DNA from: Verrucomicrobiia bacterium
GTDB lineage: Bacteria > Verrucomicrobiota > Verrucomicrobiia > Palsa-1439
Assembly: GCA_052146795.1 (NCBI GenBank)
Contig: JBKQMH010000024.1
Location: 2,853 to 66,852, forward strand
Direction of reading: 5' to 3'
Length of the DNA stretch: 64,000 nt
This document shows, one piece after another, positions 1 to 64,000 of the stretch (position 1 is the stretch's first letter; every line of letters starts with the position of its first letter). The translations under genes were made by a program, and so were the position numbers. The notes beneath the pieces are model-generated. The model had not been told where the DNA came from, did no database searches, and was given only the letters and a program-made list of their open reading frames with translations.

Positions 1-1
1 T

Positions 2-775
2 TTTGTCACGGCGAACGCAGGCAACCTCGTTGTGGGTGGGGCATTTGTGAACCAGGGCACATTGGCGATGGCGAACAGCATGGGTACGTTCGCCGGCACG
101 GTTGTGAACAGCGGCGCATGGATCACGGACCCGACGACCAATATTTTCCAGAACACCTACACGCTCACCAGGAGCGGTTATATCCAGGCGAGCGCGGGTG
201 ACGTCTACATCTTCACGAACAATGGCAGCCAGGTGGCCAGCTTCGTGAACCAGAGCGCGCAATCGAACACCTTCAATACGGTGACCGCGAAGTTCGTCTT
301 CAATGCGACGCTGTCGCTGACGCAGACGATGTACGCCGCCGGCAGCAACATCGGCAATCTCGACGTCTCGGGCGGGTTCGACGCCGTGTTGGTCGGCGTG
401 GCGGCCACGAACGCGCTGTTCCAGTACCAGAACAACTTCGCGTTGGGCACCCTGGAGATCAGCAGCACGACGGAGGTGGCCGGCGCAGAGGTGGACGGCG
501 GCGTCGATCCCGGCGGGTTGCAATCCGCGTTGTTTGTGAATCAACTGGATCTCGATCCCGGCGCCCACCTCATCATCAGCAACGACGTCCAGATCTACTT
601 CATCTCGTCGAACACGTTCAGCTCCTCGCAGGTCACGCTGTTGGGCGACGCCGGTCTGCATCTGCTCACCAGTGACGCCAGCCTCGTCGTGCCCGAACCG
701 ACGGTTGTCCTGCTCTGGCTGAGCAGTATCGCCACGCTTTATGCAGCCCGCAAACGCGGCGCCGGCAAGAAGTAG
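2..775 (+). CDS. PEP-CTERM sorting-domain protein, 5' partial. It carries autotransporter-associated beta-strand repeats of the 'GGAFVNQGTL' type.
   Basis: The reading frame is open from the window edge. The C-terminus VPEPTVVLLWLSSIATLYAARKRGAGKK has the PEP motif, a hydrophobic helix and a basic tail. Confidence 0.8.
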   Translation, partial: FVTANAGNLVVGGAFVNQGTLAMANSMGTFAGTVVNSGAWITDPTTNIFQNTYTLTRSGYIQASAGDVYIFTNNGSQVASFVNQSAQSNTFNTVTAKFVFNATLSLTQTMYAAGSNIGNLDVSGGFDAVLVGVAATNALFQYQNNFALGTLEISSTTEVAGAEVDGGVDPGGLQSALFVNQLDLDPGAHLIISNDVQIYFISSNTFSSSQVTLLGDAGLHLLTSDASLVVPEPTVVLLWLSSIATLYAARKRGAGKK

Positions 776-826
776 GGCTGCATTTTCCTGTCGTGACAAG
801 CTTTGCTCGACGGGTAAACTGCAGCC

Positions 827-1513
827 ATGATTGATGGGCAGACCCCAAAGTGGATCGACCGGCTCGAACGCCTGATGCCGGGATTGGGAATCCCGAACCT
901 TGCCTTGTACCTCTGTGGGGCGCAGGGGCTTGGTTTCTTTCTGGTGCTGGCCAATCCGCGGGCGTTGTCGCTGCTGATTCTCGACCCAGATTCGGTGCTT
1001 CACGGTGAACTCTGGCGGCTCATCACCTTTCTGGCGGTGCCGCTGACACTCAGTCCATTGTGGATGGTGTTTGCGCTCTGGTTCCTGTACTTCATCATCA
1101 ACGGCATCGAGCAGGAGTGGGGAGAATTTCGGACGACGTTGTACGTGCTGGTTGCCGTGTTGCTCACCATTGCGTTTTCGTTTGTGTTTGGCTGCCGCAT
1201 TTGGAGCATAATCGAATTGCAATCAACTCTGTTTCTCGCGGCGGCCACGATTGCGCCCGAGTTTCAGATCCTTCTGTTCTTCATACTTCCCGTCAAAATG
1301 AAATGGTTGGCGTGGCTGTCGGTGGCATACATCATCTGGTCGCTGATTGTCGGTTCGTGGCTGGGGCGGTTGTACCTGCTGGTCATGTACGCCAATTATC
1401 TATTGTTTTTCGGGCCGTATTTCGTGGACCGGGTCAAAGCGTTTCGTCGTCGCCGGAAGTTTCAACATGACGTGGCGGCAGGAAGGGGTTCAGAGGAAGA
1501 GACGCCCGAATGA
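827..1513 (+). CDS. Hypothetical polytopic integral membrane protein.
   Basis: ATG ORF of 228 aa with about 5-6 hydrophobic segments. It is 4-nt coupled (ATGA) to the downstream aldo/keto reductase. I recognise no family motif. Confidence 0.4.
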
Positions 1514-2709
1514 CCACCCCGATGAAATACCGCCGGTTCGGGCGCACGAACCTGCAGATTCCGGTCATTTCTTGCGGCGGCATGCGCTACCAGCATTCCT
1601 GGAAAGACGAAGAGGCCGGTGGGAACACTCCCGAGGGCCAGGCCAACCTCGAAGCCACCATCCAGCGGGCGCTGGAATTGGGTATCAACCATATCGAAAC
1701 GGCGCGCGGGTACGGCACCTCGGAGGTGCAATTGGGACGAATTCTCCCACGATTGCCGCGGGAGAGGATGATCGTGCAAACCAAGGTCAGCCCGCGCGCG
1801 GACACCAGGGAATTTCTGGCCACGTTCGACCAGTCGATGAAGAACCTGCAACTGGATTACGTCGACTTCCTGGGCATCCACGGCATCAACAACGAGGAAC
1901 TCCTCGAATTTACGTTGCGTCGCGGCGGATGTCTGGAGGTCGCGCGGCAACTCCAGAAGGACGGGCGCGTCCGGTTCATCGGGTTCTCCACGCACGCAGT
2001 GCCGCGGGTAATCGCGAGGGCCATCGAGTCGGACGAATTCGACTACGTGAACCTGCATTGGTACTTTGTGAACCCGCTGAATTGGCCGTCGGTGCTGGCG
2101 GCCACGAAACACGACATGGGCGTGTTCATCATCAGCCCGAACGACAAGGGCGGGAAGTTGCAGGACCGGCCGACGAAGATGGCGGAGTTGTGCGCGCCGC
2201 TGACGCCGATGCAGTTCAATGATTTGTATTGCCTAGCCCGGCCCGAGGTGCACACGCTCAGTTGCGGCGCGTCACGCCCGACGGATTTTGACGAACACGT
2301 CGCCGCGCTGGAGTTTTGCGACCGCGCCGCCGAGGCGACCGCGCCGATTGAACGGCGGCTGCGCGCGGAGATGGAACGCGAACTCGGGGCGGATTGGTGC
2401 GCGCATTGGACCGAGGGCTTGCCGGAGTTTACCGAAGCGCCGAACCAAGTGAACATCATCGAGATCACGCGGTTGTGGATGTACGCGAAATCGCTCGGCC
2501 TCGTCGAGTGGGGCAAGATGCGTTATAACCTGCTCAGCGGCAACGGCGGGCACTGGTTCCCCGGCGAAATGGCCAACAAGGTGGAAGACGAACGCCAATT
2601 GCTGACGGCGATTGCGAAGAGCCCGTTTGCGGCGCGGATTCCACAGATCCTGCGGGAAGCGCACGCGATGCTGTACGCCGAGCCCAAGAAGCGCCTGAGC
2701 CAGAGCTGA
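1510..2709 (+). CDS. Aldo/keto reductase family oxidoreductase.
   Basis: 399-aa ORF with AKR motifs ([15 protein letters not shown]; a Y..K dyad context). Confidence 0.85.
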
Positions 2710-2719
2710 GATCGCGAAG

Positions 2720-3535
2720 TTACGAAGCCAGCGGAATCCCGTTTTCTTTTGCCACCTTGCGCAAGGCTTCTACCGCGACGCCGAAAAGAGTGGGTCCCGA
2801 GAAGCCCGAGAATTGACCGGCGGCGGCGAGGTGAGGTTCGAAGCTCAAGAGTCCGCGATAGCCGCTGGCGTAAGCGTCCTTGAGGATTTCGCCGATGTGC
2901 CCGTCGCCTTCGCCCGCGGGCACGACCTTGCCGCTGCCATTCAGGGCGTCCTTCACGTGAATGTGGACCGTGTACGGCTTAAGCAGCGGCCAGTTATCGA
3001 GCGGATTATCTCCCGCCTGGATGAAGTTGGCGAAATCGAAGGCGGCACGAAGCTTGGGCGTGTCGATGCTTCGGTGCAGATCGAGACAGGCCGGGCCGCG
3101 CTCGCCGTAAATGTCCTTTTCGTTTTCGTGGACGAGCGCCGGTCGGTATTTCAGGATGTACTCCACTTTCTTTTGCAGGCGGCGGATCACTTCCTTGCGG
3201 CCATGGGGGAACGCTTCGTAGTAACTGAAAATGCGGACGAACGGCGCATCGAAGAACTCGGCCAACTCGACGGCGATCTTGAACCGTTCGAAGTGGGGCT
3301 CGAACGGCTCGCTGAGCTTCACTTTCCCGATGGGGGAACCGATGCCGATGACGGCGAGGCCGTTGTCGGCGAGCTTGCGTTTGATCTCCGCGCGCATCGA
3401 TTTGTCGAAATTGAGGACGTTCTTGCCGGCGACGCCGCGCAATTCAATGTGCGTCACGCCGTGTTTCTTGCAGGTCGCAATCTGGACATCGAGGTCGGGT
3501 GAGATTTCGTCGGCGAACGCCGCTAGCCGGAGCAT
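2720..3535 (-). CDS. Sugar phosphate isomerase/epimerase (xylose isomerase-like TIM barrel).
   Basis: Internal ATG (MLRLAAFADEISPDLD...) chosen over the upstream extension. It overlaps the next gene by 13 nt. Sequence character is TIM-barrel family. Confidence 0.65.
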   Translation of the reverse strand: MLRLAAFADEISPDLDVQIATCKKHGVTHIELRGVAGKNVLNFDKSMRAEIKRKLADNGLAVIGIGSPIGKVKLSEPFEPHFERFKIAVELAEFFDAPFVRIFSYYEAFPHGRKEVIRRLQKKVEYILKYRPALVHENEKDIYGERGPACLDLHRSIDTPKLRAAFDFANFIQAGDNPLDNWPLLKPYTVHIHVKDALNGSGKVVPAGEGDGHIGEILKDAYASGYRGLLSFEPHLAAAGQFSGFSGPTLFGVAVEALRKVAKENGIPLAS

Positions 3536-4296
3536 ATGTGGTCTCGCGTGTATTCGAAACTTTGCTTCAAGGAAACGAACGGGTCGCCGGGGCAGGTATC
3601 CTGCTCGATGCAGAACCACTGACAACCGGCGGCTTCAGCGGCCGGGATAATCCGCGTCCAATCGAGATTGCCGTTGCCGATTTCGGCGAAGGTCACTTTG
3701 TTTTCGGTCGTCACGGTGTAATCCTTCATGTGCAGGATGGGCAACCGGTTCTTGAGGCGCTTGCACCACGCCACCGGGTCACCGCCGCCGTGCTGGACCC
3801 AGTACGTGTCGGGTTCGCCCTGCAGGTAACGCGGATCGGTTTCCTCGAAGAGGATTTCAAGGATGGGTTTGCCGGCGAGGCGACGAAACTCGATGTGATG
3901 GTTGTGGTAACAAAGCACCTGACCAGCATCATGCAACACTTTGCCTGCCGCATTGAGTCGCTTCGCAAATGATTTCACGTCGGGCAGTGTATCGAACTTG
4001 ATTCCCGCGGGCCAGGCGTAAGCGGTGAGCGCGCAACCGAGTTTCTGGAGGTGTTCGACAACGCGTCGCGGTTCGTTAAGAATCAGGTCGCTGTCCTCAT
4101 GCGTGGCGCAACACGTCAGGCCTTCGCCGTTGAGCAGCGCGACCAGTTCGCTATCGGAAATCGGCCCGAGACCGCTGAGCTGGACGGCCTGATAGCCGAT
4201 GGCGCGGATTTTTTTCAGGGTTTGCGCGATTTCGGCCGGTGTTTTGGCGAAATCGCGGACGGTGTACAATTGTGCGGCGACTTGTTTGATTTTCAT
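3523..4296 (-). CDS. Sugar phosphate isomerase/epimerase (xylose isomerase-like TIM barrel), second paralog.
   Basis: 257-aa ORF MKIKQVAAQLYTVRDF.... ATGA overlap with the upstream Gfo/Idh/MocA gene. Confidence 0.7.
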   Translation of the reverse strand: MKIKQVAAQLYTVRDFAKTPAEIAQTLKKIRAIGYQAVQLSGLGPISDSELVALLNGEGLTCCATHEDSDLILNEPRRVVEHLQKLGCALTAYAWPAGIKFDTLPDVKSFAKRLNAAGKVLHDAGQVLCYHNHHIEFRRLAGKPILEILFEETDPRYLQGEPDTYWVQHGGGDPVAWCKRLKNRLPILHMKDYTVTTENKVTFAEIGNGNLDWTRIIPAAEAAGCQWFCIEQDTCPGDPFVSLKQSFEYTRDHICSG

Positions 4297-5453
4297 CGAT
4301 GGAAAGAACCGGCGAGATCGTCGGTGACGGTACCATGCTTGCGCGGCGCACCCTTTTTGAAGCGCGACGCGGGGAATTTTTCCTGGAGGTGCTTCTCGTA
4401 AGCGGCGGCGTCCAGCGGCAGATCGACAGTTTGGTTACGGGCGGAAGAAAAGAGGATGGCATTGGCAAGCTCCACGGAATGAACGCCTTCCGGGGCTGGC
4501 GCGATCAACGGTTTGCCGTCGAGGATGGCATCGACAAAATTCTGGAGCACTTCGACGTGCTGACCGCCGTGGTCGGGAAAGGTGAGCTTCTCTTCTTTTG
4601 TGGCCGGGACAGCAAACGGCTTGCTGGCGGCGCGGCTGAACTCGGTCATGGGCGTTTCATTTTTCGTGAACAAGAGGACATCGTTTTCGAACACGAGCCG
4701 TCCGTTCTCGGCGGCGACTTCGAGGCGGTTGGTGCCGGGGGCTTCGCCCGTGGAGGCGATGAACACGGCGGTCGCGCCATCGGCGTATTCGAAGTACGCG
4801 GTCACGTCGTCCTCGACCTCGATATCGTGATAGCGGCCGAATCGGCAGAACCCGCGGACGCGGTTGGGCATGCCGAAGAGCCACTGGAACAGGTCGAGAT
4901 TGTGCGGGCATTGATTGAGGAGCACGCCGCCGCCTTCGCCGGCCCACGTGGCGCGCCAGGCGCCGAGCTTGTAATACGCCTCGGCGCGGAACCAATTCGT
5001 GATGATCCAGTTCACGCGTCGGATGGGGCCGAGCTCGCCGTGTTGGATGAGTTCGCGCACCTTTCGGTAATAGGGATCGGTGCGTTGATTGAACATGGCG
5101 GCGAAGACCTGTTTCGGGTTGTGATGCGCGGCGATGAGGCGTTCGCAATCCGCTTTGTGGACGGAAATCGGTTTCTCCACGAGCACATGCAGGCCGCGTT
5201 GCAAAGCATCGATGCCAATGGTGGTGTGATCGTAGTGCGGGGTGGCGATGAGCACGGCATCGACGGCGCCGGACCGAACCAACTCGTCGCTGCGGGTGAA
5301 ACCTTTGGCCTTCGGGAAGCGGGCGAATTTTTCCGGGGCAGGATCGCACACGGCGGTGAGTTCGCAGCGGTGGACGGCGCCGGACGATATTTTGTCGGCG
5401 TGTCCCGAACCCATGTTGCCAAGGCCGATAATTCCCAATCGAACGGATTTCAT
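4293..5453 (-). CDS. Gfo/Idh/MocA family NAD(P)-dependent oxidoreductase.
   Basis: N-terminal Rossmann segment MKSVRLGIIGLGNMGSGHA. 386 aa. First gene of a three-gene minus-strand operon. Confidence 0.85.
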   Translation of the reverse strand: MKSVRLGIIGLGNMGSGHADKISSGAVHRCELTAVCDPAPEKFARFPKAKGFTRSDELVRSGAVDAVLIATPHYDHTTIGIDALQRGLHVLVEKPISVHKADCERLIAAHHNPKQVFAAMFNQRTDPYYRKVRELIQHGELGPIRRVNWIITNWFRAEAYYKLGAWRATWAGEGGGVLLNQCPHNLDLFQWLFGMPNRVRGFCRFGRYHDIEVEDDVTAYFEYADGATAVFIASTGEAPGTNRLEVAAENGRLVFENDVLLFTKNETPMTEFSRAASKPFAVPATKEEKLTFPDHGGQHVEVLQNFVDAILDGKPLIAPAPEGVHSVELANAILFSSARNQTVDLPLDAAAYEKHLQEKFPASRFKKGAPRKHGTVTDDLAGSFHR

Positions 5454-5615
5454 TGTGCTCGCAGTTGCGCCCCTCCTTCATCCTATGCCACCGGCGGCGC
5501 GTCAAGCGTGTTTTCCCCGAGGCGGCTCCAATTGTTCGCCCTCACGAGTTGGCCAAGCGTGTGAAGCGTAGGAGCCTGCTTTACGGGGGCTCGTTTCGCG
5601 GCTACTCTCACGCTC

Positions 5616-6545
5616 GTGGACAACATTGCGCATGGGTTGACGGGGGCGTTGATCGGGTACTGCGGGTTTCGGCAGCGCGGGGGGAGCGAATCGGGCCGCG
5701 CGGCGCTGTGGACGTGCGTTGCGGCAGCGGAATTTCCCGACATCGATATCCTGACGGCATTCTTCGGGCGCGACACCTATTTTCGCTGGCATCGAAGTTT
5801 CACGCATTCGGCGATCCTGTTGCCGGTGTGGGCGGCGTTGGTGGCGTGGATGTTTTGGTTGATCTGGGACCGGAAGAACTACCGATTGTTATGGTGGGCG
5901 GCGGTGGCGGGGATCGCGTCGCATTTGTTGATGGATTGGCTGACGAACTACGGGACCGAATTGTTCTGGCCGTTGACCGACGCGCGGTTGGCGCTGAACT
6001 GGGTGTTTATCGTGGACGTGTACGTGTGGGGCCTGCTGCTGATCGGGACGGTGGCGGCGGTGTGGACGCAGCGCGCGTGGGTGGCGAGAGGGGCGTTGGG
6101 AGTGGTCGGGGCCTACTTTCTGTTTTGCGGAGCGTCGCGGGCGTACGCGCTGCGCGCGTACGAGGCCGGGCTGGTGACGGGAAGAACCGATGCGTTTCCT
6201 TTGCCGATGGACCCGCTGCATTGGACGATCGTGCGTGATGACGGCGTGGCGGACCATTGGACGGACGGCTCGCGCAACGACACCTTCATGCAGTTTCACG
6301 ACGACAAACTGTTGCCGAAGGCGGAGGCCACGGAAGCGGTGAAGCTGTTTCGGTGGTTCGCGGTGTTTCCGCTCGTGGAGAAAATGGAGGAGAACGGTCA
6401 CATGGTGTTGCGCTATCGCGATCTGCGGTTTCGTTCGGGGATGCCGCGGGGCGCAGTGGGAGAGGGGATGTTCGTCATCGCGAAGGTGGTGTTTGACGAC
6501 CAGGGGAACGTCGTGTGGGCCGGGCTGACGAATGGAAGGAATTGA
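5616..6545 (+). CDS. Membrane-bound metal-dependent hydrolase of the YdjM/DUF457 type.
   Basis: GTG start. N-terminus DNIAHGLTGALIG is typical of the YdjM family. Several transmembrane helices. Confidence 0.55.
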   Translation: MDNIAHGLTGALIGYCGFRQRGGSESGRAALWTCVAAAEFPDIDILTAFFGRDTYFRWHRSFTHSAILLPVWAALVAWMFWLIWDRKNYRLLWWAAVAGIASHLLMDWLTNYGTELFWPLTDARLALNWVFIVDVYVWGLLLIGTVAAVWTQRAWVARGALGVVGAYFLFCGASRAYALRAYEAGLVTGRTDAFPLPMDPLHWTIVRDDGVADHWTDGSRNDTFMQFHDDKLLPKAEATEAVKLFRWFAVFPLVEKMEENGHMVLRYRDLRFRSGMPRGAVGEGMFVIAKVVFDDQGNVVWAGLTNGRN

Positions 6546-6644
6546 TGGGCTCTTACCTCAGGCGCTCCGTTCATCAAATGTGGTTGACGAAGTCCGGGCG
6601 GGAAAGGATGATGAATTTGCGATTTGGTTTGGAGAAGCCTCTGG

Positions 6645-7736
6645 ATGGCCGCGGATTCTAGCAAACGAAGGATTCTCGTGACGGGGTCGAATGGACTGAT
6701 CGGGTCAGAGGTCTGTCTGTACTTCGCGACGCGAGGGTTTGACGTGTCCGGCGTCGACAACAACCAACGGGCGGTCTTTTTTGGTCCGCAAGGGGACACG
6801 CGCTGGAACCAAAGCCGCCTCCAGAAAGCGATCCACGATTTCCATCATTACGAAGTGGACGTGCGGGACCGGGATCGCATCGAACAGACAGTCAAGGATG
6901 TTTCTCCCCAGTTGATCGTGCACGCGGCGGCACAACCGTCGCACGACCTGGCGGCTTCCATGCCGTTCGCGGATTTCGACACCAATGCCGTCGGCACGTT
7001 GAACATGCTGGAGGCCGCGCGGCGGCACTGTCCGGAATCGCCGTTCGTCTATCTATCGACCAACAAGGTTTACGGAGACGGACCCAACACGATTCGGCTG
7101 AAGGAACTCGACACGCGCTGGGATTACGATGACCCCCGGTTTGTGGACGGGATTCCGGAGTCATTCGGTGTGGATCAGGTATTGCACTCGCTGTTTGGGG
7201 CGTCGAAACTGGCGGCCGATACGCTGGTTCAGGAATACGGGCGGTACTTCAAAATGCCGACGTGCTGTTTGCGAGGGGGCTGCCTGACCGGGCCCAACCA
7301 TTCCGGAGTGGAACTGCACGGGTTTCTCAGCTATCTGATCAAATGCAACTTCGAGGGCAAGCCCTACAAGATTTACGGCTACAAGGGCAAACAGGTTCGC
7401 GATAACATCCACTCGGAAGATGTGGCCGCGTTCATCCACGAGTTCTATTTGCGGCCGCGTTATGCCGAGGTCTACAACATCGGCGGTGGTGGTGGGAACT
7501 CGTGCTCGATACTCGAAGCGTTTGCGATGGTGGAGCAACTGAGCGGAAAGAAACAGGTTTACGAATACGTCGATCAGAACCGTATCGGAGACCACATCTG
7601 CTACTATAGTGACCTGCGCAAGATGAAGGAACATTATCCGTCATGGTCGATCACCAAGACCCTGCCGCAGATATTCGATGAGATCGCGGCCTCCTGGAGT
7701 CGACGGCTGGCTGATGGAGCTGTGGATGGCGGCTAA
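6645..7736 (+). CDS. NAD-dependent epimerase/dehydratase (extended SDR).
   Basis: [14 protein letters not shown] Rossmann motif. ATG at 6645. A TTG at 6624 is an alternative start. Confidence 0.8.
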
Positions 7737-7765
7737 TCCATGACGAAAATGGCACTGGGAGGACC

Positions 7766-8836
7766 ATGAAGATACTGATCACCGGAATTTGCGGTTTTGC
7801 CGGGAGCACGATTGCAGAGGAATTGGCGAGGCGGTCAGCGGGCTACCAGTTGTTTGGGTTGGATAACCTGAGCCGGGCCGGGAGCGAGGTCAATTTGCCC
7901 CGCCTGAAGAGATGCGGAGTGCGGTTTTTCCCCGGCGATGTCCGTAACGCCAGCGATCTGGAATCTCTGCCGACGGTCGATTGGGTCATCGACGCCGCGG
8001 CAAACCCGAGCGTGCTCGCCGGCATCACCGGGCAGGTGAGCAGCCGCCAGCTCGTCGAGCATAATCTATCGGGGACCATCAACGTGCTCGAATACTGCAA
8101 GCGTTCCGCCGGTGGGCTGGTGTTGCTCAGCACGAGCCGCGTGTATTCGATTGCGGCGCTGGCGAGCGCACCGATGGACGTGGTGAAGGACGGCTTTGTA
8201 CCCCGGCAACGCGAGATCAAGCTACCGGGCTGGACCGACCGGGGAATCAATGAAGACTTTTCCACACAACCTCCCTTGTCCTTGTACGGCTGCTCGAAAC
8301 TCGCATCGGAACTTCTGGCGTTGGAGTACGGAGCGGCGTTTGGATTGCCCGTGTACATCAATCGTTGCGGGGTCCTGGCCGGCGCGGGCCAATTTGGGAA
8401 GCCGGACCAGGGAATTTTTTCATTCTGGATTCATTCTTATTGCCAGAAACGGCCGCTCCAGTACATCGGTTTTGGCGGACGCGGCCATCAAGTGCGCGAT
8501 TGCCTGCATCCGCGCGATCTCGTGCCGCTATTGCACGATCAAATGCAGAGTTCGGGCAAACTGGCCGGGCAGATCATCAATTTGAGCGGGGGAATCGCGA
8601 GCGGCATGTCGCTGGCGCAATTGAGCCAATGGTGCCTTCAGCGGTTTGGTCCGCACACGGTGGGAAGCGACAGCGCCCAGAGACCGTTCGATGTTCCCTG
8701 GATCGTGCTGGATTCGTCCCGCGCGGAGCGCCTGTGGGGCTGGCGTGTGGTGACGCCTGTGGGGCAGATATTGGACGAGATCGCCGAGCATGCGGTGGCG
8801 CACCCCGAATGGTTGGACTTGTCGAGCAGCGCATGA
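7766..8836 (+). CDS. NAD-dependent epimerase/dehydratase (extended SDR), second paralog.
   Basis: MKILITGICGFAGSTIAEEL with a YGCSK catalytic dyad. A GGGAGG Shine-Dalgarno sequence lies upstream. Confidence 0.8.
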   Translation: MKILITGICGFAGSTIAEELARRSAGYQLFGLDNLSRAGSEVNLPRLKRCGVRFFPGDVRNASDLESLPTVDWVIDAAANPSVLAGITGQVSSRQLVEHNLSGTINVLEYCKRSAGGLVLLSTSRVYSIAALASAPMDVVKDGFVPRQREIKLPGWTDRGINEDFSTQPPLSLYGCSKLASELLALEYGAAFGLPVYINRCGVLAGAGQFGKPDQGIFSFWIHSYCQKRPLQYIGFGGRGHQVRDCLHPRDLVPLLHDQMQSSGKLAGQIINLSGGIASGMSLAQLSQWCLQRFGPHTVGSDSAQRPFDVPWIVLDSSRAERLWGWRVVTPVGQILDEIAEHAVAHPEWLDLSSSA

Positions 8837-9612
8837 CCGAACCAACTCCAACGGCACCGCCCTTGTCATTGCTGTCCGTGGTGATCCCCGCGCGGAATGA
8901 GGAGGGCTGCATTTCCTCGACGGTGGAACACCTGTACGTGGAGTTGCGTCTTCACGATGTGCCGCATCAGATCATCGTGGTGGATGACGGGAGCAGCGAC
9001 AAAACATGGTCGCTGCTGGTGGAACTTCAAAAGCGAGTTCCGACTCTGAGCCCGGTCCAAAACTTGGGGCCGAACGGGTTTGGCAGGGCCGTCATTTGCG
9101 GACTGGACGCGATGCGAGGCGACGCGGTGGTGATCATGATGGCTGACGAGTCGGATGACTGTCGGGATGTCGTGCGGTATTGGGTGGAATTGAACAAGGG
9201 GTTCGATTGCGTATTTGGCAGCCGGTTCATCAAGGGCGGCGGGGTGATCGACTATCCACGACACAAGCTTGTGTTGAATCGTCTGGCCAATCTGTTTCTG
9301 CGGATCCTATTTCGCATCCGGCTCAACGACACCACGAATGCCTTCAAAGCGTATCGCAAAGAGGTAATCGCGGGCTGTCGTCCACTGATTTCCCCGCACT
9401 TCAACCTGACGGTGGAGCTTCCATTGAAGGCGATCGTGCGCGGCTACACGTGGACGGTCATTCCGATCACGTGGCGCAATCGCCGTACGGGCGAGGCCAA
9501 GCTCAAGATCAAGGAGATGGGTAGTCGCTACCTGTTTGTGTGCCTGTACGTGTGGCTGGAAAAGTACTTCAGCCGCGGCGACTACCGGAAGCGAGGAAAG
9601 GATAAGGCGTAA
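8833..9612 (+). CDS. GT2 glycosyltransferase of the DPM1/GtrB type (polyprenyl-phosphate sugar synthase-like), soluble.
   Basis: ATG overlaps the previous stop (ATGA). Motifs: SVVIPARNEE, VVDDGSSD, TNAFKAYRKEV (resembles the TSGFRLYRR motif of Dpm1/GtrB). Confidence 0.75.
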   Translation: MTEPTPTAPPLSLLSVVIPARNEEGCISSTVEHLYVELRLHDVPHQIIVVDDGSSDKTWSLLVELQKRVPTLSPVQNLGPNGFGRAVICGLDAMRGDAVVIMMADESDDCRDVVRYWVELNKGFDCVFGSRFIKGGGVIDYPRHKLVLNRLANLFLRILFRIRLNDTTNAFKAYRKEVIAGCRPLISPHFNLTVELPLKAIVRGYTWTVIPITWRNRRTGEAKLKIKEMGSRYLFVCLYVWLEKYFSRGDYRKRGKDKA

Positions 9613-9993
9613 CGGCGGATTTGGGGAGCAAGTGGAGCATTGCGTCCAAGACTTCCTGGAGATTTTTGCGGCGGATCACGAAGCTTCAATTTTGGCGCAC
9701 GGAATGCTGCATTCTGCAACGCATGAGATGTTCTCTCCAACATTTGATGGAATTGTGAATCAATTCAGACGCCCGCATACCGAGGAAAACACCAAGCCCG
9801 TAATAAAATCGCCCGCCCTGACTCGCGCACGAGTCCGGTCGTGGACGACGATGCTGCGTTACTGTATGGTGTGAGCCTGGACTTGCATACATGTCGCTCC
9901 AACGTGGTGACGGCATCCTCCGGTGTCGACGGCCTGAACAGGCTCATCCCCGCCAACCCGGAAGAGTACCCGTTCGCGCCGCAACGGGCCACG

Positions 9994-12336
9994 ATGAGAC
10001 GCGCCATTTTCACCAGCGTGCTTTTCGGGATCGTGCTTGTTGGCAGAGAGGGACAGACATTCGCCCAAACTTCGCCCAATCAGGCAACGATAGTATCAAC
10101 CCTCCCGGCAGCTTCGGCTTTCACCAATGTCTACGGAATTTACGGTACAAACTTCATCACCATTGCTCCGTGGACCTCCCAAGGTATCTTCTACCAAGGA
10201 GATGCTGTTACGATTTCCAACCGAATTGGCACCACCATTGAAGTTTATGATTTCCACAGCAATCACGTCACCAACCATGCGCCGCCTGTTACCCTAACCA
10301 ATCTTCCCATGGGGCACTATTTTGTCCAGGTGGATGGCGCCAACGGAGGGTTCGGAGACCGGTCAATGTTCAGTGTTTGGCCAAAAGGGTACACGAATTA
10401 TCTGCACTCAGACATTGGGTCGTTTTATACACCCGGTACATTTGGCGAGTCCAATCGTTTCGCTCGATTGGCCATAGGCGTCTGTCGGTCCGGCTGGTCG
10501 GCCTGGGGAAGCGAGGATTGGTGCGGTAACATTCTTTGGTTTACTGGGGGGCCTAATACGACAAACCTTGTTCCACCTTTTGTTGGTCTCATAAACACTA
10601 ATGGCAACGTTAGTGATACCAACGCATACCTCTGGACCTTGTATGACCAGTTTGTAAATGGTGGTGGTCCGCTTTATCGGGGATTGTGGGCAAATGGCAA
10701 CCTCTCCGACTCTAATGGGGGCGGCGGCGTGACGCAGTGGCCCAATCCGCCTGCGGCGAAGGGGATAATAATTGAGACGGGTCACATAACGAATGATTGT
10801 TTGAACTACTACGCCCCATTTGTAGACGATACGAACTCGTTGAGTAGTTGGGTTCATGAGGTGGCCATTACCTGGTCCAACATTGCCGTACGTTACGGCA
10901 CAAATTGCTTCTACGAAATTCTCAACGAACCAGCGTACCCCACCTTGGCGTTTACTACGAATCAAGGCAACCCATACGGAATGATAACCAACAATCCCGA
11001 CGTGACGGAGTATCCAGCATCTCTGGCCGTTAGCGCCGCATGTAGCGTCATTCATTACGTCTGCCCGTCTTGCCAGGTGAAGGCTCCGAATACATGGTTT
11101 GACGCTGCCCACATCTCCATGGTGACAAATCGATTCGTTGTTCAGGGCTATACGAATGTCAGCGAAATTACATGGCATGACGGCAGCATGTTATGGGGAC
11201 CGATGGACAGTACGTGTATCTATACGGATGCTCCATTCTATGTAGTTCTATCAGTAGATGCTTACAATAGAATTGTTACGGGCATTTATCATAAGCCGTA
11301 TTACATCACTGAATGGTATCCGGCGTCACCAGATGTGATGGGGAAAACGAATGGGTGGTGGGTGTCGAGTCCTCAGGAGTGGGGACGGAGCGGTGGTACC
11401 AATTTTAACCCTAAGTCATGGGGTTGGTACGTGATGAACATGCGTTGGTGGAAGGACATTATTCTCAACGAATCAACCGGTTGTAAGGGTATTCAGGGTT
11501 GGCAGATAACAGACGGTGGCGGCCGTATTCCGGCGGGCGATAATCTAACTGATTATGCAGGTTGGAATCATAATAGTGAACACGATGACATCTATGGATG
11601 CGGTCCGAGACCTACCGTCGACGGGCAGGCTATGCTTTCCTGGTGGTTGACCGGAGGCACACCCCTCGCCAATTGGTTATCAGGTAATCCACTAGTATGT
11701 ATTGACATGATGGGCAGCTATTCCAATGGTCCTCCGGGGCTGCATTTTTGGGAATGGCAGTTTGCTGACGGAACGACCAACACGTTCGTTTGGTCGGACG
11801 AAATGGTCACGGTGACGACTAACTTCGGCGTTGGATTAACTGACATCTTCTCCAATCAATGGAACGGTCCAATTGGAATGGAACCGGTAATTGCTTGGGG
11901 CTGGCCGAACAACAGACTGGGGGGGACATTTTCCATTGTGCCCGTGGCTGCGTTCAACGCCAGTCCGACCTACGGCCCGGCGCCGATGACCGTGACGTTT
12001 ACGGACGGTTCTGCCGGTGCGATTACCAACCGCTCCTGGCAATTCGGTGACGGCTTCGTGACCAATACGAGCGAGATCACGGTGGTTCACCGATACACGG
12101 GGCCCGGCAGCAACACCGTCCAATTGGTCGTTAGCGGCCCGAGTGGCGCCAGTAGCAAGGCCCAATCCAATATGGTCATCGTCACTCCAGTTTCTCCCCC
12201 GCAAAATGGTGGGGGCAGGAACGGCCTTCCGCCGGGCCTCGGCGGTACGACCGGTGGGAACACCGGTGGCACCAACAACGTTCCGCCAGCGGATGGTGGG
12301 GCCAACAGCAATTGGCGATTATTGATTACTTATTAG
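9994..12336 (+). CDS. Secreted TIM-barrel glycoside hydrolase (GH5-like 'ILNEP' motif) with a C-terminal PKD domain and a Gly/Thr-rich tail.
   Basis: Signal peptide MRRAIFTSVLFGIVLVG...AQ. FYEILNEPAYPT motif. PKD-like segment PTYGPAPMTVTFTDGS...WQFGDG. GC is noticeably lower than in neighbouring genes. Confidence 0.6.
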   Translation: MRRAIFTSVLFGIVLVGREGQTFAQTSPNQATIVSTLPAASAFTNVYGIYGTNFITIAPWTSQGIFYQGDAVTISNRIGTTIEVYDFHSNHVTNHAPPVTLTNLPMGHYFVQVDGANGGFGDRSMFSVWPKGYTNYLHSDIGSFYTPGTFGESNRFARLAIGVCRSGWSAWGSEDWCGNILWFTGGPNTTNLVPPFVGLINTNGNVSDTNAYLWTLYDQFVNGGGPLYRGLWANGNLSDSNGGGGVTQWPNPPAAKGIIIETGHITNDCLNYYAPFVDDTNSLSSWVHEVAITWSNIAVRYGTNCFYEILNEPAYPTLAFTTNQGNPYGMITNNPDVTEYPASLAVSAACSVIHYVCPSCQVKAPNTWFDAAHISMVTNRFVVQGYTNVSEITWHDGSMLWGPMDSTCIYTDAPFYVVLSVDAYNRIVTGIYHKPYYITEWYPASPDVMGKTNGWWVSSPQEWGRSGGTNFNPKSWGWYVMNMRWWKDIILNESTGCKGIQGWQITDGGGRIPAGDNLTDYAGWNHNSEHDDIYGCGPRPTVDGQAMLSWWLTGGTPLANWLSGNPLVCIDMMGSYSNGPPGLHFWEWQFADGTTNTFVWSDEMVTVTTNFGVGLTDIFSNQWNGPIGMEPVIAWGWPNNRLGGTFSIVPVAAFNASPTYGPAPMTVTFTDGSAGAITNRSWQFGDGFVTNTSEITVVHRYTGPGSNTVQLVVSGPSGASSKAQSNMVIVTPVSPPQNGGGRNGLPPGLGGTTGGNTGGTNNVPPADGGANSNWRLLITY

Positions 12337-12864
12337 CCGCAGGTCGCGCCGCAGCTTCTTTCACCTCGTCGGTCGGACGATGACGCCAGGGGACGGTTGG
12401 GTGGTTGACCTCAGGCGTGGCGCGATGCTCAGGCTGCGCCAGCGTGTAGATGCTGTACGCGAGCGGCTTGGGAAATAAAGTCCGTGCGCGCCGGCGCGCC
12501 GGTGGTGATGTAGTACGATGGCGGTCGTGAGCTTGCGGATTCGGATTGATCCGGTGCTGGAGCCGAGAAAAGACTTGATGGCGCTGTCAGAGGGGATACC
12601 ATGCTGGCCCATGAGGCTGAATGGATCGCGATGGTCGCGGGGCGTATGTCGTATGGGAAATGTCGGCTGGGCGGTAACTGAGGGGGTTCGCAGCGACAAG
12701 CAGTCAGCGTTGACAGTGAGTTTTGCCGTCACCAGACAGTGGTCCAGGGAACAGTTGAGATATTTGGATTCTATTCGCGGCGCTGGCGGTAGCAAGGGCC
12801 GCGAGGGAAGCGTCTGGCAAGGCGTAGCCCAGGGTCGAACCGAGTGACGCTGTGAGCAACAGCT

Positions 12865-12893
12865 TGACATCGGGGTGACCAGCCAGTAAAGTA
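12865..12893 (+). promoter_or_regulatory. Sigma70-like promoter upstream of the exosortase operon.
   Basis: TTGACA, then 17 nt, then TAAAGT. It sits about 27 nt upstream of the exosortase ATG at 12920. Confidence 0.45.
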
Positions 12894-12919
12894 GGGACGT
12901 TTTCCTCCTCAAGCAACAC

Positions 12920-14074
12920 ATGACTACCAAGGCTTCAGTACTCACAGTAAGATTTCCCTCCGCTTTTCCTGACTGCGTGCGGGTGGCACTCAGTTTGGTA
13001 ATTGGGGTGCTCGTGTATTACGCTTACTGGATGCAGCCAGCGGAGGGGGGCATGTCCTGTTATCAGTGGTTGATCGCGCACTGGAACGGAATCTCAAACT
13101 ATTCGCACGGCCCGCTGATTCCCTTGATTGCTTCAGCACTGCTGTGGTGGAACCTGTCGGAGCATGGCCGCGGGGACGAGGATTGGGGGCCGTACTGGCG
13201 GGCCATGGGGGGCGCTGGCGCCGTATTGATGATCTGGATTGTGGGCAGTTCCATTAACAAAGACTGGGAGGATAAGGCCTACTTCTGGTCGCTGACGCTG
13301 TTGCCGTTGACAATCGCATGGCAGGTGTGGGCGTTGCGCGGCCATCTGGTGGGACAGGACGAACCACCCGCGACAACAGGACCGGCGGTCGTGGCGGTGG
13401 CCATGGCGATTTATTACGCGGGAGTGAAAGCTGTTCAGCCCCGCGTGGTCGTCATCTCGGGGATCGTGCTGTTGTACGGTTTGGCGTTGAGTTTTCGCGG
13501 TCGCGATGTGTTTCGTCGGGTGTTTTTTCCGATCACATTTCTGTTCTTGATGGTGCCATTGAATTTTCTGGACGACATGGTCGGATTTCCATTGCGGATG
13601 TTCGTCGCCAGGGTTGCAACCCTGGCCCTCAACTCCATGGGCATCGAGGCCGTGCAACGCGGATCGGGCATCATCTCCCACGTCTTTAGTTTTGATGTGG
13701 CCGATCCGTGCAGCGGGATCCGCTCGTTGATGGCACTGACGACAGTCACCGCGGCCTACGCCTATGTGACGCAACGGGCGCAGTGGAAGCGTTGGTTTTT
13801 ATTTCTTTGCGCCATGCCGTTGGCGGTGCTCGGCAACCTGGCGCGGGTGATCTCGATCGCGTTGGTAGCGCAGGTATACGGGCAGAAAACGGCCACGGAG
13901 GTTTACCACGAGTGGTCGGGGTTTATTCTCTTTCCCGTAGCTCTCGCGGTGATGGTACTCATCGGACTGCTGTTGAATTTTCCATTTTACCGCCTGTTCC
14001 AAAACTGGCTGAAACCGCCGCCGCCACCACCGGACAAGGGGCTGGATGACGACAGGCTTCCGCCTGCAGCATGA
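12920..14074 (+). CDS. Exosortase (EpsH/XrtA-type archaeosortase/exosortase family).
   Basis: About 8 transmembrane segments. Conserved motifs CSGIRSL (Cys) and LGNLARV (Arg). Followed by EpsI. Confidence 0.85.
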   Translation: MTTKASVLTVRFPSAFPDCVRVALSLVIGVLVYYAYWMQPAEGGMSCYQWLIAHWNGISNYSHGPLIPLIASALLWWNLSEHGRGDEDWGPYWRAMGGAGAVLMIWIVGSSINKDWEDKAYFWSLTLLPLTIAWQVWALRGHLVGQDEPPATTGPAVVAVAMAIYYAGVKAVQPRVVVISGIVLLYGLALSFRGRDVFRRVFFPITFLFLMVPLNFLDDMVGFPLRMFVARVATLALNSMGIEAVQRGSGIISHVFSFDVADPCSGIRSLMALTTVTAAYAYVTQRAQWKRWFLFLCAMPLAVLGNLARVISIALVAQVYGQKTATEVYHEWSGFILFPVALAVMVLIGLLLNFPFYRLFQNWLKPPPPPPDKGLDDDRLPPAA

Positions 14075-14087
14075 CGGGAGAAGTTGC

Positions 14088-14873
14088 ATGAGTGAATCAT
14101 CCGCGACAACAACGCCGCCAGCGGCCGTACAACCGGAAGGACAACCCGCCGCGCCGCTACGACGGGGTCCGAGCACGAAACAAATCTCGATCGTGGTTGT
14201 GATCCTGGCAGTCGGGGTGTTGCTCACGGCGACGACCTCGGATGTGGCGAAAGTTTCCGAGCCGGGTGTGAAGTTGTATCCCGATGGAAGCCCGTATCTG
14301 ATCGATCAGGCAGGCGATTGGGCGGGTGGGGAGAAGACGGGATTGACTGAAGACGAACAGCGCCTTTTACCCAAGGACACGGAAGGTTCGCGGCGGATCT
14401 TTAAGGACAAGGACGGCCACGAGTTGTTTTGCTCGATTGTGCTGGCGGGACGCGATGTGACCAGCATTCATCGTCCCGAACTCTGTTTGCCCGGCCAAGG
14501 TTGGAAAATCCAAAGCGAATATACGCAGTCCATACCCGTGGTCGCAGCGCCGGGCGGCACGCTGAACGTGATGCGCATGAACGCCTCTCGCCCGGTTCGG
14601 CTGGCCGGTGGCCGGACGACGCAGGCGCGGTCGGTGTTCGCGTATTGGTTTGTGGGCAAGGATCGGGTAACTCCCTACCATTGGCAGCGCATCTATTGGA
14701 CCGCCAAAGACCGTATCTTTTACAACACGAACCACCGCTGGGCCTACATTTTAATTCACATACCGATCAAGGGCGATGCAGAGGAGGGCGCGTCAGTCAA
14801 ATCGCAAGATGATGCGATGAAGGTGGTCGACAGGTTTATCCAGGCGATTTACCCCGCCCTCGTTGCCAAGTAG
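14088..14873 (+). CDS. epsI: EpsI family protein (exosortase-associated).
   Basis: Hallmark HRPELCLPGQGW. N-terminal transmembrane anchor. GGGAGAAG Shine-Dalgarno before ATG 14088. Alternative start at 14046. Confidence 0.85.
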   Translation: MSESSATTTPPAAVQPEGQPAAPLRRGPSTKQISIVVVILAVGVLLTATTSDVAKVSEPGVKLYPDGSPYLIDQAGDWAGGEKTGLTEDEQRLLPKDTEGSRRIFKDKDGHELFCSIVLAGRDVTSIHRPELCLPGQGWKIQSEYTQSIPVVAAPGGTLNVMRMNASRPVRLAGGRTTQARSVFAYWFVGKDRVTPYHWQRIYWTAKDRIFYNTNHRWAYILIHIPIKGDAEEGASVKSQDDAMKVVDRFIQAIYPALVAK

Positions 14874-14951
14874 CCGTGATGGGACGGCGCCGCAGGCGTG
14901 GGTGGGGGATGAACGGTGCGCCAGAAGCGCCAGAAGTGCCGGAGTGTTCCA

Positions 14952-16370
14952 ATGTCAAATAGACGAAGAGAGGTCATCATTCAAGTCAGCCAGATCGCTG
15001 ACGGGCTGCTGATTGCTGTCGTCTTTTGGTTTGCCCACGCGTTCCGCGAGCAGCTCGCCTTCTCGTTCCCGTTTCCGTATCACGTCCTCGGGCGCACGAT
15101 TCAGTACGGTATGATCGCGCCGTTTCGCTACTACAAGTGGTTGTACTTGATCGTGCTCCCTGTGTATCCATTTCTTCTGGACGCTAACGGCTTTTACAGC
15201 CGCTCCCACAGCCAGCAGCTTCGCAATACGGTGTGGATTCTCGTGAAGTGCAGCATTATCTGCGCGCTAGCGGTCGTGGCGGCGATGTTTTTCTTCCGGC
15301 TGTCCGCGCTGAGCCGTGGTGTTGTGGTGATATTCATGTTGTTCAGTATCGTCGCGCTGTTTGTGAAGGACCAGTTGTTTCAGGCGCTCCTGCGCCATCG
15401 CGCCCGCAGTGGAAAGGAAGTAACGGAGATCATCCTCGTGGGCTCGGAGGAAAGTAACGCGGAGTTTGCCGGGCTGCTCGACGAACACCCGGAATGGAGC
15501 CTCCGTGTCGCCGCCAAACTCGACTCCAACACCGACTTGGTTTCGGAACTTCCCGCCATGTTGCACCGCTACCCCGTCGGGTGCGTGGTCTTCAACGTCA
15601 GTCAAACCGCCTTCGGTGAAATTGAAAAGGCGATCCTCGCGTGCGAAGTCGAAGGCGTCGAGGCGTGGCTCGTGGCCGACTTCGTCAAGACGTCCATCGC
15701 GCGGGCGACTGTGGACGATTTTTACGGGAAGCCACTGTTGATTTTCCGCACCACACCCGAGATTTCCTGGCAGCTTGTCTGCAAGCGGCTCATCGACATG
15801 GCAGGCGCGACGCTCGGCTTGGTCGTCTTGGGTCCGCTGGTCATGGTGCCCGCGGCGATCATCCTAAAGCTTACATCGCCCGGCCCCATGCTGTTCTCGC
15901 AGAAGCGCAGCGGGTTGCATGGGCGCCTCTTCACCATGTACAAGTTTCGCTCGATGGTGACCAACGCCGAATTGCTGAAGGCGGAACTCGAAGTCTTCAA
16001 CGAAATGCGCGGCCCGGTCTTCAAGATGGAGGACGACCCGCGGATCACGCCGGTTGGCCGCTTCTTGCGCAGGACCAGCATCGACGAATTGCCCCAACTC
16101 TGGAATGTCCTCGTCGGGGACATGAGCCTCGTCGGCCCGCGCCCGCCGATTCCCACCGAAGTCCAGCACTACGACCCGTGGCACCGCCGCCGCCTCTCCA
16201 TGAAGCCCGGCCTCACCTGCATCTGGCAGATCAGCGGCCGCAACCAAGTCGGCTTCGACCAGTGGATGAAACTCGACATGCAGTACATCGACAACTGGTC
16301 GCTCTGGCTCGACATCAAGATCCTGGCCCGCACCCTCCCCATCGTACTTACGGGCTTCGGGGCAAAATAG
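14952..16370 (+). CDS. Exopolysaccharide polyprenyl glycosylphosphotransferase (WbaP/EpsB-type 'bacterial sugar transferase').
   Basis: N-terminal transmembrane segments. C-terminal domain PGLTCIWQISGRNQV...DIKILARTLPIVL. Confidence 0.85.
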   Translation: MSNRRREVIIQVSQIADGLLIAVVFWFAHAFREQLAFSFPFPYHVLGRTIQYGMIAPFRYYKWLYLIVLPVYPFLLDANGFYSRSHSQQLRNTVWILVKCSIICALAVVAAMFFFRLSALSRGVVVIFMLFSIVALFVKDQLFQALLRHRARSGKEVTEIILVGSEESNAEFAGLLDEHPEWSLRVAAKLDSNTDLVSELPAMLHRYPVGCVVFNVSQTAFGEIEKAILACEVEGVEAWLVADFVKTSIARATVDDFYGKPLLIFRTTPEISWQLVCKRLIDMAGATLGLVVLGPLVMVPAAIILKLTSPGPMLFSQKRSGLHGRLFTMYKFRSMVTNAELLKAELEVFNEMRGPVFKMEDDPRITPVGRFLRRTSIDELPQLWNVLVGDMSLVGPRPPIPTEVQHYDPWHRRRLSMKPGLTCIWQISGRNQVGFDQWMKLDMQYIDNWSLWLDIKILARTLPIVLTGFGAK

Positions 16371-16497
16371 GCGAGGCTGCGCCCACACCTGCCTGGTCAT
16401 CCATTCTTGTCCATTCGTGGCACTTGCATTTGGCAGCATTCTGTTTTAGAGGGAAGCTCGTGCCAATTCGTGTTTTCAAACCGTTGACGGGCTGACC

Positions 16498-18051
16498 ATG
16501 TCCCGAATCAAGCGTTTCGTCCACATTCTGGCTTCCAGTTACGCTTCGCTGGGCGCCGGCGCTGTGTTCGCCCTCGTGTCCGTGCCGATGGCTTTGCACT
16601 TCCTACCGAAAGCAGAGTTCGGTCTTTGGGCGGTGATGACACAGGCCATTAGCTATATCGCGCTGATCGATGCGGGCATGACGGGTGCCGTGGCTCGTCA
16701 TCTGATCGACTACAAGGATAATCCCGGAGGCGGTGATTATGGCAGTGTGATCCTCACCGGTAATCTCGTGTGGGTAATCCAGGGCGCCATCATTTTTCCG
16801 GTGGGGTTTGCATTGGGTCCCTGGCTCGCACAATTGTTGGCCATTCCGTCGGACCTGCAGCATGAATTCATCATCCTGGTCCGCTGGCAGAGCGCCATCG
16901 TGGCGTTTGGATTCGCCACGCGGCTTTTCGCGCAGATGATCTACGCGCACCAGCGAAATGCCCCGGCAAATTACGTGGAGATTCTCGGTTTTGCGATCAG
17001 TTTGTTCACACTGTGGGTCGCGTTTGTGTGGGGCCAGGGTGTGTACAGCATCTTGTGGGCGGGAGGCATCAGCGCCATCGTGAGCCAGTTGCTGTTGTTC
17101 CTCGTCTGCTGGAGATGCAGGATGTTCCCGCCTTGGGGCGCTTGGGGCCGGCCCACGTGGGCGAGATTCCACCAACTCTTTCACTACGGCAAAGACGTCT
17201 TTCTGGTCATGATGGGCTCGCAACTTGCCTCCGCCAGCCAAACCATCGTGATCACCCGCACCCTCGGGCTGGATGCCGCTGCCGTCTGGTCGGTTTGTAC
17301 GAAATTGTTTGTCTTCGCGGGTGAATTGATCTCGCGCGTCTCCAACTACGCCGAGCCGATGTTTGCCGAGATGATGGCGCGCGGTGAGCATAACCGGTTG
17401 CGCACGCGCTTTCGTGACATCGTCACGATCTGTGGCACGATGAGTGTCTGGGTGGCCGTCGGGTTGGCCCTTGGCAACGCTCCCTTTGTACGCGTGTGGA
17501 CGGCGGGAAAGATCTTCTGGTCGCCCTGGAACGACGTGCTGCTGGGGGTCTGGCTGGTCACGCGATCGATCGTGCGCTGCCACGTCAACCTGATCGTGAT
17601 CAGCAAGAGGATTGGATTCCTTCGGTTCGTCGTATTCGCTGAGGGTATTGTGTTTGTAGTGCTGGCGCTGCTTGTTTCTCGGCGGGGAGGCATCCCGTCC
17701 ATCGTGGGAGCGTCGATTCTCTGTTCCCTGCTACTAACCGGAGACTATAGCGCGCGCAGAAACGCCAAGTACCTCGACTATTCGCGACGGGAGGTCGTGT
17801 TTGGCTGGTTACAGGGCCTGATGCGCTTGTCGGCCTTTCTCGTTCCTTTGGCACTGCTGACGTGGTGTGTTTGTCTGTCGCTTCCCGTCAAATGGCGTCT
17901 TGTGTGTGACTCCATCGTCCTCGGTATTGGTGGCGGACTGCTGTGGCTTCGTTACGGGATCCCTGCCGAAATTCAAGCCGAAGTGCTTGCCCATCTGCCT
18001 TCTCCGTTTACAGCACTGTTGGGAAAGGTTTTTCTCAGGCAGGACGCCTGA
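16498..18051 (+). CDS. Polysaccharide biosynthesis protein / Wzx-like oligosaccharide flippase (MOP superfamily).
   Basis: 517 aa with about 12-14 transmembrane segments and a typical polysacc_synt N-terminus. Confidence 0.7.
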   Translation: MSRIKRFVHILASSYASLGAGAVFALVSVPMALHFLPKAEFGLWAVMTQAISYIALIDAGMTGAVARHLIDYKDNPGGGDYGSVILTGNLVWVIQGAIIFPVGFALGPWLAQLLAIPSDLQHEFIILVRWQSAIVAFGFATRLFAQMIYAHQRNAPANYVEILGFAISLFTLWVAFVWGQGVYSILWAGGISAIVSQLLLFLVCWRCRMFPPWGAWGRPTWARFHQLFHYGKDVFLVMMGSQLASASQTIVITRTLGLDAAAVWSVCTKLFVFAGELISRVSNYAEPMFAEMMARGEHNRLRTRFRDIVTICGTMSVWVAVGLALGNAPFVRVWTAGKIFWSPWNDVLLGVWLVTRSIVRCHVNLIVISKRIGFLRFVVFAEGIVFVVLALLVSRRGGIPSIVGASILCSLLLTGDYSARRNAKYLDYSRREVVFGWLQGLMRLSAFLVPLALLTWCVCLSLPVKWRLVCDSIVLGIGGGLLWLRYGIPAEIQAEVLAHLPSPFTALLGKVFLRQDA

Positions 18052-18311
18052 ACATCCGTTTTCCACAAATGCGCCGGCGATCAGATTGTTAGTTACGGCT
18101 ACCGGGCATGGGAGTGAACACAGTGCCCCATGACGGCACCGGCAGGCGCCCGGTTTGCACGATTTGCTGCGAAGCTGTGCGGGTCGTCTGCCGAAGCCTT
18201 GAACTTGTTGGGGTGTGGCCGCCTGGATACCACCTCACCGGCCAGAAGATGAGGTGCATCGGGATGTGTTGAGGACGATCCAAGCGGGCCAGGCTGGGGT
18301 CGTTCCGTCAG

Positions 18312-18986
18312 TCAGGGAACCGAGACGGCCCCCAGTCTTTTGACCACGCGGGCCGGGTTGCCCGCCACCAAGGAGTCGGGCGGGATCTCTTTGAGCGCGA
18401 CGACGCTGCCGGCGCCAACAATGCTGCGGTCGCCAATCGCGACGCCTTTCAGGATGATCGCATTGGCGCCGATCAGGATGTCGTCGCCGATCACGACGGG
18501 AGCGGTTTTGCACGCGGCAAGGTCAGCCATGGCGTCGCGGCGGGACAGATAATCTAACGCGTGATAGTCATGGTCGTAGATGCGAGCGTTCCCACCGATG
18601 TTTACGTGCTGTCCGATGCGGATGCTGCTCTTGGAGGACAGGGCCGCAAACGAACAACCGCTATTGTCCCCGAAGGTGATGTGGCCGTCACCCATGCAGT
18701 GGAGGATCGTGGGATTCGTCCGCCCCACCAGATTGGAGCCGGTGCGCGAGTTGATGGTGACGTTCTGGCCGAGCCGGATCGCGCCGCGCCGCGCGACCCG
18801 GACGATGACGCGGCCATCCACGCGAAGGTTCCGGCCATAGGGGCAGCCCAACAAAAGCAGGAGCAGCTTGGTTTGAAGCGTCCAGAAGAAGGTGGAGAGG
18901 TGTCCGACGACGATGTCGAAGAGCACAAACAAGTGAGCGGGGAAATCGTACTTGGCGATGAATTGGCGCAAACGAGTTTTGTTCAT
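18312..18986 (-). CDS. Hexapeptide-repeat acetyltransferase (WcaF/maltose O-acetyltransferase-like).
   Basis: Left-handed beta-helix repeats (IGDDILIGANAIILKGVAIGDRSIVGAGSVV). ATG chosen at MNKTRL. Confidence 0.8.
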   Translation of the reverse strand: MNKTRLRQFIAKYDFPAHLFVLFDIVVGHLSTFFWTLQTKLLLLLLGCPYGRNLRVDGRVIVRVARRGAIRLGQNVTINSRTGSNLVGRTNPTILHCMGDGHITFGDNSGCSFAALSSKSSIRIGQHVNIGGNARIYDHDYHALDYLSRRDAMADLAACKTAPVVIGDDILIGANAIILKGVAIGDRSIVGAGSVVALKEIPPDSLVAGNPARVVKRLGAVSVP

Positions 18987-19002
18987 GGCTCTGTCCATCC
19001 AA

Positions 19003-20205
19003 TCAACGACGTCCGTAGGCTTCAAGCCCCAAGATTTCCTGGTACGCCTGCACCGTTTGTACCGCGACGCGGTCGGGCAGATGGCGGTCGCGGGCGCGTT
19101 GGCGCGCGGCCTCGCCCAGGCGCGCTCGTAGCTCCGGAGCCTTGAGCAATTGGAGGATGGCGTTCGCAAGCTCGGCAGGATTCCGAGGCGGAACCAGCCA
19201 GCCGGTCTGGCCGTGCTCGACCATGGAAGGGATTCCGCCGACCGCGGTGGCGATCACGGGCAGACCCGACACCATTGCTTCGGCGAGAGTGTTCGGACTG
19301 TTTTCGTTTCCCGACGGCAAAATAAACAGTTGGTTGTCGAGATGGTGTTTGGCGATCTGCTCGGCTGACTGAAAGCCCAGGAACTGAACGTTACCGGTGA
19401 TCTGCAACCGTTCACACAGTTGCTGATGCGGCACCTGATCCCCGCCACCGATTACCGTGAGCATGGTCTTTGGTTTCGTTTGTACCGCGAGTTTCAATGC
19501 CTCCAGAAGAACGTCCAGACCCTTGCGCGCTTCGAGTGAGCCGACGTACAGAAGTCGATCCTCATCACGCGCGCGCCATTCGTTCTGAAAGTAGACTGGG
19601 TTCATGGCTTCGTGGATCGTAAAAATGCGGGCGTTGGGGTTGACCGATCGGATGAACCCCGTGTCAAAACTGGTTCGACAGGTAAAGTACCTGGCGCGAC
19701 GCACGCAGTCCTGCTCGTAATGGCGGACGATTCGGGACCGCAGACACGGGTCCGTCTTAAAGTATTCGGTGACGATCCCCTGGATGGAGATCAGGCACGG
19801 CAGCCGCGTCTTGACAGCCGTGAGTGCGTAGGCAGCTTCCGTACCGTGGGCATGGACGACATCAGGCTCTATCGCCTGAACTTCTCTGAGTAACCGAGCG
19901 ACGTTCGCTCGAAAGCGGCTCAGGATATCCAGCGGCAGCCAGGGTGGGAACCCCCGGTTCAGGAAGGGTATGCCCGTCTTCACGACATGGAATGCAATGC
20001 GACCTTTCTGGACACGCTGGGTGGATGAGACGCGGCTGCTTTCGGTGACCAGATGCAATTCCACGTCCGGTCTCGCAGCGAGTGCATTCGAGAGATTGAC
20101 GATCCAACTGCACGGGTGCTCCGTGGAGGGTCTCCGCTTGACGTGAACCTCGGGCTCCAATGACAGGATCGGGAAAGGCGCGAGCCAGACGGCCTTCGTT
20201 TTCAT
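19003..20205 (-). CDS. GT4 family glycosyltransferase.
   Basis: C-terminal EARKG...VIATAVGGIPSMVEHGQTGWLVPP. Start at MKTKAVWLAPFP. ATGA overlap with the upstream gene. Confidence 0.8.
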   Translation of the reverse strand: MKTKAVWLAPFPILSLEPEVHVKRRPSTEHPCSWIVNLSNALAARPDVELHLVTESSRVSSTQRVQKGRIAFHVVKTGIPFLNRGFPPWLPLDILSRFRANVARLLREVQAIEPDVVHAHGTEAAYALTAVKTRLPCLISIQGIVTEYFKTDPCLRSRIVRHYEQDCVRRARYFTCRTSFDTGFIRSVNPNARIFTIHEAMNPVYFQNEWRARDEDRLLYVGSLEARKGLDVLLEALKLAVQTKPKTMLTVIGGGDQVPHQQLCERLQITGNVQFLGFQSAEQIAKHHLDNQLFILPSGNENSPNTLAEAMVSGLPVIATAVGGIPSMVEHGQTGWLVPPRNPAELANAILQLLKAPELRARLGEAARQRARDRHLPDRVAVQTVQAYQEILGLEAYGRR

Positions 20206-21764
20206 GCGGAAACCCGTGTTCCTCCGTTGTTCCACGAAAGAGGTCGTGCGACCACGGCCGGTTCCGTGGAGGGAGGCCGGCGTTCGCTCATGCGCCAGAC
20301 CAGTGTCAGCAGGCCAATCAGAAACAAATGCTCGGGCACTTGGCTGTCGTACGCTCCGAAAATAAACGTGTAATGAACAGGCGCCCAAACGAGTTGGACG
20401 GCCAGGAAGATCGCCACGGGAAGCAGGGGGGTGCCACGGCATCGACGAACGCATTTCACAGAGGAGGTCGCCGCGCCAATCATAAGCGCATAGAACAGAA
20501 TCAGTCCCACCACCCCGGCATAGCGAATCGTGGTCAATGGGCCGTTGTGGAAGGCGCCGCTGATGTCGGCCGATTCCTCGAAGCCGAGGTGAGCCGTCGC
20601 TCCGAAATCTGCTTCACTCACACCGAAACCATCACCGATCCACCAGTTCTTGGCGACTCCGCCTTCTTGGAGGAGCTGACGCCACCAATCCCATCGCGCA
20701 TTACTTCCCTTGACCTCGTCCCTGACGGCCTCGTTCCATTGACCGGGGAGGTCTGCCAGCGCGCGCTGCGCGGCCAAGGGCAAATCAAACAAGCGACCCT
20801 GGCTAAAGACCAGAAGCCCGAGGAAGGCTGCGCCGATTGTGCCTCCCAGAACGACTTCGCGCCAGCCACGGTGGAACCACGCAGCCAACGCCATGTATGC
20901 GAATGCGATCGCCACGCGGTTTCGGTAGCCCGACACGAGGATTGCGACAAATCCCAGTGCAGACAGATAGAATTGCCATCGCATCGGGTTAAGAAACTTG
21001 CGCGGCAGGTAATAGGCGGACAACAACTGTAGGAGCGTCACCCCAAAGGGTCCCAAAAAGTCGAGTCGGCGAACCCCCTCCGCAGCTGTCGTGGCACGGA
21101 GACTCCCCACATACTCCGAGGTGGAAACACTGCTATAGAAAAACCAGACGTAGGGTGTACTGGAAGGGAAAATGTACACAAGCGAGCCGATCAAGGTGGA
21201 AAACGTCATGCTGGCCATCAGCCACAACGGGATTCTGACGACGCTCTTGTAGGATTCAGGCAAATGCACGATGACCCAATAGGCACACCAGCCAATGAAC
21301 ATGTCAAAGTAGGGTCGTCCTCCCATCGTTGCCGCGCCGAGAGCGTGCACACCCACGGGGTGAAACGCAAATGTAAGGGCAATCCAGAAACAGTTGATGA
21401 CCACGAGTGCGCCCAACGCACCCCTCGACTGTCGACTGGTCTGGCCGAGGACACGTTGCATCAAATACGAAAAAGTCACCAGTAAGACCATTGCTTGACT
21501 GATTGATAGTGGCACAGGAAGCGCGTGGATTTGGCCCGTCAGGTACCAAGTGATGACAATCAAAAGCCAGGCACTTCGTTGCATTCCTACAATCACGAAG
21601 ACCGTCGCTGCCACACCGGCCACAACGGCCAAGATCAAGAACTGCTGGTATGCAATCCAGTACGCGACGACCACGGCAAGCACCATGCAAATGGCCACGG
21701 TAATCCAACGGCGGATTGCCTCGGTGGCCAACTGCTGGTCGTTGATGATCTCGGAAAACTTCAT
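20202..21764 (-). CDS. O-antigen ligase/polymerase-like (Wzy_C) polytopic membrane protein.
   Basis: 520 aa with more than 10 transmembrane segments and a large periplasmic loop. Start at MKFSEIIND. Confidence 0.55.
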   Translation of the reverse strand: MKFSEIINDQQLATEAIRRWITVAICMVLAVVVAYWIAYQQFLILAVVAGVAATVFVIVGMQRSAWLLIVITWYLTGQIHALPVPLSISQAMVLLVTFSYLMQRVLGQTSRQSRGALGALVVINCFWIALTFAFHPVGVHALGAATMGGRPYFDMFIGWCAYWVIVHLPESYKSVVRIPLWLMASMTFSTLIGSLVYIFPSSTPYVWFFYSSVSTSEYVGSLRATTAAEGVRRLDFLGPFGVTLLQLLSAYYLPRKFLNPMRWQFYLSALGFVAILVSGYRNRVAIAFAYMALAAWFHRGWREVVLGGTIGAAFLGLLVFSQGRLFDLPLAAQRALADLPGQWNEAVRDEVKGSNARWDWWRQLLQEGGVAKNWWIGDGFGVSEADFGATAHLGFEESADISGAFHNGPLTTIRYAGVVGLILFYALMIGAATSSVKCVRRCRGTPLLPVAIFLAVQLVWAPVHYTFIFGAYDSQVPEHLFLIGLLTLVWRMSERRPPSTEPAVVARPLSWNNGGTRVSA

Positions 21765-21945
21765 CGCGCAGGCCGCTTTCTCAGGTTCTGAGTGTCCTGA
21801 CTGTACATGAACCCACATTGGGCTGCAAGTGCTGTGCCACCAGTCGGGCGACTTGAGGGGACGCACTTTGGCCGCTGGTTGACCCTCGAAGCGGCATGCA
21901 CCGGCGAGCGGCAAGTTTGATTACGTGGTCGGTTGAAGCATCACG

Positions 21946-23616
21946 TTAATCCCGTTCCACGTATCGCTGGGCAATGGGGACGCGGCGACCGATACCGAAG
22001 GCTTTGGTGGTGACGCGCAAGCAGGGCGGGGCTTGTTTGCGTTTGTACTCGTTGAGGTCGATTTTGCGGACGACATCGCGGACGAGCTTCTCACCGTAAC
22101 CCGTTTCCTTCACGATCTCGAGCGTCGATTTCGCTTCTTCGACGTAGCGCTTGATGATCGCGTCCAGAATGTCGTAGGGCGGAAGCGAATCCTGGTCGGT
22201 TTGATTCGGGCGAAGTTCCGCGGACGGCGCTTTCGTGATGGAAGCTTCCGGAATGGGGAATCCTTTCTTTCCCGCCGTTCGCTTTCCATTCTGGTTGATG
22301 TACCGGGCGAGTTCATAGACCATCGTTTTGGGCACGTCGGCGATGACGCCGAGGCCTCCATTCATGTCGCCGTAGAGCGTGCAGTAGCCGACAGCCAATT
22401 CCGATTTATTGCCTGTGGTCAGCAGCATGTGGCCGAACTTGTTCGAGAGCGCCATCAACGTCGTGCCGCGAATGCGCGCCTGGATGTTTTCCTCGGTCGT
22501 GTCTTCCGTCAGTCCCTTGAACACCGGCTGTAGCGTGGCTTTGAACCGCTCGAAGACATCCTGAATCACGATCGTCTCCCACCGAATCCCGAGGTTGTGC
22601 GCCAGGTCCCGCGCGTCGTCGATGCTGCCCCGCGACGAAAACTGCGAGGGCATGGAAACCCCCATCACGTTTTCGGCGCCGAGCGCCGCGACCGCCAGGC
22701 AGGCCGTGACCGCGGAGTCGATCCCGCCGCTGAGGCCGAGCACGACCGATTTGAAACCGCATTTGCGCGTGTAATCGCGCAGTCCGAGCACCAGCGCATC
22801 GTGCAGGGCCGCGGCCGGCTTGACCGGCTCGGGCTGAATGGCAACCGGCGAATCCAGGTCAACCAGCACCAGGTCTTCGGCGAAAGCCGCCCCGGCTGCG
22901 ACGAGATGACCGGAAGCGTCGAACACCAGGCTGTTGCCGTCGAACACCAGTTCGTCATTGCCGCCGACGAGATTGCAGTACAGGACCGGAACGCCGTACC
23001 GTTGCGCCACGGCGCGGAGCATATCGTGGCGAACGTGTTCCTTGCCCAGATGGTAGGGCGACGCCGACATGTTCAGCAGCAATTGGGCGTGTTTGTCTCC
23101 TCGCATCAACTCAAAAATCGGGCTGCGTTCGTACAGGCGCTTGGGCAGGTAATCTTGCGGCCAGATATCCTCGCAAACCGTTAGCCCCAGACGCCGATCG
23201 GCGAATTCGACCACGGTATTCGACTCCGCCGGCTGAAAATAGCGATCTTCGTCGAAAACATCGTACGTGGGCAGGAGCATTTTTTGGCGGCGAGCGATAA
23301 TCCTGCCGTTTTGGATCAGCGCGACGGCATTCCAGTAATCGCGGCCGGGGCGTTTGGTATTGAAATCAACATACCCGACAAGCAACGCGGTCTGGCCAAC
23401 CTGCGCGGCGAGCTCCTCCAGCACGCGCAGGTTGTCATCCACGAAGCGGTGTTTAGCGAGCAAATCGCGCGGCGGATAGCCCGTGATGGCCATCTCGGGG
23501 GTCATAACGAGGCCAGCCCCCGCGGTGGTGCCGCGGCGGTAGAAATCGAGGATTCGGGCACCGTTGCCGCCCAGATCGCCCACGGTGGCATCCAGTTGCG
23601 CCAGCGCGATCTTCAT
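21946..23616 (-). CDS. nadE: Glutamine-dependent NAD+ synthetase.
   Basis: N-terminal CN-hydrolase domain (MKIALAQLDATVGDL) followed by a C-terminal NAD synthetase domain. 556 aa. Confidence 0.9.
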   Translation of the reverse strand: MKIALAQLDATVGDLGGNGARILDFYRRGTTAGAGLVMTPEMAITGYPPRDLLAKHRFVDDNLRVLEELAAQVGQTALLVGYVDFNTKRPGRDYWNAVALIQNGRIIARRQKMLLPTYDVFDEDRYFQPAESNTVVEFADRRLGLTVCEDIWPQDYLPKRLYERSPIFELMRGDKHAQLLLNMSASPYHLGKEHVRHDMLRAVAQRYGVPVLYCNLVGGNDELVFDGNSLVFDASGHLVAAGAAFAEDLVLVDLDSPVAIQPEPVKPAAALHDALVLGLRDYTRKCGFKSVVLGLSGGIDSAVTACLAVAALGAENVMGVSMPSQFSSRGSIDDARDLAHNLGIRWETIVIQDVFERFKATLQPVFKGLTEDTTEENIQARIRGTTLMALSNKFGHMLLTTGNKSELAVGYCTLYGDMNGGLGVIADVPKTMVYELARYINQNGKRTAGKKGFPIPEASITKAPSAELRPNQTDQDSLPPYDILDAIIKRYVEEAKSTLEIVKETGYGEKLVRDVVRKIDLNEYKRKQAPPCLRVTTKAFGIGRRVPIAQRYVERD

Positions 23617-23820
23617 TCGTAAAAAGAATCCACCTTGCGTTTCCCAATTGGCCGGCGGCCACCGACCGTCGTGACCGATTGCGTCTGCATGACAATCATA
23701 GTATCACCTCGCGAGGTTCCGTCAAAAGATTCTTGCTGTTCGTAGCGTGGATTTGCGAAGGCGGAAGCCACTTCATCACCTCTACATCGACAACAGGCCT
23801 GATTCGCGCGGCTTCGATGT

Positions 23821-25185
23821 CTATTCTAAAACGCGCGGGCTAATCGCATGTACGGTGTGCTTAGACAGCAAACACGCATAGCCTACCCCTGCGTAGACGG
23901 TCAGAGTCAAGTCCCATGGGAGCCGGTACCGCTGATACCATTCGGTGATTACCATCACCTCGAAGGCGGTCAGTGCCAGGAACACCAGCAGGGCAAGGCG
24001 CGAGATCGCCAGGTGCCGCATCCGCCACCAACCGTAGTAGCCCGCCGGAAAAATCAGCAGCCAAAACACCGTGGCGATCACTCGATTCCGTGGCGACATC
24101 TGTCCGGTGAACGGCCCCAAGGTCGCGCACAACCTGACGAAACACAGCTTCGCATATTGGGCTGGGTTCTCGCGAATCCAGAGCAGCGCGGCCGGGGTGG
24201 AGTGGTGACCGGTGCGCTCCAGATAGGCGGCGTAACGCGCCGCCTCCTGCTCCGACATCTTCCAACGGGTCCACGGATTGCCGGGCCGCCGCTCCCAGAG
24301 GCTCCCAAGTCGCATACTTTCATAATACGGATTGTTTGCTTCCCACAGGATGGAGGCGGCGGCTTCCTCGGTGCCTTTCTCCGCCAGGGGCCCGCGCGCC
24401 GATACCTCCAACAGCACGCGGCTGGCCGCCGCGCCCAGCGCCACCAGGGCGCAGACCACGCAGACCGCGCGGCGGGTATCGATGAATTGCCACAGCAGCC
24501 ACAGACCCGCCGCCCCAGCGACGACGAAGAAGGCGGCCTGCGCGTAGGCACCCAGAGAGATCGCCAGCGTGAACAGCCACAACCGACCGCTCGTCTGCGG
24601 GCTGGAGGCAGCAAACAGCGCGAGTGCCATTACGAACAAAACCAGGGGCGTCGGGCCGATAGAGCCCACATGCATCGCCAACCGCAGATTGATGAAGACC
24701 AGCAAGGCCGCGATGATCATAGCCAACACACCCTGCCTTGTCGCAATCCGCCATGCCGCGCACGCCACAAACAGACACGTCAGGCCCGCCAACACCGCTT
24801 GCGCCACGGCCACCGGCAGCAAGCGAATACCTCCGCCCCAATAACAAGCAGCCAGAAAGTAAGCGTACACCGGAGCGTGGAAGAAAAACTTACCCGTACG
24901 GGCACGCGGTACACCGGTGCGAAGCGTTGCCATCGCCGCACGATTGTAGACGGTGGCATCCCGGTCCGCATCGCCGTTCCACCCCGGAAAACTGGCCAGA
25001 AAAGCTTCGCCCTCGAGATGCAGGCTGGTGCGGGTAGGGAGATTCTCAGCGTGTGTGGCGTAGTAAACGCCAAAGATCAGGTGGAAAACAAATGTTCCGA
25101 TCACCAGCAAACCTATCGGCAGGTGATTCCGTTGGAACAACTTCGCAGCATCCTGTATGTCGGCCTGACCTTGTCCCGCGTTCAT
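23821..25185 (-). CDS. GT-C membrane glycosyltransferase of the ArnT/PMT_2 type (GT83/GT39-like).
   Basis: Start at MNAGQ. First periplasmic loop DADRDATVYNRAAMA...KFFFHAPVYAYFLA resembles the ArnT DExRYAE...KPPLxY region. About 11 transmembrane segments. Confidence 0.6.
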   Translation of the reverse strand: MNAGQGQADIQDAAKLFQRNHLPIGLLVIGTFVFHLIFGVYYATHAENLPTRTSLHLEGEAFLASFPGWNGDADRDATVYNRAAMATLRTGVPRARTGKFFFHAPVYAYFLAACYWGGGIRLLPVAVAQAVLAGLTCLFVACAAWRIATRQGVLAMIIAALLVFINLRLAMHVGSIGPTPLVLFVMALALFAASSPQTSGRLWLFTLAISLGAYAQAAFFVVAGAAGLWLLWQFIDTRRAVCVVCALVALGAAASRVLLEVSARGPLAEKGTEEAAASILWEANNPYYESMRLGSLWERRPGNPWTRWKMSEQEAARYAAYLERTGHHSTPAALLWIRENPAQYAKLCFVRLCATLGPFTGQMSPRNRVIATVFWLLIFPAGYYGWWRMRHLAISRLALLVFLALTAFEVMVITEWYQRYRLPWDLTLTVYAGVGYACLLSKHTVHAISPRVLE

Positions 25186-26279
25186 CGGCCACCCGGCTCC
25201 TTGTCCGTGGGCCGCCCGGCTCCCGTCGCCGCCCGAGAAGCGACCGCATGCTGTGCGATGTTGACCGCCAGACCGTGTTCTCCCGACATGTTCCACAGGA
25301 CACTGCGATCCCCGGTCGTAATCGCCGTGTAAAAGTTGGCGTGAGTGATGTCCATGCCGTAGTGCAACCGGTGCCGGACGTACTTGACTCCGTTGGCAAT
25401 GAATCCGCGCCAGTGCTGAAAGGTCGTGAGAAACGAAGTGGTGAAAACCTCCTTCATCAAATGCTGCCCGTCGTTCGGAAGCACGGTCGAGATGTCGCGG
25501 AACATGTCCACCATCGCGTACCGCTTCGTTCCAAACACAATGAAGAACCATTCGCAGATGGGGCTCTCGAAGTTGCTATACACGGTTCCCGGCAAGCCGT
25601 TGACTTCCACCGTGATGTCCAGAATCTGTGGCGTGTTCTTGCCGGACGGGGAACCAACCACGGCCACGTCTTTGATCGCCACGTCCCCCCCGCCAAACCG
25701 GCGCAGCAGGTAGAACACATGCGGCGATTCGTCGTAGAACAACCCCAACGGAAGATCGTCCCCCCAAGCGGGAAGCCGACGCGTATCATTGCTAAACTGA
25801 ATGCAGTAGAAGCTTGTAACCGTCCCCAACTTGCCCTCGGCGATGAGCTGTTGCAGTTTGCGGAAACTGGAAGAGAACTGGAAGTTCTGATTCACCGCGA
25901 GGATGACCCGCTTCGCCGTCGCAAGGTCGATGAGTGTGCGGCCCTCCTGCAAATCGGTTACAAACGGTTTCTCAACGAGCACATGTTTCCCGATCTCCAA
26001 ACAGGCACGGACAGCCGGGGCATGCTGCTTGGGCGGTGTCGCAATAAGCACTGCGTCCACCTCCTGCAACAGAGGAATCGACCGCAACTGGCTGCTGTCG
26101 GAGCACACCACCGCGTGGGGGATTCCAAAGAGCCGGGCAACTCGTTCACTCTTGCTCTGCGTGTGATCGACGATGAGGGTGGGTTCAAATCGCTCGCGAC
26201 CCGCGGCGACCAACGCGGGCAAATGCCGCGTCTGCATGATGTTGCCCGCACCAATCAGAGCCAGCTTCAGTTTCTTCAT
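25182..26279 (-). CDS. Gfo/Idh/MocA family oxidoreductase.
   Basis: MKKLKLALIGAGNIMQTRHLPAL. ATGA overlaps on both sides. Confidence 0.8.
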   Translation of the reverse strand: MKKLKLALIGAGNIMQTRHLPALVAAGRERFEPTLIVDHTQSKSERVARLFGIPHAVVCSDSSQLRSIPLLQEVDAVLIATPPKQHAPAVRACLEIGKHVLVEKPFVTDLQEGRTLIDLATAKRVILAVNQNFQFSSSFRKLQQLIAEGKLGTVTSFYCIQFSNDTRRLPAWGDDLPLGLFYDESPHVFYLLRRFGGGDVAIKDVAVVGSPSGKNTPQILDITVEVNGLPGTVYSNFESPICEWFFIVFGTKRYAMVDMFRDISTVLPNDGQHLMKEVFTTSFLTTFQHWRGFIANGVKYVRHRLHYGMDITHANFYTAITTGDRSVLWNMSGEHGLAVNIAQHAVASRAATGAGRPTDKEPGGR

Positions 26280-27439
26280 CGCGGCAGTCCCATGTCCCGA
26301 AAAAGAAAGCGTTCCGTGAGGGCGGCGCAAGAAAAATCGCGCACGATTCGTTCTTGAAGATTTCGCGCCACGCGCGCCCGCAATCCGGGTGCTTGGTCCA
26401 GCCTTCGAAGCGCGGCGTCAATCCGGGTGGGTTCTCCCCGCTCGATCAGGAGCCCCGTTTCGCCATCGACAACGATTTCCGCCGCCCCGCCGCAAGGGGT
26501 AGAGATGACCGCCAATCCACACAACCCCGCCTCGAGCAGAATCGTCGGCAACCCCTCGGGGTAGTTGGACGGGTTGACCAGTACGAACGCTTGCGTCATC
26601 ACGCTCATGACCGTCGCCAGTGGCTGGAGTCCCAAGAATAGAATCTTCGCGTCCTGTTTCGCAGCCTCGCGCAGGGGAGATTCGAGTTCGCCACACCCGA
26701 TGACGACCAGAAGGTAATCCTCCCGATCCCGAGCAAAACTCTGGAAGGCGGCTACCAATTCCATGACACCCTTCTCTTTTACCAGCCGGCCCACGGCAAG
26801 CACAACTTTTTTATCGGCCATCGACCCGATGAGCTCACGGAGTGGCACCACCTCGGTGGGTCGCTGATCCGGATCGACCCCGTTGTAACACACGCCCGCT
26901 TGGCGAACGCCGAACCGGCGGAGCCATTTCACACACGCCTGCGCCACACCAAATACGCGGGGACGGAAGCTTAGGACCGCCAAGGTCATCAAATGTTCGT
27001 AGACATGGCAGGCTGCATTCCACCAGCGGTTGCCGAGCTGGATGTAGTCCGAGCTGTGATCAATGAGCGCCAGCTTGCTTCCCGAGCACCGCGCCCACAA
27101 GCATCCGAGCACCGAGAGAAGATAATAGCGTGTATGGACGATCGTCAGTTCGCCGGGCCGTGAGATGAACTCTCGCGTGAGATGGTAAAGCTGACCCGGG
27201 TTCGTGGGAAATGGCATCCGACAATGGGCCAGAGGGCTCCAACAATGGAGACGGTAGATGGTGATCTGGGGCTGTACGTCAGACCACCCCAGTTGTTCCG
27301 AGTCATGCGTGATGATGCGCACGGCAAAGCCGAGCCGAACACACTCCCTCGCCTGCAAATTGACGTACCGTTCCACGCCGCCCGGATACGGAAGATAATG
27401 CGAACACACTATCGTAATCAACCGTTGACTGGACTCCAT
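26276..27439 (-). CDS. GT4 family glycosyltransferase.
   Basis: EGLPTILLEAGLCGLAVISTPCGGAAEIVVDGETGLL. Start chosen at MESSQRLITIV. Confidence 0.8.
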   Translation of the reverse strand: MESSQRLITIVCSHYLPYPGGVERYVNLQARECVRLGFAVRIITHDSEQLGWSDVQPQITIYRLHCWSPLAHCRMPFPTNPGQLYHLTREFISRPGELTIVHTRYYLLSVLGCLWARCSGSKLALIDHSSDYIQLGNRWWNAACHVYEHLMTLAVLSFRPRVFGVAQACVKWLRRFGVRQAGVCYNGVDPDQRPTEVVPLRELIGSMADKKVVLAVGRLVKEKGVMELVAAFQSFARDREDYLLVVIGCGELESPLREAAKQDAKILFLGLQPLATVMSVMTQAFVLVNPSNYPEGLPTILLEAGLCGLAVISTPCGGAAEIVVDGETGLLIERGEPTRIDAALRRLDQAPGLRARVARNLQERIVRDFSCAALTERFLFRDMGLPR

Positions 27440-27467
27440 GGGGCGGTTGGACAATTGTTTCACTGAA

Positions 27468-28439
27468 TCACGGCATGCTCTTGCGAATCGTGGACTGCAC
27501 GGATTCTCTCGGAACGTTTTGGACATCCATCACCAGTGCCTGCAAAAGCAGTTGCAGACCTAAGATCACGGGCAATACAGCGATCATCACTGTGCCAGTC
27601 GGAGTGGGTAGGCCCGCGTGGGCGTACCACCACCAGTAGTACCCACCCCACAGAATGCCAAAAATCGTTGCCGCCAAACCCGTAACGATGAAGAGTGACA
27701 CCGCATTGAAATCCCGCACGAAGTACTGCATCACGACACGCCCCACCAGTCCCCGCAGCAGCAGGGGCGGAAACTCCAGCAGGGTACGCGTTTCGGACAG
27801 GTGGCTGACCTTCTCGTTGTAACGCGCCGGCATGTACACGTCGCGCACCACCGCGCGGTTCAAGCCCAACTCCAGCAGCATGCTGTTCTCGAAGAAAAAC
27901 CTTTTGTGGATCCTGTTTTGGTCCAGCAGCGGCAGCACGGCGGCATGAATCGCCACGTAACCGTTGTTGGGATCGAAAAGGTTCCAGTAGCCTGAAGCCA
28001 TCTTGGCCATGAACGATAGGCCGATGTTGCCCAGCCTCCGCACCCACGGCATGCGAACCAGTTCGCGGCTGTGCAGAAACCGATTTCCCTTCACGTAGTC
28101 GGCCTCGCCCAGCCGGATCGGTTCGATCAACGCGGGCAGGCCGGCCGGATTCATCTGGCCGTCACCGTCCATTTTCACCAGTACATCCGCGCCCAGTTCC
28201 AGGGCCTTGGCGAATCCCGTCAGCGCTGCCCCGCCGACACCCTGATTGTGATCGTGGCGCAGCACCACCAGCCGCTGATCGCCGACAGAGCGCGCTCGAT
28301 CCAGCGTGGCGTCGGGCGACGCATCGTCCACGACCACGATGTGGTCCACCCACGACGGCAATCCGCGAATCACGTCTTCGATGCGTTCCTCCTCGCGATA
28401 GGCAGGAATTACGATGGCAATTCGCAGATTCTGGTACAT
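27468..28439 (-). CDS. GT2 glycosyltransferase with two C-terminal transmembrane helices (ArnC/GtrB/CsbB-like polyprenyl-phosphate sugar synthase architecture).
   Basis: AIVIPAYREEERI, VVDDASPD, a DGDGQ motif, and C-terminal hydrophobic helices. Start at MYQNLRIAIV. Confidence 0.8.
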   Translation of the reverse strand: MYQNLRIAIVIPAYREEERIEDVIRGLPSWVDHIVVVDDASPDATLDRARSVGDQRLVVLRHDHNQGVGGAALTGFAKALELGADVLVKMDGDGQMNPAGLPALIEPIRLGEADYVKGNRFLHSRELVRMPWVRRLGNIGLSFMAKMASGYWNLFDPNNGYVAIHAAVLPLLDQNRIHKRFFFENSMLLELGLNRAVVRDVYMPARYNEKVSHLSETRTLLEFPPLLLRGLVGRVVMQYFVRDFNAVSLFIVTGLAATIFGILWGGYYWWWYAHAGLPTPTGTVMIAVLPVILGLQLLLQALVMDVQNVPRESVQSTIRKSMP

Positions 28440-28597
28440 GAATGTTCCGAACCTATAACAAGCGCAAACATGCAATGGAAGTGCAAAGTCTCCCCGTGTA
28501 GCGCGGCGCCTGCCGCACGACGGCTTCACGCGCTCGGAGAGGACTCAACCCTGGCTCATTACACAGGTAGAATCTTAACACAACCGGTCGCCTCTTG

Positions 28598-29791
28598 TCA
28601 TTGAGGGGACGACTCGGTAGCGAATTCGTCAAACACCGCGATCATCCGTTTCCCGAAATGGCCGTGAGTATAGTACCGCTCGAATCTTTCTTTGTTCGCC
28701 CGCCCCATGCGCTCTCGTAACTCCGGATCGTTGGCCAAATGCAGGATTTTCCCGGCCAGATCGGACGGGTTCAGTTCTTCCGCCAGCAGTCCGTTGACGC
28801 CGTCCGTGAGAATCTCACTTCGTGCCCCCCCCCGTGTGGCCACAATGGGCAAGCCCGACTGCATGGCTTCCAGCAGCACGATGCCAAAAGCTTCCAGTTG
28901 GGCCGGCGGCGGAAAGACAAGAAGGCTTGCCGACGCCAGTGTGCGCCATTTCGCTTCCCCATAAACCGCGCCAAGGAATTGGACCGCTTGGCACAGACCA
29001 TGATCCTGGAGGAATTGTTCCCCTTCCGCCTTCTCTGTCGCACGAAACCATTCGCCGGCCATGAGTAATTTGGCATCGGGACGGTGCGCCAGCACCAGCG
29101 GCATGGCCGCAAACAAGTCAAAGATCCCCTTGGTCCTTGCGAGGCCACCCAGATACAGGATCCGTAAACCAGTACGCCCTCGATCGGGTGGAGGAAGGCC
29201 GGGTTGCGGTTCAATGCCGATCGGGACTACCTTGATCCTCTGCGGCGATACAACCGCCTCGAAATCGCTGCGCAAGCACTCCGCCAACACCAGCACGAGC
29301 GCCGCGCCGCGCACGTTGGTGTCAAAGCGGCGCTGTAGTTTCGGTGAGAGGGAGTCGCGAAATCGGGACGCGCCGGATCCATGTGACCAGAGCACCACCG
29401 GCACCCTGAACGCCCTCGCCAGCCCGATGAGCACCGAGTCTTTTAAGAACGCATTGCGATTGTACGCGATTGGGTAACAGCAAAAATCGAAGCGCCGCGT
29501 CAACAGGCAGCAAAGTTCGTGGAGGAAAAACCCTGCCAGTTTCAAGAGCTTGCTGATACGAACTACCTCCAGTTCGCGAATATTGCTCACCACACTGAGG
29601 TTGATGAACGTGACGTCGAAGTGGCGTGCGAATTCCGAGCACATCAGGGTTTGATATGCGACGCTCGGACCAAACACGGGCGGCGGAAGCCAGCCGAACA
29701 GCAGGATGCGCCGTTTCCGTCCGCACGGGTTCCCTTCCCGGGGGGCCGGCGCACCGGCTTCGTTGCCTCCCGTGCATGATGATCTTATCAC
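28598..29791 (-). CDS. GT4 family glycosyltransferase (start uncertain).
   Basis: EAFGIVLLEAMQSGLPIVATRGG...DGVNGLL. The maximal ORF extends to 30058, but that extension is Arg/Cys-rich junk. A GTG at 29791 is preceded by GAGGGA and gives the GT4 N-terminus ...RRILLFGWLPPPVFG. Confidence 0.7.
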   Translation of the reverse strand: MIRSSCTGGNEAGAPAPREGNPCGRKRRILLFGWLPPPVFGPSVAYQTLMCSEFARHFDVTFINLSVVSNIRELEVVRISKLLKLAGFFLHELCCLLTRRFDFCCYPIAYNRNAFLKDSVLIGLARAFRVPVVLWSHGSGASRFRDSLSPKLQRRFDTNVRGAALVLVLAECLRSDFEAVVSPQRIKVVPIGIEPQPGLPPPDRGRTGLRILYLGGLARTKGIFDLFAAMPLVLAHRPDAKLLMAGEWFRATEKAEGEQFLQDHGLCQAVQFLGAVYGEAKWRTLASASLLVFPPPAQLEAFGIVLLEAMQSGLPIVATRGGARSEILTDGVNGLLAEELNPSDLAGKILHLANDPELRERMGRANKERFERYYTHGHFGKRMIAVFDEFATESSPQ

Positions 29792-30080
29792 AAAAAGTCG
29801 TCCCTCGAACGTTGCCAGCGCGCATCGGCCACCTTTGTTCAAGTGCGTGCGACGCGGGCAAACCTTGCTCCGTTGAGCGTGCCTCAGTTTCGCCCAAGAG
29901 GCTGGTCGTTTCAAGGAAAGAAGGCGAGGATAAGCCAATAAATCTCTGTGATATTTGTTTGCAGCAGGCGCGCGCAAAGGCGCCCTGCTGTGGCAGCACG
30001 AATTTGTGGCTTGCGACCAAGCCCAGGCGATGCGCAGCGAGTGTTTGAGCGCCATCATCTGAAGGGCGCCAAAAAAACCG

Positions 30081-31289
30081 TTGTTTAGCGAGGTGCCCAG
30101 CGGGCTGGACTTGCATCATCCGCCCTATCTGAATCTGCGGGCCAACCAGATGTTCTACGCGCTAGCGCTGCTGGCGCGTCAGATCGGGCTTGAATTGCGG
30201 CACCTCGCCAGTCAACGTTTCGATTTTGTGTTCTGCCCGGTTTCTCTGAACCGCAGCGCTTTTCTCAAGGACACAATGTTTCTCGCAATTGCCCGCGTGC
30301 TCGGCGTGCCCGTCGTGTTGTACGGCCACGGCAACAACCTCCCGGAGTTCCGCAACAAATCGCCCCGCTGGCTGCAACGCCTGATTGATTGGGCGGTCCG
30401 CGGCGCGGCGGCGGCGACGGTGCTTGGCAAATGCCTGCGGTTCAATTTTCCGGGTCATCTTCGCGAAGACCAGGTGTTCGTCGTTCCCACCGAAATCGAA
30501 GTGCCCAACCCGTCGCCTGCGGCGACGAAACCGGCCGGCCGATTCACTGTGCTCTACCTCGGCAATCCGGTGCGGGAAAAGGGTGTGTTCGTCATCCTCG
30601 ACGCGCTCCCGTTGGTGCGGGGACGTTGTCCCCAAGCCCATTTCGTCTTCGCCGGCGCGTGGTGGTCTGAAAAGGACGGCGCGGAGGCCGACCGCCTGGT
30701 GCGGGAACGCGGCCTGTCGTCCTGCGTGGAGTTTACGGGAATGGTGACGGGCGACCGCAAATGGGGAATCGTTACCCAGGGTGATGTGTTGGTGCTTCCG
30801 ACCTATTTCCGTTACGAGACGCTCGGCCTGGTGTTGCTGGAGGCGATGGGTGTTGGATTGCCCGTCATCACGACGCGGCGGGCGGCGATTCCCGAAATCG
30901 TGGAGGAGGGTATCAGCGGCCTGTTTGTGGCCGAACAGGATGCCCGCGACCTCGCCGACAAAATCATCACGCTCGCCGGCGATCCGGCCCTTCGCGCGCG
31001 CATGGAGCCTGTGGGAATGGCGCGACTTGAATCCATCGTCGACTTGGAAACGATCTCGAAAGAGCGTGACCGTCACAACACGCGCCTCGTCCACAGCGGA
31101 CGGGATAAATTACGGGCCACACCACCCGGGATTCGCGAGAACCGGGGCAAGCATTGGCTGGCGCAGACACATCACGCCAACCCGCGGACAATCCGCCGAC
31201 GCATCCCGAGCCACAGTCCCATCAGCGCCACCCCGGCCAACGTGATACAGCTGATCGTCGCGCCCAGCCGAAATGACAGCGGGACGTAG
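30081..31289 (+). CDS. GT4 family glycosyltransferase, apparently N-terminally truncated (possible pseudogene). Paralog of the divergently transcribed gene 28598..29791.
   Basis: TTG start. An in-frame TGA at 30060 lies upstream. It lacks the roughly 25-aa Gly-rich N-terminal donor-binding segment that is present in its paralog. Confidence 0.55.
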   Translation: MFSEVPSGLDLHHPPYLNLRANQMFYALALLARQIGLELRHLASQRFDFVFCPVSLNRSAFLKDTMFLAIARVLGVPVVLYGHGNNLPEFRNKSPRWLQRLIDWAVRGAAAATVLGKCLRFNFPGHLREDQVFVVPTEIEVPNPSPAATKPAGRFTVLYLGNPVREKGVFVILDALPLVRGRCPQAHFVFAGAWWSEKDGAEADRLVRERGLSSCVEFTGMVTGDRKWGIVTQGDVLVLPTYFRYETLGLVLLEAMGVGLPVITTRRAAIPEIVEEGISGLFVAEQDARDLADKIITLAGDPALRARMEPVGMARLESIVDLETISKERDRHNTRLVHSGRDKLRATPPGIRENRGKHWLAQTHHANPRTIRRRIPSHSPISATPANVIQLIVAPSRNDSGT

Positions 31290-33592
31290 CGAAACTCGAT
31301 TTCGTGGTCACCTGCAGTAACAAACACCGCTCGCATCACATAGTCGGCGCGATAGATCGGCGTGGGCGCGCCGTCAACCGTCGCGTACCAACCGGGATAA
31401 AACGTGTCCGCCAACAGCACGACCCCGGGAACGGAGCAGTGCACGCGCCCGCGCACGCGGCGCGGTGTATATTCTTCCACCTCCACTTTGCCGGCAGCGT
31501 CCTGCGACATGGCGGAGGAGGAGAGTTGGCTGCGAAATAATTCGGGCGGCTCGGTTTCGATGAACACGGTCCGGCGCGGCTCGAAAGTTGGTGCGCTCAT
31601 GGCCGCCAAGATCTGCTTTCGATCCGGCACGACCTTCCAGACAGGAAAGAACTGCATCCGTGGCAGGCACCGGTCATTGAGGTACAGACGCACTCCCTGG
31701 GCGTTCTTGAGCAATGAGAAATGGTTCGCGGGAAGCGTGACATCGTCCGGTACGAGGACATACTTGATGTTGAGCAGGTCGGCCACCGGGGTCCATTGCC
31801 CGTCGTGTTGATACGGCAGGAGGAGCAGGTCCTCCGGTTCCAGGGAGACGGCACCGTCGATGACGGATAGATGATAAGCCGTCAGGATGCCCCAGGCCAA
31901 AAAAAACCTGTCTGCACCGGGCGCCCATGGCTGCGGCTGCACGCGGAAAAGGCCGTGATCTGCCTGCACCGTCTTGATCGTTTCCAGCGGCGGATATAGT
32001 GGAAACTGTCGCAGGTCAATCTGCGGCACCACGTTTCGCCCCAGCACCGTCAAATCCGTCACGGTGGACAGTAGCAGTGCGGCAGCGAATGTATTTCGGC
32101 TCAGCCACCCGCGCACATAAGCCTGCCATCCCGCGACAACAATAACCAGAAATGTCAACGGCAGCCAGAAAACCACATTCGTGATCCGGTAGTGTCGCAG
32201 AAACAATTCCACACGGTCCAATTCCCACTGCCGATTGTGGAACGCCGACCCGCCCTCATGGCTCAAGATGTATTTTTGGCCGGCCTCCAGCAGCCGGTTC
32301 CAGTTCGCCGCAACAATCCACTGCGCGGTGAGCAGCCCAATCGTCACCATCACGCCGATCACCAGCATGCCGATCATCGTTCGACGGACGGCGCGGCTGT
32401 TCGCGGCCCGCATTTCCAGCAAAGCATCCATGCCGTAGGCCGCGATCACGCATTCGCTGAACACGACGACAATAAGGAATCGGTGATAGACAAGCCGCAG
32501 CAACGGCGTAAAGAAAATGATGACCAACACACCGCCCGATGTCAGCAGCAGCCAACGCACTGGCCGTTCTCGCACGACGAAAGCGCCGACAACAAACAAC
32601 ATACAAGGCACGATCCCTATGTAGCCGTTGAAATCAGCCATATCGGCCCCAAACGCCCTGGTCAACGAATAGGATTCCGTCGAACCGGCCAGTCCGGGAA
32701 ACATAAAGGTCAGCAGAAAGGGAATCCCCAACAGTGTGTGGCGCACAGTTGCCCCCGACCCCGCCGCGTGCAGATCACGTGTGATACCTGTAACCAACAC
32801 CTCGAGGGTCGGCAGTAATTGCACGGCGGATACGAGGATTCCCACCATCAGGACAATCCCTGCTCGTGCCACCCTGTTCGCGCGGCCGTCTGGGTTGGCG
32901 GCGAAAACCGTGCCCGCCAGGTAGCCAACGCACAGGAAACCGAGGTGCGACGAAGCCTGGATATTTCCGCAGATCATGGCCAGGCCGAGGACAACACCTG
33001 CGCCGGCTGCATATCCCCATGAGGTGCGGCGGACCGAACGCTCCACCAGCAGAAGGATCAACGGCGCCCAAGCAAACGTGCTGGGCAACCGCCAATACCA
33101 CATCAAGAACTGGCTGCTCAGCGCATAGGCAACAGCACCGACGAACGCTGCCGGGCCTGACCGTCCCAGCTCCCGCAGGAATGCGAACATCAGCACGCCC
33201 GCCAGCCACATCTCAAGTACGATCCCCAGACTGAAACCTCGTTCCGAAGACAAAAACAAATAGAGGATCTTGAACGGACTCAGCACACCATATTGGCTAT
33301 CCGCCATAAGCGGAAACCCGCCGAGTATCTGCGGGTTCCAAAGCGGAACTTCCGCGCGACGCGCGTCTTCCTGCCAAAACTTTGCATACGGGTAGTCGGC
33401 CCGCAAAATGTCGAATGTGTAGTGGTTTCGAACGTGAGCATCTTGAACCCCGGCGTCGTAGGGCGCAGTAAGTTGGTTCAACACATCGGTCGGCACCAAG
33501 CTACACCCGCGGAAAATCGTCTCGTGAAAGAAGATGATGATTACCCCGGACAACAAGGCGAGCCAGCCGAGGGTTTGCGGTCGTAATTTCAC
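31172..33592 (-). CDS. YfhO-family-like large polytopic membrane protein (putative GT-C glycosyltransferase).
   Basis: About 810 aa. Many N-terminal transmembrane segments, a periplasmic C-terminal domain and a C-terminal transmembrane helix. GTG start at 33592 (the maximal ORF runs to 33736). Confidence 0.45.
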   Translation of the reverse strand: MKLRPQTLGWLALLSGVIIIFFHETIFRGCSLVPTDVLNQLTAPYDAGVQDAHVRNHYTFDILRADYPYAKFWQEDARRAEVPLWNPQILGGFPLMADSQYGVLSPFKILYLFLSSERGFSLGIVLEMWLAGVLMFAFLRELGRSGPAAFVGAVAYALSSQFLMWYWRLPSTFAWAPLILLLVERSVRRTSWGYAAGAGVVLGLAMICGNIQASSHLGFLCVGYLAGTVFAANPDGRANRVARAGIVLMVGILVSAVQLLPTLEVLVTGITRDLHAAGSGATVRHTLLGIPFLLTFMFPGLAGSTESYSLTRAFGADMADFNGYIGIVPCMLFVVGAFVVRERPVRWLLLTSGGVLVIIFFTPLLRLVYHRFLIVVVFSECVIAAYGMDALLEMRAANSRAVRRTMIGMLVIGVMVTIGLLTAQWIVAANWNRLLEAGQKYILSHEGGSAFHNRQWELDRVELFLRHYRITNVVFWLPLTFLVIVVAGWQAYVRGWLSRNTFAAALLLSTVTDLTVLGRNVVPQIDLRQFPLYPPLETIKTVQADHGLFRVQPQPWAPGADRFFLAWGILTAYHLSVIDGAVSLEPEDLLLLPYQHDGQWTPVADLLNIKYVLVPDDVTLPANHFSLLKNAQGVRLYLNDRCLPRMQFFPVWKVVPDRKQILAAMSAPTFEPRRTVFIETEPPELFRSQLSSSAMSQDAAGKVEVEEYTPRRVRGRVHCSVPGVVLLADTFYPGWYATVDGAPTPIYRADYVMRAVFVTAGDHEIEFRYVPLSFRLGATISCITLAGVALMGLWLGMRRRIVRGLA

Positions 33593-33920
33593 TGTTCCAC
33601 CAGAATAATTGAACAGCCCCGGGAAACAAGCAAGCTTGTAGCGGGAAACCGGGCCAACGCCGTGCGCCTCATCGCGATCATCCAGTGTTGCGTGTTCTTC
33701 CCCATGCGCCACCACCGGACTCACCGGAAATCGCACGGGTGATGTGTGCTCAACTTACTCACAGGATACCCCTCAACGATGGATGCGACGCGCTGGGTTT
33801 GCACTCGGCGCCGCTGGCCAGCCTGCGCGGGGCCACCCCGTCCAACCGCAATACCTTCTCCCGCGCCAATCCGGGTTGACTACTTCGGTTCGTTGTGGTC
33901 CCTGAAAGACCCCTGCGACG

Positions 33921-34778
33921 CTAAGAACCCGCATCCGACACCGCCAAGCGAAACGTTGGATTATCCACTTCGAACGCCGTGCGCCGATCAGGCTGGGCCT
34001 GCGTGTAGATGGCGTACTGGAACGGCGACTGGCGGTAACAGCCGTGGCGCCACTTGGCGAGGCGGTGGCGCGCTGCCCACAATGGCGCGAGCACGCGCGC
34101 CCACAACGGCGCGGCGGCGCGCAAAGCCGCTTTCTCGCGGATCGCATTCGGCAGGAAGTTCATATTCTGCCCCGTGCGCGTGAACGCCGAAGTGTAGCGA
34201 CGCAGCATGGCGACGCGGACGCCTTTCTCCAGCATCCGCAACACCCACACAGCATCGCCCACGTCCCGCCATTGCGAATCGAAAAACAGCCCGTAGCGCT
34301 CCAGCGAACTGTGCCGGAAAAACGTCGCGCACGTCAGGGTCGGCAGATGACAGACCTGCACGTGACGGCGCGATGGCTTGACGATTTTGCGATACGCGAC
34401 GAACTGCCCATCGGGGCCCACCACCACCGCATCTGCGAACACCGCCTCCACCTCCGGATGCGCCTCGAAAAACTCCTTCACCGCCGCCAACGCCCCCGGC
34501 AAATACTGCTCATCGCAGTTCAGATACGCCAGCAAATCACCCGACGCCCGTCGCAGCCCGCGGTTGATCGCGTCGTACATCCCGCTGTCCTTTTCCACGA
34601 AAGCACGAACCCGTTTATCCTCCCGCAACCAATCCAGCGTCCCATCATCCGACACCGCATCCTGCACGATGTGTTCGAGCGTGACGCCACGCTGGTCGGC
34701 CACGGACGCCACGCAAAGCTTCAACCACGCGCTGTTGCGAAAACTGGGAGTGATAATCGAAAAATCCACGCCCCGCAC
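33921..34778 (-). CDS. GT2 family glycosyltransferase (soluble).
   Basis: FSIITPSFRN...DAINRGL...NCDEQY. GTG start. The ORF extends to 34979, but that extension is unlikely to be coding. Confidence 0.7.
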   Translation of the reverse strand: MRGVDFSIITPSFRNSAWLKLCVASVADQRGVTLEHIVQDAVSDDGTLDWLREDKRVRAFVEKDSGMYDAINRGLRRASGDLLAYLNCDEQYLPGALAAVKEFFEAHPEVEAVFADAVVVGPDGQFVAYRKIVKPSRRHVQVCHLPTLTCATFFRHSSLERYGLFFDSQWRDVGDAVWVLRMLEKGVRVAMLRRYTSAFTRTGQNMNFLPNAIREKAALRAAAPLWARVLAPLWAARHRLAKWRHGCYRQSPFQYAIYTQAQPDRRTAFEVDNPTFRLAVSDAGS

Positions 34779-35279
34779 TCTATCACAAGCACCCCGCCAG
34801 GCAAGCCATACAGACACGACGATTGCATCTGGGTGAGTGTGATTGTGCTGTTGTAAATGGGCGGGTGCGACCGGTTTACGGAGGCGTGTTTTTGACTTCC
34901 GGTTGGATGGGGTTTGTGGTTGAAGATGGGGATCGCCAACCCTCTCGATCGAGGCCAGTTGCCCGCGCGGCCCGAGCACCGCGGCTCTACCAGCAAAATC
35001 GCTTACTCAACGAGTTCACTTGTAGCCCTCCCTCGTGAATCAAGGGGCCAAACAGGTCGTGGTCCTCATGACAACGACACCCGGGAATTGCTCGACGATG
35101 AATCTTCCCCTTCGCTTTTTCGTCTCCATTACGGTTTACTTTGAGGCGCCTTGGAGCGAAGGCACGGGCTGTAGAATTGGCTTGTCAGCGTTGTCAAAGA
35201 CGTTACCATAAACTTTTACTCGAAACAATCGATCAGCGACAGGCGTGAAGCGTAAACCATATTGAGAAATGTAGGTTCC

Positions 35280-36257
35280 ATGCAAAACAGAATTCTAGTT
35301 GGGGGTGCGGGCGGGTTCATCGGCGGGCATCTGGTTGCCGACCTGCTGCGCAAAGGTCACACGAAGATTCGCGCGGTGGACATCAAGCCGTTCAATGAGT
35401 GGTATCAGCAGTCTCCAAAAGTCGAAAACCTCCAACTCGATTTGCGACTCAGGGACGCCTGTGAACGTTCCGCCGACGGCGTCGACGAAGTCTACAACCT
35501 GGCGGCCGACATGGGCGGCATGGGGTTCATCGAGAACAACCGGTGCCTGTGCATGTTGAGCGTGCTCATCAACACCCACCTGTTGATGGCGGCCCACAAG
35601 GCCGGCGTGAAGCGGTATTTTTATGCCTCGTCGGCTTGTGTCTACGCCGCGGACAAACAGACCGATCCGAACATTACCGGCCTTCGGGAAACCGACGCCT
35701 ATCCGGCAATGCCGGAAGACGGTTACGGCTGGGAGAAACTCTTCAGCGAACGCATGTGCCGACATTTCACCGAGGATTTCGGTCTGATCACGCGGGTGCC
35801 GCGGTTTCACAACGTGTATGGCCCGCACGGCACGTACGATGGCGGCCGGGAAAAAGCCCCGGCGGCCGTCTGCCGCAAAGTGATTTCCGCCAAGCTCGCC
35901 GGCCAGCATGAAATCGAGATTTGGGGTAACGGCGAGCAGACCCGCAGTTTCATGTACATCGACGACTGCCTCTACGGCATCGACCAGATCATGCACAGTG
36001 ACAAGGTGACCTTTCCCATCAATCTCGGCAGCGCGGAAAAAGTTTCCATCAACCAGCTCGTGGACATTGTGGAGGAGATCGCGGGGGTCAAATTGAAGCG
36101 CCGCTACAATCTTTCCGCCCCCAAGGGCGTCAATGGCCGGAACAGCGAGAACACATTGATCAAGAAGACGCTCGGTTGGGAACCGTCCACGCCGCTACGC
36201 GACGGGATGAAAAAGACCTATAATTGGATTCTCGGCGAAATGACCAAACACGCCTGA
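35280..36257 (+). CDS. GDP-mannose 3,5-epimerase-like NAD-dependent epimerase.
   Basis: Motifs match GME: NLAADMGGMGFI, YASSAC(V/I)Y, GREKAPAA(V/F)CRK, RGRNS(E/D)N. Confidence 0.75.
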   Translation: MQNRILVGGAGGFIGGHLVADLLRKGHTKIRAVDIKPFNEWYQQSPKVENLQLDLRLRDACERSADGVDEVYNLAADMGGMGFIENNRCLCMLSVLINTHLLMAAHKAGVKRYFYASSACVYAADKQTDPNITGLRETDAYPAMPEDGYGWEKLFSERMCRHFTEDFGLITRVPRFHNVYGPHGTYDGGREKAPAAVCRKVISAKLAGQHEIEIWGNGEQTRSFMYIDDCLYGIDQIMHSDKVTFPINLGSAEKVSINQLVDIVEEIAGVKLKRRYNLSAPKGVNGRNSENTLIKKTLGWEPSTPLRDGMKKTYNWILGEMTKHA

Positions 36258-36335
36258 GCCACACTGAGTAATGGTCGCGTCGATCTGTCTGTGCAAGAGG
36301 AGAAACCACCGAGAGACGCCAGCGGGGTTGAAATC

Positions 36336-37658
36336 ATGATCGCCTCTCGCGCACAACCCGGCGTTCTCCGCCGCTACCTCCAGGGAAATTGGCGGTATTG
36401 GCGCGAGTTCCGCCGCACCCAATGGCTCTCGGCCGATGAATTTCAGGCCCGCCAGATGGCGCAACTGCGCTGGCTGCTCGAAGACGCCGCGCAGAACGTG
36501 CCGTATTACCAGTCGCTGTTCGACAAGCTCGGCGCGACGCCGGATGATTTCCGCCAGTTGTCCGATCTTGCCCGTCTGCCGGTGCTGGAGAAGCAGCAGG
36601 TGCGGGAAACTCCGGATCAATTTCTTCATCGCTACAGCGACAAAAGCCAGCTCATTGAAGATCACACAAGCGGATCGACGGGCCAGCCGCTGCGGTTCTT
36701 CCTCACGGTCGAGCAAAAAGCCTGCGAGATGGCGCACTCGATCCGGTTTTGGCGGTGGGCAGGGTATCGCACCGGGGCGCGCATCGTGGCGTTTCGCCAT
36801 TACATTCCCAAACGCCCAACCGATCCGCTGTGGCAGCTGGATCGCCGCACCCGCACGCTGTTTTTCAGCGTGTATGACATGAAGCCGGTCAACCTGCGCG
36901 CCTATGTCGAGGAATTCAACCGCTACCAACCGCGGTTTGTGCGCGGCTATCCATCGTCGATCTACATTTTCGCCCAGTTTGCGGCCAGCGAAGGACTCCG
37001 CGTCCACGCGCCGCAAGCCGTGCTGTCCTCCAGTGAAACGCTCTCACCGGAGATGCGGTCGGTCATCGAACGCGTGTTGCAATGTCCCGTGTACGACTGG
37101 TGGGGCAGCAACGAGCGCGTTGGCACGGCCTGCCAGTGCGAGCGCCGCGGGCCGTTCCACGTTAATGGCGAGGGCGGCATCCTCGAATTGGCCCCGCTCC
37201 CGAACGCCGCGGGCGACGCCGGCCAGCGGATGATCGGCACGGGCTTGATCAACCACGCGATGCCGTTGATTCGGTATGACCTCGGCGATCTGGCGCTCCC
37301 GGCGAAGGAACCGTGCGGGTGCGGACGCGGGCTGCCGTGCATCGAGCGCATTCTCGGACGCGTCAACGACACGATTGTCACGGGCGAGCACAAATATATT
37401 CCGTCGGTGCGCTTTTACACGTTGTTTGAGACACACGACAAAGTGCGGCAGTTTCAAGTCATCCAAACCGAGCCCAATGCGGTGGTGGTGCGCATCGTGC
37501 CGGCCCGCGCGTTCAATGGCGCGGAGACGGACGAACTGCGGGTCAAGCTGGCCCGGTTTCTGGGCGACGCCGTCAAAATCGAATTCGAACTGGTCGACCA
37601 CATTCAGCCCGAGCCCAGCGGCAAAATCCGCAACGTGGTGTCGCTGGTGAAACCATGA
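36336..37658 (+). CDS. PaaK/F390-synthetase ('CapK') family adenylate-forming enzyme.
   Basis: AMP-binding motif TSGSTGQP. ATG at 36336. A GTG at 36291 is an alternative start. Confidence 0.75.
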   Translation: MIASRAQPGVLRRYLQGNWRYWREFRRTQWLSADEFQARQMAQLRWLLEDAAQNVPYYQSLFDKLGATPDDFRQLSDLARLPVLEKQQVRETPDQFLHRYSDKSQLIEDHTSGSTGQPLRFFLTVEQKACEMAHSIRFWRWAGYRTGARIVAFRHYIPKRPTDPLWQLDRRTRTLFFSVYDMKPVNLRAYVEEFNRYQPRFVRGYPSSIYIFAQFAASEGLRVHAPQAVLSSSETLSPEMRSVIERVLQCPVYDWWGSNERVGTACQCERRGPFHVNGEGGILELAPLPNAAGDAGQRMIGTGLINHAMPLIRYDLGDLALPAKEPCGCGRGLPCIERILGRVNDTIVTGEHKYIPSVRFYTLFETHDKVRQFQVIQTEPNAVVVRIVPARAFNGAETDELRVKLARFLGDAVKIEFELVDHIQPEPSGKIRNVVSLVKP

Positions 37659-38422
37659 TTCGCGCCGACCTCCATTGTCATACGTGCTACTCGCACGACA
37701 GTTTCGCGGCGGTGGACGCGGTGCTCGAACAGGCGTCGCGTCGCGGCCTGACGCACCTGGCGATCACCGACCACGACGAGATCGACGGCGCCTTGCGCGC
37801 GCGCGACGAGAGCCACGGTCTCGCGATCATCGTGGGCACGGAGGTCTCGCTGGAAGGCGGAGCGCACATCATCGGGTTGTTCCTGGAACGCAAGATCACG
37901 GCGCGACAATGGCGGGAAGCGGTGGATGAAATCCGCGCGCAACGCGGTTTCGTGGTGCTGCCGCATCCGTTTCAGCCGACATCGGGACTGTTGCGCGGCG
38001 GCATCGACGAGGAACTGTTGCGGAACGTGGACGCCATCGAGGTGTGCAATGGTTATGAGCCGCCCGACCGCAACGAGTCCGCGGCCAGACTGGCGCGCGA
38101 ACGCAACCTGCCGGCGCAGGCGGGGAGCGACGCGCATTATGCGGTGGACGTGGGGCGCGCGTGCGTTGAATTTCCGGATGTTTCCGGCGAATTGACGCCG
38201 GAGGCGTTGCGTCAGGCGACGCGCAAACTGTTCGGGCCGGCGCAGGATTTGTCGGGACTGCATGCCGCCGACTCGGCGTTTCGCGCACACACGGCCCCGC
38301 GGGCGCGCAAACTGCTTCCGAAAGCGTTGCGCAATTGCGCCAAAAAGGTAAACTGGTTGCGCGTGCAGCGCCAAATCGAACGCCAGGCACACGAACCCGT
38401 ACGAAAGGAATTCCACGGATGA
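37655..38422 (+). CDS. PHP-domain metal-dependent phosphoesterase.
   Basis: LHCHTCYSHD ... HLAITDHD PHP motifs. ATGA overlap with the upstream gene. Confidence 0.75.
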   Translation: MIRADLHCHTCYSHDSFAAVDAVLEQASRRGLTHLAITDHDEIDGALRARDESHGLAIIVGTEVSLEGGAHIIGLFLERKITARQWREAVDEIRAQRGFVVLPHPFQPTSGLLRGGIDEELLRNVDAIEVCNGYEPPDRNESAARLARERNLPAQAGSDAHYAVDVGRACVEFPDVSGELTPEALRQATRKLFGPAQDLSGLHAADSAFRAHTAPRARKLLPKALRNCAKKVNWLRVQRQIERQAHEPVRKEFHG

Positions 38423-39516
38423 CCGCTTCCTCAACGGACAAATGGGTACCACCGCACGTCGCGGCGCTGGACGGCTATCACGCAACCCCGCCCGTCGCCA
38501 GCGGCCCGGATGTACTGAAGATGGACCTGAACGAGTGCCAGGCGCCGCCGTCGCCGCGGGTGCTGGCGGCGTTGCGCGCCACGGTCGGCGAGAATGCGAC
38601 CCTGAACTGGTATCCCGACAGCGTGTGCACGGCGGTGCGGCAATCGCTGGGCCGCTACCTGAACGTGCCGTCGAATTTTTTGCTCGTGGCGAACGGGTCG
38701 AACATGGCGATGGAGCTGGTCGCGCGGGCGTTTCTGGTCCGGGACGATCCGGTGCTCATCGTGTCACCCGTGTACGCCGTCTTCTCGGTGCAGTGCAAAC
38801 TGCAACAGGCGCGGATCGAGTCGTTCCAGTTCAGCAAGCCGTTTGCGCCCGATTTTCAGGAACTGCTCGCGAAGGGTGGCGCGCACAAGATGATTTATCT
38901 CGCGAACCCGAACAACCCGACGGGCGTCGGTTATCCGCGGGAACAGATCCGCGCGCTGTTGGAGAAGCGGCGGGATGCGCTGGTCGTGCTCGACGAAGCC
39001 TACGTTGAGTATTACGGCGAAAGCAGCGTTGGGTTGATCGAGACGCACCCGAATTTGCTGGTCTTGCGGACCCTTTCCAAGGCGTTTTCGCTGGCCGGGA
39101 TGCGGTGCGGCTATGTGGTCGCCCAACCGACCGTGTTGGACATACTGGGGCGCGTGCTGGCGCCGTGGGCCGTCAGCGGCCTGACGCAGGTTGCCGCGCA
39201 CGCCGCGGTGGAAGACCTGGAGTACATGCGGAAGACGGTTGCGGAATGCAGTCGCGCGCGGCAGCAGGCGGTTGACGGCCTGAAGGAACTCGGATTTGTC
39301 GTTCACAACACGCAGGCGAATTTCATCCTCTGGCAGGTGCAGTCGCCGGCGCGCGCCGTGGAAGCGCTGGCCGCGCGGAACGTCCATGTCAGCAACAAGG
39401 ACTCCGTCCCGCAAATGAAAGGTTATTTGCGCGTGACCGTGGGCAGCCGCGAGCAGACGCAACGATTTCTGGGAATCGTCCAAGAGCTTCGGGCCAAAAG
39501 ATTGTTGGAGCCGTGA
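38419..39516 (+). CDS. Histidinol-phosphate aminotransferase family (class II PLP enzyme; HisC/CobD-like).
   Basis: About 365 aa, typical HisC-like. ATGA overlap. Confidence 0.8.
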   Translation: MTASSTDKWVPPHVAALDGYHATPPVASGPDVLKMDLNECQAPPSPRVLAALRATVGENATLNWYPDSVCTAVRQSLGRYLNVPSNFLLVANGSNMAMELVARAFLVRDDPVLIVSPVYAVFSVQCKLQQARIESFQFSKPFAPDFQELLAKGGAHKMIYLANPNNPTGVGYPREQIRALLEKRRDALVVLDEAYVEYYGESSVGLIETHPNLLVLRTLSKAFSLAGMRCGYVVAQPTVLDILGRVLAPWAVSGLTQVAAHAAVEDLEYMRKTVAECSRARQQAVDGLKELGFVVHNTQANFILWQVQSPARAVEALAARNVHVSNKDSVPQMKGYLRVTVGSREQTQRFLGIVQELRAKRLLEP

Positions 39517-41588
39517 AACAACTCGTCCAGGATTTCAAGACCGGCGACATCAAGCTGGTCGACGTGCTGTCGCCAGCGCTGCCGCCGGGCTGCGTGCGCG
39601 TCCGCAACGCGTTCTCGTTGGTCAGCGCGGGCACGGAACGGGCGACGGTGAACCTGGCGCAGCAATCGCTGGTCGGCAAGGCGCGGTCGCGGCCGGATTT
39701 GGTCCGGCGCGTGATCGAGACGGTCAAGCGCGAGGGTCTTGCCGCGGCGGTACGCAAGGTCCAGTCGCAACTCGATCAGTGGAAAGCGCTGGGCTATTCG
39801 TGCGCCGGCACGATTATCGAGGTCGGCGAGGGCGTGACGGGATTGTCGGTCGGCGACCGCGTGGCGTGCGGCGGACAGGACTACGCGAGCCACGCCGAGG
39901 AGGTTGTGGTCCCGCAGAACCTCTGCGCGAAATTGCCGGAAGGCGTGGCGCTGGAGCACGCGGTGTTTACCACGCTCGGCGCGATTGCCATGCAGGGTGT
40001 GCGGCAGGCCGATGCGCGTCTGGGGGAATCCGTCGCAGTGATCGGCCTGGGGTTGGTCGGGCAATTGACCGCGCAGATCCTGAAGGCGGCGGGTTGCGTC
40101 GTGCTGGGAATCGACGTGAGTGCCGAGGCCTGTGAGTTGGCCACGCGGTGCGGCTGCGACGCAGTGGCGACGCGTACCAGTGGCGACATCGAGCGCCTGG
40201 CGGCCCGGTTGACGAACGGGTTCGGAGTGGACGCGGCAATCATTGCGGCGGCGGCGCCGACGAACGACCCGATTGAATTGGCCGCGAAGATTTGCCGCGA
40301 GCGGGGTCGGGTGGTGATGGTCGGCGTGACGGGGATGGAGCTTCCGCGCGATCTGTTCTACGAGAAGGAACTCGAATTCAGGCTGTCCCGCAGCTACGGC
40401 CCGGGACGATACGATCCGCTCTACGAAGAAAAAGGCGTGGATTACCCGATTGGTTACGTCCGCTGGACCGAGCAACGGAACATGGAAGCGTTCGTCCAGT
40501 TGCTGGCCGGCAAACGCGTGGACGTCACGCCGCTGATGACGCATACATTCGCGATTGAGGACGCGCCAAAGGCCTACGAGTTGATCACGGGGAAGACCCA
40601 GGAGCGATTTGTGGGCGTGCTCCTGAAATACCCGATCGGAGAAGGGCGGGGCGCGAAACGGGCAACGATGGCGACGAGTGCTTCATCGGCGGCCCGCCAT
40701 TCGTCGGTGGTGCTTGGCGTGATTGGCGCCGGGAATTACGCGCAGAGCGTCCTGTTGCCGCAATTCAAAGCGAACGCGGACGTGACGTTGCGGACGGTGT
40801 GCACGGCCACGGGCGTGAAAGCGGAAAAGGCGAAAGAGAAATTTGGGTTTGAAACCAGCACCACCAACTGGCGCGACGTATTGGCGGACAAGGCGGTGAA
40901 TACGGTACTGATCGCGACGCGGCACGACTTGCACGCGGAGATCGTCATGGAAGCGTTGCGGGCTGGAAAAACGGTGTTTTGCGAGAAGCCACTGTGTCTG
41001 CGCGCCGAGGAACTCGACGAAATTACCAGTGTGATCCAGACGAGCGGCAACTCGCGGTTGACGGTGGGATTCAATCGGCGGTTTGCGCCGTTTGCCGCGC
41101 GGGCGCGTGGACTGGCGGGACCGTTGGTGATGCGCTATCGCGTGAGCGTGCAGCCGTTGCCGTCGGACCATTGGATCAATGACCCGGCGGCCGGCGGCGG
41201 TCGCATCCTCGGCGAGGTGTGCCATTTCATCGATTTCCTGCGGTTTACAGCGCGATCGCGAGTGGTCTCGGTGTTCGCGCAGGGATTTGGCGGCGAGAAC
41301 GTGCAGGTCGCGCTCCGATTCGCCGATGGATCAGTGGGATCGATCGATTACTTCAACATCGCCGACGCAGCATTGAAAAAGGAACAAGTCGAAGTGTTCG
41401 CGGGCGGCAAGCACATGATCGAAGACGATTTTCGTGAGAAGGGCCAAGCGGAGGAAGTGAGGCAGTTCGTGCACGCCGTGAAAACGGGCGGGCCGATGCC
41501 GATTCCGCTGGAAGAGATTGTGGACAGCACGCGGGCGACGCTGGCGGTGATGGAATCGATCCGGACAGGACGGGCGATCGAACTGTAA
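39513..41588 (+). CDS. Bi-domain oxidoreductase: N-terminal MDR Zn-dependent alcohol dehydrogenase-like domain fused to a C-terminal Gfo/Idh/MocA domain.
   Basis: GTG start overlapping the previous stop (GTGA). VIGLGLVGQ Rossmann motif, followed by VLGVIGAGNYAQS. Confidence 0.75.
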   Translation: MKQLVQDFKTGDIKLVDVLSPALPPGCVRVRNAFSLVSAGTERATVNLAQQSLVGKARSRPDLVRRVIETVKREGLAAAVRKVQSQLDQWKALGYSCAGTIIEVGEGVTGLSVGDRVACGGQDYASHAEEVVVPQNLCAKLPEGVALEHAVFTTLGAIAMQGVRQADARLGESVAVIGLGLVGQLTAQILKAAGCVVLGIDVSAEACELATRCGCDAVATRTSGDIERLAARLTNGFGVDAAIIAAAAPTNDPIELAAKICRERGRVVMVGVTGMELPRDLFYEKELEFRLSRSYGPGRYDPLYEEKGVDYPIGYVRWTEQRNMEAFVQLLAGKRVDVTPLMTHTFAIEDAPKAYELITGKTQERFVGVLLKYPIGEGRGAKRATMATSASSAARHSSVVLGVIGAGNYAQSVLLPQFKANADVTLRTVCTATGVKAEKAKEKFGFETSTTNWRDVLADKAVNTVLIATRHDLHAEIVMEALRAGKTVFCEKPLCLRAEELDEITSVIQTSGNSRLTVGFNRRFAPFAARARGLAGPLVMRYRVSVQPLPSDHWINDPAAGGGRILGEVCHFIDFLRFTARSRVVSVFAQGFGGENVQVALRFADGSVGSIDYFNIADAALKKEQVEVFAGGKHMIEDDFREKGQAEEVRQFVHAVKTGGPMPIPLEEIVDSTRATLAVMESIRTGRAIEL

Positions 41589-41594
41589 CCGCTG

Positions 41595-42644
41595 ATGAAC
41601 CCACCGAAGATGTCCAAGGCGGTCGCCACCCAAGGCAAACGATTTCGCGACGTCTGGCAGCAGTTACACGAGTACGGCACGTCGCGCGGTTGGCGCGGGT
41701 ATGACCCGTACGACGGATTAAACTCACCACTCGCGCGCTTGTTGCCGGGAAAACTGGCGCGTCAAGCCTGGACGCAGTTGCATCGGCGCAGCCCGGTTAA
41801 TCTGCGGCCATTGTGCGGGATCCAACCGACACTCAACCCCAAAGCGCTGGCGCTGGCCGCGCTCGGGAGCCGGGACGAAAGATTGTTGGATCAACTCGAG
41901 TCGCTGCGAACGCCGCAAGGCGGCTGGGGATATCCGTTCGCCTGGCAATCACGGGCGTTTTTTGCGCCGCGCGGGACGCCCAATCTCATTTGCACGGCGT
42001 TCGCCGCGCGGGCCTACGAGCGAATGGGACGGAAATGCGACGTGAGCTTTCTGGAAAGGCAGTTACTGCGCGAGCGAGACGGCGAATGCTGGCTGTCGTA
42101 TGTGCCGCATTCCGACACGCAGGTGCACAACGTCAACATGATCGGCGCCACGTTGCTGGGACGGCGCGATTGCATGGAGTTTTCGGTCAAGCGCCAGCGA
42201 GTGGACGGTTCGTGGTGGTACGGAGAGTCTGAGAACCAGCATTGGATCGACAATTTTCACACGGGATACAGCCTCGTGGCGCTGAAAGATTACGAGAAGC
42301 GATCCGGCGACGGCAGTTTTGCGGACAGCGCGGAGCGCGGGTTTGCGTTTTGGGAGAAATCATTTTGGCGGACGGATGGCGCGCCGCGGTATTACCACAA
42401 CGAAGACTACCCGTTTGACACCCACTGCAGCGCGCAGGGAATCCTGACATTCCTGGCTTTCGGGCGCGTCGAGAAGGCCGTTCAGGCAGCGGAATGGGCC
42501 GTGGAAAACATGTGGGACAAGCGAGGTTTTTTCTGGTATCAATGCGGACGCCGTGGGACCAACCGTTTGAGCTACATCCGGTGGACACAAGCGTGGATGT
42601 ACTACGCCTTGGCGGAATTGCTTTCGATGATTGAGCGGACATGA
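41595..42644 (+). CDS. Hypothetical protein, possibly an (alpha/alpha)-toroid fold (QGGWGY and DGSWWY motifs).
   Basis: 349 aa, soluble, inside the operon. Functional assignment uncertain. Confidence 0.4.
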   Translation: MNPPKMSKAVATQGKRFRDVWQQLHEYGTSRGWRGYDPYDGLNSPLARLLPGKLARQAWTQLHRRSPVNLRPLCGIQPTLNPKALALAALGSRDERLLDQLESLRTPQGGWGYPFAWQSRAFFAPRGTPNLICTAFAARAYERMGRKCDVSFLERQLLRERDGECWLSYVPHSDTQVHNVNMIGATLLGRRDCMEFSVKRQRVDGSWWYGESENQHWIDNFHTGYSLVALKDYEKRSGDGSFADSAERGFAFWEKSFWRTDGAPRYYHNEDYPFDTHCSAQGILTFLAFGRVEKAVQAAEWAVENMWDKRGFFWYQCGRRGTNRLSYIRWTQAWMYYALAELLSMIERT

Positions 42645-43750
42645 TGAAAATGCGGATTGTCAACATAGTCGGGGCGCGGCCCAACTTCATGAAGATGGCG
42701 CCGCTGATGGAGGAGTACGCGCGCCATCCGGAGGATTTTGCGCCGGTGCTGGTGCATACAGGCCAGCACTACGATGACAACATGTCGAAGCTGTTTTTCG
42801 AGGAGTTGCGCCTGCCGAAACCGGATGTGTACCTCGGGGTCGGCTCCGGGTCGCACGCCGAGCAGACCGCGCGGGTGATGATCGAACTGGAGAAGCTGCT
42901 CGTGGCGGACCGTCCGGATCTGGTGATGGTCGTTGGCGACGTGAACTCGACGCTGGCCGCCGCGTTGGTCGCGGCCAAGCTGTGCATTCCACTGGCGCAC
43001 GTCGAGGCGGGTCTGCGGAGTTTCGACCGGACCATGCCGGAGGAGATCAACCGCGTGGTGACGGATACGCTGAGCGATTATTGCTTCACGACCTGTGCGG
43101 ATGCGAACGAGAACCTCCTGCGGGAGGGAATCGCCAGGGAAAAGATATTCTTTGTGGGCAACGTGATGATCGACACGTTGCTGAAACTGCGGGACGAAAG
43201 CCTCAAGTCGGACATTCGCAAGGAACTGCGGTTGGACTCCGAATACGGGTATGTGACGTTGCACCGGGCCAGCAATGTGGATTCGAAAGAGGTGCTCTCG
43301 GGGATCCTTTCGGCGCTGGAATCGATCCAACAGCGACTGCCGCTGGCATTTCCGGTGCATCCCAGGACCGGTGCTCGACTGAAAGAGTTCGGCTTTTGGG
43401 ACCGGGTAAACCGATGGCCGAATATCAGGATTGTCGGGCCGCTGGGCTATCTGGATTCGTTGTGTCTCATGGCTGGCGCGAAGCTTGTCCTGAGCGATTC
43501 GGGCGGTATCCAGGAAGAGACGACTGTGCTTGGCGTTCCGTGCCTGACCCTTCGCAATAACACCGACCGTCCCGTGACCGTGACCGAGGGCACAAGCACT
43601 CTCGTCGGAACAGCCCAAGAGAAAATCATTACTGAAGCCGTAAAGATCATTGACGGAAATCGCAAGAATGGTCGCGTCCCAAAGTATTGGGATGGCAAAG
43701 CGGCGTCGCGAATCGCCAGATGCCTGTTGGAGCATCCGCCTGGCAAGTGA
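42641..43750 (+). CDS. wecB: UDP-N-acetylglucosamine 2-epimerase (non-hydrolyzing).
   Basis: MRIVNIVGARPNFMKMAPL...HTGQHYD. ATGA overlap. Confidence 0.9.
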   Translation: MMKMRIVNIVGARPNFMKMAPLMEEYARHPEDFAPVLVHTGQHYDDNMSKLFFEELRLPKPDVYLGVGSGSHAEQTARVMIELEKLLVADRPDLVMVVGDVNSTLAAALVAAKLCIPLAHVEAGLRSFDRTMPEEINRVVTDTLSDYCFTTCADANENLLREGIAREKIFFVGNVMIDTLLKLRDESLKSDIRKELRLDSEYGYVTLHRASNVDSKEVLSGILSALESIQQRLPLAFPVHPRTGARLKEFGFWDRVNRWPNIRIVGPLGYLDSLCLMAGAKLVLSDSGGIQEETTVLGVPCLTLRNNTDRPVTVTEGTSTLVGTAQEKIITEAVKIIDGNRKNGRVPKYWDGKAASRIARCLLEHPPGK

Positions 43751-44502
43751 AAGTGCCTCCTTCAGAGAAGGTTACGCTTTTTGGCGTCCCGATTGACAAC
43801 CTCACGATGGCGGAGGTGGTCGATCGCATTGAAGCGATGGTCCGGGATGGGGGGATTCACCAGCACGTGGTTGTCAACGTGGACAAAATTGTCAAGATGC
43901 AGTCGAATCCAAGTCTGCGGCAGACAATTCTAGATTGTGACCTTATCACAGTCGACGGACAGCCAGTGATTTGGGTTTCCAAATTATTCAAATGTCCTAT
44001 CAAAGAACGGGTTACGGGGGTAGATTTGTTCAATGCATTGATGGCGCGGTGTGGGGAGCGTGGACTTCGACCATACCTACTGGGTGCGCGTCAGGAAATC
44101 GTGGCAAAGGTGGTGGACGTGCTGAAAGCCAGGTATCCAAAGCTTGATCTGGCTGGTTGGCGAAATGGCTATTGGACGGCTGACGAAGAGGACAATATTG
44201 TACAGGCAATCAAGCAGGCCAAGCCGGATGTGCTCTGCATGGCTCTCGGGTCTCCGAAACAGGAGCTGTTCCTGGGAAAATGGAAGCAGGAAATGCGCGT
44301 GCCGTTCGTGATGGGGGTGGGTGGCAGCTTTGACGTAACGGCCGGAGTTCTGCGGCGTGCGCCGCAGTGGATGCAGCGATTGGGGTTGGAGTGGTTGTTC
44401 CGTTTGGCACAAGAGCCGCGGCGGCTTTGGCGGCGCTACTTGAATGAGGACATGGCGTTTTTCCGGTTGGTATGGCGGGAATGGCGGGCGAAACGGTCCT
44501 AG
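43747..44502 (+). CDS. WecG/TagA/CpsF family glycosyltransferase (GT26).
   Basis: LFGVPIDNLTMAEVVDRI...CMALGSPKQE. GTG overlapping the wecB stop. Alternative ATG at 43720. Confidence 0.8.
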   Translation: MKVPPSEKVTLFGVPIDNLTMAEVVDRIEAMVRDGGIHQHVVVNVDKIVKMQSNPSLRQTILDCDLITVDGQPVIWVSKLFKCPIKERVTGVDLFNALMARCGERGLRPYLLGARQEIVAKVVDVLKARYPKLDLAGWRNGYWTADEEDNIVQAIKQAKPDVLCMALGSPKQELFLGKWKQEMRVPFVMGVGGSFDVTAGVLRRAPQWMQRLGLEWLFRLAQEPRRLWRRYLNEDMAFFRLVWREWRAKRS

Positions 44503-44574
44503 GGATGGGAATGAATGTCGTTTCCCGCTTGCCTTTTCGGTTGGTTTCACAAGAATAGCCCGACGCACTTTTGA

Positions 44575-44595
44575 CCCCGACATCGGATGTCGGGG
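44575..44595 (+). promoter_or_regulatory. Perfect 9-bp stem, 3-nt loop hairpin (CCCCGACAT cgg ATGTCGGGG) between the WecG-family gene and the TPR gene.
   Basis: Seen directly in the sequence. No U-tract follows on either strand. Confidence 0.4.
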
Positions 44596-44608
44596 TTGAC
44601 GGAGGATC

Positions 44609-45322
44609 ATGGCACGAGAAGCGCAAGACGACTTACGAATAACGGACCAATTTGATTTTGAGGTGTTTTGGGAGAAGCACGGAAAGCAGATCACGGGCGG
44701 AGTGATAGCCGTTGCCGCGTTCGGTCTGTTACTTCTCTACTGGCAGCACCAAGCGAATTATCAGGTCGAACAGGCTAACGAGAACTTGGCGCATGCGACG
44801 GATTCAGCGTCACTGCAGGCGGTCGCGCGCGATTTTCCCAAGTCGCCAGTGGCACCCGAGGCACTGGCGCGGCTCGCGGATTTGTTTTACCGGAATGGCC
44901 GATATCCCGAAGCCGCAAGTACTTACCAATCACTCATCAGGGATTTTCCCAGTCATCCGCTGGCCGTGTCGGGCAAGTTGGGTTTGGCGGAGGTCTTGGA
45001 GGCACAGGGCAACACCGACGGCGCCAAGGCCCAGTACTCGCAGATCATAAACTCGGGACCGAACAGCTATATTGCGAATGCCGCCAAGATGGGGCTGGCA
45101 CGGTGCCTGGAGGTACAAGGCCAAAAGAAGGAGGCACGGCAACTGTACGAGGAGTTGCTGGCGGTAGGTCAAAACTCCCCGTGGTTTGAGAAGGCCTATC
45201 TCCGCATGGTGGTACTCAATCGCGATGTGCCTCCAGAAAAGGCCGATCAACCTTCGGCAAACCCGTCGCCCGCACCCGTGTCGGGGGGGCCACAATTGCC
45301 ACCAACATCCGGGTCGCCGTAG
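44609..45322 (+). CDS. Membrane-anchored tetratricopeptide-repeat protein (YfgM/YbgF-like).
   Basis: N-terminal transmembrane segment, TPR-like helical repeats, Pro-rich tail. GGAGGA Shine-Dalgarno. Confidence 0.6.
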   Translation: MAREAQDDLRITDQFDFEVFWEKHGKQITGGVIAVAAFGLLLLYWQHQANYQVEQANENLAHATDSASLQAVARDFPKSPVAPEALARLADLFYRNGRYPEAASTYQSLIRDFPSHPLAVSGKLGLAEVLEAQGNTDGAKAQYSQIINSGPNSYIANAAKMGLARCLEVQGQKKEARQLYEELLAVGQNSPWFEKAYLRMVVLNRDVPPEKADQPSANPSPAPVSGGPQLPPTSGSP

Positions 45323-45340
45323 CCCCGTTTATTTCGTGAC

Positions 45341-45368
45341 TTGACATACTTCCGTCTATTTCTATACT
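45341..45368 (+). promoter_or_regulatory. Promoter P1: TTGACA, 16 nt, TATACT.
   Basis: Near-consensus sigma70 elements. The first of two tandem diverged copies, each followed by a GCCAATT.ACG..GGAGGTT leader motif. Confidence 0.55.
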
Positions 45369-45453
45369 CGGCGCCAATTGACGGGAGGACAAGAGGTTGC
45401 GCTGTTTTGCGCCAAGTGTGCGCAAACACGCTGAGAACCTCGGGAAAACGGGC

Positions 45454-45481
45454 TTGACACATTTGGGGTGTGGCCTATACT
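45454..45481 (+). promoter_or_regulatory. Promoter P2: TTGACA, 16 nt, TATACT.
   Basis: Second copy, 113 bp downstream of P1 and about 165 nt upstream of the outer-membrane protein start codon. Confidence 0.55.
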
Positions 45482-45647
45482 CCCGCCAATTACGTTAGGA
45501 AAGGGAGGTTCGGTTCCGCTTCGGTATGGAGTTTTGCAGTACCACGGCAATGGAGGATTGTCGTTGAAGCGGAGGATCTCTGACAAATGAAATCAAGGAC
45601 TTGTGTTGTTGTAGCACAACGAACGTAAACAACCAAAGGAGGACACA

Positions 45648-47126
45648 GTGAAAAAACTATGGCTAGTAGTCGCGCTGGCAACCTTGGGGGGATTGGCCAG
45701 TAAGACATTCGCCGATGTCCAGAATATCCGCCTCAGCGGGGACATCCGTATCCGCGGGTATTTTCTCGATAGCGCGGGTGGTGATATCCCCGATGGTGCA
45801 CCGTACGCGCCAATCAAGGGAAGCACCACGATCATTGAACAACGAACGCGGGTGTCGGTGGAAGCCGACCTTGAAGACCACGTGCTCGTCGTGGTGACCC
45901 TGCAGGCCGAAGGTCAGTGGGGCGCCGACAACGGCGTAGGCGCTACGGGAGCAGGAACGGGAAATGCCAACGGTACTTCCTTGGATTCATCGGGCAATCC
46001 GAACGCATCTGGGAACAAGATCGCCCGTCTGTGGGGAGTGGGCGTTGCCGAGGCATACGTTCAGTTCAATGAAGTGTTCTACACACCCGCCACGCTCAAG
46101 CTGGGTCGCCAGTACCTGCAATACGGTCGCGGGTTGATCCTCAGCAGCGTGGAACAGGAATACAACTATGACGCCGCCCGGCTCGTGCTCGACTACTATC
46201 CGTTGACGATTGACATCGTCGGCGCCGAGGTGGTCAACAACCAGAGCTTTGGGGGCACACCAAACAAAGCCCTCCAAGGCGCGACGGTGCCGCCGCCGCT
46301 AGGCGCGAGCGATCTATTGTTCGTCAATGCGCGCTATGAGCTGAGCGACTCCGCCATTAAAGACGTCGAAGCGTACCTCGGTTGGCTTTCGCAGAGCGCG
46401 AATAATCTGATCTCAGAAAGCCGTGTGCCTGCGACGCTGGCAGCCAGTTCCCCAATCATTGTCGGGTTGCGCGCCGACATCAATCCAGTGGATGCGCTCC
46501 AGACTTGGTGGGAAGCCGCTTATGAGTTTGGCGCCAATGGCAGTGGTGTTGCCGGTGCCGGTGATAATGGAGGCACGATCGGGGCGTTTCTTCTGAACGC
46601 GGGTGGTAAGTACACGTTCAAGGACGTGCAGTGGGTACCGGTATTGAATGGAAACTTCATTTACGCATCTGGTGGCGGCGATGGCCAGGAAGTCTCGGGT
46701 GCTGGAAATGCCCAGTTCCGCCCATGGTTCGACTACGCGGACGGGTACAATGGTTATCTGTTCGAACCAGCCCTGTCGGATATTGCCATCTTCAACCTGG
46801 GCGCATCGGTGAAGCCGTACGAGAACACCACGCTCTCGCTCCAAAGTTACTACTACATGAAGGCCGACAAGGCTGGCCTTGCCGGCAGCAACGGCAACGT
46901 TGACTGGGGCGGCCCGACGTGGGCTGCGCCCGCTGTCGGCTCCACCGGCAACGACAACGGTCTCGGGTGGGAATTGGATGGCATCCTCGGCTACGACTAC
47001 AGCAAGGACGTTCGTGCGCAGCTTGTCTACGGCGTGTTCTTGCCAGGGGACGCCTATCGCAACGCAGCGGTACAGGTAACCCGCGCGGCGGAGGAAGTCC
47101 GAGCCGAACTCAATGTGAAGTTCTAG
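45648..47126 (+). CDS. Outer-membrane beta-barrel protein (porin-like).
   Basis: GTG start with an AAGGAGGA Shine-Dalgarno sequence. Signal peptide MKKLWLVVALATLGGLASKTFA. Gly/Asn/Tyr-rich. C-terminal ...ELNVKF (terminal Phe). Confidence 0.55.
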   Translation: MKKLWLVVALATLGGLASKTFADVQNIRLSGDIRIRGYFLDSAGGDIPDGAPYAPIKGSTTIIEQRTRVSVEADLEDHVLVVVTLQAEGQWGADNGVGATGAGTGNANGTSLDSSGNPNASGNKIARLWGVGVAEAYVQFNEVFYTPATLKLGRQYLQYGRGLILSSVEQEYNYDAARLVLDYYPLTIDIVGAEVVNNQSFGGTPNKALQGATVPPPLGASDLLFVNARYELSDSAIKDVEAYLGWLSQSANNLISESRVPATLAASSPIIVGLRADINPVDALQTWWEAAYEFGANGSGVAGAGDNGGTIGAFLLNAGGKYTFKDVQWVPVLNGNFIYASGGGDGQEVSGAGNAQFRPWFDYADGYNGYLFEPALSDIAIFNLGASVKPYENTTLSLQSYYYMKADKAGLAGSNGNVDWGGPTWAAPAVGSTGNDNGLGWELDGILGYDYSKDVRAQLVYGVFLPGDAYRNAAVQVTRAAEEVRAELNVKF

Positions 47127-47151
47127 TCTTACCACAAGGCAAGCAACTGCC

Positions 47152-47190
47152 GAAGGCCCCCCGCAACTGCGGGGGGCCTTCGTTTTGTCT
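47152..47190 (+). terminator. Rho-independent terminator.
   Basis: GAAGGCCCCCCGC aact GCGGGGGGCCTTC followed by GTTTTGTCT. Confidence 0.8.
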
Positions 47191-47228
47191 GGGCCGCACC
47201 GCGTCCGGTGTGCTTTCATTCAAGCGTC

Positions 47229-47762
47229 ATGACCGAGGAAATCTTTGATGTTGTTGACCACCGCGATCAGGTCGTCGGCACGGCGACGCGCTCTCACGTT
47301 CACGCGCAAAGACTACGTCATCGAGCCGTGCATGTGTTTCTCTTCAATCTCAAGGGCGAACTCTTCATTCAAAGACGGGCGGCCACAAAAGACTCGTTTC
47401 CAGGATGTTACGATTCGAGCGCCTCGGGCCACCTGAACAGCGGCGAGGATTACGACCGGTGCGCGAAACGTGAACTTCAAGAGGAGCTGGGACTGGTTCT
47501 GCCAGCACACCGGTTTCTCAAGCACTTTAAGATCGAGGCCTGTGAGGATACGGGCTGGGAGTTCGTTTGGGTTTACAGTGTGGCTTCGGACGAACAACCC
47601 AGAATCAACCTCGACGAGCTGGAGTCCGGCGAGTTCTGGACGCAGCAGCACTGCCAATCAATGCTGGCTTCGTATCCCGAGCAGTTCGCCCGCAGTTTCC
47701 CGCTGGTTTTCAAGGAATTCGATCGGCGACGCCTTAGGCCGGCCGCACCCAAACCGGGCTAG
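47229..47762 (+). CDS. NUDIX hydrolase.
   Basis: Nudix box GHLNSGEDYDRCAKRELQEELG. Confidence 0.75.
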   Translation: MTEEIFDVVDHRDQVVGTATRSHVHAQRLRHRAVHVFLFNLKGELFIQRRAATKDSFPGCYDSSASGHLNSGEDYDRCAKRELQEELGLVLPAHRFLKHFKIEACEDTGWEFVWVYSVASDEQPRINLDELESGEFWTQQHCQSMLASYPEQFARSFPLVFKEFDRRRLRPAAPKPG

Positions 47763-47859
47763 AACCGAAACCGTTGCAAACCACCGGCGTTTCTCGTATA
47801 CAGGGGACAGCCGGGCCGGTTGGGTCATCGTGCCCACTTGACGAGAGCACAGGAGATTT

Positions 47860-48165
47860 ATGCCGACAGTGGAATTCTTGAATGCAGGCAAGAAAGTGGA
47901 TTGCGGGCAATACGCGAACCTCCGCAAGGTCGCGCTGCTGCATGATGTTCCCGTGTACAAGGGCATCGATGAGAAAATCAATTGCCAGGGGAACGGCTTG
48001 TGCGGCACGTGCATCGTCGAGGTTGTGGAAGGGGCCGGGAATCTTTCACCGAAAACGCGCCGCGAAAAGCTGCGATTGAAGGGCCAGCCGGCCAATCGGC
48101 GCCTGAGCTGCCAGTGTCAAGTCATGGGGGATGTCACGTGCATTACCTCGCCCGCCTTGGATTGA
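47860..48165 (+). CDS. 2Fe-2S ferredoxin-like protein.
   Basis: CQGNGLCGTC...C cysteine pattern. AGGAG Shine-Dalgarno. Confidence 0.7.
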   Translation: MPTVEFLNAGKKVDCGQYANLRKVALLHDVPVYKGIDEKINCQGNGLCGTCIVEVVEGAGNLSPKTRREKLRLKGQPANRRLSCQCQVMGDVTCITSPALD

Positions 48166-48282
48166 CCTGGGAACATGACTTGCCTAGGACCACCCCGACG
48201 CGGTAAACTGGCGCTTTATGCAGGTCGCGTCACGGATGGGAGAACGCAGCGCTGAAATGGGAGCTTGATTAAGGGGTCGTTT

Positions 48283-48918
48283 ATGGATTTGAAACCAGCG
48301 ACGGAACTGCGCGCAGTCACGAGAAATCTCTACGGCTGGGCCAGCTTTCACCCCCAGTGGAAGACCGATTTCAATAGTTACGCGCTGAGAACGTCCGAGG
48401 GGGTCGTCTTTGTGGATCCGCTGAAGCCGGATCCTGAAGTGATCAAGAAACTGGAAGCGCTCGGCGAACCCATCGGGATTCTCCTGACCAACGCCCACCA
48501 TAACCGCGACGCGGACTGGTTCCGCAAACAGTACGAGATTCAGGTGTACGCCCATGAAAAGGCGAAGGCGGATTGTGAGACGAGCATCGATGTCCTGCTG
48601 ATGGATGGCGAGCGCCTGCCGGGCGGGGTAAAAGCCGTGCATCTACCCGGCAGTTCGGAAGGCGAGATGGCCTACTACGCAAAATCCAGCGGCGGCATCG
48701 TCCTGATGGGAGACACCCTGGTCAATCAACGCGGCAAGGGATTGACGCTGCTGTCGGACGCCTACATCGAAGACAAAAAGCAAATGTTGCAGTCGCTCCA
48801 AAAACTTCTCGAATTGGACTTCAAGATCGCCACATTCGCCCATGGCGATCCGATTGTCCAGGACGCCAGGAAAGCCATTGCCCGCTTCGTGAAAAAACCA
48901 AAAAAGAATGCCCCATGA
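48283..48918 (+). CDS. MBL-fold metallo-hydrolase.
   Basis: LLTNAHHNRDADW (H.H.D motif). AAGGGG Shine-Dalgarno. Confidence 0.7.
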   Translation: MDLKPATELRAVTRNLYGWASFHPQWKTDFNSYALRTSEGVVFVDPLKPDPEVIKKLEALGEPIGILLTNAHHNRDADWFRKQYEIQVYAHEKAKADCETSIDVLLMDGERLPGGVKAVHLPGSSEGEMAYYAKSSGGIVLMGDTLVNQRGKGLTLLSDAYIEDKKQMLQSLQKLLELDFKIATFAHGDPIVQDARKAIARFVKKPKKNAP

Positions 48919-49037
48919 GCCAACAATACAATAAAGTCGAAAAACGCCGCCGCCGCACCGCCTACCTCAGACGCCGCAAGGCGCGCCAGAAGAAGTCCGC
49001 CCCCAAAGCCGCCTCATCCGCCACTGCCGCACGCTGA
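48915..49037 (+). CDS. Small highly basic protein of 40 aa (MSQQYNKVEKRRRRTAYLRRRKARQKKSAPKAASSATAAR), translationally coupled.
   Basis: ATG overlaps the MBL gene stop (ATGA). It is below the length cut-off of the supplied ORF track. Confidence 0.3.
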   Translation: MSQQYNKVEKRRRRTAYLRRRKARQKKSAPKAASSATAAR

Positions 49038-49104
49038 CTGACTCTGTTCTGTGCGGGGTGTCGCGAGGAAGCGTGATGCCCCAAGTTAAGTTTACTCAGG
49101 CCCA

Positions 49105-50118
49105 CTACGCCACGGGAGCGAGGCCGTAGTTCTTCGTGTGCAATTTGGACAGGCTGGACAATTCCGTGTCCGTGAGGTCAGGCGTGTCCGAGGCCGCCGC
49201 AAATTCGTGGAGTTGCCGCTCGTTGTAGATGTTCGGCAACACGGAACAGATACTCGGTTCTGCGAGGATAAACTTGATCGCTGCCTGCCCCAGCGTCCGC
49301 CCCGTGTCCTTCGTCAGGAACGCGACTTGTTCCACCTTTTTCAGTCCGTCCACCAGCCAGGCCTTGCGCTTGGCATCGTCGGCTACGCGGAAGCTGCGGT
49401 GATCGTCCTTGGTGAACGTCGTGGCCTCGGAATACACGCCTTCCAGCAGCCCGGAGCAATGCGGCACGCGCGTAAACACGCTCCGATCGCACTCGCGCGC
49501 GGCAGGGAAAATCGGCTCCCCGATCATTTGTTCGAACAGATTGTAAATGATCTGCACGTGCGCGCTGCGTTCCCGCAGCGCCGCAATCCCTTCGGCAATC
49601 TGCCGCCGGTCGATCGCCGGCCCGAGCGCGACGCCAAACGCGAGAATCTTGCCGGCCTCGCGCAACTCGTGCAGTGTGGCGAACACCTCGTCGTTGCGGA
49701 TGGTCTCGATACGCGGGTTGTGGAGCTGGTAGAAATCGATGTGGTCGGTGTTCAATCGGCGCAAACTTTGTTCGCACGCCATGCGGATGAAATCCGGCGA
49801 CCAATTGTGGGGCCGCTCACGCTGGCCGGGTTGCACGCCGGGGTGATTGTAAAAATCGTAGCCGAATTTCGTGGCGATCACGATGTCGTCACGGCGTCCC
49901 TCGAAGGCCCGGGCCAGCACGACCTCGCCTTTGCCGTCACCATAGACGTCCGCCGTGTCGAAAAAATTCACGCCGAGATCGAGGGCCTGGCGCAACAGGC
50001 TGACGCCCGTGTCGTAGTCCTCATCCGCGACACCCCACATCTTGGTGCCAACCGTCCACACGCCGAAACCGACTTCGGAGACCTTGAGGTTTGTGCCTTT
50101 AAGAATGCGATATTTCAT
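49105..50118 (-). CDS. Aldo/keto reductase.
   Basis: [21 protein letters not shown]...FFDTADVYG. Confidence 0.85.
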
Positions 50119-50236
50119 GGCGAATCCCGAGATACGTCACCGCCTGTTTATAACTGAAGACAGGACAGATGCACAAGCCCGTTGACAATCCGCTCGTGAC
50201 TAATGTCCTGCCGCCGCAAACACCAGCCGCAGCCGG

Positions 50237-50662
50237 TTATTTTTGCGGCGTGTTGGGGGTCGGCGACGTGGCTGCCGGCGCTGGCTGTTGACCTTGCGTG
50301 ATGGCTTTCTGCCAGTAGTCGTCGGAGTACGTCAGCTTCGGGATGTTGCTCCAAAACCCGTTGATCATGCCCCCGATGGGCGGACGATAAATGGACGTAT
50401 CACCGCGCTGCGTATCGATGAGGAACAACACGGTCCCGCGGTCGCCCTGGTTGGCCACGACGATTTGAAATCGGCCCGTGCCGGCCTGGTCGAGTTTTCC
50501 CTCTATGCGGGTGAGACGCTCCTGTGCCTTGGTGACCTCGTCCTGGGTCTTGCCGGCCTGCTGTTGGATATCATCAAGCTTGGAGCAGGAGGTTGTAAAC
50601 AACAGAACGAATGCCGCGAGTGAACACGAAATGATAGCTGGCCTTGAGATGCGACCTTTCAT
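50237..50662 (-). CDS. Hypothetical lipoprotein.
   Basis: Signal peptide with lipobox LLFTTSC|S. Confidence 0.5.
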   Translation of the reverse strand: MKGRISRPAIISCSLAAFVLLFTTSCSKLDDIQQQAGKTQDEVTKAQERLTRIEGKLDQAGTGRFQIVVANQGDRGTVLFLIDTQRGDTSIYRPPIGGMINGFWSNIPKLTYSDDYWQKAITQGQQPAPAATSPTPNTPQK

Positions 50663-50806
50663 CTAACGTTCCTCCTGTTCTGGTGCGCGGTGCTGATGAA
50701 CCGGCACAAGCTTGGCCTTCCTTGTAGCAGTGCCGCCCGATGGCTGTCAAGCAGCCGGATTTCCGATGGACAGGTTGCGGCGGATGCGCTAAGTAGTTAC
50801 CGGGCA

Positions 50807-51394
50807 ATGCAACCGAGCAACCATATCGCGTTTAAAGAATGGGCGGTCGTCGTGGACGCGTTGGGGCAGGGCGAACAGGTCCTGATCCTCCGCAAGGGCG
50901 GCATTCGCGAGGAACGCGGCCAGTTCCAGGTCGACCACCGCGAATTCTGGCTGTTCCCGACGCAATATCACGAGGCCGAGCGCTCTATCATTCCGTCCAA
51001 ACGCCCCCGGTTGCGCGACATGGCCGCCGCCGCGCCGAAAGAGGCCGTCGACATCGAATATTACGCGGTCGCCGATTCCGTCATCCAGATCACCGGCCCC
51101 GAAGTGCTCAAGCGCCTGCAGGGACGACATATTTGGAGCGAGCAAATTTTGCAGGAGCGGTTCCAATTCGGACGCGAACCGGGGTTGCATGCGCTCCTCA
51201 CGCGCGTCTATCGTCGGCCCGCTCCCGAACGGTTTGCCATGCGTGAGTCCTATGGCGGTTGCAAGAGCTGGGTGGAGCTGGAACGCGCGCTGCCCACTGA
51301 AAGCTTGACGACAGTGCTCCCAGATGTTGAATATAGCGCCCATCGGAAGGAAATGTTGGAGATGCTAGCCGATCATGCCCTTGCTCATTCATAA
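50807..51394 (+). CDS. DUF1802-like protein.
   Basis: N-terminal IAFKEWAVVVDALGQGEQVLILRKGGI. Confidence 0.45.
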   Translation: MQPSNHIAFKEWAVVVDALGQGEQVLILRKGGIREERGQFQVDHREFWLFPTQYHEAERSIIPSKRPRLRDMAAAAPKEAVDIEYYAVADSVIQITGPEVLKRLQGRHIWSEQILQERFQFGREPGLHALLTRVYRRPAPERFAMRESYGGCKSWVELERALPTESLTTVLPDVEYSAHRKEMLEMLADHALAHS

Positions 51395-51821
51395 AAAGCC
51401 CGATGGGACGGAAAAGACCCTCGAATTCAGCAATAAACCTCTGATCGTCGGTCGTCTGCCCGAGTCCGAAATCTCCGTGCGCGACTCGTTCATTTCGCGC
51501 GTGCATTGCGGATTCACCTTCGCCAACAGCCAGTTTTCGCTCAAGGATCTCGGTTCCACCAACGGCACCTACCGCAATGGCGCCCGCGTGTTCGAGTGTG
51601 CACTCTCCTCGGGCGACAAAATCCAGGTCGGCAACACGACGCTCGTGTTCGAGATCGACTCGAAAAACAACAACGCGTCCCTGCGGCAGATCCCGCAGAT
51701 GGTCGCGCCGCCGTTGACGGTCGGGGGCTCGACGCCGCCCCGCCCGGACCTCAAACAAGTGACCACGCCGGTGAATCCGCCGGCAAGCCGGCCGGCGCCA
51801 CCCAGCGTCAAGCCCAAGTGA
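51375..51821 (+). CDS. FHA-domain protein.
   Basis: LIVGRLPESEISVRDSFISRVHCGF...GSTNGTYRNG. Overlaps the upstream gene by 20 nt. Confidence 0.75.
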   Translation: MPLLIHKKPDGTEKTLEFSNKPLIVGRLPESEISVRDSFISRVHCGFTFANSQFSLKDLGSTNGTYRNGARVFECALSSGDKIQVGNTTLVFEIDSKNNNASLRQIPQMVAPPLTVGGSTPPRPDLKQVTTPVNPPASRPAPPSVKPK

Positions 51822-51838
51822 CCTTTCTCCGTCGTCCC

Positions 51839-52291
51839 ATGATCGTGGCGCGACAGCCGGTGCTGCTCCTGTTTCTTGCTGCCTGGCTGATGTGTTTTGC
51901 GTCCGCGCCGGTCCGATCGGAAGATTCCACCAACCAGGTCAAATCGGCGACAGACCTCGCGCGGGAAAAGGCCCGGCAGCAACGGCGGAACTTGCCATTC
52001 ACCAAGGGCACGCTCAGGGACATTGATTTTCTGCGACACGAACTCAGGCTCGCGACGGTCGATGGCGTGCGGACGTTCACCTACACGCCGCGAACGTATA
52101 TCTTTCGCGACAAAACCAAGGTCACAGTGGACCAATTGAAAACTGGCGATATCATTGCCCTGCGTTTCAATACCGACAATGATGGTGTCAGCACTATTGT
52201 CCGCATCAAAGCCTATGGCACACCCACGGCCGGCGCCGCGCCGCCGGGACCGGCCATTTCCACCAACCAGTTAAACAACGCGTCACAATGA
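51839..52291 (+). CDS. Hypothetical exported protein.
   Basis: Signal peptide MIVARQPVLLLFLAAWLMCFASAPVRS. Read in a different frame from the listed 51506 ORF N-terminus. Confidence 0.4.
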   Translation: MIVARQPVLLLFLAAWLMCFASAPVRSEDSTNQVKSATDLAREKARQQRRNLPFTKGTLRDIDFLRHELRLATVDGVRTFTYTPRTYIFRDKTKVTVDQLKTGDIIALRFNTDNDGVSTIVRIKAYGTPTAGAAPPGPAISTNQLNNASQ

Positions 52292-52842
52292 AAAAGGTCC
52301 TCGTGCCCCTTGCGCCCGGCTTCGAGGAAATTGAAGCCATCACCGTGATTGATGTTTTGAGGCGGGCCGGGGTGGACGTGGTGGTTGCCGGAACGCAATC
52401 CGGCCCGATCGAAGCTTCGCGTAAAACCCGGCATGTTCCCGATTGCACGCTGGACGACATTCATGCCGACGATTTTGACATGATCGTCCTGCCGGGCGGC
52501 CAGCCCGGCACCAACAATCTGCGTAACGATCCACGCATCAAACAAATTATTGAGACCCTACGGACAAAAAACCGCCGGATCGCGGCCATTTGCGCCGCGC
52601 CCAGCGTCCTGTCCGCCTACGGCATCTTGAAAGGCCGCACCGCCACCAGTCATCCCAGTGTCCGGACGGAAGTCGCCGCGGGTGCGAAGGAGATTTCCGA
52701 TCACCGCGTTGTCATCGACGGACCCATCGTGACCAGCCAGGCCGCGGGCACCGCGATGGAATTTGCCTTCGCGCTTGTCGAAATGCTCTGCGGCGCCGAC
52801 AAAGCGGCCGAGGTCAACCGCGGCGTGCTCGCCCGGCTCTGA
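52288..52842 (+). CDS. DJ-1/PfpI family protein.
   Basis: Catalytic Cys in AAICAAPSVL. ATGA overlap. Confidence 0.8.
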   Translation: MKKVLVPLAPGFEEIEAITVIDVLRRAGVDVVVAGTQSGPIEASRKTRHVPDCTLDDIHADDFDMIVLPGGQPGTNNLRNDPRIKQIIETLRTKNRRIAAICAAPSVLSAYGILKGRTATSHPSVRTEVAAGAKEISDHRVVIDGPIVTSQAAGTAMEFAFALVEMLCGADKAAEVNRGVLARL

Positions 52843-52899
52843 CGATTTACCCGCGTTGCATTTCGTGGCCCGCACGGTAGAATCCCCCACAGAGGCTGG

Positions 52900-53688
52900 G
52901 TGAAACGGAGAAGCACAACAGCAGTCGCGCTCACGGTCGCCGGGTCCGACAGCGGCGGTGGCGCCGGCATTCAAGCCGACCTGAAGACATTCCATGCGCA
53001 CGGCGTTTTCGGCACGTGCGCCATCACATGCATCACAGCGCAGAACCCGTCTCGCGTCAGCACCGTGCAGCCACTCAACCCGCCTCTCGTGGCCGAGCAG
53101 ATGGACCGCATCTTTGAAGCGTTCCCCGTCCGCGGCGCGAAAACCGGCATGTTATACGACGCGGCAATCATCGAGGCGGTCGCACACGAATTCGCCCGTC
53201 GCAAGTTCGGCAAACTCGTGGTCGATCCGGTCATGGTGGCCAGCAGCGGCGCGTTGTTGCTCAAGAAAGACGCGGTCACCGCGCTCACATCGAAACTCTT
53301 TCCGCTCGCGGCAGTCGTGACGCCGAACCTCGCCGAGGCGGAAGTGCTCGCGCGTCGCACCATCCGCACGCTCGATGACTTGCGCTTGGCGGCCCTTGTC
53401 CTCACGGAGAAATACGGCGTCCCGTTTCTGGTCAAAGGCGGGCATCTGCATGGGGCCAACCGTGCGGTGGACGTCTTGTTCGATGGCAAACGCCTGTATG
53501 AATACCGCGCGGCGATGGTGCCGAAGATCAAGACGCACGGTACGGGATGCACGTTCTCGGCGGCGATCACCGCCAATCTGGCGCTGGGTCACGGTTTGAC
53601 CCAGTCCATCGGGCGCGCGAAACGATTTGTGACACTGGCCATATGTGACGCCGTGAAAGTGGGGCGACACCGGGCGCTGAGAATATGA
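52900..53688 (+). CDS. thiD: Hydroxymethylpyrimidine/phosphomethylpyrimidine kinase.
   Basis: VAGSDSGGGAGIQADL...GGHL motifs. GTG start. Confidence 0.85.
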   Translation: MKRRSTTAVALTVAGSDSGGGAGIQADLKTFHAHGVFGTCAITCITAQNPSRVSTVQPLNPPLVAEQMDRIFEAFPVRGAKTGMLYDAAIIEAVAHEFARRKFGKLVVDPVMVASSGALLLKKDAVTALTSKLFPLAAVVTPNLAEAEVLARRTIRTLDDLRLAALVLTEKYGVPFLVKGGHLHGANRAVDVLFDGKRLYEYRAAMVPKIKTHGTGCTFSAAITANLALGHGLTQSIGRAKRFVTLAICDAVKVGRHRALRI

Positions 53689-56108
53689 AACGTCCGCTCA
53701 CGGGGCTCGTGGTCACCTACGCCTCGGGGATTTGGATCGGGCCGCTCGTTGGTTGGGCGTTGACGCCTTTGCTCCTGACGTCGGCTGGTTGCCTCATACT
53801 CTTCCTCTTCTTGCGGCGAACGCCATTGGCCCGGGTCACACTGTTCGCGGCGGCGTTCGTGTTGGGGATCGCCGGGTATCGCCAGGCCACAACGATTTCG
53901 TCCCCGATCGATATTGTGCGCCTGCTCGAACCGCGCGACCAAAGCGTCGCGTTGCAGGGCGTGATCGTCACGGACACGGGCGAGCGCGACAGGCCCGCCA
54001 GCGAAACGGATACCGAGCGACTGCGCTTTTCCCTCGTACTACGAGCAGTGCAGCGGAACGGGCAGTGGGTTCCCGCAACCGGGACGGTCCTGGTGTTCGT
54101 GAGCGACGCGCGCGAGGTCGCGCCGTTGCGTTACGGCGATCTCATCCAGTTCTCGGGAGTGTTGCGCGTGCCGGCACCGGTGCGCAATCCGGGCGCATTC
54201 GATTGGCGGGGATGGCTGGAGCGGCGCGGGATTCATTTCACCGCGACGATCCGCAAGGACGATTTGCTGGAAGTGGAGGCCCACGACCAGGGTAATCCGG
54301 TGATTGCCATGTCGTTGCGGTTGAGCCGGTATCTCGAACGCACGCTACGCCTCGGCCTTGAGGGCGAGCCGAAGCTGGCCGGTGCGCTCGCGGGCATGGT
54401 GATCGGCGAGCGCTCGGAAATCCCGACGGAGACGTACAAGGATTTCCAGCGCACGGGTGTCTTCCATGTGTTTGCCATCAACGGACTGCACGTCGGTTTG
54501 GTGACGGGAATTGTGTTGATCGTTTTGCGCATGGCGCGGATTCCACGACGATGGTGCGCCTTGTTGGCGGTGCCGGCACTGGTTCTGTATGTGTTCGCCA
54601 CCGGCGCGCATCCCGGCGCGGTGCGGGCACTGATCATGGCGTGCGCGTTGCTGGTTGGGTGGATGTTGGTGCGTCCCGCCGACACGTTGAACAGCCTGGC
54701 CGCGGCGGCGCTGGTGATTCTCCTCTGCGACCCGACGCAACTGTTTGGCAGCGGGTTCCTGCTTTCGTTTTCCGTCGTGCTGGCCATCGTGACATTGACG
54801 CCGCTCATCGAAGCGCGGTTGTCGCCATGGGCCGCAACCGATCCGTTTCTGCCCGAAGAATTCGTACCGACTTGGAGGAAGAAGCTTGGGCGACGGCTGC
54901 GACGGGTCATCCAACTGCTGAGTTGCTCGGTGGCGGCGTGGCTCGGGCTGGTGCCATTGATGGCGTTGTATTTCAACCTGTTCACGCCGATCAGCGTCAT
55001 CGCCAATCTGCTCGTAATCCCGTTGCTCGGATGCATCATCGCGCTCGGGTTGCTGGCTGCCCTGGCGCACGCCGCGAGCGCATGGTTGGCGTTGACGCTG
55101 AATAATGCGAACAGTCTCCTGATCGCCACGATGGTTCACGGTGTGGACTGGCTCGGGGCGGTGCCGTTGGGTCATAGGTTTGTCCAAGCGCCACCCGTGT
55201 GGTTGGTGTGGACGTATTACGGATTTGGCGTGCTTGTGCTGGGCAAGAGGATTTCCGCGCACCGCCGGCGGATCATTGCGGCGCTGGTGGTGCCGGTCAT
55301 GATTGTGGCGTTGTTCGTCCGTGACGGACCGTCGAACAAAGTCGATCTGACCGTACTGTCGTTGAGCGATGGTACGTCGATCTTTGCCCAGGTGCTCGGG
55401 AGCCACCACGACTTGTTGATTGATGGCGGCGGCGGCTGGGATGGAATGCACGTCGTGGTCCCGTTCCTGCGGTCGGAAGGCGTGAATCGCCTCGCCGCCA
55501 CCGTGCTCACCTGCGGCGACAAGCCCCATGCGGCGGGGTTGACCGTCGTGGTGAGCGAAGTGGGGGCCCGGCAGGCCGTCTGGAGCGGGATCCCCTCGCG
55601 CTCGAAGTATTGCTCGGAATGGGTCAACCAGATCAAGGCGCGGGAGATTCCCCTGCGTGTAGTCAAAGCCGGCGACGAGCTTGGTTCCACATCGGATGCG
55701 CGTATCCGGGTGCTCAGCCCGCCGCCCGGCGTGGTCGCCAGCCGCGCCGATGACAACGCGCTCGTGCTGGCCGTCGAGTACGGGCCGACGCGGGTGCTGT
55801 TGATGTCCGATGTTGGCGAGACGGTTGAGAAACGGTTGTTGAAGGACTACAGCGATCTTCGCGCCCGGGTCGTGGTGAAGGGGCAACATTCCAAGGAATC
55901 ATCCTGCACGGCGGAATTCCTCGATGCGGTGCGCCCCGAAACCGTCGTGCAGATCGTCAACGCCGAAGACAGCCACCGTTATCCCGAGCCGGCGTTGCGC
56001 GACCGGCTAGCGGCGCGCGGCATCGCTTACCTCCGCACCGACGACAATGGCGCCGTGACGATCCGGTTGACAAAGAATGGATGCGAAGTGCACACGTTTG
56101 TGAAATAG
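53685..56108 (+). CDS. comEC: ComEC/Rec2 family DNA internalization protein.
   Basis: 807 aa with an N-terminal DUF4131-like segment, a competence transmembrane core (FHVFAINGLHVG) and a C-terminal MBL domain. ATGA overlap with thiD. Confidence 0.85.
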   Translation: MKRPLTGLVVTYASGIWIGPLVGWALTPLLLTSAGCLILFLFLRRTPLARVTLFAAAFVLGIAGYRQATTISSPIDIVRLLEPRDQSVALQGVIVTDTGERDRPASETDTERLRFSLVLRAVQRNGQWVPATGTVLVFVSDAREVAPLRYGDLIQFSGVLRVPAPVRNPGAFDWRGWLERRGIHFTATIRKDDLLEVEAHDQGNPVIAMSLRLSRYLERTLRLGLEGEPKLAGALAGMVIGERSEIPTETYKDFQRTGVFHVFAINGLHVGLVTGIVLIVLRMARIPRRWCALLAVPALVLYVFATGAHPGAVRALIMACALLVGWMLVRPADTLNSLAAAALVILLCDPTQLFGSGFLLSFSVVLAIVTLTPLIEARLSPWAATDPFLPEEFVPTWRKKLGRRLRRVIQLLSCSVAAWLGLVPLMALYFNLFTPISVIANLLVIPLLGCIIALGLLAALAHAASAWLALTLNNANSLLIATMVHGVDWLGAVPLGHRFVQAPPVWLVWTYYGFGVLVLGKRISAHRRRIIAALVVPVMIVALFVRDGPSNKVDLTVLSLSDGTSIFAQVLGSHHDLLIDGGGGWDGMHVVVPFLRSEGVNRLAATVLTCGDKPHAAGLTVVVSEVGARQAVWSGIPSRSKYCSEWVNQIKAREIPLRVVKAGDELGSTSDARIRVLSPPPGVVASRADDNALVLAVEYGPTRVLLMSDVGETVEKRLLKDYSDLRARVVVKGQHSKESSCTAEFLDAVRPETVVQIVNAEDSHRYPEPALRDRLAARGIAYLRTDDNGAVTIRLTKNGCEVHTFVK

Positions 56109-56172
56109 ATTTGTTCTCGTCGAATCATTCTGACTTGTCTGGCCGGCTGTCGCTCGCCATACTGCGCGGGAG

Positions 56173-57354
56173 ATGGTGGTAATCATCAATGGACGGGTGA
56201 TTGCTCCGCACAGCGTGCTGGAGCAGCATTGCGTCGTGATTGATGGCGGCAAGATCAAGCAGGTGGCGCCGACGGCGCAGGTGTTGTGGCCCGAAGATGC
56301 GCACGTGATCGACGCCCAGAACAACTTCGTCGCGCCGGGCTTCGTGGACATGCACGTTCACGGCGCGCTGGGCCGCGACGCCATGGATGGCACGGTCGAA
56401 GCGCTGGCGCAGATAGCGAAATTTCACGCGGCGGGCGGGACAACGGCGATGACGCCGACGACCACGACGCATTCGACGGAGAAGATTTCTGGTGCGTTGC
56501 AGGCGATTGACGACGCGATGGGGCACGATTTTGGCGGGGCGCAAATCGTCGGGGCGCACATCGAAGGGCCGTATATTTCACGGGAACGTAACGGGGCGCA
56601 GCCGGCGCAGTATATCCGTGACGCGATCCCGGCAGAGTACGTGCCGTGGCTCGACCGCGATGGATTGGTGACGCAAATGACGCTGGCGCCCGAAGCGACC
56701 GGAGCGCTGGAACTCATCGACGCGCTTTTGGAGCGGGAGATCCTGCCGAGCGGCGGCCACACAGCGGCCAGCTACGAACAGGCGCGCGCGGCGGTGGATC
56801 GCGGGTTGTGTCACGCGACGCATTTGTTCAATTGCATGTCGAGCGCGACCAAGTCGGGCGCGTTTCGATTGCCCGGGGCGCTGGAGACGTTTCTGGCCGA
56901 CGAACGGGTCATGGTGGAAGTGATTGCCGACGGCAAACACGTGCACCCGGAACTGATGCGGCTGGCGGTGCGGGCGAAGGGCGTGGACAAGGTGTGCCTG
57001 ATCACCGATGCGACGGCGGGTGCGGGATTGGCCGAGGGCGCCAAGTTCATGGTCGGGGAAACCGGCGCCGTGGTTCGCGACGGCGTGGGGATGACGGCGG
57101 ATGGTTTGTCGCTGGCCGGCAGCGTGTCGACGATGATTCAGATGGTGCGGAAGATGGTCGAGTTGGCGGGCGCGTCGCTGCCTGACGCGGTGCGGATGGC
57201 GAGCCTAAACCCCGCGCGCGCGCTGGGAATGGGCGGTCGTAAAGGCAGCATCGAAGTGCGGAAGGACGCCGACATGGTGATTTTCACGGACAAGTTCGAC
57301 GTGTTGAAGACGGTGATTGGCGGACGCGTGGAGTACGAAGCCAAAACGGCATGA
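56173..57354 (+). CDS. nagA: N-acetylglucosamine-6-phosphate deacetylase.
   Basis: PGFVDMHVHGALG...GAHIEGPYIS motifs. Confidence 0.85.
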   Translation: MVVIINGRVIAPHSVLEQHCVVIDGGKIKQVAPTAQVLWPEDAHVIDAQNNFVAPGFVDMHVHGALGRDAMDGTVEALAQIAKFHAAGGTTAMTPTTTTHSTEKISGALQAIDDAMGHDFGGAQIVGAHIEGPYISRERNGAQPAQYIRDAIPAEYVPWLDRDGLVTQMTLAPEATGALELIDALLEREILPSGGHTAASYEQARAAVDRGLCHATHLFNCMSSATKSGAFRLPGALETFLADERVMVEVIADGKHVHPELMRLAVRAKGVDKVCLITDATAGAGLAEGAKFMVGETGAVVRDGVGMTADGLSLAGSVSTMIQMVRKMVELAGASLPDAVRMASLNPARALGMGGRKGSIEVRKDADMVIFTDKFDVLKTVIGGRVEYEAKTA

Positions 57355-57379
57355 GCGTGATGATTCAGGTGACGATCCG

Positions 57380-58276
57380 ATGATTGTGATTACGGGGGCA
57401 ACGGGGTTCGTTGGCGAAGAAGTCGTCAAGCAGGCGCGCGAGGCGGGTTATCCTGTGCGGGCCATCGTGCGCGAGCCGCAGCGGGCGCAGTGGTTGGCGG
57501 AGCGCTACGGCGCGGAGTTGTTTCACGGCAACGTGTTGTATGCGCCGTCGATTGAAGGCGCGATGAAGGATGCGAACTGCGTCATTCATCTCGTGGGGAT
57601 CATCTACGAATGGAAGGAAAACACGTTTGAGCGGGTGCACGCGCAGTCGACCCGGCACGTGATTGATGAGGCGAAAAAGGCGGGTGTGAAACGGTTCGTG
57701 CACATGAGTGCGCTCGGCGTGCGGGAGAACGCGCGGAGCCGATATCACCAGAGCAAGTGGGCGGGGGAGGAATCCGTGCGCAAGAGCGGATTGGCCTGGA
57801 CGATCTTCCGTCCGTCGTTCATCTACGGCCCGAGAGACAAGGGGATCAACACGCTGGCGCAGCTTGTGCGGCGGCTGCCATTGATCCCGGTGTTGGGGAG
57901 CGGCAACAGCAGAATCCAGCCGATCTCCGTTGAGAACGTCGCGAAAGCGTTTGTCGGGGCGGTTCGGAACGACGTGAGCATCGCCAAGACCTATGACCTG
58001 TGCGGGCCGGACGCGTTCACGTGGAACGAACTGTATGACAAGCTGCAGGCGATTCTCGGCACGCGGAAGAAGAAAGTCCACCTGCCATTGCCGGTCGCGC
58101 GGGTACAGGCGGCGATCTTCGAGAGGCTTCTCGCGAATCCGCCATTCACGCGCGACCAGCTCCTGATGTTGCAGGAGGACAACGTGGGCGACCCCAAGCC
58201 GGCGGAACGCGAATTTGTGCTCCAACCGCAGAGGTTCGAAGAAGGCGTGGCGCGATATCTCAAGCGTGACACGTGA
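57380..58276 (+). CDS. NAD(P)H-binding SDR (NmrA/complex I NDUFA9-like).
   Basis: MIVITGATGFVGEEV. Confidence 0.7.
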   Translation: MIVITGATGFVGEEVVKQAREAGYPVRAIVREPQRAQWLAERYGAELFHGNVLYAPSIEGAMKDANCVIHLVGIIYEWKENTFERVHAQSTRHVIDEAKKAGVKRFVHMSALGVRENARSRYHQSKWAGEESVRKSGLAWTIFRPSFIYGPRDKGINTLAQLVRRLPLIPVLGSGNSRIQPISVENVAKAFVGAVRNDVSIAKTYDLCGPDAFTWNELYDKLQAILGTRKKKVHLPLPVARVQAAIFERLLANPPFTRDQLLMLQEDNVGDPKPAEREFVLQPQRFEEGVARYLKRDT

Positions 58277-58278
58277 GG

Positions 58279-58313
58279 AAACAAAAACAGGGAATCCATT
58301 GCTGGATTCCCTG
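58279..58313. terminator. Bidirectional intrinsic terminator between convergent genes.
   Basis: Perfect 11-bp stem CAGGGAATCCA ttgc TGGATTCCCTG. AAACAAAAA lies on the left (a U-run for the minus-strand gene) and TTGAAAT on the right. Confidence 0.7.
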
Positions 58314-58351
58314 TTGAAATGCCACGACCGGATCGGTCGGAGCGAATCTGG

Positions 58352-58741
58352 TTACTGGGCAGGCTTCGGCGCTGCGGGCGGGCCGATGTGGTGTGCCGTC
58401 GCTACGCCGTCTTCCTCGGTGTAGTGGACGGTGACCTTGTCGCCGACTTTGATGTCCGCGATCGCCGCGTCCTTCTTGGCGGCGGTGCTGTACTTGGTCT
58501 TATCGTCAATCTTGAAGGTCTTGCTGTCCGCCTCTCCCTTCTTGACGATGACGGTACCGGCCTTTGCGTCAATTGACGCAATATCACCCGTGTATTGATG
58601 CCGTTTCGTTCCCGGCTTGGAACCGATCGGGGGCGCGGCCGCGTTTGTGGACGTGCCCTGGGCCTGAACCAATCCCGTGAACGAAAGCGCGAGCGCGGCA
58701 ATACCCAGAGCCATCGCTGTGCGCAGTAGACGTTTGCTCAT
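58352..58741 (-). CDS. Hypothetical secreted protein.
   Basis: Signal peptide MSKRLLRTAMALGIAALALSFTGLVQAQG. Lys/Asp-rich beta-type repeats. Confidence 0.45.
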   Translation of the reverse strand: MSKRLLRTAMALGIAALALSFTGLVQAQGTSTNAAAPPIGSKPGTKRHQYTGDIASIDAKAGTVIVKKGEADSKTFKIDDKTKYSTAAKKDAAIADIKVGDKVTVHYTEEDGVATAHHIGPPAAPKPAQ

Positions 58742-58965
58742 GTGTTTCCTCCTCATTTGTTATGAAGGTTAGTAATCCCTCAGCAGCCTCTGCATCGGTC
58801 TTTAGAGCAAATCCGATAGTCCGTCAAGCCTGAATCATGAGCATCAGGCCTGACGGGCTTTTTGCTTGATTCACCCGGGCTTCGGGTTCAATCTCAGGCA
58901 GCCTCGCCCCGGCGAGTAAGGCGGAGTTTCACAACCGAAACCAGTTTTTGACGGAGATTTTCCAC

Positions 58966-61005
58966 ATGTCAGTTGACATCACGAAGATTCGCACGGTAGC
59001 CGTCGTCGGCCACGCCTCCAGCGGCAAGACCTCGTTGATCGACGCCGTGCTGTTCATCTCGAAAGCGGTGAACACCCACGGCCGGGTCGCCAACGGGACC
59101 AGCGCCGCGGATTGTTTGCCCGACGAGATCGAACGCAAGATCACCATTCACGCCAAGACGTTTCACTGCCAGTGGGAGGGCCATCGGGTCACACTGCTGG
59201 ACACGCCGGGGTTTTCCGATTTTTTTGGTGACACGCTGGCCGCCGTTCGCGCGGCGGACGCGGCGATCGTCGTCATCGACGGGGTGGGCGGCATCGAGGT
59301 CGGGGCGCGCCGCATTTGGAAGATGCTCGACGAAATGCAGAAACCGCGGCTGATATTCGTCAGCAAGCTCGACAAGGAGAACAGCGACTTCTTCCGGTGC
59401 GTCGAGCAAATTCGCGGCGTGTTTGGGAAGAACTGCATCCCGTTCGAACTGCCGCTCGGCAAGGAATCGGGCTTTTCGAAGGTGCTGAACCTGCGCACCA
59501 CGCCCGAAGCGGACGTGCCGGCGGAGCTTAAAGAACAGTTTCACAAGTCGCACGAGAGCCTGGAGGAAGCCGCCGCCGAGCAGGATGACAAACTGCTCGA
59601 AGAATTCCTCGGCGGCCAGGCGCTGACGGTTGACGAGATCACCAAGGGCACGCACGTTGGCGTCGCCCGCGGCACGACTGTGCCGATTTATTGCGGTTGC
59701 GCGGAAAAAGAGGTCGGGGTGCGCAATCTATTGGAAGGCGTCACCGCGCTGCTGCCGTCACCGGCCGATGTGGGCGCGGTCGCCACGGAAGACGGCGGGA
59801 GCGTCGAGCCGAAAGCGGACGCGCCGTTCAGCGGGTTTGTGTTCAAGGCGACGGTGGACCCGTACGCGGGACATCTGGCGTATGTGCGCGTGATTTCGGG
59901 CACGTTAAAATCCGATTTGGACGTGGTCAACGCCACGCGCGGCGGAAAGGAACGCATCCCGCAGTTGTTAAGTATGCAGGGCAAGACGCAATCCATCGTG
60001 GCGGAGGCCGGTCCGGGCGAAATTGTGGCGTTGGCCAAGCTCAAGGACACGCACATCAACAATACGCTGTGCGATCCCGCCAAGGTTGTGAAGTACCCGC
60101 CGATCCGGTTCCCGCGGTCGGTGATGAGTTACGCGGTGCATCCGCACACGGCGAAGGACGAGGAAAAAATCAGCGTCGCGCTGCATCGGCTGGTCGAGGA
60201 GGACCCGACGTTTCACATGGAACGGAATCCGAACACGAAGGAGCTGGTCATCTCAGGGATGGGCGACCAGCACTTGGCCGTGGTGGTGGACAATTTGAAG
60301 AAGCGGCTGGGCGTGAACGTCGATCTCAGCACGCCGAAGGTGGATTACAAGGAGACCATCACCGCCAAAGGCGACGGCCACTACAAACACAAGAAACAAT
60401 CCGGCGGCCACGGCCAATACGGCGAAGCCTATGTGAAGATCGAGCCGCAGCCGCGCGGCAAGGGCTTCGAGTTTGACAGCGAGGTGGTCGGCGGGTCGAT
60501 CCCGCGCAATTTCATTCCGGCGGTCGAGAAAGGCTGCATGGAAGGAATGCAGGGGGGAGTCGTGGCGGGCTTTCCGGTGGTCGATGTGCGGGCGATTGTG
60601 TATGACGGCTCGTATCACGACGTTGATTCCAACGAAATCAGTTTCAAGATTGCGGGGCTGCACGCATTCAAGGAAGCGATGCAGAAAGCGCGTCCCGCGC
60701 TGCTCGAGCCGATCATGAACGTTACCGTGTTCGTTCCCGACCAGTACATGGGCGACGTCACGGGTGATCTGAACCACCGCCGCGGGCGCATTCTCAGCGT
60801 CGAGCCGGCGGATGGCTTGCAAGCCATCAAAGGCCAGGTGCCACAGGCCGAGTTGTTCAAGTACGCCAGCGAACTGCGGTCGATGACCGGTGGCCGCGCG
60901 TCGTTCGAGATGGAATTCTCCCACTACGAACAAGTCCCCCAACACGTTGCTGTGAAGGTCGTCGCCGAAGCCCAGGCGGCCAAGAAAGCCCAAGCGGAAA
61001 GTTAG
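58966..61005 (+). CDS. Elongation factor G-like translational GTPase (divergent EF-G paralog).
   Basis: G-domain (GHASSGKTS, DTPG) plus domains II-V. The G1 motif deviates from the canonical AHIDAGKTT. Confidence 0.8.
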   Translation: MSVDITKIRTVAVVGHASSGKTSLIDAVLFISKAVNTHGRVANGTSAADCLPDEIERKITIHAKTFHCQWEGHRVTLLDTPGFSDFFGDTLAAVRAADAAIVVIDGVGGIEVGARRIWKMLDEMQKPRLIFVSKLDKENSDFFRCVEQIRGVFGKNCIPFELPLGKESGFSKVLNLRTTPEADVPAELKEQFHKSHESLEEAAAEQDDKLLEEFLGGQALTVDEITKGTHVGVARGTTVPIYCGCAEKEVGVRNLLEGVTALLPSPADVGAVATEDGGSVEPKADAPFSGFVFKATVDPYAGHLAYVRVISGTLKSDLDVVNATRGGKERIPQLLSMQGKTQSIVAEAGPGEIVALAKLKDTHINNTLCDPAKVVKYPPIRFPRSVMSYAVHPHTAKDEEKISVALHRLVEEDPTFHMERNPNTKELVISGMGDQHLAVVVDNLKKRLGVNVDLSTPKVDYKETITAKGDGHYKHKKQSGGHGQYGEAYVKIEPQPRGKGFEFDSEVVGGSIPRNFIPAVEKGCMEGMQGGVVAGFPVVDVRAIVYDGSYHDVDSNEISFKIAGLHAFKEAMQKARPALLEPIMNVTVFVPDQYMGDVTGDLNHRRGRILSVEPADGLQAIKGQVPQAELFKYASELRSMTGGRASFEMEFSHYEQVPQHVAVKVVAEAQAAKKAQAES

Positions 61006-61110
61006 TAAAGCGGTCGGGACGCGGGGCTGTCCGCGCGGGGCTGAACTGTTAGGCTGGTTTGGATCTGATTCTGGTTTCTACTACCGGAGGCGGCGACGCT
61101 ATCGCACTTG

Positions 61111-62523
61111 TCAGTTTCTCGCTTTGTACGTTGTGTATCCGCTCGGATAATTGGTTCGGGTAAAGAGAATGAAATCACGGAGGAAGTTTAGAATCACCGG
61201 ATTTGAGATATCGCTGTGGCCATTCATAATCCGCTTATCCACAGCGACATCCAGAAAGGGATTGCCGGTTTTGAAGGCATAACCATTGTTGGTGCGGGGT
61301 TGAAGAATACAGGCGTAATTGGTGCCACCGATTGAATCGGCGAACACATACGGGACCGTATTACTGGCGCTCGGCGCAGTATTGTTTGTCGCCAGCGCGT
61401 CTTGCAGTGGGCTCGGGGCCGGTGTCAGCGGTGACGCGGATGAACTGGGGCCATAATTGGTATAGTTGAGGTCGTAGGTGATGTAGTCTGAATCGTGTCC
61501 CAGCGTCTCCAGTATGGCACGTCTTTGGTCCGGGGTCTCGCCCTTAGAAACGTTAAACAGCCACACTTCGTTCGTCCCCTTACTCGGCCTGGTATCCTCC
61601 AGACAAGTGGAGAGCGCGCGTCCGACGGGAAACGCGGTTCCGGTGGCCTCATCAGTCTTGGAGGTGAAAATGGCCAGCACGGGCGCCTGGTTTGTCGGAT
61701 AGCTGATGTCAGGAGAAGTGGCGAGCGATATGAGGTTGTTGCAGAGCGAAGATTCAAATGCCGGATTTAACAGGACAACCAGATTGCCCAGCGACCGGAC
61801 GGGTTCCGTGTTCTTGTGTCTCGTGGCCAGAATGAGTCGTTCGGTCAGGACTTGCGAAACGGCCGAAAATACCAGCTGTCCCCCAAAACTGTGCCCGATG
61901 ATAATCAACTCGGTTGGCGGAAAGTTTGTCCGTGAGTTGAAATCATCCTGCATGATTTCCAATTCCGTGAATACCTGCGTGGCTGCTCCCTGGTGGCCGA
62001 TGCGCTCGGCGACATCTTTGCGGTTGTAGAAACTGAATAGATTACCGAGTGGCGGAAACCAATTCGACTTAAACGACAACCCCCGCCAGCCGACGAAAAC
62101 TCCGAAGATGTTGCGGGGAGAAATGTTCGAGCTCAGGCCGGACAACACGCCCCGAAACATCTGGACATTGGGGTCGTCATAGCGAGCATTGCTTTCCCAG
62201 CCATGGACAAACACGACAATCGTCAGTCCGTGGGTAGCGTTGTCGGCCTCATTGGAAATGGCGTCTTTCACGGCCTGCCACTGCTGGTGCGCCCAAAACC
62301 AACCCTGATCATCAAATTCCACATACCCAATCTTGCCGGTGGCGTTAGTTTCAATCACCGCCGCTGTGATGGGATCGATGGGGGGCAAATACGATGGTCG
62401 ATTGGTGTCGGATTCAGAAGTTATCGGTAAAAACCGGCGGTACGGATCGTTCGCTGTGCAACCAACGAGATGGAGCAGCAGAACGGCAAACAGGCATACA
62501 CAGGCGGTTCGTTTGATTTTCAT
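61111..62523 (-). CDS. Secreted alpha/beta-hydrolase lipase/esterase (lipoprotein).
   Basis: Lipobox LLLHLVGC. GHSFGG nucleophile elbow. Confidence 0.65.
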   Translation of the reverse strand: MKIKRTACVCLFAVLLLHLVGCTANDPYRRFLPITSESDTNRPSYLPPIDPITAAVIETNATGKIGYVEFDDQGWFWAHQQWQAVKDAISNEADNATHGLTIVVFVHGWESNARYDDPNVQMFRGVLSGLSSNISPRNIFGVFVGWRGLSFKSNWFPPLGNLFSFYNRKDVAERIGHQGAATQVFTELEIMQDDFNSRTNFPPTELIIIGHSFGGQLVFSAVSQVLTERLILATRHKNTEPVRSLGNLVVLLNPAFESSLCNNLISLATSPDISYPTNQAPVLAIFTSKTDEATGTAFPVGRALSTCLEDTRPSKGTNEVWLFNVSKGETPDQRRAILETLGHDSDYITYDLNYTNYGPSSSASPLTPAPSPLQDALATNNTAPSASNTVPYVFADSIGGTNYACILQPRTNNGYAFKTGNPFLDVAVDKRIMNGHSDISNPVILNFLRDFILFTRTNYPSGYTTYKARN

Positions 62524-63482
62524 ATGCGGTTCTCCGATTGTTCCCATATGACTTCGCGCCCGCGATCCCCCCTGCGACTTCGTTCCCTGATTACCTCTTC
62601 CCCCACAGCTTTACAAGAGCGTTTTCTGTCTCCACGCACCGGAAGGGGTCCACGCTTCCGGGCGCGTCGCTTAATCGATCTGACCCCGAGCCGAGCACGC
62701 CTCCTTGAGAGCTCCGGCGGTGGGGGCGCCGTTGGTCGGCATGCGGCGATCCATCCGCGCGCGACGCTCGACGATTTTATTTCGTTTTGGGTTTGACATG
62801 CGTATCGTGTTACGATACTGTTGCCGTGTTGTTCTTTGACAGAGGGGATGCGAGGAGGTAAACACTCCGGTGGGGCGTTAACCCCCCTCACCTTAATCCT
62901 CTCCCCCAAGGGGCGAGGAGACCGGCAGAAGGCTGGGGATGTGGCTATGCGACTTGTGATAGTCAGCGCGGCACCAAGGTGGGCATGGGAGTCCACCCCT
63001 ACGAAGGACAGGCCGAGGGGGTGGGGCCACGCAAAAAAATAAAAAATACAAACGAACCCAAATTTAGCTAGGCCGGCGTGGAAAATTGTTTCGGGGAAAG
63101 CCAAAAACGAACCCAAATCGAACCGAAGTGCACTTTGGGCCGATTGTAGGGCTAAGGATCAGGGCACAAAGATGTTAGGCAGATTGGATTCGGGAACGGC
63201 GGCTGGAGCCGTTTGGGGCTGTTTTGGGATGTTTTTGGGCACTTTGGTTTGAGGCTTGGTTCTACAAGCGGCGCGGACGCAGAGGAGCGCGTCCCTCCAC
63301 CTCGACGGTCATAGACCGCCGCTACAGCTTTTGGGGTTGGATTGACGGTGGTGAGATTGTCTGTTAAGCTTGCTGTTGATCGTTCTGGTCGTTGTAGCGC
63401 CCTCAACACGAATGAATCCGTGGCAACTTCCCGAGTAATTGAGACCCTGACAGTGAGACCCGCCGCAACGGTTGTGAAGTCA

Positions 63483-64000
63483 ATGGACCAAGCGGCAGCG
63501 TCCGAGCTGGCGACCGTCAAATCGCCGCGGGTGGCAACCCCGGCGGAACGGGTCGTCACCGACGGCAAATTCTTCCGCGTCGGCCCGCAGAAGTTTCACC
63601 CCAAGGGCGTGACGTACGGGCCGTTCAAGCCGGACGAGACGGGCGGCACGTTCCCGAAGCCCGAGCAGGTGGAGCGCGATTTCGAGTTGATGAAGCAGCT
63701 CCACGCGAACTGCCTGCGGGTCTATCACGTCCCGCCGCGCTGGTTCCTCGATCTGGCGCAGGAGCACGGGTTGAAGGTGTTGGTGGACTATTATTGGCCC
63801 AAGCACACGTGTTTCCTCGAAGACGCGGAGACGGTGCAGTTCGCGCGGCGCGCGACGCGGGAGGCGGCCAAGGCGGTAGCGGGTCACGCGGCGGTGTTTG
63901 CCCTGACGTTGGCCAACGAAATCCCGCCCGACATCTGCCGCTGGTACGGGGCGACGCGCATTGCGCACTTCATTGATGAACTCGCGGCGATTGTCAAGGA
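63483..64000 (+). CDS. TIM-barrel glycoside hydrolase-like protein, 3' partial.
   Basis: ATG ORF open to the window end and not present in the supplied track. Motifs KGVTYGP, LHANCLRVYH and LANEIPPD resemble a GH5/GH2-type barrel. Confidence 0.4.
   Translation, partial: MDQAAASELATVKSPRVATPAERVVTDGKFFRVGPQKFHPKGVTYGPFKPDETGGTFPKPEQVERDFELMKQLHANCLRVYHVPPRWFLDLAQEHGLKVLVDYYWPKHTCFLEDAETVQFARRATREAAKAVAGHAAVFALTLANEIPPDICRWYGATRIAHFIDELAAIVK

Follow-up and report, generated by a model that had tools for sequence, protein, structure and literature searches.

Within an exosortase (XrtA-like)/PEP-CTERM exopolysaccharide (EPS) locus of an uncultured soil Verrucomicrobiia MAG, seven genes (G1 to G7) form a conserved and modular operon, three of which probably synthesise a small amine and link it to a sugar acid. 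The window, a 64-kb stretch of DNA, contains all seven as plus-strand ORFs verified at positions 36336-44502, and profile searches agreed with the protein families assigned in an earlier, sequence-only reading. The operon and its flanking features are as follows:

36310-36335, plus strand: 5' leader of G1 and left edge of the conserved block (blastn homology onset)
36336-37658, plus strand: G1, CapK-like (PaaK/F390-synthetase family) adenylate-forming enzyme, 440 aa (PF27533 CapK_C)
37655-38422, plus strand: G2, PHP-fold metal phosphoesterase with a C-terminal helical extension, 255 aa (PHP and PHP_C)
38419-39516, plus strand: G3, fold-type I PLP enzyme of the HisC/CobD group, 365 aa (Aminotran_1_2, 188 bits)
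39513-41588, plus strand: G4, bi-domain oxidoreductase, MDR (N-terminal) and Gfo/Idh/MocA (C-terminal), 691 aa (Pfam)
41595-42644, plus strand: G5, cytoplasmic (alpha/alpha)6-barrel protein, 349 aa (AF2 model)
42641-43750, plus strand: G6, non-hydrolysing UDP-GlcNAc 2-epimerase (WecB family), 369 aa (PF02350, TIGR00236)
43747-44502, plus strand: G7, GT26 (WecG/TagA/CpsF) glycosyltransferase, 251 aa (PF03808)
44609-45322, plus strand: TPR protein, downstream (Pfam)
45648-47126, plus strand: Alginate_exp-type outer-membrane porin, downstream (Pfam; downstream block 44609-47126)

The tight coupling noted previously was confirmed, with 4-nt overlaps at G1/G2 and G2/G3 (both ATGA) and at G3/G4 (GTGA), a 6-nt gap at G4/G5, and further 4-nt overlaps at G5/G6 (ATGA) and G6/G7 (GTGA). 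Gene order and overlaps are retained in relatives with 98% (L006), 90% (L007) and 69% (L008) amino acid identity, in L099-L102, and even in L086 at ~37% PHP identity, which runs counter to the possibility, raised by the sequence-only reading, that the operon might not be conserved as a unit in related genomes. The dN/dS values of 0.06-0.23 for each of the seven genes indicate purifying selection, and the arrangement exceeds chance, confirming a real conserved operon. In blastn comparisons of L006, L007 and L009 with the window, homology begins at 36310 or 36354, and the sharp onset at 36310 in three related genomes lies 26 nt before the ATG of G1. An upstream SDR gene (35262-36257, separated by a 78-nt gap) was ruled out as an operon member, as it is not conserved in these three genomes.

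The catalytic motifs of the encoded enzymes are intact, including the P-loop and lysine of G1, the metal ligands of G2, the PLP-lysine of G3, and the NAD and EKP motifs of G4. The CapK_C domain of G1 is a precomputed annotation of its cluster, and its AMP-binding match is weak. G1 matches the PaaK structures 2y4o and 4r1l (E 1e-18) but scores far below the cut-off of the PaaK equivalog model (82 vs 646 bits), and neither the TSGSTG P-loop nor the C-terminal G429-K430 varies. We propose that G1 functions in ATP-dependent carboxylate activation and amide ligation. The immediate neighbours of distant CapK-like genes are almost all polysaccharide genes, including GT4, GT2, AsnB-type amidotransferases, UDP-sugar dehydrogenases and acetyltransferases, and in the methanogen locus L032 a WecB gene is located directly 5' of the CapK-like gene. 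CapK domains also occur in fusions (WecG::CapK, P0050; many GT2::CapK of ~735 aa; GT4::CapK_C), which mirror Campylobacter jejuni Cj1438, a GT2 fused to an amide ligase whose target is the growing chain.

In G2, residues H7, H9, D15, H40, E63, H104, D159 and H161 vary little or not at all. The top Foldseek matches of its AF2 model (pLDDT 94) are RNase AM/TrpH (7ug9), TM0559 and PsfC, and the pAp phosphatase Cv1693 is also among its nearest relatives. The earlier reading noted that PHP enzymes include histidinol-phosphate phosphatases, but G2 is not HisJ-like (TIGR01856, 21 vs a cut-off of 90 bits; 2yxo at Foldseek rank 39, TM 0.39). Its PHP fold would also accommodate a CpsB-type tyrosine phosphatase regulating a BY-kinase, a combination that the sequence-only reading had regarded as contradicting its own proposal. 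This assignment has almost no chance of being correct, given that G2 has no CpsB match in Pfam or NCBIfam, that CpsB/YwqE appears only at Foldseek rank 50 (E 8e-3, TM 0.40), and that no BY-kinase or Wzz domain was found in the scanned ORFs (≥200 aa) of the 64-kb window. Instead, we propose that G2 is a phosphatase acting on a phospho-amine or phospho-amide product.

G3 exceeds the cut-off of the HisC model by 4 bits (280.3 vs 276.55), is labelled histidinol-phosphate transaminase by PGAP, and scores below the cut-off of the CobD model (199.5 vs 290.6 bits). Bit score alone cannot separate G3 from a true histidinol-phosphate aminotransferase. Equivalents of E. coli HisC Y55, N157, D184, Y187, K214, R222 and R335 are retained, and the position of R322 is occupied by Ser. 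R335 is a phosphate- or carboxylate-binding arginine in E. coli HisC, and its retention fits a small phospho-substrate. Other cassette orthologs of G3 score 153-267 bits on the HisC model, all below its cut-off, and 158-209 bits on CobD, with one scoring better on the latter. G3 is therefore also readable as a housekeeping HisC that, together with a PHP-type histidinol phosphatase, came to reside in an EPS operon by chance and shares no chemistry with it; a bona fide NadE gene in the same EPS locus indicates that housekeeping genes can be embedded there. We consider this highly improbable, as G1, G2 and G3 are linked in 22 loci and across three or more phyla, the other cassette orthologs fail the HisC cut-off, G2 is not of the HisJ type, and no other his genes were found near G2/G3. 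G3 is proposed to supply a small phosphorylated amine through a transaminase or decarboxylase reaction.

The linkage of these three genes provides strong genomic support for the earlier idea that CapK, PHP and HisC build and attach an amine substituent. Cassette-type PHP genes, defined by a full-length match including the C-terminal extension, were identified in 22 loci (the window and 21 further), where they always lie between a CapK and a PLP enzyme gene. A CapK-like gene is found 5' in every locus with upstream sequence, sometimes with a methyltransferase or YfhO gene in between, and a HisC/CobD-like gene follows directly 3' wherever sequence exists; none of 74 sister-clade PHP genes has a CapK or HisC partner. 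CapK, PHP and HisC/CobD thus form an almost obligatory trio. The PHP/HisC-linked CapKs form a single, distinct clade (NJ bootstrap 89/100; 100/100 for its Verrucomicrobial part), which covers Verrucomicrobiota, Zixibacteria and Syntrophobacteraceae, across three or more phyla.

The same co-occurrence analysis, which had been suggested as a check, resolved the seven genes into separable modules and does not support one indivisible pathway. The operon consists of a G1-G3 core, a separable G4+G5 pair, and WecB+GT26 for sugar supply. G4 is absent from two loci with the trio (L089, L098) and occurs without G2/G3 in L015, L034, L047, L056, L068 and L092. L047 and L092 encode the same G4-G5-WecB genes at ~65-70% identity but lack G2/G3, and their CapK belongs to another clade than the PHP/HisC-linked CapKs. 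This pattern, with PHP and HisC as an optional insert, fits a CapK specificity that shifts with amine supply.

The best model, which we hold tentatively, is decoration with an amide-linked amino alcohol by this modular operon; all of its substrates and products, the sequence of the G1 and G2 steps, and the functions of G4 and G5 are inferred. WecB would form UDP-ManNAc, the GT26 enzyme would add a ManNAc-type residue to a lipid-linked repeat unit, and the recurring G4+G5 pair would remodel that residue, the most economical guess being oxidation towards a uronic acid, possibly with epimerisation. G3 would convert a central metabolite to a small phosphorylated amine, with DHAP to serinol-P (transamination) and phospho-serine or phospho-threonine to ethanolamine-P or aminopropanol-P (decarboxylation) as candidate reactions. 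G1 would adenylate a sugar carboxylate and join the amine as an amide, and G2 would strip the phosphate prior to or following ligation. The net product would be a ManNAcA-type or other uronic residue bearing an amide-linked amino alcohol. With the exception of one borderline hydrophobic stretch in G6, no signal peptides or transmembrane segments were found in G1-G7, and all seven proteins are predicted to be cytoplasmic, which would place the decoration on a nucleotide sugar or lipid-linked oligosaccharide.

This logic resembles the biochemically established glucuronamide pathway of C. jejuni HS:2, the one such route known, which likewise combines a PLP enzyme, an ATP-dependent ligase and a phosphatase. 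There, Cj1437 or Cj1436 yields serinol-P or ethanolamine-P, which Cj1438C couples to GlcA in an ATP-dependent reaction, and the phosphate is removed by Cj1435 (PMC11800379, PMC12409886). Furthermore, ManNAcA is amidated with threonine in Methanococcus N-glycans (PMC11407970). In contrast to HS:2, the operon encodes a non-homologous ANL-type ligase and PHP phosphatase. The route is thus not undescribed in its logic, as the sequence-only reading had supposed, and its novelty lies in the enzyme set. Full-text literature searches yielded no paper on the cassette, the function of CapK-type enzymes or the bi-domain oxidoreductases.

Several observations weigh against the amide model. In structure, G2 is closest to nucleotide/RNA phosphoesterases rather than to amino-alcohol phosphate phosphatases, and HisC/CobD scores do not separate transaminase from decarboxylase activity in G3. 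A sugar carboxylate acceptor is an assumption, as no UDP-sugar 6-dehydrogenase (WecC/Ugd) or other uronic acid-forming enzyme is encoded in the 64-kb window, and a phmmer screen placed a UDP-sugar dehydrogenase within 10 kb of just 7 of 83 CapK-like loci. Characterised PaaK-family enzymes, the relatives of G1, act on small free acids and not on glycans. The missing carboxylate source and the small-acid ligases would suit a reaction of reverse polarity, in which a small free acid is activated by G1 and used to acylate the sugar at an amino or hydroxyl group. This acid would be an amino acid derived from a keto-alcohol phosphate that G3 transaminates (HisC-like), G2 dephosphorylates (HisJ-like) and the two dehydrogenase domains of G4 convert from alcohol to acid (HisD-like). 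The gene order G2-G3-G4 parallels HisJ, HisC and HisD chemistry, and the HisC score of G3 and the two NAD-type domains of G4 agree with this route. We regard this alternative as unlikely. That the trio occurs without G4, and G4 without G2/G3, indicates that the G4 step is not required after G2/G3; G2 does not belong to the HisJ type, and the operon contains no amino-sugar-forming (DegT) or de-N-acetylating gene.

Less probable still is that G3 aminates a keto sugar formed by the Gfo/Idh/MocA domain of G4, with G2 as a nucleotide/pyrophosphate phosphoesterase that pulls adenylation forward or clears a nucleotide by-product. The relatedness of G2 to RNase AM/TrpH and Cv1693 agrees with this role, as does the resemblance of the Gfo half of G4 to sugar 3-dehydrogenases and inositol dehydrogenases. 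However, sugar aminotransferases are normally of the DegT and not the HisC type, the trio survives without G4, and the retained R335 equivalent fits a small phospho-substrate. Moreover, G2 and G3 invariably lie side by side with translational coupling, suggesting consecutive steps.

For G4, we propose sugar oxidation or remodelling as a guess. Its description as a Zn-ADH fused to Gfo/Idh/MocA holds for the MDR/Gfo fusion (ADH_zinc_N, 61 bits; GFO_IDH_MocA, 82 bits) but not for zinc, as the canonical zinc-ligand motif is missing from the MDR half (LGY for the expected GHE). By sequence, the N-terminal half, which contains the motif S-x-V-S-x-G-T-E, is an MDR-fold dehydrogenase/reductase rather than an established zinc ADH. 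In 12 orthologs, conservation extends to both Rossmann motifs, the EKP motif and a long, invariant motif between the domains (residues 292-323). The suggested replacement of WecC by G4 is weakly supported: no WecC-like gene occurs within 10 kb in WecB-containing G4 loci, but one directly follows G4 in L003 and L010.

Searches of Pfam, NCBIfam and PDB sequences gave no match for G5, which represents a large, unannotated family (3217 relatives; no Pfam domain in any of 120 listed) that partners with G4 and with WecB/GT26. The top Foldseek matches of its AF2 model (pLDDT 91.8) are class II terpene cyclases, AGE-type sugar epimerases/isomerases, GH88/GH105 and a polysaccharide lyase, all with TM ≤ ~0.6. 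Heparinase II/III-like proteins, to which G5 shows no detectable relatedness, replace it in L012 and L034, and L001 and L011 encode them at another position in the locus.

The proposed ManNAc theme is supported by G6 (PF02350, 360 bits; TIGR00236, 343 bits vs a cut-off of 210) and G7 (PF03808, 216 bits; TIGR00696, 161 bits vs a cut-off of 69), the latter scoring under the WecG (147 vs 323) and TarA (142 vs 350) equivalog cut-offs. The start of G7 is ambiguous between GTG 43747 (4-nt overlap) and ATG 43720 (31-nt overlap, 260 aa), and relatives conserve both codons. The 201-aa PGAP call was rejected, as it truncates conserved N-terminal residues.

The surrounding locus encodes an exosortase, EpsI, a priming transferase, a flippase and many GT4 and GT2 enzymes. 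The order TPR, Alginate_exp, NUDIX is found 3' of the operon in L006, L086 and L092, and the TPR protein and Alginate_exp porin are likely part of export rather than of the decoration chemistry.

The cassette lies in a Verrucomicrobiia MAG, in an EPS locus of the exosortase type. Besides numerous GT4 and GT2 enzymes, this locus encodes an exosortase, EpsI, a WcaJ/EpsZ-like priming transferase, a flippase, an acetyltransferase, a Gfo oxidoreductase and a YfhO-like protein. None of the scanned ORFs of the window encodes a UDP-sugar 6-dehydrogenase, an AsnB-type amidotransferase, a heparinase-like protein, a DegT aminotransferase or a BY-kinase. Seven ORFs, here called G1 to G7, occupy positions 36336-44502 of the + strand in this order:

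36336-37658, + strand: G1, PaaK/F390-synthetase-like adenylating enzyme of the CapK subgroup
+ strand: G2, PHP + PHP_C phosphoesterase (PF02811 + PF13263) with all metal ligands kept
+ strand: G3, PLP enzyme of the HisC/CobD group, by HMM scores and PLP-site residues
39513-41588, + strand: G4, bi-domain oxidoreductase, an MDR-fold domain without zinc-ligand motif fused to a Gfo/Idh/MocA domain
+ strand: G5, alpha/alpha-barrel protein
+ strand: G6, WecB
+ strand: G7, GT26 glycosyltransferase

The junctions from G1 to G7 measure -4, -4, -4, +6, -4 and -4 nt, and the overlaps are ATGA or GTGA. For G1, the ATG at 36336 is favoured as start over the upstream GTG at 36291, because homology to three related genomes begins at 36310, 3' of that GTG. 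G7 could start at GTG 43747 (4-nt overlap) or at ATG 43720 (31-nt overlap), both of which are kept in relatives, and the 201-aa PGAP model of this gene drops conserved residues; the PGAP names of the operon genes are the expected generic ones. An SDR gene (35262-36257) lies 78 nt 5' of G1 and its adjacency to the block is not conserved, and the operon is followed 3' by genes for a TPR protein and then an Alginate_exp porin. Compared with three relatives, all seven genes are under purifying selection (dN/dS 0.06-0.23) and have diverged at similar rates. No signal peptides were predicted in G1-G7, and predicted hydrophobic stretches were limited to one borderline case in G6. A promoter/terminator scan of the operon gave no usable signal; two promoter-like sites 5' of the porin gene do not belong to a repeat.

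Scanning species-representative genomes with an alignment of G1 yielded 80 loci at 98-29% identity, which were then screened with phmmer (handles such as L006 denote the loci compared). The sequence-only reading had proposed the seven genes as a candidate pathway for an amino-substituted ManNAc-type residue and had made conservation as a unit one of its tests. As a unit the operon is indeed conserved: the full order G1-G7 is kept in L006, L007 and L008, in the metagenome loci L099, L101 and L102, and in L086, with variants elsewhere that lose or gain modules. L086 keeps the full order at only ~37% PHP identity and also has the 3' TPR, porin and NUDIX genes, and in L008 an AsnB-type gene separates G3 from G4. 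The variant arrangements are:

L003, L010: WecG'-G1-G2-G3-G4-(WecC-like)-G5-WecG
L011 (Zixibacteria), L012 (Syntrophobacteraceae): G1-G2-G3-G4, followed in L012 by a heparinase II/III-like gene and WecB
L089, L098: G1-G2-G3, G4 absent
L047, L092: CapK-G4-G5-WecB, G2 and G3 absent
L093, L094: G5 with WecB/WecG

The tightest association is that of G1, G2 and G3, within which G2 and G3 are always adjacent and overlapping. A second scan, of metagenomes, used divergent cassette PHP proteins as queries. Each of the 10 loci whose PHP matched over its full length was preceded by CapK and followed by a HisC/CobD-like gene wherever sequence existed, and none of the 70 loci with a core-only PHP match had any partner gene. 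In a tree of 102 CapK-like sequences, every PHP/HisC-linked CapK falls into one clade (bootstrap 89/100), the verrucomicrobial part of which has a bootstrap of 100/100; CapKs linked only to G4/G5 are grouped without bootstrap support (10/100). G2/G3 are optional, and CapK switches clade with them, which fits a changed amine substrate. Every carrier of the trio is either a MAG of an uncultured organism or a contig from a metagenome.

Several loci show further insertions or separations. The G4 and G5 orthologs of L007, a relative with 90% identity, are separated by a Type ISP restriction-modification gene (L007:15352-18456, 1034 aa, domains N6_Mtase and Type_ISP_C), whose neighbours are intact. 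A class I SAM methyltransferase gene lies between CapK and PHP in L001 (11326-12153) and L089 (13542-14372); the L001 copy weakly matches the DVU_1556 family, and in L089 a gene for a YfhO-like membrane protein is inserted as well. L094 and L098 share contig Ga0078972_1001006, where ~9-10 kb holding dnaN, dnaA and glnA separate the block WecG'-CapK-PHP-HisC-like from the block PLD-G5-WecG, and a bi-domain oxidoreductase is absent.

The gene association is solid, and the chemistry is inferred. From the association of the trio, two established pathways in which a HisC-family enzyme supplies a phospho-amino-alcohol for amide linkage to a carboxylate (cobalamin and C. jejuni HS:2), fusions of glycosyltransferases with CapK domains and a known ManNAcA-threonine residue, we derive an amide model to which we give somewhat less than an even chance. 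G3 would make a small phospho-amine, G1 would adenylate a sugar carboxylate and form the amide, and G2 would remove the phosphate, while WecB and the GT26 enzyme would supply a ManNAc-type residue that G4 and G5 would remodel, perhaps creating the acid; the roles given to G4 and G5 are guesses.

G1 has the features of the ANL/PaaK-like enzymes of the CapK subgroup, namely the P-loop T-S-G-[ST]-T-G, the C-terminal catalytic lysine and a CapK_C domain (PF27533 in the precomputed annotation); T111, G113, T115, G429 and K430 are invariant or nearly so among 31 homologs. It matches PaaK structures at E 1e-18, and its best-scoring model is the DVU_1553 family ligase. As an equivalog of phenylacetate-CoA ligase PaaK it was rejected (TIGR02155, 82.5 bits vs a cut-off of 646.3), and the PGAP name 'phenylacetate--CoA ligase family protein' denotes the family and nothing more specific. 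Small acids are the normal substrates of PaaK-family enzymes, which counts as a weak point of the amide model. G1 also contains a Cys/His cluster (C268, H275, C327, C329), invariant in the 31 CapK-like homologs, that is possibly a structural metal site; it is absent from 2y4o and present in the PaaK homolog 4r1l, which rules it out as a clade-specific mark. CapK-like domains occur fused to GT26 (WecG::CapK, 713 aa, P0050, L005:10001-12142), to GT2 (~735 aa, in many clusters including P0083 and P0087) and to GT4 (GT4::CapK_C, 864 aa, L001:1-1541). DUF362 genes repeatedly adjoin CapK-like genes in different loci (L092:4468-5787, L001:1547-3037 and three further immediate neighbours).

G2 carries the residues expected of a PHP enzyme, with H7, H9, D15, H40, E63, D159 and H161 invariant and H104 nearly so. 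Its AF2 model (pLDDT 94) finds RNase AM/TrpH, TM0559 and PsfC as best Foldseek matches. The nearest relatives of G2 act on nucleotides, which is a weak point of the amide model. Amino-sugar formation accompanied by a nucleotide phosphoesterase is an alternative reading of the genes that we consider quite improbable. A regulatory role of the CpsB type, which the sequence-only reading had named together with a nearby BY-kinase as grounds for abandoning its proposal, is rejected as next to impossible: G2 does not group with CpsB and has no match to the CpsB/YwqE tyrosine phosphatase family, the CpsB-type PHP 3qy6 appears only at Foldseek rank 50 (TM 0.40), and the scanned window ORFs contain no BY-kinase domain. 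Likewise, HisJ/HisK was rejected as an identity for G2 (TIGR01856, 21 bits vs a cut-off of 90; 2yxo at Foldseek rank 39, TM 0.39). In the sister clade of the cassette PHP (L087, L088, L090 and L091; gene at ~9001-9711), the proteins measure 236-239 aa and lack the C-terminal extension. All four genes show translational coupling to an LPG_synthase_TM gene, and their surroundings are of housekeeping type: the ATP synthase operon, mreB and an EPSP_synthase-domain gene lie 5' of the two. PHP and LPG_synthase_TM thus make up another conserved pair.

G3 scores 280.3 bits on the HisC model TIGR01141 (cut-off 276.55), and six cassette orthologs score 153-267 bits, all under the cut-off. As CobD it was rejected (TIGR01140, 199.5 bits vs 290.55); the L086 ortholog scores higher on CobD than on HisC, yet also falls under the CobD cut-off. 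The PLP-site residues of G3 align with those of E. coli HisC, with Ser in place of R322. The Asp85-to-Asn change was judged non-diagnostic because Asn is found at this position in actinobacterial HisC. Neither the residue mapping on E. coli HisC nor the HMM scores of the six orthologs separate transaminase from decarboxylase for G3. That the pair could be embedded housekeeping his genes is very improbable; by score G3 is indistinguishable from HisC, and its genomic setting is polysaccharide synthesis, not his genes. In L012 the HisC-like gene (L012:12081-12581) covers only the N-terminal 166 aa, although PHP and G4 on either side are intact; it is a probable pseudogene or assembly problem.

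As in the late steps of histidine biosynthesis, a HisC-like transaminase adjoins a PHP protein, and a two-step NAD oxidation would be conceivable for G4. G1 could act with reversed polarity, acylating the sugar with an amino acid formed by a histidine-like route in which G3, G2 and G4 would lead from an amino alcohol phosphate via the amino alcohol to the amino acid. This route was demoted because the trio occurs without G4, and G4 without G2/G3, and the independence of G4 likewise weakens the reversed acylation, which we hold to be unlikely. Unlike the histidine enzymes, G2 is TrpH/RNase AM-like, G4 is unrelated to HisD and separable, and the context is polysaccharide synthesis.

G6 exceeds the WecB threshold (TIGR00236, 343.4 bits vs a cut-off of 210.15). 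G7 is assigned at the level of the GT26 family (PF03808, 216 bits vs 27; TIGR00696, 161 vs 69) and falls under the equivalog cut-offs of WecG (147 vs 323), TarA (142 vs 350) and EpsA (171 vs 500). WecB and a GT26 transferase are the standard pair for incorporation of ManNAc or ManNAcA in ECA and the teichoic-acid linkage unit; unlike those systems, the window lacks WecC, G7 stays under the WecG and TarA equivalog cut-offs, and priming in the locus falls to a WcaJ/EpsZ-like hexose-1-P transferase rather than to WecA. It had been suggested that G4 may replace WecC. No UDPG_MGDP_dh protein was found in the window. L003 and L010 have a WecC-like gene directly after G4, which speaks against simple replacement. 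WecB and a WecC-like gene are never found together within 10 kb in G4-containing loci. The window holds no source of the sugar carboxylate, a weak point of the amide model.

Zinc-dependent alcohol dehydrogenases have the catalytic ligands Cys, the His of a GHE motif, and then Cys or Glu. G4 does not belong among them: in the alignment, 12/12 orthologs have L-G-Y at the GHE site and S-x-[VI]-S-x-G-T-E at the N-terminus, and the ADH_N match is partial (30.6 bits). The second domain has the features of the Gfo/Idh/MocA family (PF01408, 82 bits; PF22725, 29 bits), with G405-A-G407, E491-K-P493 and H571 invariant. A further motif at residues 292-323, S-x-S-Y-G-P-G-R-Y-D-x-x-Y-E-x-x-G-x-D-Y-P-x-x-x-V-R-W-T-E-x-R-N, is invariant in the 12 orthologs, which come from several phyla. 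Placed towards the C-terminus of the MDR half, at a good distance before the Gfo domain begins, it may mark a substrate site or the domain interface. Of the 13 loci with G4 in the first scan, 10 carry G5 or a heparinase II/III-like gene as well, and contig ends truncate the remaining three. G5 belongs to a large family (3217 relatives) and gave no match in Pfam, NCBIfam or PDB sequences; its profile gave just insignificant QW-repeat-like matches to squalene cyclases in the PDB. The AF2 model (pLDDT 91.8) is an (alpha/alpha)6 barrel, and Foldseek recovered only this generic fold: TM values do not exceed about 0.6 for the class II terpene cyclases, AGE-type sugar epimerases/isomerases, GH88/GH105 and the polysaccharide lyase that the model resembles. 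By hhalign, G5 shows no kinship to the heparinase II/III-like protein found in its place elsewhere.

In the glucuronamide decoration of C. jejuni HS:2, the PLP enzyme Cj1437 or Cj1436 provides serinol-P (from DHAP) or ethanolamine-P (from phospho-serine), the ATP-grasp domain of the GT2-ligase fusion Cj1438 ligates the amine to GlcA on the growing chain, and Cj1435 takes the phosphate off after ligation (PMC11800379, PMC12409886). The glycosyltransferase-fused ligase of that system is paralleled by the WecG::CapK, GT2::CapK and GT4::CapK_C fusions among the CapK-like relatives of G1. Unlike C. jejuni, where the ligase is a TupA-like ATP-grasp enzyme, G1 is of the ANL/PaaK type; G2 is a PHP-fold phosphatase and not of the Cj1435 type, which we take to be HAD; and the theme is ManNAc(A) rather than GlcA. 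The window system resembles the C. jejuni uronamide pathway in its proposed logic and not in membership, with ligase and phosphatase from other superfamilies. In the aminopropanol arm of cobalamin synthesis, CobD, a HisC-family L-threonine-O-3-phosphate decarboxylase, yields a phospho-amino-alcohol that CbiB joins to a carboxylate as an amide. G3 recalls this arm by scoring 199.5 bits on the CobD model, and differs in staying under the cut-off (290.6), in having no cobalamin genes nearby and in a presumed acceptor that is a sugar acid. Methanococcus N-glycans contain ManNAcA6Thr, in which the ManNAcA carboxyl is amidated with threonine (PMC11407970). This is a precedent for ManNAcA carboxyl amidation, and the methanogen locus L032 pairs WecB with a CapK-like gene; unlike in the window, what is attached there is an amino acid, and PHP and HisC-like enzymes play no part. 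The gene for threonine attachment in Methanococcus, aglU, presumably encodes an F390-synthetase/CapK-like protein.

In its boldest form, the proposal would make the CapK-clade enzyme, the extended PHP and the HisC/CobD-like enzyme a non-homologous counterpart of the Campylobacter ATP-grasp/phosphatase amidation, spread in uncultured soil and sediment phyla; the zinc-less G4 with an alpha/alpha-barrel (or heparinase II/III-like) protein would in addition form a new sugar-remodelling system that needs no WecC to turn a ManNAc-type residue into the acceptor acid and that possibly acts on a lipid-linked intermediate. As a whole, this is speculative and rather unlikely. Full-text searches of the searchable literature turned up no paper describing the cassette, the bi-domain oxidoreductase or what CapK-type enzymes do, and searches on uronic-acid amidation by PaaK-like enzymes, on clusters of heparinase II, Gfo and AsnB, on aglU/MMP1084, and on PaaK with HisC and EPS returned nothing on the cassette. 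The sequence-only reading's phrase of an undescribed decoration route fits the enzyme set but not its proposed logic, which is known from C. jejuni HS:2, the only amine-on-uronic-acid pathway documented in the literature searched.

Amines amide-linked to uronic acids alter the charge and antigenicity of surface polysaccharides, and the genes behind most such structures are unknown. If the amide model is true, the trio would represent a second, unrelated enzyme set and a genomic marker for these decorations, would give a function to the many polysaccharide-locus proteins that go by the vague name 'CapK / phenylacetate-CoA ligase family', and would offer new ligases for glycan engineering. If it is wrong, the trio would remain a sharply defined, unexplained cross-phylum gene association. 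G5 and the bi-domain oxidoreductase represent two large families without function. Their close link to ManNAc genes is shared by both, and either would be a rewarding subject for enzymology.

Elsewhere in the EPS locus, the - strand encodes a glutamine-dependent NAD+ synthase, NadE (21946-23616; 699 bits vs a cut-off of 479), flanked by glycosyltransferase and membrane-protein genes on the same strand. It is probably a housekeeping enzyme; NadE is an adenylating amidotransferase too. Two - strand ORFs of 570 and 576 aa (20202-21914 and 23821-25551), each predicted to have 7-8 membrane segments and matching nothing in Pfam or NCBIfam, are possible polymerase- or ligase-like proteins. Furthermore, an 831-aa ORF with a C-terminal PKD domain (9841-12336) lies in the sole clear GC dip of the window (0.51 vs ~0.59).
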